Below, piece by piece: positions 1 through 64,000 of a DNA stretch of 64,000 nucleotides. Source of the DNA: Pecten maximus (taxonomy: Eukaryota); assembly GCF_902652985.1 (NCBI RefSeq), contig NC_047015.1:59892001-59956000 (forward strand). The letters run 5' to 3'. Numbering within the stretch: position 1 is the first letter of the stretch; each line of letters begins with the position of its first letter. Made by a program: the position numbers and the translations under genes. Under the pieces are notes generated by a model. The model did no database searches and was not told where the DNA came from. It saw only the letters and a list, made by a program, of their open reading frames with translations.

Positions 1-872
1 TCAGGTGACATATCAATGTTACGATAAGTGTTGACTTTTTCTGACAGATAATTGATCATATTTTCAATAAGAATTATTTCATATCAATTTTTAATTCCAA
101 CATTTACTGTTTCTTCTCCCCAAACGACCACAAAAATCCTTGTTAAAAAAAAAATCAAATCTGATGTTGAGGACACTGCAGGAGTTTAAATAATTGAATG
201 TTCTGATGAGCAAATTGCTAATTAGTAATTACATGTATAAAGCCACTTTCTTCAAATTATTGTTTGGACAAATGAGAAAAAACATTATAAAATAGAATTC
301 TGCAGGATAGCTTTGAATAAACTTCCATAACACAAGAATTCCTCCCACAAACATTTCTAATTGTTCAAGCTAAAAATCCACTATGTTTTATAATATATTT
401 TCTATTGAAGGAAGGTATAAAGTTCCTCAAAATCCAATAAGATTTCATGTTTTTCTCCTGAAAAATGGATCAAATCATTTAAAATCTAATATTTGTCCTG
501 ATTTTACTATTAGTTATATGCTATTCCAGTAGAATATTAATGGAAGGACTCCAGGTTTGTCCATAAGAGACAACCCATCAAAAATGATTTAATCAAAATG
601 CTATCATTATATTATGATAAACTTCTATGTCTCCACCATAGATTTTCTTTATTTTCTCCCTTAGATATAATGGAATAGCCCTATCAAATTTGCTTATTTC
701 TGGATCCCCCCCCCCCCCCCCATTAGATATAATGGAATAGCTCTATCAAATTTGCTTATTTCTGGATCCCCCCCCCCCCCCCCCCCCCCCCCCCGTTTGA
801 TATACTGGAATAGCCCTATTATATTTGTTGCTCTTAAGTGAAGTCCTGTCTGTAAACCTCTCTGAGTGATGA

Positions 873-2526
873 CAGTGTTGCAGCTAGGTCGGGTTAGCAG
901 GGCGCGGCGCCCTGCCCCTAATTCAAAGTAAGAAATGCGCCCCGCCCCTTTTCCTGTAGTACTGCCCTTTTTCTAAGTGTCATTGATGCTCATTTTGCCT
1001 CGTATACTCTAGATCCGATTTGCTGAAGCCATGCAATATACAGTCAGCCAGTCAGTCACTAATTGGCCACCTGTAACACCAGTCCCCTTACCTGTAGACC
1101 TTTATCCACGGTACTGATGGACGCTGCCCGAGGCAGAGATCGGTCAGCTGGGGATCGAGCTGGTGTTTTATAGATTCATTTAACCGTTACGAGTCAATAG
1201 GATCGGTTGGTAATCCAATTAAATCATGATCACGAAGGCTTTTTGAAGATGGACAAAGTAATGATAATGGATGGAAATGTTGTTTTACTTATGTAAACAA
1301 CTTTTGACAAGACCGAAAAGAGCCGCACGTTTGTCGTAAAGTTATCCCATGAGCACGTGTGCAATTGGCGATCGATCTATATATCTTTGAAATTTTCTTC
1401 ATTTGACAACACGAAATCCTTCTGGTTTTAACCAAGCAAGTTTTAAGTAAATGATCATGAGATCACTTTCCAGTGATTTTCCAGTGATCAAAATTAGCTT
1501 TCGGTTGATTTTATTTGATGAAGTTTGGCGGGACGCCGGAAATGGTTCGTTGTAAATGCAGATGTCGCAAATTCCTTGTTGGATTGACAGATTTCTATAC
1601 AAAATGTTTATTTTTCATAAATAAATAAAGGACACATAAAAATATCTGCTTATGTGAATAATAGTTGCAAAAGTTTAGTTTATATTTTGTTATTTTCGTA
1701 TCTGAAATGCCGACTCTGCATTAACTGCGGGTCATGTGATAGCCAAGTGAACACGGGGACCGTTTGTTTACGAGAGCAACGGAACAAATGTTTGATCAGA
1801 AACTTGCGAATCATGATCGGCCCTTATTCGTTTACCATTTCTTATAATTAATTCAAGAAAATGTTAACTTGCTATAAATTCCTGATTTTAGTTTACCGTT
1901 ATTTCTAAAAAGTCTAAAGTGAAAGTAGAAATTTACCGCCGCTTACGTTACAAGATACATCGCAGTTATTTGGACGAAGTTTATTCAGATATTAAATAAT
2001 ATAATTTCTTTTACTTAATCATTTTTTTCTCGTATATGCTTGATCACCTTTTCTATTTTGCTCTATAATATCTTCACTTACAATTAGTCGTCTTACAATC
2101 ACAACGGACAGACTAACTTCTGGTTGAAAATATCGCTCTGTTGACTATAATCTGATAGTAACTTTTTGATTGGACGTAATTATCGTATTATATGGATTCT
2201 CTCAATACACCCTTAAATTGAAATAATGCTAATATCATTTTATTTTTGAATTACTCTAGGTCATAACTTTTACCATCAAAATTTAAAACAATATTTGAAG
2301 AATAAAGAGAAGAAAGAAGACATTTTTACACACAAACAAAATAATAAAAAAAAATCAACAGATTTCTATTTGTCTCTATGAATCAGGTCATATGTAATGC
2401 ATGGATGTACTTAAATTGTCCTGTAAAATAAGGTAGAAGATAGATAGGCCCGGAAAAAATGTCGCGCACAAAAATGCCCTTTTTTAGGCAGCGCCCTGCC
2501 CTTTTCAAATCCTAGCTGGAACACTG
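873..2526. mobile_element. Non-autonomous DNA transposon with hAT-like termini in a CCNF intron
   Basis: 16-bp TIR cagtgttgcagctagg/cctagctggaacactg; 5-bp TSD gatga; subterminal gcgccctgccc motifs. Confidence 0.85.
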
Positions 2527-2575
2527 GATGAGATATATTTCTACAGGTTTTTGTATCAATCATACTTTACTTTAC

Positions 2576-2760
2576 CTCCTCTATATATCTCTTCATGTGA
2601 GCAAACACCGTCTCTTTACAACAAGCTCCATTGAGTGACCATGGTGGACGGATAAAAAGCCACGAAAATGGGTCAGTTCCCGGTGTGAGGCTCTCGACCT
2701 TACAGAACATGTCCGCAGCCTTCTCGCCATTGTTGGTCACTCGGCGGTCATCCTCAGGTA
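2576..2760 (-). CDS. CCNF: CCNF exon 5
   Basis: NGEKAADMF...FSWLFIRPPWSLNGACCK. Confidence 0.9.
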
Positions 2761-5700
2761 CTGTAGATATATATAGTAAGATTTTACCATTGAAACAATG
2801 AAATTTTATCCAAAATTTGGAACTTCATACATTTGTCGTAAACTTGTAACATTGTACATTTGTCGTAAACTTGTAACATTGTATATTTGTCGTAAACTTG
2901 TAACATTGTACATTTGTCGTAAACTTGTAACATTGTACATTTGTCGTAAACTTGTAACATTGTACATTTGTCGTAAACTTGTAACATTGTACATTTGTCG
3001 TAAACTTGTAACATTGTACATTTGTCGTAAACTGCGTAAAGCAGAGTCTACATATCACTAATAATACCTTATTTTTCCATAATGAAGAGGCAAGAATTAC
3101 CTCATGAATCATAAGAGATGAAAATTAATGTTCTAAATTCGATAGGTGGTAACTTACATCCTTCATTATACAGGTAGGCAATGGCTAGTTTGATTAAAGC
3201 TTCTATATTTCCACAGTTTGCAGCCCTGAAAAAAACAAGAGCAATACCATTATAGAAAATATCTGTTGTTGATGAAACTGACAATATTGTACATTATACA
3301 ATCTATTTATCTAGTTCTAGGTTTATTTCACTTACTCAAATGTTCACCCTACAAAACTGACAAAGTAACATCAAAGTAAAACGCAATCATTAAACTTGTG
3401 TCATGTTCCCCCAATCAGAACAAAATAGCAAGAGATTTTAGATTACAATTAATTGTCGATTCAAAAAACAAACTTTTTCATCTTGCATTTATGCTGTCAT
3501 GAATGCAAAATCATTACATTCATATCAACTTGTCCTCATGCACATTTGTGGATCAATTTGAAATGAAAACATTTTATAACCAAGTTAGGGTTAGGGTTAT
3601 TTCAATTCTACAATTTATATGTCGCTGACAGACCGCCTTTAATCACACTTACTGTTCAAAATGGTGGAGGTTGTTACACATTGGCCAGTTATCTTGGAAA
3701 CTTGCCATCGCCCAGATGGGTGAGTTGTCGTCTATTACGTCACGAAAGTAGGGGTGTACCTTTAAATGATAACAGTAATTAAAATAAGTTAACAATATTT
3801 ATCATAACATTTTGAATTCAGTTTGTCTCATAATTTCCCAAAAAGTTGTATATCAAAGTTGGAGAGGAAATATGTTTGTCATGATTCTCAAGAATTGTTA
3901 TTGATAACAAATTACTCTCATTATTTTTACCTGTGTGATGTAGCTAATATTTACATTTTTACCTGTGTGATGTAGCTAATATTTACATTTTCACCTGTGT
4001 GATGTAGCTAATATTTACATTTTTACCTGTGTGATGTAGCTAATATTTACATTTTTACCTGTGTAATACGTATTACATGAGGTTTAATTTGGTTGAAGCT
4101 GTGTAATACGTACTACATGTGAAGGTTTAATTTAGTTGAAGCTGTGTAATACGTACTACATGAGGTTTAATTTAGTTGAAGCTGTGTAATACGTACTACA
4201 TGTGAAGGTTTAATTTGGTTGAAGCTGTGTAATACGTACTACATGTGAAGGTTTAATTTGGTTGAAGCTGTGTAATACGTACTACATGAGGTTTAATTTG
4301 GTTGAAGCTGTGTAATACGTACTACATGTGAAGGTTTAACTTGGTTGAAGCTGTGTAATACGTACTACATGAGGTTTAATTTAGCTGAAGCTGTGTAATA
4401 CGTACTACATGAGGTTTAATTTGGTTGAAGCTGTGTAATACGTACTACATGTGAAGGTTTAACTTGGTTGAAGCTGTGTAATACGTACTACATGTGAAGG
4501 TTTAATTTGGCTGAAGCTGTGTAATACGTACTACATGTGAAGGTTTAATTTGGTTGAAGCTGTGTAATACGTATTACATGTGAAGGTTTAATTTGGTTGA
4601 AGCTGTGTAATACGTATTACATGTGAAGGTTTAATTTGGTTGAAGCTGTGTAATACGTATTACATGTGAAGGTTTAATTTGGTTGAAGCTGTGTAACTAA
4701 TACGTATTACATGAGGTTTAATTTGGTTGAAGCTGTGTAATACGTACTACATGTGAAGGTTTAATTTGGCTGAAGCTGTGTAATACGTACTACATGTGAA
4801 GGTTTAATTTGGTTGAAGCTGTGTAATACGTATTACATGTGAAGGTTTAATTTGGTTGAAGCTGTGTAATACGTATTACATGTGAAGGTTTAATTTGGTT
4901 GAAGCTGTGTAATACGTATTACATGTGAAGGTTTAATTTGGTTGAAGCTGTGTAACTAATACGTATTACATGAGGTTTAATTTGGTTGAAGCTGTGTAAT
5001 ACGTACTACATATGAAGGTTTAATTTGGTTGAAGCTGTGTAATACGTACTACATGTGAAGGTTTAATTTGGTTGAAGCTGTGTAATACGTACTACATGTG
5101 AAGGTTTAACTTGGTTGAAGCTGTGTAATACGTACTACATGTGAAGGTTTAATTTGGTTGAAGCTGTGTAATATGTACTACACGCGAAGGTTTATTTGGT
5201 TGAAGCTGTGTAATATGTACTACACGCGAAGGTTTGATTTGGTTGAAGCTATGTAATACATACCGTCCTCATATTAAGGATGTCCCGGACGTGGAGGCCT
5301 TTGAGGATAAGAAGGAGGACTTCCTCTGGGAGATTCCATATCGTCAGTTGATTGTGTTTACGAGGACGCAGCTGCATATGCATGTGGACAGGTATAAATG
5401 TGTTTGGTGACTTTTGTAGTTTACTGAGGGCGGATAGCACTGTAAGGAACAAAATATCATCAATCTGTAGATATAGGATCTGATCACATCAATTACATCA
5501 AAGACAGTTAAAAGTTTGTGTTACAGATACATTCTCAAAATTAGATTCTATTAAAGCAGGAGATTAAATAGTTCACAAATAATTTAATACCATCCGACGG
5601 ATTATTGACTTTAATATTTCTTAAGACAAGTAATCACTGGTTATGAGTTGTCCGTACTACTACCATGAAAATTTATTCCAGGTTTGATTGAAAACATTGA

Positions 5701-6983
5701 TACTTTTTGAGAAACTAAGCTAAACACGTCACTTTAAAGTCCAAGCATCCCTAAATACCAGAGTCAAATGGACAATAAATTCTGGATGATATTCCGTAAA
5801 TGAAGGCTGTGTTGAGATGTTTGGTTTGGTTTGGTTAATTTTATTTAACGTCCTATTAACAGCTTAAGTCATTTAAGGACGGCCTCCCGTGCGTGCGACA
5901 TACATGCGTGTGGTGAGTGCGTATGTGTGTTTTGGGAGGCTGCGGTATGTTCATGTTAAGTCTCCTTGTGATAGGCCGGAACTTTTGCCGATTTATAGTG
6001 CTACCTCACTGAAGCATACTGCAGAACACTCCCAGGACACCCCACCCGGTCACATAATACTGACAACAGGCGAACCAGTCGTCCCACTCCTTGGTATTGA
6101 GATGTCTACTATGTGATCTAACTACAAAGTTTGGCTAAAGTTGGATATACTTTTTGAGCGACTGCTCTAAACATAAATCTTGAAGTGAAATGTTGACAAT
6201 CACCAGAAAAGTACCATCATTATTTTGCTGCAGACGTCACAAGACAACAAATATCATTCAGGGTACAATTTAAAAGTTAGAAAATATACGACTAGACGAC
6301 TACAATAGACTTCTGTATCCTGGGGTTTACTTTAAGTTGATAAAATTTGTTTGTGGCACTGGAGAGAGTGTCTGATTTTATCTAAGTGACCATCACTTAG
6401 GGATTTAAACTGATGTCTCACCCAATAACAAGTCAAACAAAACAAAAATCACTACTTAGGTATTAAATAAATCTTATAAAGTTTAGAACTGTATTTCGCA
6501 TATATGTGATCTGGACAGATGTTGCACTTAAAAATATTATTATAAAAAAACTATTTGCATTACATATCATTCATTGCTATTGTGATTTATGAAGTTTATG
6601 ATTTCTTCATTCTCACTGCTACTTTCATTATACATGTATGCAGAGAGCTCAACAACAAAGCTGACAAAAACTCAAGTCAGGGTCCTCAACTGGATCATGA
6701 AAATTTCCATTTATCTAAATTAAATCCAAAATGGTAAAAGAAATCATGCACATAATTTCCCATTCCCATCCAACACAACATGTTAAGTTTAATATCAATA
6801 TCAACAAACCTGCTATCACAGCTAACAAGAAACACTAGGCCCTAACCTAACGCCGTCAATTTGACAGATGTCTGAACATGTCGGTTTGACGTCCTCAACA
6901 ATATGCCAAAATTCTACTGTGTAATAAAATCCTTGGCGTTAAACATTGTTTACACCATACTTACAGAAAGAAACGAAACTCAT
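2576..6983 (-). CDS. CCNF: Cyclin F (F-box cyclin), 5' part; gene continues beyond the left edge
   Basis: Exons 6983-6965, 5439-5264, 3759-3653, 3225-3158 and 2760-2576 join in phase at GT-AG sites. Translation gives an F-box (LTIWNLPEEVLLLILKGL), AANCGNIEALIKLAIAYLYNEG and FSWLFIRPPWSLNGACCK, matching cyclin F motifs as recalled. Confidence 0.93.
2826..3033. repeat. 27-bp minisatellite, about 8 copies
   Basis: tacatttgtcgtaaacttgtaacattg. Confidence 0.95.
3158..3225 (-). CDS. CCNF: CCNF exon 4
   Basis: AANCGNIEALIKLAIAYLYNEG. Confidence 0.92.
3653..3759 (-). CDS. CCNF: CCNF exon 3
   Basis: VHPYFRDVIDDNSPIWAMASFQDNWP; ag acceptor, GTAAGT donor. Confidence 0.9.
3924..5262. repeat. 33-bp array (x4) followed by a 40/43-bp array (about 28 copies) that abuts the CCNF exon 2 donor
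   Basis: gaagctgtgtaatacgtactacatgtgaaggtttaatttggtt. Confidence 0.95.
5264..5439 (-). CDS. CCNF: CCNF exon 2 (F-box)
   Basis: cag acceptor, ACG|GTATGT donor, F-box motif. Confidence 0.9.
5818..6092 (-). mobile_element. 5'-truncated SINE with a Meta-domain-like core
   Basis: Core gactggttcg...ttcagtgaggtagcactataaa resembles bivalve SINE cores as recalled; (CCAAA)n tail. Confidence 0.6.
6965..6983 (-). CDS. CCNF: CCNF coding exon 1 (MSFVSF)
   Basis: ATG ... T|GTAAGT; phase 1 matches exon 2. Confidence 0.65.
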
Positions 6984-7059
6984 GATTTCCTTAATATCTT
7001 CCGTGTTTCCATGAATTATTCTCGGACAGAATGAAGAAACGTCAAACTAGGGCCATACT

Positions 7060-7195
7060 AGCCTACCTTCAAACACCTCTTCGATACAACATATGCTTAT
7101 TCTATTTTTAGTACCTACAAGGGCATTCCCGACGATGATTGGTTCAAAATGTAAACAAGCGTATACATGTCAAACCGTAGAACCAATCAAATTCC
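7060..7195 (-). promoter_or_regulatory. Putative CCNF cell-cycle promoter (CHR and CCAAT boxes)
   Basis: TTTGAA on the minus strand at 7068-7073 and 7143-7148. CCAAT boxes at 7138-7142 and 7183-7187. GTAAACAA at 7151-7158. All lie just upstream of exon 1. Confidence 0.5.
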
Positions 7196-8974
7196 GTGTC
7201 AAAAACATGTCCGTGGAATGTCAGTGAACATGTTAATTTAATTTAAGTCTATTACATGTCTGAACATATATATGCCTATTATTGATAGTTTTGTTATCGG
7301 ATACAGTATGCAAATCAATATGCCGTAAGCAAACGACAGTCTAACGGGTTTCTGCTCGCTGGATGCAACAGGTAATGTCAGGTGCCGGGATTCCCCATAT
7401 ATCCGAGGTCGATTTGAAATACAGTACGGAAATATTTGCTAGAATACAGCTATATTAAAAATGTGAAGACTTCGATAACTTATCCATCACCAAAATTTAA
7501 AAATTTGTTTCGTTATATGATATCTGACGAGACAAATTCTATGTTAGGCCTACTTCAGATGTCCTGTACAGCATCGCTTTTAAAATTTACAACGCTCAAC
7601 CGTTTGTCTGATGCGACTTCAAACATTTTTGTTACACACACGGCTCAAATCAGGCAGAATTCTACGCCTACTGTAGAACAACCTCGGTTAAGCCCATAAC
7701 ATACGTTTAAACATTGTTGTTTTTCATCAGTTTTAATACGTTTAATAGAAGACTTGAATTAAAATGAAAGGGACAAATCAGATAGACAGTTTGTGGGCGG
7801 GACAACATATCGGTTCGTCGAGAAGTTAAAATATAAATTGGGGCAATGCTAAAACAAACATACTCATACTGTCCACGAAAGACAATATTACTGAGGTTAG
7901 AATATCTACACAAGAAATGGTCCCTATCTGAGACCGTAGACTTGGAAAAGCAAGAGTTCGAACATCTTTGAGACTTCAAATAAACCGCCCATCATCTGGG
8001 CCTGAAACCGTTAGGCCAAGTTATATTTCATCAAACCAAATTCAGCACAAAAATCGTTATAACCTACATTCAACCTAAAATATGTACATACCTTTCATTT
8101 CTGTTCGTAAGCTGTTTAAAAAAATATCTAATTCATTTAGAGAAGCGATAATGAATTGACAACAGCAACCGGCCTGAGAAACTGCTACCCAATGTTATGG
8201 AGTCGACTGAGCCATGCAGGAAAGCCTCGTGCTGATTGGTCAATCTCCCTGTCGTTTGTAAACGATAGGATGTGAGTTACCTCCTCTTGCCATTGATAAC
8301 GGTCTGGGCGCAAATAACAACCGAGCTGACTGGGGTGTCAGTCAAGTTAGGGAAGTAAGACATTGTATATTTAATGTACTACCATAACTCACGGTTATAT
8401 ACACATATAGTTCTCTATAGATTTATGTTAATTTAGAATTTAACAAAATAATATCTATAGTAGAAATATATAATGTACTTTATATCCCAATTACCCGATT
8501 TTGAGATGTATAAATTGGCCAGTTGTTTTATCATATAATACATTGTACATTACTGCATCATTAAGAAAGGACCTACCGAACCTCTGAGATTTGAATTATA
8601 AAAAACGGTGATTGACTAATTGCCAAATAAAGTGTTAAGCTATATTTGCATAAAATAAAGTCCAAATCTAATTGCACGACTGTAGTATTTTTAAATTAAA
8701 CAAAATTAAATAACTTTCATATAATTGATTCTTTTTTAATATAACAGACATCTTTAAATACTGATACTTTATGTTCATATAGACTATTATTATTTCACTT
8801 TTTCTTTGTCATTTTTTGACAATGAAAATATGTGTTTACAGGTTCATCAAGCCCAAAAAATAGATTTTAAAATCAAAAACAATAGATTTCGAGAATGTTT
8901 TATGTTAAATATATATATACTTGTATCGTGTATTATATACTTTATGTTTACGCCCATCTCCTTGATGTAATGTA

Positions 8975-9100
8975 TAATGACTGTGTCCCCCGGGGGTCAG
9001 TACCGGGGCCCTTATACTTCCTGATTTATATCAACAACAGCTCAACTTCACTTTCCCCATTACCTCGCGATCGTCTTAACAAAGATTTGAAAACTGTCTG
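8975..9100 (+). pseudogene. Degenerate LINE RT fragment
   Basis: VPRGSVPGPLYFLIYIN resembles PQGSVLGPLLFLIYIND. Confidence 0.55.
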
Positions 9101-10594
9101 ATGTCACTCATTTCGAAAAATAACAAATCATTATTGTCTCCAACAGAGACCTCTGTCTCCAATAACGATTTTACACCTTCTCTACGGTATATATTCTACC
9201 CCAACCAGAGACTTGTCTCTGACCCCAACGAAACCGTATAGAACTGTCACAATCTTGATACGGGACGAACTCTTACTGCTAGTCCTATGTGTGAATCAAA
9301 TGAAACCAACAAGCATTATCTATTTATAAACTCATTAATTTATTGTCGTTGTTTACTTAATTGCCAAATTCTACGTTAATAAGATAGAATGTCTATCACT
9401 AGATGACGTACCGTTTATCTTAAATTATATGGTACATGTATATGTAATTAATTTTCAGATTAATATTTAACCAAACTTCGCTCCTCATTGCTTGTCGTTA
9501 TTTGTCACTAAAAAGGTTTGTGATTTTACCATAGATACAAACGCCAACTGTTTTTATTGGGGTGCTAATTTCGCCACTAATGATATAACTGTAATTAGGT
9601 TTCCTAGGGGATCAGATTAGGCCACAGTGGTTAAGACCACGCATAAATGGAAGTCAATGAACCATGACGTGTGCATTCGTAAATATAACCACAAACAAAA
9701 TACGAGATTCCTTTAGATTTTTTTTCACAAAAAAAGAAAAAGAAAAAAAAAGGCAACCTTAGAGACTAACCAGATCTCGGGTTTCCAGACTTGGATACTC
9801 CAGAGACATATATATATAGATGTCTCTGGATATTCTGACAAAGAGATGCCATTTCATCTGTGTTTCAATTTCGAACATTTTTTATTGTTAACACAACAAA
9901 TATAAAAAGACATTTGAAATGGTACATATTACAGTAAAGTATTGGCATTCTGCTGTGCATGGTTGTATACTTTGTCCGATATTAGCACGCTTATACCTCA
10001 ACTTAATTGGCGGAGATCTACATGTATTAGGACAATAGGTATTATTGTCAATCATTCCGCCTTTTATCAATCCAATTTTCATTCCTTGGGTCATTCGGTC
10101 CATAAGTGAGAATAATAACATGTGAAACATAATGTCCTCAGCTTATTTTAGATACCGTACATATAAAAAAATATAAAGTTCAGGAGTGACCCGAGGAAGG
10201 ATCTTTAAAGAAAGTGTTTTTGTGGACAATGGATAAGTGATGTGTATTGGATGTGTAGCTAGAATGTGTCATGCATTAGTTTTTAATTAGTTTTAATCAA
10301 GTGTATTTAAAGATATATATTGTGTACATCGTTTATGAACCCTAATTTGTAGTATATCCTAATGTAGCAACATTCGTCTTACTCTTAGACCTCTAGATCT
10401 GTCTTTATTCCTGTCGTTCTTCTTTGCTGTTTTAAATATCTAAGTACATTACATTGCATACAATACAAAATAAAAGGAAAATAGAATCAAGGGTTTAAGA
10501 TACTTATATAAATTTATCACCTATAAATAAATAAGCAATTGCTTTTTTGATAATCATTATAAGTATACTGTGTCGCTATCACAATCTTTGTAAT

Positions 10595-10680
10595 ATGTAT
10601 TTGTGGAGAGGGCTTTTATAAGTTGTTAAAAACTTCCAATCCAATTGTGTCTGAACAATAAAATATGTTGAAGTCAAATG
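10595..10680 (+). mobile_element. 3' tail remnant of a CR1/L2-group LINE
   Basis: ggagagggc..ataagttg..aaaactt..ccaatcc..caataaaatatgtt resembles the 3' end of the element at 55730. Confidence 0.5.
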
Positions 10681-13404
10681 AAAAAGTATAACAAAATAAC
10701 TTTGGACCTATCCTATGTTATTATAAAATACAGTCGACATGTCTATAATATACTAATTACTATCTGACTTTGTTGGCTTCATATAGATATCTGGCTAACT
10801 CATCAGATCATATCATATAATCTGTCGTCTTTGCAACCTGAACGAAATAGGAAACGAGTTCCATTATTTATTTAATTGTAGCGATCAACAAATATCATTA
10901 AATAGGACAAAATATATACAGACATGTATCTAGATACTATTATGAAAGACCCAGCACATTCAAGTTTAATACCCTTTTTAATTTTGTAGTAGATGATGAA
11001 TTGAAATCACTTGTGAAATTAATAAATCAAATAAGTATACGACTCAACACTATTTAAAATATATTGATTTATGTTCTAATCATTTAAACTTTGAGATAAA
11101 TACGAATTTTCATTAATCAAACATTGTTGATATTACATTTTTACTTGGACAAACTTTTGAACCGTTAAATCAGTTTTGATTTATTTGGTGTCGATATTAA
11201 ATCTCTGACCGTTCTGTTAACCGATGGAATCTCCAACCTCAACCAAAAGCCTTCCTACCAACAGAAAACTGAAGTGATTTAACAGAGAGCGTGTAAATGT
11301 TAACAGAGAGAAATCATTTACAAGGGCGTTGACACCAGATCACCAATACCTGGGCTGGGTCCCTGGTCAGCCGATAGCGTACAGTATCGATATGAAACTG
11401 AGGGCCTGTGTCGCTGGGTTATCAACTGACCACCTTTGTTTATGATTGAAATATATTCCATTGTAATTAAACAGAAGGATTGGACACACGTTACACCAAG
11501 TCATAGTATGTTTATAAACAACTGTACAACACGTATACTGACCACACTTCCCGTCCATACTACTTATCTCTGAAATAATGTGGACGCTCTTGACCACCCC
11601 ACTCAAGATTCACATACCAGCTAGCTGTATTTAAACAGCGTTCCACGACGTTATTTTTGGATGGCGAGGTGATGATAAACTGTGTAGGATATATTTTCAT
11701 TTTCAAGTTGTAGATCGACAACTAAGGTCCATGCGTTGACCATATAGAATTATTATATAATTATACACCCCTGACAAAACACATGTTCCGGGCCGATTAA
11801 CACGTATAGCAGGTATTGAACGATTGTCGTCAAAACAAAATATAAAAAAATTGGTCGGTCAATAATAAATCCCAAAGTTGGTCACACCTGACTGACCAGT
11901 CTGGACACGTGTTGACCGTTAGTGACACCCCACAGTGACAGTTAGGCTCCCCGGGGTGTAAGTGATGATGGGACTACCAAACACTGCCCCGGGCTGTATT
12001 GTACGTCACAACAAACCGCTTCACAGGTATAATGGTAAGTCTGGACACGTGGCGCCTTGTTTAGTGGCCAATGTATACAATGCCATTAGACAATACCGAT
12101 CGATGTGTTTTCAGAGTGTTCGCGATCTCGCCAATCAAGCTCTGACATGTACTACTGCCTAGGAGGTGTTCACGTACCCAAGTACACCCCGCCCCGCCCC
12201 ACCCACCCATCCTCCAACAAAACACTGATGTGTCCACGTACCCACATGGTTTTTTTTTTCTGGTTGATTTCAATAAACAATCCTTTATTTTTGGATTGCT
12301 ATCTTTAACTCCATTTCATAGAAAGCTGACAACGAAATACTTCTTATCAAATTTACAGAATGAAATGCCTCAGAAAATCTCTCAATATAGATAGTCTTAT
12401 TATTACTATGAAAAAAAATCAAATATCTCTAAATGTGGGCAAAGACTAAAAGAGATGCCGAATAACTCAAACAAATATCTGTAAATGTGCAAAGGACTGA
12501 AAGAAATGCTGGAGAACTAAACAATTATCTCTAAATGTGGACAAAGACTAAAAGAGATGCTGGAGAACTCTAAACAAACATCTCTAAATGTGAGTAAATT
12601 GAGTCGAAATATCTAAAGAGTACATGAATAGATTAAGTCCAGAAACATATTTACTTTACGTAATAAGGAACTCGACATTCAAGACTCGTTTTCATATGTG
12701 GGTGTTCCTCTTAATTACAATGGTAGTTTTGCCGCGGGGGAAAAATCGGCCATCTGAGCAAGTCCGAAAGACGGCACTTTTCGTGGTGTATTTAAAACTA
12801 AGAAATATTGATTTACCTTTTGATTTGAAATTTAGATTATGTTATACTCATGTAAAATATGCGGTTATAATAACTTCCTTCTTCTTAACAAAATTAATTT
12901 CCTACAGTTCCGTAAGAGAATTCTGGGTTGAAGGAACTTGAAGCACAACCAACTTTATTGGTTTATGGAGAAAGTGGAAGATATCCTGTATATAATAGGT
13001 TATCTGGTACGATAACGGTCAGGATACGGTGTAAATAACGCGTGACAGAACATGGAGGCTACAGCAGCAGAACTTGTCGTTTACGTGATGATGATATCGA
13101 GAATGAGTTCTTGTAATGACAGGATGTCCCGTTAACGAGGATATAAGCGAAACCCTATTTATTAAACTAGTAATTAAATATTGACGCTAATTTTAATCGG
13201 TTTAGTCAGGGACATATAATATATCTTATTAAATATGTTCCTGGTTTAGTAACGTTTAGAAGCTGTATTATGTTCTTTCCAACAGGCACTGTGTTAAATT
13301 CGGTGTCAATTTATGCCCTGTGTGATATTTTGAATCGCCGAAAATTCTTTTAATGTACCATTGTTTTACTTTCTGCAGACTTATATTTTTTAAATTGGTG
13401 TACA

Positions 13405-14446
13405 TTTTTAGGTCATCTGACCCAAAGGGTCGGGGTGACCTATAGTCATCATGTTTCGTCCGTCGTCGTGCGCCGTGCGTAAGCTTTTCACATTTCAAAC
13501 TTCTTCTCAAGTTCCACCAGTGGGATTGAGCTGAAACTTGCCTGAAATTATGCTGGGATGGTCCTGAGCAAGTGTTGTTATTTTTCGGGTCAGTCTGAAA
13601 TCCAACATGGCCGCCATGGCAGCCATCTTGAAAAACACATTTTAAACTTCTTTTCCACTTCCACTGGTGCGATTGAGCTGGAAATTGGTGAGGATGTTAA
13701 GAAAGGAGAGCCAACAAAGTGTTGTTATTTTTTGGCCTCGTAAAAACTTTGACATGGCAGCCATGGCGGCCATTTTGTAACATTATTGCGCAATCATGAT
13801 TTTCCTAAACAACAACTATTTCAAACCTCTTCTCAAATTCTACCAGTGGGATTCAGCTCTTACCAGAAATAACCCTGAGATGGTCCTGACCAAGTGTTGT
13901 CATTTTTCAGGTCGGTCAGAAATCCAAGATGGCCACAATGGCAGCCATCTTGTAAAACACATTTTAAACTTCTTCTCCAGATCCACTAATGCGATTGAGC
14001 TGGAAATTGGTGAGGATGTTAAGGAAGGAGGGCCAACAAAGTGTTGTTATTTTTTGGCCTCGTAAACACTTTGACATGGCAGCCATGGCAGCCATTTTGT
14101 AACAAGATTGTGCAATCATGGTTTTCCTGAACAACACCTATTTAAAACTTCTTCTCAAATTCCGCCAGTGGGATTCAGCTCCAACTTACCAGAAATGGTC
14201 CTGATCAAGTGTTGTTTTTTATTCGGTCGGTCAGAAATCCAAGATGGCCTCAATGGCAGCCATCTTGAAAAACACATTTTAGATAGTCTTGATTAAGTGT
14301 TTTTATTTTTCGGGTTGATCCAAATTCCAAGATGGCCACCATGGCAAACAGTGCCACTATACCTGCTACAGAGAATGTATACTACAATAGTATAAGGGTC
14401 TTTAATTAAGAGTCAGATGATCATTAAGGCCCTTGGGCCTTTTGTT
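13405..14446 (+). mobile_element. Helentron-type non-autonomous element (HINE-like) with internal repeats
   Basis: Subterminal IR gtcatctgac/gtcagatga, 5' hairpin, gtcc/gtc microsatellite, 3' hairpin aaggcccttgggcctt, T-rich flanks. Confidence 0.72.
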
Positions 14447-14499
14447 ATAGATGTTACATCACACAAGTTTTTCTTACTTTTAAATATGTATAGTCTTTC

Positions 14500-15150
14500 A
14501 TACCTTCATACAGTCTTCTGACTGCGAAATCCATCGACGTCGTCAGCCAGGACCACCTCTCACTGGGCGTTTCGACTCCTATCCTGGAACGCCCTAAAGG
14601 TGGCGCGTCGACAGTGATTGGCCAAATCACTGCCCGTCGATGGATGGCTTCCAGCTCTTGTCCTCCCTTCTCCACCAAAGCCAGCTGGACGACTTCTCTG
14701 CTGTTGTTGCCAGTCGTTGTACAGCTGCCCTTCGGTCTTTCCCCCGGATGCCTACAGCAGCAAACATCCTCCACATGGACTGTGCAGGGAATCCTCTACA
14801 CCCCATCTCTACTGGCATGACCCACACACACCATCCTTTTGCTCTCACGTCATCAGTAAGGTTGGCGTACTTCTCTCTTTTCCGTTCGTATGCCTCTTGA
14901 CAACGCTCCTCCCAGGGGACAGTAAGCTCAATCATTATCATCCTCTTCCCTTGCTGTGACCAGAGTAGAATATCTGGACGAAGGTTGGTTTGGACGACCT
15001 CTGGAAAAGCCAGTCTTTGTCCCAAGTCAACCCACATCTCCCAGTTCTGAGCTCCGTCCAGTATCCCTCTCTGGTGTGCTGTTGTTTTGCTGCCTGTTTC
15101 TCTTGATCTTACAAAGTTGATGTAGGGTTGTTGTATAAGTGGCTTTTCTA
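14500..15150 (-). mobile_element. 3' fragment of an RLE-type (HERO-like) non-LTR retrotransposon
   Basis: RPDILLWS...IELTVPWEE...ERK..KY...PVEMGCRGF is a PD-(D/E)XK restriction-like endonuclease. Stop at 14627, followed by a structured 3' UTR. Confidence 0.82.
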
Positions 15151-15249
15151 ATGAAATTTTATGTGATATTTCATATGCATGCATATCAATGTTTTCATGT
15201 TATTACAAAAACTTAGACTTTATAAAATATCGGTACCTATATCTATCGT

Positions 15250-16120
15250 TAAGTATGTGGGTGCTGCATTTCCCCTGTTGGGCCCCCTTTCTCTCGCCCC
15301 AAGGGTGCCACATCTTTCATTTATACAACATTGCCAAATAATTCTCAAGTCCAAATTTCATCAATCATCAAAATCCATTTAGTTGTTCAGGACTAGTAGC
15401 GATCTAAAAAAGATTGACCTCAATTTCCCCTATTGGGCCCCACCCCTTTAGCCTCAGGAAGCCACACCATCCATTTATATAACATTAGATCTCCTTGGCC
15501 CAATAATGCTCCATACCAAATTTCATCAAAATCCATTCAGGTGTTCAGGACTAGTAGGGATTTAAAGGATTTACCTCAATTTCCCCTATTGGGCCCCACC
15601 CCTCAAGCCCCTGAGGATCAATACCCTCTTTATATAACGTTAGATCTCCTTTGCCCAATAATGCCCCAGACAGCAGACGGACACTGTCCTTTGCATAAAC
15701 TCGCCAGTCCTTCAGGCCATGTGACCTAAAAAAAATGTTAATAATAATATCATTACAAAGGGCAATATGACTCTTTAAGTACCTATAACTGTTGATTAGC
15801 CTAATTCCCATATCAAAAATTGTCGATATATGGCTACATACAAATATTCATTAAACTTGGCTGATATTTACTCCGGTTATCGTGTTCACAAGGTCCAATA
15901 ATTATATCATTACAAAGGGCAATAACTCTACAAGTTATACAGTCAAATAATTTCCATTTTTAAACTCCTCCAAGTTCTTGTTGTTATCTGACTGCATATA
16001 AAGATTCACCAAGCCAACGGTTGATATTTACTCAAGTTGCCGCGTTCATAAGGTTATTGTTGACAGACGGACGCTGACGCCATAAGCCAACCTTGATCCT
16101 TTGGACCAGGTGAGCTAATT
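15250..16120 (-). mobile_element. Degenerate HINE-like remnants; 15250-15730 is the same family as 58543-61222, inverted
   Basis: Shared motifs gactagtagcgat and aatttcccctattgggccccacccc; ends gtgacctaaaa and caggtgagctaa. Confidence 0.6.
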
Positions 16121-16573
16121 CATATCACATGTGTGTGTAGTCATGCGTTTGTGTAGTGACATAAGTATGAATTCTCTGGGTCTTCAGACACTGAACAGTA
16201 AGTTTATTTTATGAGTTAGATATTACATACAATACATTACATACAATTTACAAGAAGCAGTGTATGTACACATTTACAACATTGTGTTTCATTTAAAACT
16301 ATGGACATTATATCACAGAAAGATATCTGTACCAGTAGTTAGCGGTACAGTTCAGTATTCCCATTAAATCCTATCAATCGGCTAGTTTTTGGACATTATA
16401 GTATAAAACTTTCTCCCCTGATTATACACACGTTTTGTGTGTCAATGCATTCTTCTTTTAATTCAATACATAATGTTTTTATTTCGGGTGATTTATGAAG
16501 AAAGACGACGGAAGATGTTCTCAAGGAAAACAATTTGAGGAGATAACACCAGTCCATTGGCTAAAAGACACTT

Positions 16574-16819
16574 CTAGTCCTCATTACTTTCAGTGCGTGC
16601 ACTGAGTGCCAACGTTACGCGCCTCATGGCGGGCTGTACGTGGGGGAACTCCTGGTTCAGTCGGTCCACTATAGCACTTAGAGCCTGCATACGATCGACC
16701 TGTTTGGTACTCTCATTCTCCAGAGAAGATTCTGACTTGCACAACATGGTGTATTTTCCATCCTTGGCCTGTTGGAAGTATTTTGTTTTCTGTTGTTTCT
16801 CTAGAATTTCTGTCATGTT
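16574..16819 (-). CDS. CCDC40: CCDC40 last coding exon
   Basis: DGKY...QEFPH, TAG stop; AATAAA on the minus strand at 16203-16208. Confidence 0.9.
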   Translation of the reverse strand, partial: NMTEILEKQQKTKYFQQAKDGKYTMLCKSESSLENESTKQVDRMQALSAIVDRLNQEFPHVQPAMRRVTLALSARTESNED

Positions 16820-19800
16820 CTGTAACATAGACAAATAGGTATGTGAAATAAATGTTTACAACTTGATAAAGTCAATATCCTCCCAAAAACCAAGGATTCC
16901 AACATGGACTGTCACAAAATTGTAATTTGGAGATGGAAATCCCATCAATAAAATTGTGTTTTTAATTGAAGAAAGCTGTTGTAATTATATGCGTGTACTG
17001 GTCAGTAAGATATCTTACTATTAACTATGTATTTGTTATGATCTAAGGGCAGATAACTCTAATTCCGGAAATTTGTATTGTTTTTCATTTCATTTTATTA
17101 GTATGTACCTAATTCCGGAAAATATGAACTGGATATCGATGATGTTTTTTTATTTTTTAGTTGTGAGAGAGATGGAATAAAACGATGGAAGGCAGACGAT
17201 TTTTCCGAGTGAACTTTTTGAATTAAAAACCTCACACAGCCAAGGAAGCCCCTCTAACATAACATTGTTTAACTAGAACTGTCGCCAGGATGGTTGACTA
17301 ATACCCCCGCAATCTGCACGAGTCAATGGTGAATTGGAAATGTTAATTAGAGGCTACCTAAGATAACCCAGTAAAACCTGTTTATAGTGACCAGTTGCCA
17401 TAGCAACCATAATTTTGTAAAAAATAAAGTGGCATGAAGTTTCATTGAAATTGGCCCTTCGGTTTAGGAGGAGTTGTCCGGACAAATTTAAAGTTATGGT
17501 TCTTATCAGAAAACCTGTTTATAGTGACCAGTTGCCATAGAAACCATAATTTTGAAAGAAAAGAAAGTGGTATGCACATCTACACATGGTCCTCTATATT
17601 TGTGTGAAGTTTCATTGAAATCGCCATTTAGTTTAGGAGGAGTTGTCCGGACAAACTTCAAGTTATGGTTCTTATCAGAAAACCTGTTTATAGCGACCAG
17701 TTGCCAAAGCAACCATAATTTTGAAAGAAAAGAAAGTGGTATGCACATCTACACATGCTCCTCTATATTTGTGTGAAGTTTCATTGAAATTGGCCTTTTG
17801 GTTTAGGAGGAGTTGTCCGGACAAACTTAAAGTGATGGTTCTTATAAGAAAACCTGTTTATAGTGACCAGTTGCCATAGCAACCCATAATTTTGAAAGAA
17901 AAGAAGTGGCATGCACATCTACACATGGTCCTCTATATTTGTGTGAAGTTTCATTGAAATTGGCCATTTAGTTTAGGAGGAGTTGTCCGGACAAACTTCA
18001 AGTTATGGTTCTTATCAGAAAACCTGTTTATAGTGACCAGTTGCCAAAGCAACCATAATTTTGAAAGAAAAGAAAGTGGTATGCACATCTACACATGGTC
18101 CTCTATATTTGTGTGAAATTTCATTGAAATTGGCCTTTTGGTTTAGGAGGAGTTGTCCGGACAAACTTAAAGTGATGGTTCTTATCAGAAAACCTGTTTA
18201 TAGTGACCAGTTGCCATAGCAACCCATAATTTTGAAAGAAAAGAAGTGGCATGCACATCTACACATGGTCCTCTATATTTGTGTGAAGTTTCATTGAAAT
18301 TGGCCATTTAGTTTAGGAGGAGTTGTCCGGACAAACTTAAAGTTATGGTTCTTATCGGAAAACCTGTTTATAGTGACCAGTTGCCATAGCAACGATAATT
18401 TTGAGAAAAATAAAGTGGCATGCACATCTACACATGATCATTAATATTTGTGTGAAGTTTCATCGGAATTGACCCATCGGTTTAGGAGGAGTTGTGCGGA
18501 CAAAATGCGTCTACAGACAGACGGACGTACGGACGGACAGACAACCTGATTCCAGTATACCCCCCCTAACTTCGTTGCGAGGGTATAATAACACTGACCT
18601 TCTGCTTGACCTCAAGGAGTCCCTCAATATCACCATCCAGGGTGTCAGAGCTACCCTGGAGTTGTTGGACATTGACTTGGTTCTGTTCTAACTGACTGCT
18701 CAACTCCAACTGGTGGTCACGTAACTCCTGTATCTCACTATCACAGGAATTAGCCTCCTGGAAAAACAAAAATATCACAGGAATTAGTCTCCTGGAAAAA
18801 CAAAAATATCACAGGAATTAGCCAAAAATTCAAGATGGCGGCCTGTTGGCCATGTTGTTTTCCGATCCGCCCTACAATGTAATATGCACAACTAAGGACG
18901 ACATCTGAAATTTGAGAAAGATCGCTTCTGAAAAATAGCTGTAACCCATTTCAATTGTCAAAATCCAAGATGGCCGCTTGACATTGATAAGAAATGAATT
19001 ATCTGTCAAAATACATTTATAAGCAGCAGTGCTATGAAACACTGTATCAAACCAAACATCATATTTATAACTAACACTAACAGTGCTATCACAGAACCAA
19101 TCACCATACATTTATAACTAACAGTGCTATCACAGAACCAATCACCATACATTTATAACTAACAGTGCTATCACAGAACCAATCACCATACATTTATAAC
19201 TAACAGTGCTATCACAGAACCAATCACCATACATTTATAACTAACAGTGCTATCACAGAACCAATCACCATACATTTATAACTAACAGTGCTATCACAGA
19301 ACCAATCACCATACATTTATAACTAACAGTGCTTTCACAGAGCCAATCACCATACATTTATAACTAACAGTGCTATCACAGAACCAATCACCATACATTT
19401 ATAACTAACAGTGCTATCACAGAACCAATCACCATACATTTATAACTAACAGTGCTATTATTACAGAACCAATCACCATACATTTATAACTAACAGTGCT
19501 ATTATTACAGAACCAATCACCATACATTTATAACTAACAGTGCTATCACAGAACCAATCACCATACATTTATAACTAACAGTGCTATCACAGAACCAATC
19601 ACCATACATTTATAACTAACAGTGCTATTATTACAGAACCAATCACCATACATTTATAACTAACAGTGCTATTATTACAGAACCAATCACCATACATTTA
19701 TAACTAACAGTGCTATTATTACAGAACCAATCACCATACATTTATAACTAACAGTGCTATTATTACAGAACCAATCACCATACATTTATAACTAACAGTG

Positions 19801-22800
19801 CTATCACAGAACCAATCACCATACATTTATAACTAACAGTGCTATCACAGAACCAATCACCATACATTTATAACTAACAGTGCTATCACAGAACCAATCA
19901 CCATACATTTATAACTAACAGTGCTATCACAGAACCAATCACCATACATTTATAACTAACAGTGCTATCACAGAACCAATCACCATACATTTATAACTAA
20001 CAGTGCTATCACAGAACCAATCACCATACATTTATAACTAACAGTGCTATTATTACAGAACCAATCACCATACATTTATAACTAACAGTGCTATCACAGA
20101 ACCAATCACCATACATTTATAACTAACAGTGCTATCACAGAACCAATCACCATACATTTATAACTAACAGTGCTATTATCACAGAACCAATCACCATACA
20201 TTTATAACTAACAGTGCTATTAGACACTCTTTCTAACAAAATATTATTACATAATACTTTTATCCACCTTTTTCAGTGATATAAAAACATGATAATATAA
20301 ACACATATATACCTGAATCGTATGTTTTATTTTCTTTCTCAGTTCAGCCATCTGTCGTTCAAATGTTCCCTTTGTAAGGACATTCTTATTTGTTTTCTGT
20401 TGGGCGTCTCCACGGGTGACAATCGTGTCTCTCCTGTTAAACACAATATTTATAGACTTCAGTCAATTTTAACATCAATAAGTCTTACTGTAAATGTGGA
20501 TATTTATGCTAATTACGTCCTTTTGATCGCGATAATTCCCTCTACACGTATTATATTGATATCAATTTGCATTATCTCAAACTACCAATGAAGGTGGATT
20601 GTTTCGAAAATTACCCCCACACATATAGTTTATAATCATATAAAAATCGTGAAATTGACCCCCTGCGAAAATATCCACATTTACAGTATTAAGAAAAAAT
20701 AAAATATTCAAAGTACATGTATATAATTATCTAATGAGTCTCATACAGTGAAGACATGGATACATAACTAGGTAATAGTTACATAACCAGGTAATAGTTA
20801 CATAACCAAGTAATAGTTACATAACCAGGTAATAGTTACATAACCAGGTATTAGTTACATAACCAGGTAATAGTTACACAACCAGGTAATAGTTACACAA
20901 CCAGGTATTAGTTACATAACCAGGTAATAGTTACATAACCAGGCAATAGTTACATAACCAGGTAATAGTTACATAACCAGGTAATAGTTACATAACGAGG
21001 TAATAGTTACACAACCAGGTAATAGTTACATAACCAGGTAATAGTTACATAACCAGGTATTAGTTACATAACCAGGTAATAGTTACATAACCAGGTATTA
21101 GTTACATAACCAGGTAATAGTTACACAACCAGGTAATAGTTACACAACCAGGTATTAGTTACATAACCAGGTAATAGTTACATAACCAGGCAATAGTTAC
21201 ATAACCAGGTAATAGTTACATAACCAGGTAATAGTTACATAACTAGGTAATAGTTACACAACCAGGTAATAGTTACATAACCAGGTAATAGTTACACAAC
21301 CAGGTAATAGTTACATAACCAGGTAATAGTTACACAACCAGGTAATAGTTACATAACCAGGTAATAGTTACACAACCAGGTATTAGTTACACAACCAGGT
21401 ATTAGTTACATAACCAGGTAATAGTTACATAACCAGGTAATAGTTACACAACCAGGTAATAGTTACATAACCAGGTAAAAGTTACATAACCAGCTCTAGG
21501 TCAAGGTCACACAGACCTGGGTAGTTCACCTTTTTTGGAGCTCTGACAAAAAAACTATTTTCATCGATTTATTGGAAACTGCGTATGATCTTTTTTGGCA
21601 TAATAATGTGCGAGTGAACCGTCACCATCCTCGTAAAAATATCTCTGGATCTTTTTTTCTAAAAATGTTGATTTTGGACATGTGAAATTTGAACAATGGA
21701 TTGACACCCAGCTGGTGAACACTGTTAACCAACACTACACTATTAATTACCTAGATTTACCTGGACTACACTGACTATATTCACTTTATGAACTGTATTA
21801 TCTACTATACAAAGGAGTAAATATGCCTACCGGCAATCGTCATAGAAATGGAAGTACAAAGTCAGGATCGGAAAAAACCATTGATGACAGACTAGAGGAA
21901 ATAACTGAAATGCTGTCCAATGTAGTTACTAAGCAGTACATGGAGGAAAGATACAACAAGCTAAAGGAAGCTATCAGAGCAGAGAACAAACAACTGGTAG
22001 AGGAGCTGAAAGGAAGGGTCTTTGATCTTGAGACAGAAAATGAAAATTTACGCCAGACTGTTAGCAGTCTTGAGGGAAAAGTTGCTGAACTGCAAAATTC
22101 GAATGAAATCATGGAGGCGAGGAGTAATGATTTAGAGCAGCATGGGAGGAAAAACTCACTCAGAATAAATGGCCTGGAAGACTCATCAGACTCGGAAACT
22201 GCTGAAGACTGTGCTAAGAAAATTGTAAAGTTTGTGAATGAAAAACTTGATGTGCAGCTTACCAGTTCTGACATTGACATTGCTCACAGACTAGGAAAAT
22301 TTAACAAAGACAGACCCAGAAATATCATTGTGAAATTTGTGCGCCGTTTCAAACGAAACGAAGTGATAAAATCCCGGTACAAGTTGAAAAAATCTGGTAT
22401 TACTATTTTCGAGGATCTCACAAGGACCAATCAAAGGATACTGGCGGATGCTTACAAACTTCCCTGTGTCAAAAACTCTTTTAGTATCGACGGAAAGCTT
22501 TTTGCCATACTATCAAATGGAAAAAAGAGGAGACTTTCACTGGGTACTCGGCTCACCGAAAGTTTTTTGAAGAATGATTCCAACTTCCAGTAGACTTAAT
22601 TTTAATGGATAATATATCGGTATGGAACTTTGGCACCACGGTGCCGCCAGGAATTAATTCCTCCTGGTTAATACCGATAACTTTTGACAGTGTTTGGAAT
22701 TTAATTGGTAATATAATGTGTACGCGTGTATATGTGTGTCTTTTCTTAGTGTGTGGCATGTTTTCCATGTGATTACGGGACATACATTTCTGTAACACCA

Positions 22801-25800
22801 GGTAAGATGTAGCTTTTTTGTATATGTAGCCTGTGATTTTTCCCCCCTTTATTTACTCAAAATTCTACGCACATTCCAATATGTGGAAATATACATCTAA
22901 AAGTGCATTAATCTCTTTGGAGTCTGTCCATTATATAATCAGTAACATCTGGCAGAACATACTTGCCCAGTTTTTTTGTTGTTTTTTTTGTACACTTCTT
23001 TCAAATACCAATGTTTCTCTTTTATTTATCCACTGTTTTTAGATATAAGATTTATTCAGTACATGCTCGAATTTCTTGCCAGTCTGTTTGACTACGTACA
23101 TGTACATACATTATACTGGTTGTTTGTGGCATAAGAGTAGCTACAATGTATATATTTTTCTGGTTTATATTCATCTAGGTCTATATCATACCTGCCAAGG
23201 GTCCAATATTGTCAAACTGGAGATCTCCAGTTTGAGGACTTTCCTCAAACTGGGGATTGTGCGCGACGACATTTTTACAGAACATGGTGCCTTCATCAAC
23301 AAAAAGCAACACAAATTAATTGATTAATATATTCACTTTAATTACACATGAATGCAACTGAGTAATTATAATGATTAGTGAATATCTACAGAATAGTTAA
23401 TGAAATTACTGGTCCTGGTGTTTCTTGGCGGATAGCATGGGCTTTCCCAAGCGGGTGAAAACTGGAGAATTTAATAAAATTCGGGACCCGCAAGGGTCAT
23501 TGATCTCAAACTGGAGATTTTGATTTCTGAACTGAATTTTCGGGAGTCTCCCGACCAATGCGGGAAACTTGGCAGGTATGCTATATTGTATATGTTTTAT
23601 CTAATTTTCAAGGAAAAAAAATCAGTATGGGTTGTATTTATTGTTCTTGTGCAAAATCCTGTCAAAGTTACAATGTACAACGGTGTTAAATAATCAGTGA
23701 CAGCTGTAGGGTTACCTACAACGTTAACACATTAAATATTGGTACTTTATATAAAATGCATACGATATCTCTTTTCCGGATTACACCAAGTCCGGAAATG
23801 TATTATACAACTTCCGGTAAGATAACTCTTGTCTGACAACAATATGGTGGTGTAGATGCTGTTTCAGAAAGAAAACGTGTGTAGTATGTTAGGTTGGCAG
23901 TGGTCTTTAGGTCGTTGACCTCACGTATGTATTTTATGTCTTTATACAGTCTATTTCTTTCTATCTACTCGCTATCTCTTTCTTTCTTTGTTCTCGGGAT
24001 GGGGACAGTTAATTTGATAGCTTTGTGTTTATACCGTAGATAGCATTTCGATTATATCAGCAAATTGTCGGGGCATTGGAGAAAAAACTAAACGAACTGA
24101 TATTTTTTCTTACTTTCGATCAATGCAATGCAATATTATATGTTTACAAGATACACACTTTACTGAAGAAAACGAAGGTATCATTAGAAATCAGTGGGGT
24201 TACCGATGCTTTTTCAGTTCTTACAAATCCAACTCGAGGGGTGTTGCCATTTTATTTAAAAATAATTTTGAATTTAAAATATTTAAAGAGAGAAGAGGAC
24301 CTAATGGTAATTTTATTGCACTAGCAATTGGCATTGAAAATTTTAACATAACACTCATTAACTTGTATGGTCCAAATGAAGATAACCCTGCATTTTATAA
24401 TCTTATATCTGAGACAGTTGAAGACTTTAACAATAAATATGTTATCATCTGTGGCGACTTTAACCTAGTCTTAGACCCCAGTTTAGACTATGATAATAGT
24501 TATAAGCATATCAATAATCCTAAAGCTAGGGACAAAGTTTTGGAAATTATTGATAATTTCTCTCTTATTAATATTTTTAGGGAACATCACGAGAATTTAA
24601 AAAGGTACTCCTGGAGGAGAAGTAACCCCAAAAAACAGGCCCGTCTAGACTTTTTTCTTCTGACTGAAAACCTACTTTCAAATACAGTAAAATCAAACAT
24701 AGAAACAGGATACAGATCAGACCACTCTTTCCCATCAATATCTCTTAAACTTACTGAATTCAAAATAGGTAAAGGTATTTGGAAATTTAATAACAGTTTA
24801 CTACATGATCAAAACTATCTAAAACTTGTTAAGGAATGTATTTTGGAATCTAAAAGAATAAACTGTCTGCCTTTATATAATCTTTTCAATATATCAAACA
24901 TACCAGATGCAGACCTTCAGTTTACTATTGATGATTCTCTCTTTCTAGAAACCTTATTGACACACATCAGAGGCAAAACAATTTCTTATTCAACCTTTCT
25001 CAAAAAACAACGAAATCTTAATGAGAATAATTTAAAAACAGCTATTCAAAAACTTGAAGAAGAAGATGATATTAATTTTGCACAATTAGAATGTAAAAAG
25101 AAAGAATTAGAAAAAATAAGACAACATAGAATTAAAGGCAGTATAGTAAGATCAAGAGCTAAATGGATTGAAGAGGGTGAGAAACCAACTAACTACTTTT
25201 TTAATTTGGAAAATAGAAATTTTACCTCGAAAATAATTCCTAAATTGCAATTAGATGATGGAAAAGTTATTACAAAGCAAGATGAAATCTTAGATGAAGT
25301 TCGCAGTTTTTATGAAAATCTTTATAATGATGAAAATGAAATAGAAGATGTTCACTTGCAAGATTTGTTAAAAGATTGTAATGTTTGTTAACTAAATAGA
25401 CAAGATGCTGAAAAGTTAGAAGGTCCTATAACTCTAGAAGAAGCAGGAAAAACATTAAAAAGCATGAAAAACAACAAGAGTCCTGGCATAGATGGTTTTA
25501 CAGCTGAGTTCTTTAAATGTTTTTGGAAATATTTGGGTAATTTTGTGGTAAGATCTATAAATTCAGGGTACATAAAAGGTGAACTATCTATTTCTCAACG
25601 TCGTGGAATTGTGACTTGCATACCAAAGGGAGACAAACCAAGGCATTTTATAAAAAACTGGAGACCAATTACATTACTCACTGTGATATATAAAATAGCA
25701 TCTGGAACAATTACACATAGAATAAAAACAGTTTTAGACAAAATTATAGATAAGGATCAGACAGGTTTTCTCGCTGGACGATATATTGGGGAAAATACAC

Positions 25801-28800
25801 GGTTAGTTTATGATTTAATGAAATATACAGAGGATAATAATATTCCAGGGATGCTGCTTATGATAGATTTCCAAAAAGCCTTTGATTCGGTCTCATGGGA
25901 GTTTATTGAAAAAGTATTAAAATTTTTTGGTTTTGGGGAAAACATACGAAATTGGATAAATGTATTTCACAAAAATGTCAGTGCCGCAATCATTCAGGGA
26001 GGAAACTTGTCTTCATTCTTCAATGTTAAAAGGGGATGCCGACAGGGTGACCCGATAGCCCCGTATATCTTTATCCTATGTGCAGAAATATTAGCTATCA
26101 TATTACGACATAATAAAAATATAACAGGCATTGAAGTCAATAGAAGTCCGATCCTACTCTCACAATATGCAGATGATACATCTTTGGCATTGAACGGCTC
26201 AGAGATATCTCTTAAAGAATCAGTTAATGAACTTAATTTATACGCTAAAATTTCTGGTCTTAAAATTAATGTTTCTAAAACACAGGTAATTTGGATAGGT
26301 AGTAAAAAGTTCAGTGACGATACTTTCCTACCAGATCTTAATTTGCAATGGGGCAAACACAAATTTACGCTATTGGGGATTGAATTTCATGTCAACCTAC
26401 ATGAGATACCAAAACTGAATTTCGATAAAAAACTAATTAAATTAAAGTCACTTCTTAAAACCTGGAAAAGAAGAGTTTTGACCCCTATCGGTAGAATCCA
26501 TATTATTAAATCGCTCCTCATTTCACAATTTAACCATCTCTTTATTTCACTCCCTAGTCCTAATGAACAGTTTACTTCAACACTAAATTCCATTCTTTTT
26601 ATATTTTTGTGGAATAGCAAAACAGATAAAGTAAAAAGAGAATTTATTGTTCAAGATTATCTAAATGGTGGTTTAAAAATGATAAATATAAAAGCTTTTA
26701 TAGATTCATTAAAATTATCTTGGGTGAGAAGGCTTTTTCAAACTACAGCCAAGTGGCAAGCTATTTTGAAAAGTTACATTAACATTGATTTGCTAGCCAA
26801 TTGTGGCAATGATTATGTGCAGAAATGTGCAAAAAGTTGCAGTAATATATTCTGGGCTGATGTGTTTAAAGCCTGGTACAATTTAAATCTATCAATCGAA
26901 AAAAATAGCATTATGAAAGATTCTATCCTAAAAACACCACTATGGTTTAATAAAGATATAACTGTTGGCCAGAAATCAGTATTTTTTAAGAATTTCTATA
27001 ACAAAAACATAATTATGATAAATGACTTGATATCAGATCATAATACTGGATGTTTTCACACTTTCCAAGAAGTAACTCGCACATATCAAGTAAAAACTAA
27101 TTTTCTTCAGTATCATAGCCTTTTGTCAGCAGTAAGAAATTTTTTTTCTTCAAAAGAAATTTCTGTATTAAAAATCCCATATCCTTGTTTGCCAATGAAC
27201 ATAGAATTATTCATGAAACACAGAAAAGGCTCAAAGGATTTCTATAATATTTTTATTAAAAATAACAATGTTCCTACAGGTAAAAAGAAGTGGAATGAAG
27301 TTTTTAACTTGAATGATACAACTTGGACTAGGATATTCAAGATTCCCTTTATTGCTACAAAAAATACCAAACTTCAGTGGTTTCAGTACAGAGTTAATCA
27401 TCACATCTTAACCACAAACTCTTTTCTTTTCAAATCACAGCTAGTAATTTCTCCTCTTTGTACTTTATGCAATTCTGAAATTGAAACTATCATACATATC
27501 TTGTGGGAATGTTGTTAAGTTCAGAACTTATTAGAAAGTCTTAGAATTTTATTAGATGCTCTTTTTATCCCATTTAATTTCAATAAGCAATCTTTTATTT
27601 TTGGACTACTATCTCAAAATCCTAATAACTGTAAAGTTGACAATGAAATTCTCCTTGTTATCAAACAATATATTTATAAAATGCGATGTTTTCACAAGTC
27701 TTTAAACATCAATGGTCTGATAAGTGCTCTTAAACAATATCATGAGACGCAAAAATTTATTGCATATAGTAAAGGAGAAGCCTGTAGGAAAAAGTTTGAA
27801 AAAGAGTGGAAAAACTGGGGGAAAATCTCCGACTTATAATAACCATATCTCTTTTTTTCTCCAGTGCTGTGTTGCTGATAATCATTAAATAAGCAGATAA
27901 TAATTACTTTCCATCTCCTATCAAGGTATATTATTTTAATTTTTTGTATTAAATGGTCCCATCCTTCTTTGTCTATCTTCTTTTGTCTATCCCCCCCCCC
28001 CCCCCCCCCCCCCCCCTGTTTTCCAATTGTGTGTGTGTGTGTGTGTAAGAGGTACCTATCAGTGTGGAGCGTGGTCAATCCTGCTGATGACTCGGTAGAC
28101 GTGGATAGAGTTGATATGACCAACACAGAAACTGAGCCCTCGATAGGATTGATCAGGCTACCAGGAAACTGAATATGTATGTGTGTGAGGGTGTATGTAT
28201 ATGTATGTCTATCAGAGTACATTCACATTTATAGGAGTTTGTATGGTTTCCTATGTACATGCATTTACCTTTGTAGTTAATGATGATGATATTATGAAGA
28301 TGATTAGAATGATGATTAATTATTATGATGAGTATGATGAGATTATGGTGATGATACTATGATGATGAGAGTATGTTGACTTGTATGATGATGTGATTAC
28401 GATGGTGATGATGAGTATGATGATGCGGATGAGGTTGCTTTTAAGACAATGAAAGATCTTGAGGTTATTCTGATCATGATGATATATAATGGCAAACCAT
28501 ACATTCTGGAACTGATGTGTGTATGTTTGAGGGTGTGTATGTGTGCATGAGGTTATTATCTATTCATGTATTAAAAATGTCTTCAAAAATTAAAAATTAA
28601 AAAAAAAAAAAAAAAAAAGTTACATAACCAGGTAATAGTTACACAACCAGGTAATAGTTACATAACTAGGTAATAGTTACACAACCAGGTAATAGTTACA
28701 CAACCAGGTAATAGTTACATAACTAGGTAATAGTTACACAACCAGGTAATAGTTACACAACCAGGTAATAGTTACATAACTAGGTAATAGTTACATAACC

Positions 28801-31800
28801 AGGTAATAGTTACATAACCAGGTAATAGTTACATAACCAGGTAATAGTTACATAACCAGGCAATAGTTACATAACCAGGTAATAGTTACATAACCAGGTA
28901 ATAGTTACACAACCAGGTAATAGTTACACAACCAGGTAATAGTTACATAACCAGGTAATAGTTACACAACCAGGCAATAGTTACACAACCAGGCAATAGT
29001 TACATAACCAGGTAATAGTTACATAACCAGGCAATAGTTACACAACCAGGTAATAGTTACACAACCAGGTAATAGTTACACAACCAGGTAATAGTTACAT
29101 AACTAGGTAATAGTTACATAACCAGGTAATAGTTACACAACCAGGTATTAGTTACATAACTAGGTAATAATTACACAACCAGGCAATAGTTACACAACCA
29201 GGTATTAGTTACATAACTAGGTAATAGTTACATAACTAGGTAATAGTTACACAACCAGATAATAGTTACATAACCAGGTAATAGTTACACAACCAGGTAA
29301 TAGTTACACAACCAGGTATTAGTTACACAACCAGGTATTAGTTACATAACCAGGTAATAGTTACACAACCAGGTATTAGTTACATAACTAGGTAATAGTT
29401 ACACAACCAGGTAATAGTTACACAACCAGGCAATAGTTACACAACCAGGTATTAGTTACATAACCAGGTCATAGTTACATAACTAGGTCATAGTTTCATA
29501 ACTAGGTAATAGTTACATAACCAGGTAATAGTTATACAACCAGGTAATAGTTACATAACCAGGTAATAGTTACACAACCAGGTAATAGTTACACAACCAG
29601 GCAATAGTTACATAACCAGGTAATAGTTACACAACCAGGTATTAGTTACACAACCAGGTATTAGTTACATAACTAGGTAATAGTTACACAACCAGGTAAT
29701 AGTTACATAACCAAGTAATAATTACATAACCAGGTAATAGTTACACAACCAGGTATTAGTTACATAACTAGGTAATAGTTACACAACCAGGTAATAGTTA
29801 CATAACCAGGTAATAGTTACATAACTAGGTAATAGTTACACAACCAGGTAATAGTTACATAACCAGGTAATAGTTACACAACCAGGTATTAGTTACATAA
29901 CTAGGTAATAGTTACACAACCAGGTAATAGTTACATAACCGGGTTATAGTTACACAACCAGGTAATAGTTACATAACTAGGTAATAGTTACACAACCAGG
30001 TAATAGAAACACAACCAGATAATAGTTACACAACCAGGTAATAGTTACACAACCAGGTAATAGTTATACAACAGGTAATAGATGTGTGCAAAAGCCACAT
30101 AAAGGAGCAAGTCAGCTCATATGACATACTTATTGAAAGTGGAGTCAAAAGGAACACAACAGAGTAAACTGTCACCATCAAACACAACATTACCGTGACA
30201 CTGTCACCATCAAACACAACATTACCGTGACACTGTCACCATCGAACACAACATTACAGTGACAATGTCACCATCAAACACAACATTACCGTGACACTGT
30301 CACCATCAAACACAACATTACCGTGCCACTGTCACCATCAAACACAACATTACCGTGCCACTGTCACCATCGAACACAACATTACCGTGACACTGTCACC
30401 ATCAAACACAACATTACCGTGACACTGTCACCATCAAACACAACATTACCGTGACACTGTCACCATCGAACACAACATTACCGTGACACTGTCACCATCG
30501 AACACAACATTACAGTGACACTGTCACCATCGAACACAACATTACCGTGCCACTGTCACCATCAAACACAACATGACAGTGACAATGTCACCATCAAACA
30601 CAACATTACCGTGACACTGCCTTTTCCATCTCCTGGATCATTTTCTCTTGCTGTTTCATTAGTTGTGTGTGGCGTACTGTCATACGATGTATCTCTGCAT
30701 TCATGGCCTTAATCTCACCCTGACCCACCTCGGAGTCCACTGCTGCTCGCGTCTCGCGTGCCAGCTGGGTTTTCTTCTCCCAAAGCATTATCTGGCGTCT
30801 ATAGTGGAATCATATACATAATAATCAATCATTAACAGGGGCAAACATAACTAATATCCACTCAGCCATTCTGGACAAGTAGCATTTGATAAAAGCTTGT
30901 TATTTACTTAAGATTAAAGCTTAGGACAATTAGTTATAATTAGTTATAATACGCAGGAAGTTACATCAAAAGTATTTTAATGAGTACATGCAAATAATGA
31001 ATTAATCTATCATAGCACTCAAAAATGTGGATATTATAGATTGGATTGAAAACTATGTAAAATGCAGGATATTCTAGGTTTGATTTCCTCTGTAAAACTT
31101 GAGGAACCATCTTACTCCATAGTTACCGCATCGTGGTTTGTTTATACAAAAAAAGGACGGATCAGTCTGACTTAGACAGGTGATAGATTCTGCACCATGG
31201 TATAAACTTTAGACCAATTAGCTAATAGAATATTAATATAGATCGAATTATACGTACTCTGCCTCTACAAGACTGTTGAGAAGTCTCTCTTTCTCCTCCT
31301 TGATGGAGTCTAAATTGGCTTGTTTCTCAATGGATTCTAGTTCAGCTTCCTGTAACACAAATTGTAACGTGAGGACATGTCAGTGTCACAGCTGTGACTG
31401 TCCAAACATGTGACAGTTGGTTACTTCAGTAAAAATCATGAAATATAGACTTGGAATAACATAAAACTAACAACCCCATATAAAAGATGGCTGACACTCT
31501 GAGTGAGTGAGCTATCGCAGGCTTACTGCTGGATAAATACAGTATAGTTGATTGAGTGAGCTATCGCGGGCTTACTGCTGGATAAATACAGTATAGTAGA
31601 TTGAGTGAGCTATCGCGGGCTTACTGCTGGATAAATACAGTATAGTTGATTGAGTGAGCTATCGCGGGCTTACTGCTGGATAAATACAGTATAGTTGATT
31701 GAGTGAGCTATCGCGGGCTTACTGCTGGATAAATACAGTATAGTTGATTGAGTGAGCTATCGTGGGCTTACTGCTGGATAAATACAGTATAGTTGATTGA

Positions 31801-34800
31801 GTGAGCTATCGCGGGCTTACTGCTGGATAAATACAGTATAGTTGATTGTGTGGCAGACTTGTCCTACCTTGAGTGCTCTGATGAAGTCCTGTTCCAGCAG
31901 GATATTATCTTGTTGTAGATTTGTCTGAATATTGGTTTCCTTGTGAAGATGTTGATTCAGTTTAATCATGTCATTTTGCATGTTGGTGATGTTACGTTCA
32001 ATATCGTACGTCTCTCGTCTCTCCTCGTCTATGTTTCCTGTGCAAGAAAAAGCAAGTAATTGTAAAATAAATAATTCATCTAACCAGCAGTTATAAATAA
32101 GTTTGTTTTGAACTTGATTTATTGGAGGACATTAAGATCTTTCAGTTTCTGCTCAGCAAATTTATCCAGCTAGTTTACATTTCTAAAAAAACAACATGTC
32201 TAAAAGATCCATTAGTGTCGGCACAAGTTGAGGTCACATGAATAGATCATAAGTTGAGGTCACATGAATAGATCACAAGTTGAGGTCACATGAATAAATC
32301 ACAAGTTGAGGCATGAAATATTATGTTATATATCTGAAACAAAACAGATACGAGGTTTGCAAACTTCTTTCATTGTTTAAAAAAAAGAATATTTTTGATT
32401 AAGCAAATCTTGCCTTGTGTACGAATCTTTTTCTGTGACAGGATTGTCAGTTGTTTCTTCAATTTCTCGACAGATTCTGATTGGCTGTCCTTTTCCTTGG
32501 CAAGGTGAACTAATTCTGTCTGTTGTCGCAGCCAAAGCTGTTGTAGTTCTGCGATCTCTTGGAGGCGAGCTTCAATAGACTTCTGTAGTGAATTGATGTT
32601 GATTTCCAGTGGCCCGAGCTCGACACCCTAAAGCAGAGACAAGAAAATTAATGTAACAGCTGATCAAGGGAAACACAAAACAGGCACAACCTAATTAATG
32701 TAACAGCTCATCAAGGGAAACACAAAACAGGCACAACCTAATTAATGTAACAGCTGATCACAGGGAACACAAAACAGGCACAACCTAATTAATGTAACAG
32801 CTGATCAAGGGAAACACAAAACAGGCACAACCTAATTAATGTAACAGCTGATCAAGGGAAACACATCCTAAAACAGGCACAACCTAATTAATGTAACAGC
32901 TGATCAAGGGAAACACATCCTAAAACAGGCACAACCTAATTAATGTAACAGCTGATCACAGGGAACACAAAACAGGCACAACCTAATTAATGTAACAGCT
33001 GATCACAGGGAACACAAAACAGGCACAACCTAATTAATGTAACAGCTGATCACGGGGAACACAAAACAGGCACAACCTAATTAATGTAACAGCTCATCAA
33101 GGGAAACACAAAACAGTCACAACTTAATTAATGTAACAGCTGATCATCCAGGAAGACGGTAGATGTTTACAATATCTTATTAACATCAACCTGTAACATT
33201 TGTGGCTAATCAACTCTGATACATGTACATATCTCCATCAGGGGCTGACATCTCATTTGAGGCAAAGAAGATAAGATTTTATAAATGGAATATCAGTGTG
33301 AGACTAACATATTCTTCGTGTGTGATTGCCCTCCACCAGTCCTGACTTACCCCAGCAATACTGATGAGTACCACCAGTCCTGACTTACCCCAGCATTACT
33401 GATGAGTACCACCAGTCCCGACCTACCCCAGCATTACTGATGAGTACCACCAGTCCGACTTACCCCAGCATTACTGATGAGTACCACCAGTCCCGACTTA
33501 CCCCAGCATTACTGATGAGTACCACCAGTCCCGACTTACCCCAGCATTACTGATGAGTACCACCAGTCCCGACTTACCCCAGCATTACTGATGAGTACCA
33601 CCAGTCCCGACTTACCCCAGCATTACTGATGAGTACCACCAGTCCCGACTTACCCCAGCATTACTGATGAGTACCACCAGTCCCGACTTACCCCAGCATT
33701 ACTGATGAGTACCACCAGTCCCGACTTACCCCAGCATTACTGATGAGTACCACCAGTCCAGACTTACCCCAGCATTACTGATGAGTACCACCAGTCCCGA
33801 CTTACCCCAGCATTACTGATGAGTACCACCAGTCCCGACTTACCTCAGCATTACTGATGAGTACCACCAGTCCAGACTTACCCCAGCATTAGTGATGAGC
33901 ACCTCCAGCTTTTTGTTGTATTGGTCGATAATATTCTGTTTCCTTTCAATGATAGCATTTCGTTTGACAATCTCTGCCTCACTTCGGTTGATGATGTCAT
34001 TTTTAGCACTGACTTCTTCGTCCAAACCTCTCATAATTTTGTCGAGCCTTTCGACCCTTGTTTGTACATTGGAGATTTCTAATGTTTCTGATGAGATGGT
34101 ATTCTCCACCTCAGCCATTTGTGTCTCCTACAACAGAACAGGAACATGTTAATACAGAAGCTGCAATGTTCTCAGTTGATAGCTATCAAAGCCGTCCTAT
34201 GTCGCCTGTTATATGATACAGGGGAGATAACTCATTCCTAATTCAGCCAAGGGAGATAACTCATTCCTAATTTAGCCAGGGGAGATAACTCATTTCCTAA
34301 TTCAGCCAAGGTTGGTTAGTTAAATCAATGTATTTCTTACAGTGTTACAATCAATTTTGTCAAAAGTGTATAAGGTCGTGCGAGTTATCTCCCTTCCCGA
34401 GATTATAAGCGGTATTACCTGTACAGGTACAGGTAGTCACGACAATGCGAGGCTCGCTGTTTCAGTAAGGACGTGTTTCTAATTGTGTGCGTTTTGTGGT
34501 TGCCCCAACCTCCCACCCTTTTGGCTTTGGAGAAAATAGACTATTTTATGATTATGTTCATTGGCTTAATCGGGTAGTGATGAGGTTTGATCACACAGAT
34601 CCTGGTTTTTCCTGGGCGGCGGCATTACCTGTGATAGAGGGTACCCGTCCAGTATTTACAGTTAGAGTAAAAGTCCTTACTTCATGTTATAGTACATCAA
34701 CAGTTTATATCAGTGGTAAGGTTGTATTAATCGTATCAGTAAATCTTTTGTGAAATTATGTCATTATCCTGCAAATGAAAAACATGAGCCACACATCCTA

Positions 34801-37800
34801 TATTCATGGTTTTCTTGTCTTTGATATAACTACGTAAGACAATATTTATTTTCAGACACACAGTATGGAGGGAGAAAAGCCACTTACAAGCTGTTTGGTG
34901 AGTTCGCGTTTTTTAGAGGTGAGTTTACGAGTATACTGTGAAGCTTTGTCCATAGTCAACTGACTTCTCATCTTCTCCATAATGGCGTCTTCCAGCTGCA
35001 CCTTCTCCAAATATTCTCGCTCAATCTGCTTCCTCAGGGCATTGAGCTCGTTCATCCTGAGTGTCTTATCCTACAAAATAGGCAACAAAATCTGATAAAC
35101 TAGGCAACACAATCTATATATCTACACCTGTCTCATAAACTAGACAACACAATCTATATATCTACACCTGTCTCATAAACTAGACAACACAATCTATATA
35201 TCTACACCTGTCTCATAAACTAGACAACACAATCTATATATCTACACCTGTCTCATAAACTAGACAACACAATCTATATATCTACACCTGTCTCATAAAC
35301 TAGACAACACAATCTATATATCTACACCTGTCTCATAAACTAGACAACACAATCTATATATCTACACCTGTCTCATAAACTAGGCAACACAATCTATATA
35401 TCTACACCTGTCTCATAAACTAGACAACACAATCTATATATCTACACCTGTCTCATAAACTAAGCAACACAATCTATATATCTACACCTGTCTCATAAAC
35501 TAGACACAATCTATATATCTACACCTGTCTCATAAACTAGACAACACAATCTATATATCTACACCTGTCTCATAAACTAGGCAACACAATCTATATATCT
35601 ACACCTGTCTCATAAACTAGGCAACACAATCTATATATCTACACCTGTCTCATAAACTAGACAACACAATCTATATATCTACACCTGTCTCATAAACTAG
35701 ACACAATCTATATATCTACACCTGTCTCATAAACTAGGCAACACAATCTATATATCTACACCTGTCTCATAAACTAGACAACACAATCTATATATCTACA
35801 CCTGTCTCATAAACTAGACAACACAATCTATATATCTACACCTGTCTCATAAACTAGACAACACAATCTATATATCTACACCTGTCTCATAAACTAGACA
35901 ACACAATCTATATATCTACACCTGTCTCATAAACTAGACAACACAATCTATATATCTACACCTGTCTCATAAACTAGACATCACAATATATATATCTACA
36001 CCTGTCTCATAAACTAGACAACACAATCTATATATCTACACCTGTCTCATAAACTAGACAACACAATCTATATATGTACACCTGTCTCATAAACTAGACA
36101 ACACAATCTATATATCTACACCTGTCTCATAAACTAGGCAACACAATCTATATATCTACACCTGTCTCATAAACTAGACAACACAATCTATATATCTACA
36201 CCTGTCTCATAAACTAGACAACACAATCTATATATCTACACCTGTCTCATAAACTAGACAACACAATCTATATATGTACACCTGTCTCATAAACTAGACA
36301 ACACAATCTATATATCTACACCTGTCTCATAAACTAGGCAACACAATCTATATATCTACACCTGTCTCATAAACTAGACAACACAATCTATATATCTACA
36401 CCTGTCTCATAAACTAGACCACACAATCTATATATCTACACCTGTCTCATAAACTAAGCAACACAATCTATATATCTACACCTGTCTCATAAACTAGACC
36501 ACACAATCTATATATCTACACCTGTCTCATAAACTAGACAACACAATCTATATATCTACACCTGTCTCATAAACTAGGCAACACAATCTATATATCTACA
36601 CCTGTCTCATAAACTAGACAACACAATCTATATATCTACACCTGTCTCATAAACTAGGCAACACAATCTATATATCTACACCTGTCTCATAAACTAGGCA
36701 ACACAATCTATATATCTACACCTGTCTCATAAACTAGACACAATCTATATATCTACACCTGTCTCAGGAAGCATACACATTTTAGTAGTAGTCTCTACTG
36801 GTATTCACACTGATAAACTATATATCTACACCTGTCTCAGGAAGCATACACATTTTAGTAGTAGTCTCTACTGGTATTCACACTGATAGAGTCTTTGAGT
36901 AGTATTTTGTATGACAAGGATTGTCATCATTATGCAAAAAATCCTGTTTGTATTTTACTTCGAAAAAAAAAAATCACAATTATAATATCCAGTTTTGGAG
37001 TAAGAAGCCAAGAAATTCAGATTGTAGAAGTAAGTAAAGAGTTTACCTACCGTAACTGCACGGTTGAGTGCCTGCTCAGTCTCGTGTAACATCCGTGTGT
37101 ATGTAGCATACTCAGCCTTTAAAGCATCATGTTTGGCCTGGGATTGACTCAACAGCTTTCTCACGGTCTCGATGTCCCGCTCAGTCTTATTTAATATCAG
37201 AGTTAGTTTCTCATTCTGCTCCTGTTCCTTGAAAATAGACTTTTTATATCCTTCAATTTCAGTTTCGAGGGATAAAACTTTCTGCTGTTGTTGTCTGAAA
37301 TAAAGACAGTGTCATGAAAACAAACAAATCTTACTAGAGATGGCCATACGTCAACATCTACAGGGTTTTACTAGAGATGGCCATACGTCAACATCTACAG
37401 GGTTTTACTAGAGATGGCCATACGTCAACATCTACAGGGTTTTACTAGAGATGGCCGTACGTCAACATCTACTGGGTTTTACTAGAGATGGCCGTACGTC
37501 AACATCTACAGGGTTTTACTAGAGATGGCCGTACGTCAACATCTACAGGGTTTTACTAGAGATGGCCGTACGTCAACATCTACAGGGTTTTACTAGAGAT
37601 GGCCGTACGTCAACATCTACAGGGTTTTACTAGAGATGGCCGTACGTCAACATCTACAGGGTTTTACTAGAGATGGCCGTACGTCAACATCTACAGGGTT
37701 TTACTAGAGATGGCCATACGTCAACATCTACAGGGTTTTACTAGAGATGGCCATACGTCAACATCTACAGGGTTTTACTAGAGATGGCCATACGTCAACA

Positions 37801-40800
37801 TCTACAGGGTTTTACTAGAGATGGCCATACGTCAACATCTACAGGGTTTTACTAGAGATGGCCATACGTCAACATCTACAGGGTTTTACTAGAGATGGCC
37901 ATACGTCAACATCTACAGGGTTTTGGAGAAGTGTAATTTTGAGTACAAGGTGCTCTTGGAGGACAACATTTACATTCTGGTGCCATCAACTCTGTGATGT
38001 TTCAGACCATATGTTAAAAGCCCTTCATCTCCACGAGAGTAGAGTCACTATACAGGTCCAGACAACTGCCATCACAGTAGGGTTTTAAAAAGGAAATGTA
38101 GATAGATGGAAGGTTACATCAGGGGAAGTTGGAGAATCCTTCCCCACCAGTACTTCTCAAGAAATGGTGACAACAAGGAATGATTACAGATGGACCCTCT
38201 GATGATGGTGGGCTAATAAAAGGTGGCAGGAAAAGTTTAGTTTTGGAAAGATTGGCATGAAATAAAACAATTGACCATTATGAGAGTATTATAGTGATAG
38301 AATATTACAGTAATAGAAATTTAAACATTCATCAAACTATCAATGTAATATTATGAAGCCAATATACAAATAAATCAAAATTATCAGCTGTCATTAGTGA
38401 CTCTTTGTTCTTACTCTAAAGCTTCCTGCATGGCAGAATGAGCTTCATCTCTCCTCCTCATCCCGATCAGCGAGCTGTTCCACTGCTGAAACAGCTGTTT
38501 CTTCTCGAGACCAATTGCCTGTCAACATAACCAAATATTTGTTTACATGACGAAGGGAAAGCTGATTCTTGTATTGGATGTCAATTGATCTACATCTGAT
38601 CACATCCATTTAACATTGAGTTGTACTCTACGAGAGTGATAAAACATGCCAGTGTGCTGTCATGTCCCCTAATATCAGCCAATCAGATTTGTCAGACTTT
38701 TCTGTCAGGCTGTGCTAGAGTGTAATATGACGTTTTATCAAAGATGCAGTATTTATGACGTTTTGGTGAATATCAAGGAAATAAGACGCAGTATTTATGA
38801 CGTTTTGGTGAATATTAAGGAAATAAGACGCAGTATTTATGATGTCATGGTGAATATTAAGGAAATAAGACACAGTATTTATGATGTCATGGTGAATATT
38901 AAGGAAATAACATGCAGTATTTATGGAGTTTTGGTGAATATTAAGGAAATAAGATGCAGTATTTATGATGTCATGGTGAATATTAAGGAAATAAGACGCA
39001 GTATTTATGACGTTACGTTGAATATTAAGGAAATAAGACGCAGTATTTATGACGTTACGTTGAATATTAAGGAAATAAGACGCAGTATTTATGACGTCAT
39101 GGTGAATATGAAGGTAATAAGATACAATATTTATGACGTTTTGGTGAATATTAAGGAAATAAGACGCAGTATTTATGACGTTTTGGTGAATATTAAGGTA
39201 ATAAGACACAGTATTTATGACGTTTTGGTGAATATTAAGGTAATAAGATGCAGTATTTATGACGTTTTGGTGAATATTAAGGAAATAAGATGCAGTATTT
39301 ATGACGTTACGGTGAATATTAAGGTTATAAGATGCAGTATTTATGACGTTACGTTGAATATTAAGGAAATAAGACGCAGTATTTATGACGTCATGGTGAA
39401 TATGAAGGTAATAAGATACAATATTTATGACGTTTTGGTGAATATTAAGGAAATAAGACGCAGTATTTATGACGTTACGGTGAATATTAAGGTAATAAGA
39501 CACAGTATTTATGACGTTTTGGTGAATATTAAGGTAATAAGATGCAGTATTTATGACGTTATGGTGAATATTGAGGAAATAAGACGCAGTATTTATGACG
39601 TTTTGGTGAATATTAAGGAAATAAGATGCAGTATTTATGACGTTACGGTGAATATTAAGGTAATAAGATGCAGTATTTATGACGTTATGGTGAATATTGA
39701 GGAAATAAGACGCAGTATTTATGACGTTTTGGTGAATATTAAGGAAATAAGATGCAGTATTTATGACGTTACGGTGAATATTAAGGTTATAAGATGCAGT
39801 ATTTATGACGTTACGTTGAATATTAAGGAAATAAGACGCAGTATTTATGACGTCATGGTGAATATGAAGGTAATAAGATACAATATTTATGACGTTTTGG
39901 TGAATATTAAGGAAATAAGACGCAGTATTTATGACGTTTTGGTGAATATTAAGGTAATAAGACACAGTATTTATGACGTTTTGGTGAATATTAAGGTAAT
40001 AAGATGCAGTATTTATGACGTTACGTTGAATATTAAGGAAATAAGACGCAGTATTTATGACGTCATGGTGAATATGAAGGTAATAAGATACAATATTTAT
40101 GACGTTTTGGTGAATATTAAGGAAATAAGACGCAGTATTTATGAGGTTACGGTGAATATTAAGGTAATAAGATGCAGTATTTATGACGTTACGGTGAATA
40201 TTAAGGTAATAAGATGCAGTATTTATGACGTTATGGTGAATATTAAGGAAATAAGACACAGTATTTATGACGTTTTGGTGAATATTAAGGAAATAAGATG
40301 CAGTATTTATGATGTTACGGTGAATATTAAGGTTATAAGACGCAGTATTTATGATGTTTCGGTTGATATTAAGGTAATAAGATGCAGTTTAAATGGAATG
40401 GGATCATGCCTTAATACTCTGTGCTCTTGTTTTGATACAGAAATAAAACAGTTACGACACTATATTTCTATCAATATCAGGATATATGGAGCTCAGATTA
40501 CCAATATCAAACTTGGTCTCCGGACTCCGCCATTATTGGTTATCCTCGCTCCCTAAATCATCACACCAATAGAAAAACGTCTATAAAATGTCTTGTATTG
40601 ATAATTCTCACACAGTACAACACTGACTGATGTTTTTGGGGATAATAACCTCGATCTCCATGTGAGCTTCAGTGAGAGCCTCTTTGGCGGCTAATGTCTC
40701 CTCAGTTTGTGCCGTGATCTGTGCCTCGTACATGGCAATCTCCTCTTTCAACTTGTCGACTCTTTCCACGAGACGATCCACAAATAAATCCTACAAACAC

Positions 40801-52796: not shown

Positions 52797-53054
52797 GTTG
52801 TTTGTTGCTAAGCAGGAAATAACATTACTATACATGTATTGTGGGTAATTTACATTCGGTCTACTCTAGACCTTTGTTATAACAGTTATTATAATCTCAG
52901 AAAAGTCCGAACGGCAGATATTAGCCAATCAAATAAGGCGTTTCATCAATAGCTATAATTAGATGATTTTTCCGAAACAAAATAACACCATGATTTTATA
53001 AACATGCCAATTAATTTATGGAGATATTTTTACGTTAGAATGGAGAAACGCTGG
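52797..53054. promoter_or_regulatory. Putative bidirectional promoter for CCDC40/TBC1D16, including a probable non-coding first exon of TBC1D16
   Basis: X-box-like GTTGCTAAGCAG at about 52804-52815. CCAAT at about 52925. Plus-strand donor TGG|GTAAGT at 53054/53055. Confidence 0.55.
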
Positions 53055-53694
53055 GTAAGTCACCGATTGTATCGAACCTTATCATTACGTATTGGTCAGG
53101 TAGAGGCGTGTGTGTTGGACCATGAAAGAATTGGAACAAACAGGAGTTGAAGAAGGAGAAAACGATCGATATATCCAACCACCTCATCCACTGATCCACC
53201 TACTCATGTAAACACTTACCTAGTAGGATTTGACAATAATTAAGAGGTTTATTTTCCTGTTATATCAACTGTTTCACAAACACAAGCTTATTGGTAGAGT
53301 AGATGTGTTTGCCTATTGCCATTACAAAATACCATCATTTGATGGCGAGGATGAAAATGTACGAGTATTGATCTAAACAAGATTAGGACACAAACTATAA
53401 TGGCTACCGTGTATACAGTATAGTACCAGCTGCGGCAAATCCCTGTGTTTGTTAAATGTTATTGTTATAAGAGAGGGGACATATGTAAGTTGACAAGAGG
53501 TTGAAGATTCAGACCCATTCACTGCATGACATTCACTCGTTTCATGTTTCTCGCCATTTTTACCCCAAAAAACTTGATAGGTTGACATATTACATAAGTA
53601 CAGAATAGGACACATGGAAGTAAGATAATAATTTATCTTTCATGAAATGAGATTACTGCACACCCATGAACACCGACAAAGTATGTGATAATTG

Positions 53695-54240
53695 TTAGCT
53701 CACCTGTCCGAAGGGCAAGTACTCTTATGGCATGGTGCGGTGTCTGTCGTCTGTTGTCCATCCATGCAGCCGTCAACATTTTCCTTTAAACAGCTTCTTC
53801 TCAAAATCCAAGAGGCCTAGAGACCTGATATTGGTCAAATGAATGACCTTGACCCTCATTCAAGGTCACAGAAGTCAAATATGCTGAAATCTTTAAACGC
53901 CTTCTCAATAACCAAGAGGCCCAGGGACTTGATATTGGGCCTGTAGCATACTGGGTAAATGGGTGACCAAGTTTGTTCAAATGAATAACCTTGACCTTCA
54001 TTCAAGGCCACATAGGTGCAATAGGTTAAAAACTTAAAATGACTTATTCCTAATTACCAAGAGGCCCACCCAGGAACTTGATATTGGGCTTGCAAACTGC
54101 TGGGGTGAATGGCTACCAAGTTTGTTCAAATGCATGACCTTGACTTATAATCATGGTCACAGGGGTCAAATAGGCGAAAACCTTTAAACAACTTATACTC
54201 AATAACAAAGAGGCCCTGGGACTTGATATTGGGTTTGTTA
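53695..54240 (+). mobile_element. Truncated HINE-like element
   Basis: ttagctcacctgtccgaagggc start, gtc microsatellite, internal tgaccttga repeats. Confidence 0.55.
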
Positions 54241-54249
54241 GCTTACTTG

Positions 54250-54802
54250 GATCACAATCTAGGATTGTGATGTGACAGCTAGATAGGTCACAATCTGGGA
54301 TTGTGATGTCACAGCTAGATAGGTCACAATCTAGGATGGTGACGTCACAGCTAGATAGGTCACACTCTAGGATGATGTCACATCTAGATAGGTCACAATC
54401 TATGATAATGTCACATCTAGATAGGTCACAATCTAGGATGATGTCACATCTAGATAGGTCACACTCTAGGATGGTGACTTGGCATCTAGATAGGTCACAC
54501 TCTAGGATGGTGATGTCACATCTAGATAGGTCACAATCTAGGATAATGTCACATCTAGATAGGTCACAATCTAGGATGATGTCACATCTAGATAGGTCAC
54601 ACTCTAGGATGGTGACGTCACAGCTAGATAGGTCACACTCTAGGATGATGTCACATCTAGATAGGTCACACTCTAGGATGGTGATGTCACATCTAGATAG
54701 GTCACAATCTAGGATGATGATGTGACAGCTAGGTAGGTCACACTCTAGGATGATGTCACATCTAGATAGTTCACACTCTAGAATGGTGATGTCACAGCTA
54801 GC
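54250..54802. repeat. 33/36-bp minisatellite
   Basis: gatgtcacatctagataggtcacactctaggat. Confidence 0.92.
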
Positions 54803-54850
54803 TATACTAGATGTTATTGATTTATGCAGTGTCGTACCTACTACACATAG

Positions 54851-55729
54851 ACGTAGATAAATCTCTGTACAATCTGTAGGATGACAATTACAGTTGTAGA
54901 TAAATCTCTGTACAATCTGTAGGGTGACAATTACAGTTGTAGATAAATCTCTATACAATCTGTAGGGTGACAATTACAGTTGTAAATAAATCTCTATACA
55001 ATCTGTAGGATGACAATTACAGTCGTAGATAAATCTCTATACAATCTGTAGGGTGACAATTACAGTCGTAGATAAATCTCTTCACAATCTGTAGGCTGAC
55101 AATTACAGTCGTAGATAAATCTCTGTACAATCTGTAGGGTGACAATTACAGTTGTAGATAAATCTCTATACAATCTGTAGGGTGACAATTACAGTCGTAG
55201 ATAAATCTCTGTACAATCTGTAGGGTGACAATTACAGTCGTAGACATCTCTGTACAATCTGTAGGGTGACAATTACAGTTGTAGATAAATCTCTGTACAA
55301 TCTGTACGGTGACAATTACAGTCGTAGATAAATCTCTGTACAATCTGTAGGGTGACAATTACAGTCGTAGATAAATCTCTATACAATCTGTAGGGTGACA
55401 ATTACAGTCGTAGACATCTCTGTACAATCTGTAGGGTGACAATTACAGTCGTAGACATCTCTGTACAATCTGTAGGGTGACAATTACAGTCGTAGATAAA
55501 TCTCTATACAGTCTGTAGGGTGACAATTACAGTCATAGATAAATCTCTGTACAATCTGTAGGGTGACAATTACAGTCGTAGATAAATCTCTGTACAATCT
55601 GTAGGGTGACAATTTCAGTCGTAGATAAATCTCTACAATCTGTAGGGTGACAATTACAGTTGTAGATAAATCTCTGTACAATCTGTAGAGTGACAATTAC
55701 AGTCGTAGATAAATCTCTATACAATCTGT
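54851..55729. repeat. 43-bp minisatellite interrupted by a LINE; resumes at 58409-58474
   Basis: aatctgtagggtgacaattacagtcgtagataaatctctgtac. Confidence 0.95.
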
Positions 55730-58408
55730 TTAGTTTAAACATATTTTATTGTATCAAATATATACAATAGGATTGGGCACAAGTTTTCCAACTTATATCA
55801 AGCCCTTTCCATACAATATTATATAACACATACAAAATATACAAGATGACATTAACAATAAAATAATTATTTAGTGTGGGAGTGTGGATAAGGGAAGGGT
55901 AAGGATGGGGTGTAAGAAGGTGCAAGTATGTGAAAAGAATGTGACAATCTCCATTTTAATTCTTTTATGAAATAATTTAGACATTTCCACTAGTAATTGA
56001 AACATCTTTTTTTTAAGACTGCGTGAATGATTTTTCTCGACCCAGATGGCACAAGTACACAATCCACTACTCGTAACTTTCGGCTTTTCAATGTTCATCA
56101 TATCCCCTGCCACGGTTTTCTTTCGCTTTGGTCTTTCCTTTCCTTCTGATATTTCCGTTTCCCAAGTGCCATATGAGTCGAGAAAGATAAAAGACGCAGA
56201 CTTTGATAGAGTTAAAGGGGTTAAACAATTTACATATATATATATGATTTTTTTCTTTTTCCCTTTTTCAAAAACACAATATATCAAATATATTAAGTAC
56301 TGAAGAGAGATATGTTGAAAAAAAAAATTAAAAAAAATGGGGAGACTTGCACGAATGGAGTGATAGAGAGAGGTAGGTGGTAGAGAAAGTACAAATGTAA
56401 AATCAAAATCTATTTGTATCGTGAATATATTTCTGAGTGTGCAGAAATATTTTTTCGTTGTCTGCTTTGGATAATTCATGACTGCCATGTAGAATAAGCT
56501 GTAGGTCCAGTGGGATGAAATCATTTAACTCACGGTACCACTTTATTCTCTGATCTATGTACTTGTTGCAAATAAAAAAGAAGTGAAATGCATTTTCAAT
56601 AGAATGTCCACAATGACAAATTTGAAAATCAATTAAGTTAGCATGAAATAAGTCGTCGTTTAGAGTACTTGAATTAGTTCTTAATCTAGCATGCAAAATA
56701 TTAGATTTTCTGTCACCAAACAAATAATAAGAGGGGATATTTATGTCATTAAGCTTACGAAGAGAGTTTTTAAAAGCTGGGGCTGACCTACTCTGTCTTA
56801 TGCCAGGGTCTAAATTATTCCAAAGTCGAATAGTAGACGGGAAAAAAGAACTATTAGAAAGTTGAAGTCTGAAGTTAGGTAAGGAGTAATGATTTGCATT
56901 ACGGAGGTTATATTCTACATTTTGTGACACTAAAGGAGGTAGTAAAGCTGAAAGATAATTCGGCGTGAGGTTAGCTTGAATTTTGAAAAAAAGTTGTAGT
57001 TTTCTGTTCTTTCTTCTATTTACTAGTGGTTCGAGTCCACTTTCTGAATATAATGAAACCCTACTTGCATAAGATGGTAAACCTGTTATAATACGGATAG
57101 ACTCTAACTGTAGTTTTTCTAGATTGTCTGCGTCACCGAGGGTACATCCGTCCCAAACTTCACAACAATATTCTAGTAAAGGAAGAATATATGCTCTGTA
57201 AATTTTGTCTAAAGTTCGTCTATTTAACAAATACTTCAGTTTTCGTAAAACACTTACCTGTTTTGACACATTTTTACAAATATTTTCTATATGCATACTC
57301 CATTTACAATTTTCACTTAATACTACTCCAAGGTGCTTATGATTTTCTACAAAGTCTACATTTACATTATTAAACCTAATTTCAATTGCATATTCAAGTT
57401 CAAAGTTGGAAACAAGTAATGCCTCTGTTTTAGAAGGGTTGAAATTTACTAACCACTTACTAGCCCAGTGTTTAATTTTATCTAAATCGTTATTTATTTT
57501 TCTTTCAATAGTTTGAGGAGATGTATCACAGTATAATAAGGAGGTATCATCTGCGAATAATTTACAAAGACTTTCCAGGTTATCAGCTATGTCATTAATA
57601 TATAGAATGAATAAAAGAGGGCCTAATACAGAACCTTGAGGAACTCCGGCATTGGTAGATTTAACCAAAGACTTCGTATTTCCCACAAAGACTTGTTGTT
57701 GTCTATCACTAATATAATTTTTGAACCACGCTAACAATTTTCCGGAAATGCCATAATTTGCTAGTTTAACTTCCAATCCCCTGTGCCATACACGGTCGAA
57801 CGCCTTTGAAATATCACAAAAAACTATACATGAAGGACGTTTTTTTTCTAAGTTTTCGCATAAAGTGTGATATAATTCAATCATTTGATGTACTGTCGAA
57901 TGACCTGGCTGGAAACCAGACTGATATTTATATATTAATGAATGATCTAATAAATAGTTGTGCAAATATTTCACTACCAATCTTTCAAAAACTTTACCAA
58001 CAGTGCTTAATAGTGAAATAGGTCTATAATTTGAAACTACCTGTTTATCCCCCTTTTTGAATATAGGCATTACTAATGCTTTTTTCCATTGTTTGGGAAA
58101 GATACCAGTTTCTAAAGAAGATCTAAAGATAAGAGAAAGAGGAAGAGCTACTGATAGTGCTGTGTTTTTTAACATATGATGACTTATGGTATCAATACCT
58201 ACAGCTTTACTAATATTTAACGATTTAAGGATGTCGATAATGTCGTTCAAATTGAAAGGTATGTCAGATAGAGTAGCGTCCGTCCTAAGTTGTACAACAG
58301 GCACGTCGGTATTGGAATCGTCGATAGTAGAAATGGAAGCAAAGTAATCATTTAAAGTGTTAGCTTTACCGTCTTCTGTAATTTCGATTTGACCAAATTC
58401 ATTCATTC
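55730..58408 (-). mobile_element. 5'-truncated CR1/L2-group LINE with an uninterrupted RT frame (58406-56403)
   Basis: Motifs NYRPISLL, QSGF, PQGSVLGP and LFADD. 3' tail AATAAAatatgtttaaactaaa. 11-bp TSD atacaatctgt at 55719-55729 and 58409-58419. Confidence 0.9.
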
Positions 58409-58542
58409 ATACAATCTGTAGGGTGACAATTACAGTTGTAGATAAATCTCTGTACAATCTGTAGGGTGACAATTGCATGTAAGTATATAAACATGTAGAC
58501 AATGATGTTTGAAGAATGAAATTAATAAAGATTTTCTCTGAA

Positions 58543-61222
58543 TTTTTAGCTCACCTGGACCGAAGGTCCGGTGAGCTTATGTCATTGCGCGGCGTCCGTC
58601 GTCTGTCGTCCGTCGTCTGTCGTCCGTCAACATTTGCTTCAAATCGCTACTAGTCAAAAAGTTCTTATTGGATTTTGACCAAATTCAGTCAGAAACATCC
58701 TTGGCAGAAGGGGATCAGATTTTGCATAAATGGTGACTCTGACCCCCAAGGGGCATAAGGGGTGGGGCCCAATAGGGGAAATTGAGGCAATTCCTTTAAA
58801 TCGCTACTAGTCATCAAGTTATGAATGGATTTCAACCCAATTTGGTCAGAAACATTCTTGGGGGAAGGGGAACAGATTTTGCATAAATGGTGACTCTGAC
58901 CCCCAAGGGGCCAAAGGGGCGGGGCCTAATGGGGAAATAGAGGTAATTCCTTTAAATCGCTACTAGTCATCAAGTTATGAATGGATTTTAATCCAATATG
59001 CTCAGAAACATCCGTTTGGGAAGGGGAACAGATTTTGCATAAATGGTTGACTCTGACCCCCAAGGGGCCAAAGGGGCGGGGCCTAATGGGGGAAATAGAG
59101 GTAATTCCTTCAAATCGCTACTAGTCATAAAGTTATGAATGGATTTGAACCCAATTTAATCAGAAACATTCTTGAGGGAAGGGGAACAGATTTTGCATAA
59201 ATGGTGACTCTGACCCCCAAGGGGCCCGAGGGGTTGGGCCCAATAGGGGAAATTGAGGTAATTCCTTAAAATCGCTACTTGTCATAAAGTTATGAATGGA
59301 TTTGAACCCAATTTGGTCAGAAACATTCTTATGTGAAGGGGAACAGATTTTGCATAAATGGTGACTCTGACCCCCGAGGAGCCAAAGGGGCGGGTCCCAA
59401 AAGGGGAAATAGAAGGAATTCCTTTAAATCGCTACTAGTCATAAAGTTATGAATGGATTTGAACCCAATTTGGTCAGAAACATTCTTGAGGGAAGGGGAA
59501 CAGATTTTGCATAAATGGTTACTCTGACCCACAAGGGGCCAAAGGGGCGGGGCCTAATGGGGAAATAGAGGTAATTCCTTCAAATCGCTACTAGTCATAA
59601 AGTTATGAATGGATTTAAACCCAAATTGGTCAGAAACATTGTTATGTGAAGGGGAACAGATTTTGCATAAATGGTGACTCTGACCCCCGAAGAGCCAAAG
59701 GGGCGGGTCCCAAAAGGGGAAATAGAAGTAATTCCTTTAAATCGCTACTAGTCATAAAGTTATGAATGGATTTGAACCCAATTTGGTCAGAAACATTCTT
59801 GAGGGAAGGGGAACAGATTTTGCATAAATGGTGACTCTGACCCCCAAGGGGCCTGAGGGGCGGGGCCCAATAGGGGAAATTGAGGCAATTCCTTAAAATC
59901 GCTACTTGTCATAAAGTTATGAATGGATTTGAACCCAATTTAGTCAGAAACATCCTCCAGGGAAGGGGAACAGATTTGGATAAATGGTTACTCTGACCCC
60001 CAAGGGACCAAAGGGGCGGGGCCTAATGGGGAAATAGAGGTAATTCCTTCAAATCGCTACTAGTCATAAAGTTATGAATGGATTTCAACCCAATTTGGTC
60101 AGAAACATTCTTGGGGGAAGGGGAACAGATTTTGCATAAATGATGACTCTGACTCCCAAAGGACCAAAGGGGCGGGACCTAATGGGGAAACAGAGGTAAT
60201 ATCTTTAAATTGCTACTAGTCATAAATTTATGAATGGATTTGAACCCAATTTAATAAGAAACATTCTTTGGAGAAGGGGAACAGATTTTGCATAAATGAT
60301 GACTCTGCCCCCCGAGGAGCCAAAGGGGCGGGTCCCAATAGGGGAAATAGAAGTAATTCCTTTAAATCGCTACTAGTCATAAAGTTATGAATGGATTTCA
60401 ACCCAATTTGGTCAGAAACATTCTTGAGGGAAGGGGAACAGGTTTTGCATAAATGGTGACTCTGACCCCCGAGGGGCCAAAGGGGCGGTGCCCCATATGG
60501 GAAATAGAGGTAATTCCTTCAAATCGCTACTAGTCATAAAGTTATGAATGGATTTGAACCCAATTTGGTCAGAAACATTCTTATGTGAAGGGGAACAGAT
60601 TTTGCATTAATGATGACTCTGACCCCCAAGGGGCCAAAGGGGCGGGGCCTAATGGGGAAACAGAGGTAATATCTTTAAATCGCTACTAGTCATAAAGTTA
60701 TGAAAGGATTTGAACCCAATTTGGTCAAAAACATCATTGGGGGAAGGGGAACAGATTTTGCAGAAATGGTGACTCTGACCCCCGAGGGGCCAAAGGGGTG
60801 GTGCCCCATATGGGAAATAGAGGTAATTCCTTTAAATCGCTACTAGTCATACATTTATGAATGGATTTGAACCCAATTTAGTAAGAAACAATCTTTGGGG
60901 AAGGGGAACAGATTTTGCATAAATGGTGACTCTGCCCCCCCCCCCCCCCCCCCCCCCCCCGAGGGGCAAAAGGGGTGGGGCCCCATATGGGAAATAGAGG
61001 TAATTCCTTTAAATCACTACTAGTCATAAAGTTATAAATGCATGTTGTAATCTCAGAGAGTCTGGACTTCATTATTTCTTTAAAGCAGTTGGGATACCCA
61101 CGCTATAACCAAATATAGCATTGTTTGAGGTTAACAAACAAAAGGAATTGAACATGAACATTATTTTGACATTTGGTCAAATCCAACCAGGTGAGCGATA
61201 CAGGCCCCATGGGCCTCTTGTT
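58543..61222 (+). mobile_element. HINE-like element with about 15 x 157-bp internal satellite array
   Basis: Subterminal IR gctcacctgg/ccaggtgagc, 5' hairpin ggaccgaaggtcc, microsatellite, 3' hairpin aggccccatgggcct. Confidence 0.8.
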
Positions 61223-61456
61223 TATGTTCATGGTGTAGTTATAAAGTAAGCTAAAAAACATTGAAAAACTTAGTGTCCAAATTTCGTTCATTCATTATAG
61301 TTAATTTGGAATTGTTGTTGATTCTGTTGTGTAATCATTGCTCCTATTGGACATTCCAAATCTCCCAAAAGATTTATAAGATTATTTTTTGTAGGAGATT
61401 GATATCTCAGGAGTGAAGGCTACACAGTGGAGAAGTTAGAACCAACAGCCGTCTCC

Positions 61457-61660
61457 ATGGACCCGGTGATGGCATTCAGCACCATATTCAAGAAAGCCTC
61501 CAACTTTCTGGGGATTGGGTCAGATTCACCCAAACACCCTCCCCTTGATGGAGAGATCATTTATTGTAAGAACAATGTGTGTGTACATCCTCCAGCTCCC
61601 ATGACGATGGATACAGAGCACCATCCTGGCTACCTCACTCTCCGATCACAACACGAGGAG
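61457..61660 (+). CDS. TBC1D16: TBC1 domain family member 16, first coding exon; gene continues beyond the window
   Basis: LDGEIIYCKNNVCVHPP...EHHPGYL matches the TBC1D16 N-terminus as recalled. Acceptor at 61394, GAG|GTAAGG donor at 61660. The start may instead be the ATG at 61469. Confidence 0.9.
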
Positions 61661-61714
61661 GTAAGGTCATCATCACAGGTACAAGCTTAAGGGTCACAGA
61701 CAATCATCACTTCA

Positions 61715-61865
61715 AATTTACTCTGGAGGAAAATTTGTAATACCAATTTACTCTGGAGGAAAATTTGTAATACCAATTTACCCTGGAGGAAAATTTGTAA
61801 TACCAATTTACTCTGGAGGAAAATTTGTAATACCAATTTACTCTGGAGGAAAATTTGTAATACCA
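61715..61865. repeat. 30-bp minisatellite, 5 copies
   Basis: aatttactctggaggaaaatttgtaatacc. Confidence 0.92.
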
Positions 61866-61942
61866 TCTTCAGGAGTTGGGCTATTCAAATCGCTGGTTTG
61901 TCATCACTCTGTCTGATCTACGCCGTCTGTTGTCTGTGCATG

Positions 61943-62627
61943 TACACTGTATACACCTTTAGGGGCCTCAGACAGGGACACTCGGGACAGCTGATGACTA
62001 TATACACTGTATACACCTTTAGGGGCCTCAGACAGGGACACTCGGGGCAGCTGATGACTATATACACTGTATACACCTTAAGGGGCCTCAGACAGGGACA
62101 CTCGGGACAGCTGATGACTATATACACTGTATACACCTTTAGGGGCCTCAGACAGGGACACTCGGGACAGCTGATGACTATATACACTGTATACACCTTT
62201 AGGGGCCTCAGACAGGGACACTCGGGGCAGCTGATGACTATATACACTGTATACACCTTAAGGGGCCTCAGACAGGGACACTCGGGACAGCTGATGACTA
62301 TATACACTGTATACACCTTTAGGGGCCTCAGACAGGGACACTCGGGACAGCTGATGACTATATACACTGTATACACCTTTAGGGGCCTCAGACAGGGACA
62401 CTCGGGACAGCGGATGACTAAATACAATGTATACACCCTTAGGGGCCTCAGACAGGGACACTCGGGACAGCTGATGACTATATACACTGTATACACCCTT
62501 AGGGGCCTCAGACAAGGACACTCGGGACAGCTGATGACTATATACACTGTATACACCTTTAGGGGCCTCAGACAGGGACACTCGGGACCTGCTGGTAACT
62601 GTATACACCTTCAGGGGCCTCAGACAG
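61943..62627. repeat. 60-bp minisatellite, about 11 copies
   Basis: tacactgtatacacctttaggggcctcagacagggacactcgggacagctgatgactata. Confidence 0.95.
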
Positions 62628-62707
62628 TGTTTGTTTGAAAAGGGTCTCCATGATAGAAACAAATTAACTCCTTATATGTCATGTAACATTAATTATTTGG
62701 TTTAAAG

Positions 62708-63682
62708 TGTAATGAACACGTATAGTAGAGTTAACCATGTTCGCGTTTATGTGTGTATGTGTATGATCTATAAATAAACCACGTGTAATCATTGTCATGT
62801 GGCGTTCGATTGTTTGTGCATGCAAGTAGGTATAGGATGAAAGCGCTCGTAAGACCAGAATGCAGGTGACGTCACGAGAAATGGGATAACCTGATTTACC
62901 CAGAAATGGTTTAGGCCGGCTGTATATAAGAGCGGGTTTGTTTCATTCTAGAGGAGAAAATCTGACAGAAGCTGGGTTGTGTTTACGACTGGAAAAGACT
63001 ACAGACTACAGGTAATACTGCAGAGACTGAATAAGTCTCTGGGGAAAGACTGTACAGGTAGTGGTCGCTGAGTAAGTGACCAGTGGTCGTAAGGCAGCAG
63101 GGAGGTCAGTGTGGCTACTGCGCTGTATAAGCTGGTGCAGTGTTGGTGCTCGAGGTAGCCGGTGCGCTGTGCAAGGGCCAGGAGCACTTGTAATAGGCGT
63201 GCTTGACCTGGTAGTGTTGGTGCGCGAGGTAGCCGGTGCGCTGTGCAAGTGCCGGGAGCACTTGTAATAGGCGTGCTTGATCAGGCATTGCCGGTGCGCA
63301 AGGTAGCCGGTGCACAAGGTTACAGTGCCGGAAGCACTTGTAATAGGTGTGCTTGATCTGGCACTGCGGTGCCCGAGGTAACCGGCGTGCTTGATTGGTC
63401 ATTGCCGGCGCGTCCGACAGCCACGGCTCGTACCAGTGCACGGAGAGAGCACATGCATTAGGCGTTTGCGAGCGTCAGTGCCTGCTATAGTTGTATTTGT
63501 ATGGTAGTTTTAGAGGTCCGTGGCAAGCAGCACGACCGTTTCACTTGTTCTTGTATGTCATATATAGATTAATCATTTGTAAATATTACTGATTCCATAC
63601 CTATTGAGATAGGACTAGTCAAGTGCGCTTAAGGCACAGCGTATCCCAGAAGACACTTGGGACGGACTAGGTGCACGTTACA
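62708..63682 (+). mobile_element. Probable solo LTR (Gypsy-like)
   Basis: TGTAAT...GTTACA termini with a 9/12 inverted match. TATA-like tatataag near 62923. Internal GC-rich imperfect repeats. Flanks aaag/aaat. Confidence 0.55.
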
Positions 63683-64000
63683 AAATGTACCCTAAACAAT
63701 ATTCTTTTCATAACACAAAGTATATTTTTTTAGCTTAAATTGTAACTGCTCAAAACAAGTAAAGAACACTTTATTGATAATCAGGCCAAAGACAACAGCT
63801 GTAGGTGTGTTACAAACTGTAGTTTATTCAAGCATTGATGTCAATTTTTTTAGTTTCATGGGGGTATGAAAAAAATTTTGTTTGCAAATAATTTTTTGTT
63901 CATACCCCTATGAAACTAAAAAGATAATTGACATCAAAGCTTATAATTAGTTTTGGAAATAATTTTCTAATTTAAAACATGTTTTATGTACAAATTTACT

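Follow-up and report, generated by a model that had tools for sequence, protein, structure and literature searches.

The 3′ end of a HERO-like retrotransposon in the genome of Pecten maximus carries a split variant of a known hammerhead ribozyme, which is conserved across a group of retrotransposons and is described here as new. Judging from sequence and from the way copies of the element are joined, we consider it fairly probable that the motif self-cleaves after position 14588 and rejoins, by which partial-tandem transcripts would become RNA circles of unit length that are copied beyond one full turn. Catalysis by the motif, taken by itself, appears highly probable, and we have hardly any doubt that the conserved fold is real.

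Position and fold of the motif

In the window (the whole stretch of 64,000 nt that was analysed), the motif occupies 117 nt of the minus strand, 14645-14529. Letters, coordinates and strand were rechecked against the window, and the sequence, position and strand quoted in the original prediction all agree with it. The 11-bp closing stem, 10-bp hairpin, 8-bp and 6-bp stems and the pseudoknot described there are borne out as well, and the 117-mer folds better than its shuffled versions (z = -4.3, 0 of 200 shuffles equally good). P0, P1, the 8-bp helix and stem III are nested, and stems I and II are pseudoknots. The features are as follows.

15134-14501, minus strand: 5′-truncated copy, 634 nt, of a 3694-nt HERO-like RLE non-LTR retrotransposon
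15134-14627, minus strand: C-terminal fragment of the ORF, RLE region, with the stop codon (14629-14627) inside P1
14645-14635 with 14539-14529, minus strand: P0, the closing helix, 11 bp (fold and parse); its 3′ strand begins immediately after A9
14634-14610, minus strand: P1 hairpin, 10 bp, spanning the stop codon and adjoining P0 and stem II without an unpaired linker
14609-14605 with 14578-14574, minus strand: stem II, 5 bp, closed by the pair G10.1-C11.1, with a mismatch at 14606 in the window copy
14603-14596 with 14560-14553, minus strand: interaction helix, 8 bp, joining stems I and II (fold and covariation)
14594-14582, minus strand: block S, made up of a stem III strand (14594-14589), H17 (U, 14588) and a stem I strand (14587-14582)
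between 14588 and 14587, minus strand: predicted cut, after H17
14581-14579, minus strand: linker of 3 nt from stem I to block G
14578-14565, minus strand: block G, made up of a stem II strand (14578-14574), GAAA (14573-14570) and a stem III strand (14570-14565)
14594-14589 with 14570-14565, minus strand: stem III, 6 bp (parse)
14587-14582 with 14552-14547, minus strand: stem I, a pseudoknot (parse)
14560-14540, minus strand: 3′ block, made up of an interaction strand (14560-14553), a stem I strand (14552-14547) and CUGAnGA (CUGACGA, 14546-14540)
14528-14501, minus strand: 3′ tail with a small predicted hairpin, ending at the recurrent insertion end, 87 nt from the predicted cut; position 14501 would be the priming point

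The strands are ordered as stem II strand, interaction strand, block S, block G, interaction strand, and stem I with CUGAnGA. The link from A9 to G10.1 is not a direct bond and passes through P0 and P1: from A9 the chain enters P0, the partner strand leads straight into P1, and P1 leads straight into G10.1. Under a strict parse (P0 of at least 7, P1 of at least 6), these joins have zero unpaired bases in 21 of 40 clusters.

A descriptor of core plus stems has one match in the 64-kb window, at 14588, versus two in 2.56 Mb of shuffled windows. Rfam gives no relevant match around the locus at E values up to 10, nor on five long loci at the gathering score. The Rfam models are unable to follow the split strand order. 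Neither Rfam nor the published search patterns could see the motif, so that many copies probably lack annotation.

The original prediction held that a canonical stem II is missing. This is wrong, since the family has a 5-bp stem II formed with the upstream strand. At 14606, the window copy differs from its family by a private T>G change; of 30 aligned copies, 28 have T, one has G and one has a gap. With the family letter T, 14609-14605 pairs with 14578-14574 directly before GAAA, and thus stem II exists. Position 10.1 (14609) is G in 97% of clusters. In the 26-row alignment introduced below, 96.8% of the stem II cells are paired and double changes occur in 3 of its 5 pairs. Two other placements, with the GAC after CUGA or with the strand after CUGAnGA, are ruled out, and covariation supports the upstream strand; no more than 4 of 68 rows would allow a canonical stem II directly behind CUGAnGA.

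Conservation and covariation

At least six diverged HERO-like families in the P. maximus genome carry the motif, namely the window's family (A) and at least five further ones (B-F). A protein search of the genome gave at least 150 matches (150 of 422 candidates scored), and families B-F were defined from 60 diverged matches that were picked because their identity was low and they covered the C-terminus. Each of these families has the motif, with stems of differing sequence. Outside loci were gathered by a protein-led scan, independent of the RNA, which yielded 79 metagenome loci from 340 relatives and 4 others (L224-L227). The latter are HERO-like sequence in prokaryote assemblies and probably represent contamination by host DNA. 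No relative turned up in the viral contigs searched.

Among 74 outside tails (9 of the 83 loci were dropped for tails shorter than 170 nt), the descriptor matches 48, versus none of 1480 shuffled tails, 74 reverse complements and 72 upstream windows. A covariance model matches 76 of the 83 outside loci, 18 of the 76 being training loci. Among the seven that it misses, L172, L180, L225 and L226 stop before or inside the motif, L211 satisfies the descriptor, L220 is disrupted, and no motif was seen in L227 (32% identity).

Covariation was examined in a MAFFT alignment of 26 rows, which leans towards the structure because the rows were chosen for parsing well and the structure was derived from them. 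In this alignment, 91.9% of cells are paired. Shuffled versions give 65.1%, with none of 500 reaching the real value, and sliding the partners gives 34-45%. Double changes are found at 33 of 38 pairs and are spread over all six helices, including 11 of 11 pairs in P0, 3 of 3 in stem I, 5 of 6 in stem III and 4 of 6 in the interaction helix. The last is the least regular, with only 63.7% of its cells paired in a model-fitted alignment of 81 rows, where its registers vary. Hammerhead stems I, II and III surround the core, and all of them covary.

The core itself is nearly fixed in the 81-row alignment. G5, A6, G8 and A9 are invariant (78 of 78 rows), as are A13 and A14 (77 of 77); C3 is kept in 73 and U4 in 75 of 78 rows, G12 in 74 of 77, A15.1 in 76 of 78 and U16.1 in 75 of 80. 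All four letters occur at N7. H17 is U in 35, C in 26, A in 18 and G in none of 79 rows; when the position is left unconstrained, 0 of 40 clusters have G there. All 11 core positions are intact in 30 of 36 sequence clusters, and the other 6 have a changed core position; most exceptions look like single decayed genomic copies. One cluster (L190, L191) has U at position 3 in both members and retains G8. Within the window's family, the core is barely less mutated than the rest (8/319 versus 128/3045).

The original prediction had placed the motif in the hammerhead register and had proposed that, in homologues, the core should stay fixed while the stems covary. Core letters, an unpaired H17 that is never G and covarying stems support the register, and the two alignments give the proposed pattern, with the two pseudoknots included. 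Core conservation and the absence of G17 can also be structural and not catalytic in origin.

The host element

The family unit is 3694 nt long. With 40 of 349 candidates scored, the 918-Mb genome holds at least 43 matches to the window's element. In the long copy L032, Pfam finds RVT_1 and zf-RVT within an ORF of 1147 aa. Further motifs lie at aa 62, 927 and 1031, which we take to be the N-terminal zinc finger, the CCHC zinc knuckle and the RLE. The ORF is 49% identical over 1094 aa to the Tetraodon polyprotein AAN12398, and its identity to the pufferfish proteins AAN12398 and BAC82598, presumably HERO/Zebulon elements, is 44-49%. A database protein that is identical over the searched region is labelled P. 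maximus, and relatives are labelled as bivalve, lancelet and fish. An RLE/HERO-like host, as originally predicted, is supported by the long ORF, by its RT and RLE and by the pufferfish relatives; we call the element HERO-like by protein similarity, not by an RT tree.

The element has a single ORF with RT and a C-terminal CCHC motif and restriction-like endonuclease. It has mostly no target-site specificity, the flanks of 27 copies being unrelated past two letters, and no target-site duplication longer than 5 nt was found in copies with both ends. Of 73 outside loci, 42 have the stop codon inside P1, 26 have it in P0 or upstream of P0, and 5 have it downstream. Where it is inside P1, a terminating ribosome is expected to unfold the inserted helices, which offers a possible switch.

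Several features of individual copies and relatives were observed in addition. Copies L104, L144, L020 and L132 have lost part of the ribozyme or of the junction through internal deletions, which lie at short shared words. A long minisatellite with a period of about 27 nt (L032:5160-7143) lies upstream of the long copy. Distant ORF relatives (P0087, P0088, P0090, P0098, P0099 and P0101) have extra peptidase-type Pfam domains, PF02902 and PF00443.

Relation to known hammerhead ribozymes

Types I, II and III are three-way junctions without a pseudoknot whose blocks are circularly permuted, whereas the HERO motif is neither. The original statement that its strand order is not type I, II or III holds: the block order is S-G-C and the stems cross. 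In the accessible text of Eckert et al. 2023 (PMC10085705), the hammerhead is split into blocks S, G and C and six orders are listed, among which the non-circular type SGC (HRIMA-1) cleaves in vitro and has, besides an additional interaction helix, a linker of about 3 nt from stem I to stem II. The same text takes CUGAnGA to need its stem II strand within 1-2 nt, a distance that the search patterns demand, and gives at most 1-2 nt between CUGAnGA and the stems in every known hammerhead alignment. SGC examples, according to that text, did not turn up in the genomes of known organisms.

The HERO motif shares with type SGC, as far as the available description of the latter goes, the order of block S, short linker, block G, interaction strand and stem I with CUGAnGA, the extra helix joining stems I and II, the core letters, and stems I and II as pseudoknots. 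For the placement of the interaction helix, the comparison is with SGC-1 as interpreted from the oligos in the accessible part of PMC10085705. The two differ in that block C is broken in the HERO motif, the stem II strand and the neighbouring interaction strand standing 5′ of block S. A9 reaches G10.1 only via P0 and P1, so that CUGAnGA does not have its stem II strand within the usual distance, and the motif sits in chromosomal retrotransposons. Thus, the HERO motif is an SGC hammerhead into which a closing stem and a hairpin are inserted between A9 and G10.1, and its split order is outside the six permutations listed in the accessible text of PMC10085705. The two helices between CUGAnGA and G10.1 may distort the core.

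If the motif cleaves, it adds a hammerhead topology to the six permutations so far held to be possible, and it places a non-circular permutation in animal chromosomes instead of environmental sequence. The literature search, in which subscription journals and Repbase Reports are poorly covered, returned no hammerhead, ribozyme or circular intermediate described for the HERO clade. It returned no report of SGC-type ribozymes beyond PMC10085705, whose supplementary alignments could include split variants. A prior report of a HERO ribozyme may exist.

Head-to-tail stubs and 3′ ends

Nearly all complete copies examined have a leftover of their own tail in front. Among 19 matches with an intact 5′ start, 18 have the 3′ end of their own family (a stub) head-to-tail in front of them, though L128/L129 and L231/L234 may each be a single locus. 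In the first search, 14 of 18 5′ UTR matches reach the start, 13 of these with an own-family stub and an exact join, and the other 4 begin further in; L140 reaches the 5′ UTR start and has no recognisable stub. A second search, with family E, gave 29 matches, and all five that contain the 5′ UTR have a stub. The stubs are 23-1079 nt long. Twelve of the 18 cross the predicted cut, and none begins within 10 nt of it. By family, their lengths are as follows.

Family A (the window's), cut 87 nt from the 3′ end: 23, 74, 119, 146, 277, at least 714, and 802 nt
Family B, cut 101 nt from the 3′ end: 215 and 512 nt
Family C, cut 93 nt from the 3′ end: 51 nt
Family D, cut 142 nt from the 3′ end: 328 nt
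Family E, cut 88 nt from the 3′ end: 38, 38, 233, 365 and 1079 nt
Family F, cut 89 nt from the 3′ end: about 40 and 264 nt

Four of the seven family A stubs are at least 145 nt long, which gives room for a second whole ribozyme. In L131, stub and unit can be told apart by single-letter differences. All 28 exact copies of the 20-mer beginning at N1.1 continue upstream across the predicted cut; the shortest copies are 96 and 118 nt.

In 5′-complete copies, the 3′ tail is followed without a gap by the next unit's 5′ UTR. The 3′ ends are ragged, and the adjoining flank matches the start of the 5′ UTR at +1 in 20 of 27 copies (p 3e-11) and at +2 in 18 of 27 (p 0.001), with no match beyond +2. Other families have a like tendency, judged by eye. 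Because this bias ends after two letters, a preference for certain targets could underlie it, or a short overlap of the termini. The head-to-tail join is also present in the outside contigs L145, L148, L160, L169, L206 and L212, where, these being short-read contigs, it can be an assembly collapse. Contigs from two of four sequencing runs guessed to be RNA (X1, X9) bridge both the join and the predicted cut; we set them aside as evidence, since contigs collapse tandem DNA and circles alike.

Two observations at these junctions stand apart. In L148 (1660-5504), two ribozymes about 70% alike lie head-to-tail 3.7 kb apart, which makes the contig either a hetero-tandem built from two families or a chimera of the assembly. 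The start of the 5′ UTR (the first ~120 nt after the junction, as in L128) has a shared motif and a run of small hairpins in all families and in outside contigs, the motif being found also in L136, L137, L139, L143, L084, L148, L160 and L212. This region, which on a circle would be just 3′ of the priming point, is a candidate binding site for the element's protein.

A proposed circular RNA template

The stubs, together with copies that are continuous through the cut, point to a template without a discrete 5′ end at the 5′ UTR and without a lasting break at the cut. A circular template accounts for both, and a circle copied beyond one unit would explain the stub before nearly all complete copies. 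The original prediction considered constitutive cis-cleavage unlikely, because sequence 3′ of the site had been retrotransposed. The observation behind this stands, as 28 of 28 copies cross the site. The reasoning is weakened by the partial tandems, since a religated circle, itself made by cis-cleavage, gives the same continuity.

We suggest the following course. P0 and P1 would stack, A9 and G10.1 would stay adjacent, and the core would fold normally. Read-through transcription of a partial-tandem copy would yield an RNA in which two ribozymes cut, releasing a 3694-nt monomer with a 5′-OH and a 2′,3′-cyclic phosphate. The two ends of the monomer can rebuild the whole ribozyme through four helices of 30 bp (P0, II, interaction and III), and these would hold the ends for ligation, by the reverse reaction or by a host ligase. 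The fixed 3′ end, now internal to the circle, would then be the starting point of target-primed reverse transcription. The majority of copies would end early; any that get beyond the 5′ UTR would re-enter the 3′ end and so regenerate the stub and a second ribozyme. As far as its accessible text goes, Cervera and de la Pena (PMC4209133) proposed the same circle scheme for Penelope-like elements. In its widest form, the proposal is that HERO elements are autonomous target-primed (LINE-type) elements that replicate via covalently closed RNA made by a seventh, split hammerhead permutation, with clamped ends favouring ligation, the 5′ and 3′ UTRs forming one continuous control region on the circle, and internal priming. 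We hold this wider claim to be evenly poised between true and false.

Other readings keep the template linear. An active ribozyme could cleave in the upstream stub and so make the 5′ end of the message, releasing it from a host transcript and perhaps allowing cap-independent translation, while the downstream ribozyme is kept off by a ribosome or the element's protein and stubs come from template jumps or longer tandem sources. R2 reverse transcriptase reportedly copies across non-continuous templates. In line with such a course, a ribosome could unfold P1 in the 42 of 73 loci with the stop codon there, and the available texts describe R2 RNA as processed by 5′ ribozymes (PMC13708176) and self-cleavage as able to drive cap-independent translation (PMC13725137). 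However, stubs should then pile up at 87-142 nt, depending on family, and the 18 observed do not. The junctions are exact with no added letters, and stubs would shrink every generation unless regenerated. We consider this reading unlikely. Alternatively, the motif could be a silent, ribozyme-derived scaffold that the protein recognises to choose the template and fix the priming point, with tandems arising by template jumping between linear RNA ends that share a short terminal overlap. The unbroken continuity over the predicted cut would fit this, as would the short fixed distance from the cut to the priming point (87-142 nt from the 3′ end), a large insertion at A9 that is without precedent in the hammerhead literature examined, and the role of structured 3′ UTRs in R2 template recognition (PMC13708176, in its accessible text). 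Such a scaffold must nevertheless explain why, between families with a protein identity of only 43-64%, all stems are exchanged but G8, G12, A9, A13, A14, U16.1 and the NUH rule persist; the protein and its site could have drifted together. On balance, a silent scaffold seems quite improbable to us.

A further conceivable reading is that the ribozyme acts mainly between molecules, halves of two transcripts assembling and monomers being ligated into linear multimers that are then copied. The four helices between the fragments can pair in trans just as in cis, a two-product cofold reaches about -19 to -22 kcal/mol without the pseudoknots, and L148 joins two families head-to-tail. But intramolecular closure should win at low RNA concentration, all 18 stubs in the P. 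maximus genome are of the same family as the unit behind them, and L148 may be an assembly chimera; we give action between molecules very little credence. That the hammerhead likeness is mere chance in a structured 3′ UTR would agree with the missing Rfam match. Against this, the descriptor matches 48 of 74 real tails and 0 of 1480 shuffled ones, and the core is fixed while the stems covary over 36 clusters. Chance is refuted as far as sequence can refute it, and we put practically no weight on it.

Comparison with other retroelements

The circular-template reading that we favor would give a mechanism for the partial-tandem structure of the HERO-like clade. With other members of that clade the element shares a single ORF, an N-terminal zinc finger, RT, CCHC knuckle, RLE and dispersed insertion. 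A Tetraodon element of the clade (Zebulon), ascribed to Bouneau et al. 2003, is said to have a tandem structure, and the tandem habit of the clade is probably already known. HERO is named only in lists in the accessible parts of two 2026 reviews (PMC13580325, PMC13708176).

Partial tandems are described for Penelope-like elements in the available text of PMC8557442. The likeness includes partial-tandem insertions in which a full copy follows a truncated one, a repeated part that contains a hammerhead (in Penelope-like elements, the pseudo-LTR), and the proposal of circular RNA and more-than-unit copying (PMC4209133 and PMC8557442, as far as accessible). Penelope-like elements differ, according to the same partial sources, in having a GIY-YIG endonuclease, a telomerase-like RT and hammerheads that are of type I or minimal and dimer-forming, whereas the HERO element has an RT with restriction-like endonuclease and a predicted monomeric, split-permuted hammerhead. 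Its ORF contains the RLE motif, and Pfam finds only RVT_1 and zf-RVT in it. The idea of a circular template, raised for Penelope-like elements, becomes testable here in a simple single-ORF system with a predicted 117-nt ribozyme.

Retrozymes, in the accessible text of PMC6765202, likewise have hammerheads in terminal repeats and propagate through circular RNA, circles that for HERO are a prediction. They are non-coding and non-autonomous, and in plants LTR-type with target-site duplications; the HERO element, in contrast, is autonomous, 3.7 kb long and single-ORF, with no duplication found. R2 is also an RLE non-LTR element with a self-cleaving motif that processes a co-transcript, as HERO cleavage is predicted to do. 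However, the R2 ribozyme is HDV-like, lies at the 5′ end and sets the 5′ end of a linear template (PMC13708176 and PMC13580325, in their available parts), whereas the HERO motif is a hammerhead within the 3′ UTR that copies read through. RLE retrotransposons are under development for gene insertion, and internal priming on a circle would differ from the mode of R2.

Elsewhere in the window, at 21775-22593 on the plus strand, lies a 272-aa open frame with a coiled-coil region, for which no Pfam family reaches the cut-off. We assume that it resembles ORF1 of another LINE type.

Follow-up and report, generated by a model that had tools for sequence, protein, structure and literature searches.

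Host gene and exon structure

The features described here lie in CCDC40 of the great scallop, Pecten maximus, which is encoded on the minus strand of the window (the 64,000-nt stretch of DNA analyzed, to which all positions refer). We mapped the CCDC40 exons by tblastn and obtained a 21-exon model that runs from an ATG exon at 52796 to a stop at 16574 and encodes 1,131 aa without internal stops. All 1,131 residues are identical to XP_033757277.1, a Pecten maximus CCDC40-like protein in which RefSeq adds 13 N-terminal residues. The frame is intact, full length, and homologous to CCDC40/FAP172. This match identifies the host gene as great scallop CCDC40 and the exon considered below as coding exon 14; it also indicates that the annotated protein uses the first of the donors found there. 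CCDC40 is one of two 96-nm ruler proteins in motile cilia, according to the available text of PMC9559825.

Coding exon 14 (33882 to 34127, minus strand) comprises 246 nt, or 82 codons, in phase 0/0. Its translation matches solved CCDC40 chains in the PDB (phmmer, best E value of 5.9e-13), as well as scallop CCDC40 proteins at 89 to 95%. An intron of 1,254 nt separates it from coding exon 15 (32414 to 32627, minus strand; 214 nt), whose acceptor is joined to the first donor. Two features of neighboring coding exons were observed along the way. The donor of exon 15 reads AAG/GCAAG (32413 to 32406, minus strand), a GC-AG intron that the RefSeq-matching model requires. In exon 4 (48351 to 48447, minus strand), an in-frame 42-bp coding repeat lies in the low-complexity N terminus and accounts for about 14 extra residues relative to Argopecten.

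A minisatellite spans the exon 14 donor

Tandem Repeats Finder delimits an array at 33333 to 33908 with a 38-bp period, 15.2 copies, 97% matches, and a score of 1075. Read on the minus strand, it comprises one true donor, whose last exon base is 33882, and 14 decoys (last bases at 33844, 33806, and so on down to 33351), the number arrived at by an earlier sequence-only reading, which had described about 14 decoy donors built from the end of exon 14 and its 5' splice site. The array starts 26 to 27 nt within exon 14. Its first unit, unit 0 (33871 to 33908, minus strand), therefore covers the authentic exon-intron boundary, with 27 nt of exon, 11 nt of intron, and the donor GGG/GTAAGT; this donor is backed by homology, the RefSeq protein, and RNA contigs. 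Unit 1, the first decoy (33833 to 33870, minus strand), carries GAG/GTAAGT with its last base at 33844 and contains a TAA at 33842 to 33840. Units 2 to 14 (33340 to 33832, minus strand) supply 13 further decoys, 12 with GGG/GTAAGT and one with GGG/GTAGGT. A GT in donor context is thus kept in all 14 decoy units and the true 9-mer is unchanged in 12 of them; the claim that nearly every copy repeats the real donor holds, the exceptions being decoy 1 and decoy 12 (GGG/GTAGGT).

Eight of the 14 decoy units are identical (unit 2 and units 4 to 10, the latter seven being consecutive), and the variant units (1, 3, and 11 to 14, of which unit 11 has 37 nt) lie mostly at the far end. The array therefore has the homogenized core and divergent end units that are a feature of junction-spanning minisatellites. 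It closes with a CTGGTGG tail (33333 to 33339, minus strand) that shares six of seven positions with the CTGGAGG at its head (33908 to 33902). The decoys open with the intron form, CTGGTGG, and the exon side of the array has CTGGAGG, an arrangement that would be expected if the founding duplication broke within the CTGG-GG microhomology, which is likely to have been its breakpoint. No 14-mer of the 38-bp unit was found elsewhere in the 64-kb window, which gives no local support to the unit having come from a dispersed or mobile sequence. The exon encodes ITNAG (33892), and the decoy units encode ISNAG instead. The same residue is S in Argopecten and Ylistrum and T in Mizuhopecten and Mytilus, and the decoy units may preserve an older exon 14 codon, with S instead of T.

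Consequences of decoy use and strength of the donors

We computed the outcome of splicing from each donor. Use of decoy 1 would add 38 nt, shift the frame, and meet a TAG in exon 15 (32512 to 32510; nt 116 to 118 of the exon), for a product of 786 aa. Decoys 2 to 14 would all run into the TAA at 33842 to 33840, which is in frame with exon 14, for a product of 748 aa; this codon also stops those decoys that add a multiple of three. The computation bears out the sequence-only reading on the frameshift caused by the first decoy, on the TAA included by later ones, and on the most upstream donor being the only productive one: each of the 14 decoys yields a premature stop, with at least six junctions further downstream. 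A premature stop in that position is expected to trigger nonsense-mediated decay (NMD). Skipping of exon 14, on the other hand, would keep the frame and shorten the protein by 82 aa (1,049 of 1,131 aa), whereas skipping of exon 15 would shift the frame.

Decoy 1 is the likeliest competitor of the true donor, and it differs from it in a way that was overlooked in the sequence-only reading, since it sits closer to consensus. It meets eight of the nine positions of MAG/guragu (the donor consensus as given in the accessible part of PMC1557585), compared with seven for the true donor, and its computed U1 duplex is slightly better (-10.7 versus -10.3 kcal/mol). The A at position -2 of decoy 1 is read only from the assembled window. 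Opening energies are 2.7 to 4.6 kcal/mol for the decoys and 3.2 to 3.8 kcal/mol for the true site, with no consistent difference between them over five window sizes. These like energies rule out RNA structure as the means of silencing the decoys. The z-score of -2.2 obtained for 33700 to 33960 is not informative, because shuffling destroys the repeat.

First-donor use in the main RNA contigs

We found 24 RNA runs, all of them as assembled contigs. Part of the stretch is present in 20 runs, and the share represented (0.22 to 0.29) is near its exon fraction. Four runs from four study codes were compared with positions 33832 to 34215 only, that is, exon 14 and the first decoy. Two of these, X7 and X15, give almost the same figures and may represent a single data set, which leaves probably three independent runs. 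In all four, a main contig (2,409 to 3,790 nt, depth of 82 to 128) covers 33881 to 34127, and its loose ends match exactly the end of exon 13 and nt 2 to 31 of exon 15; the extra base at 33881 is a G common to the intron and exon 15. These exact matches identify the main contigs as spliced RNAs that use the first donor. The authentic, most upstream donor thus predominates in mRNA in four of four runs, where the contigs show predominance and exclusive use lies beyond them. First-donor choice, which the sequence-only reading had offered as one of two options, is therefore what the RNA displays, with 33882 joined to exon 15 in every run. F7 minigenes behave likewise in the available part of PMC1557585. 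Since folding does not hide the decoys and the dominant RNA uses the first donor, position appears to be the deciding feature.

No loose end at decoy 1 and no decoy junction was seen in any of the four runs, in contigs that drop rare forms. Contigs show presence rather than absence: a substantial decoy 1 path could be hidden in them, NMD would deplete it further, and the lack of cover at 33832 to 33844 is no evidence of absence.

Short contigs were also recovered over 33846 to 33908, namely, one of 68 nt in X1 (depth of 15.9) and one of 67 nt in X7 and X15 (depth of 2.45); X2 has none. We identified them by their lengths and differences, not by their letters. The 68-nt contig has four mismatches, as predicted for a tandem of the consensus 38-nt unit (its length being one unit plus 30), and the 67-nt contig has three mismatches and a gap at 33874, as predicted for a tandem of the 37-nt variant. 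We read both as the collapsed array, derived from unspliced RNA or DNA. They bear on the possibility that a single junction, or a few copies, was inflated by the assembler. The copy number of 15 does come from one assembly, in which units 4 to 10 are identical. Yet the units carry copy-specific variants, and contigs from independent runs cross a unit-to-unit boundary with exactly the predicted differences, which argues against an artifact and makes it extremely unlikely.

Comparison with known junction-spanning minisatellites

The array is a junction-spanning minisatellite of the F7 intron 7 type, termed a "mirage" in amphioxus, and every structural feature of the class that we tested is present. 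It was treated as unusual in the sequence-only reading, but the class has been described before in human genes and in amphioxus. In the accessible part of Borensztajn et al. 2006 (PMC1557585), minisatellites whose first unit spans a donor are listed for F7, CBS, IFI6 (6-16), LMNB2, and PDGF. The scallop array resembles the 37-bp variable-number tandem repeat (VNTR) of human F7 intron 7 in its near-equal unit, a first unit lying over the boundary, a reiterated donor, and use of the most upstream donor. It differs in having 14 decoys (4 to 8 in F7), 27 nt of exon per unit (4 nt in F7), a much stronger donor (GGG/GTAAGT compared with TGG/GTGGGT), a first decoy that matches the consensus better than the true donor, and a mollusc as host. 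In F7 minigenes, pseudo-sites become active in order once the upstream site is lost (PMC1557585). The scallop array is known here from one haplotype, and its RNA contigs show predominant use of the first donor.

Other members of the class share single traits with it. Those of CBS intron 13 (15 to 20 units), IFI6/6-16 intron 2 (25 pseudo-sites), LMNB2, and PDGFA also reiterate a donor at a similar copy number, as described in the same source (PMC1557585). As in the 25-bp VNTR of ABCA7 intron 18, the array starts at a donor, and splicing from the first decoy keeps one unit in the RNA and shifts the frame. In ABCA7 such splicing triggers NMD, whereas in the scallop NMD is an expectation; the ABCA7 unit starts with the GT and is free of exon sequence (De Roeck et al. 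2018, PMC5954066, in the text available), whereas the scallop unit carries 27 nt of it. The amphioxus mirages (Adh3 and the globins BflGb6 and BflGb9), on both donor and acceptor sides, leave splicing undisturbed according to the available text of PMC3087553; the scallop case differs from them in its bivalve host, its three arrays in one gene, and a copy number exceeding that of the globins (3 to 6 in BflGb6). Associations between repeats and splicing are common in humans (PMC10078293, as far as its available text goes). We do not assign the scallop array to the splicing-regulatory VNTRs (ABCA7 type; the spl-TR of PMC10078293), in which array length alters splicing or expression. In the open-access literature, searched by titles and abstract openings and with few subscription papers covered, no fitting report of a scallop or mollusc junction array appeared. 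Nor did the literature search suggest a report of a CCDC40 junction VNTR, and it yielded no UPF3A example of a junction array.

The sequence-only reading also proposed that copy number could tune CCDC40 output, with more decoys leading to more unproductive splicing and NMD and hence to less CCDC40. That all 14 decoys give premature stops with at least six downstream junctions would suit such a rheostat, as would the fact that the decoys are all good donors, no less accessible than the true site; moreover, a CBS paper cited in PMC1557585 ties, in its title, a 31-bp junction VNTR to reduced activity. Yet no distal decoy junctions were seen in the contigs of the four runs, in which rare forms are invisible. 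Depth over the unit loop was 15.9 against 128 for the main contig in X1 and 2.45 against 82 in X7 and X15, which roughly limits the steady-state molecules running through whole units to about 12% and 3%, respectively, unspliced ones included and depth being a poor measure. The precedents point the same way. F7 minigenes with 1 to 6 or 8 to 12 monomers were spliced identically, copy number having no effect on donor choice, and known cases use the nearest one or two pseudo-sites at most: CBS and IFI6 splice from the two nearest in addition to the authentic donor, and LMNB2 and PDGFA from the authentic donor only (all from the part of PMC1557585 available). The first decoy of ABCA7 has a usage of about 2% that is independent of VNTR size, and it is an NMD target, according to the accessible text of PMC5954066. 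We therefore regard a copy-number rheostat as very unlikely, and tuning of CCDC40 output by copy number, as put forward in the sequence-only reading, remains an unlikely proposition.

A second alternative dispenses with donor counting. Decoy 1 might take a sizeable share of splicing to NMD whatever the copy number, or array length might drive skipping of exon 14 or 15 as in ABCA7. The consensus match and U1 duplex of decoy 1 are consistent with the former, as are perfect-consensus pseudo-sites in F7, which competed and won about 70 to 90% of splicing (PMC1557585, available part); for the latter, ABCA7 exon 19 skipping rises with VNTR length (PMC5954066), expression being affected too (PMC6660495, both in the text available), and the frame survives loss of exon 14 in the scallop. 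On the other side, the duplex advantage of decoy 1 amounts to just 0.4 kcal/mol, its A at -2 comes from the window sequence, and a G-to-A change at -2 alone did not make F7 pseudo-sites competitive, though in a weaker background (PMC1557585, same part). The near-consensus sequence of decoy 1 falls between the F7 sites that did and those that did not compete. A loose end at decoy 1 occurs in none of the four runs, and exon 14 is included in the main contigs. We consider this alternative improbable.

Homologous junctions and other arrays of CCDC40

A metagenome scan returned 30 homologous loci, none from a scallop. Nine of them were dropped: six have no intron here (spliced or intronless), one is truncated, one is a spurious partial match, and one extends only 21 nt downstream. 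The remaining 21 informative loci overlap in part (about 15 distinct junctions), reach 72% identity at most, and are probably short-read assemblies, which can collapse arrays; all have a GT at the same phase-0 position in a single-copy junction. This agreement indicates that the intron position is old and the array lineage specific. A single-copy junction, which the sequence-only reading had suggested looking for in orthologues, is present in all of these homologous loci, with no scallop among them.

Tandem arrays make up 13,710 of the 32,827 intron bases of CCDC40 (42%) and occur in 13 of its 20 introns. Two further arrays span a junction. The second (30168 to 30619, minus strand) repeats 32 bp across the exon 18 donor (30610) and has 13 decoys, of which decoys 1, 3, and 11 are weakened (ACT/GT), the first reading ACT/GTCATG and the third ACT/GTAATG; its first decoy is thus weakened, the opposite of the exon 14 array. 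Each of the six decoys that we checked would lead to a stop, with a product of 957 aa. The third (18739 to 18823, minus strand) repeats 34 bp across the exon 20 acceptor (18757) and has one full decoy acceptor (18791), 34 nt upstream, whose use would truncate the protein at 1,010 aa. To gauge these numbers, we used a crude, post hoc null model in which 21 non-exonic arrays are seeded uniformly on the collapsed introns and junctions. It predicts 1.18 junction-spanning arrays of 21, compared with 3 observed (probability of at least one, 0.71; of at least three, 0.10, or 0.059 once the 170-bp array is dropped). Under this model, one junction array is expected in CCDC40, and three represent a mild, nonsignificant excess.

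Several other arrays end 15 to 46 nt short of an exon boundary (31500 to 31852, 32646 to 33146, 35091 to 36766, 37331 to 37924, and 42220 to 44566), and some introns are nearly all array, such as intron 8 (2,347 of 2,462 nt). Longer satellites lie at 58637 to 60940 (157 bp, 14.7 copies) and 17435 to 18504 (170 bp, 6.3 copies).

Origin and significance of the array

Beyond what is directly observed of its anatomy, of the frame consequences of its decoys, and of first-donor use by the dominant spliced RNA, the array is probably a tolerated by-product of a minisatellite seeded across the exon 14 donor, and any leak would be small and fall on the nearest decoy. The 38 bp would have been duplicated through slippage or repair between the CTGG-GG microhomologies flanking the junction, and unequal exchange would then have expanded and homogenized the copies, as presumably happened in the other intronic arrays of CCDC40. 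Its tolerance would follow from the spliceosome choosing, among donors that lie close together, the one furthest upstream, which here is the authentic donor of unit 0. In the accessible part of PMC1557585, this first-donor rule is demonstrated in mammalian cells, not in molluscs. By analogy with the human precedents, NMD would remove whatever leaks, and the leak would be small, restricted to one or two of the nearest decoys, and independent of copy number. No selected function is needed for the array. Several points run against a by-product, namely, that three junction arrays exceed the expectation, that decoy 1 is near consensus and its use could be hidden in contigs, that CBS and IFI6 do use pseudo-sites, and that the ABCA7 VNTR affects expression and skipping of an adjacent exon.

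As a tolerated by-product, the array modestly extends the known class to bivalves and suggests that they, too, follow the first-donor rule. Its practical use would be as a test system, with strong donors and a first decoy that beats the authentic one, in a gene that has two other junction arrays. Any effect on CCDC40 output, if there is one, should be visible in the cilia of the gill, in larvae, or in sperm. It is quite improbable that the strengthened first decoy, by diverting a large share to NMD, or array length, through exon 14 skipping, measurably lowers or shortens CCDC40. The former would break the first-donor rule, and the latter would cost the 96-nm ruler protein 82 residues in the cilia and sperm of the scallop. 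In either case, a hypermutable repeat would set ciliary function heritably in a mollusc that is farmed, and CCDC40, which has two donor arrays (the first decoy strengthened in one and weakened in the other) besides an acceptor array, would serve as a natural experiment on how 5' splice sites are scanned in a non-mammal.

Two other elements were observed in the window. Intron 18 contains an insert antisense to CCDC40 (21775 to 27515, plus strand), with a 272-codon frame followed by frames of 456 and 708 codons split by one stop; judging by its motifs, it is a putative insert like a non-LTR retrotransposon, its frames presumably resembling an endonuclease and a reverse transcriptase. Upstream of CCDC40, a 667-codon open frame (56406 to 58406, minus strand) presumably resembles a reverse transcriptase.
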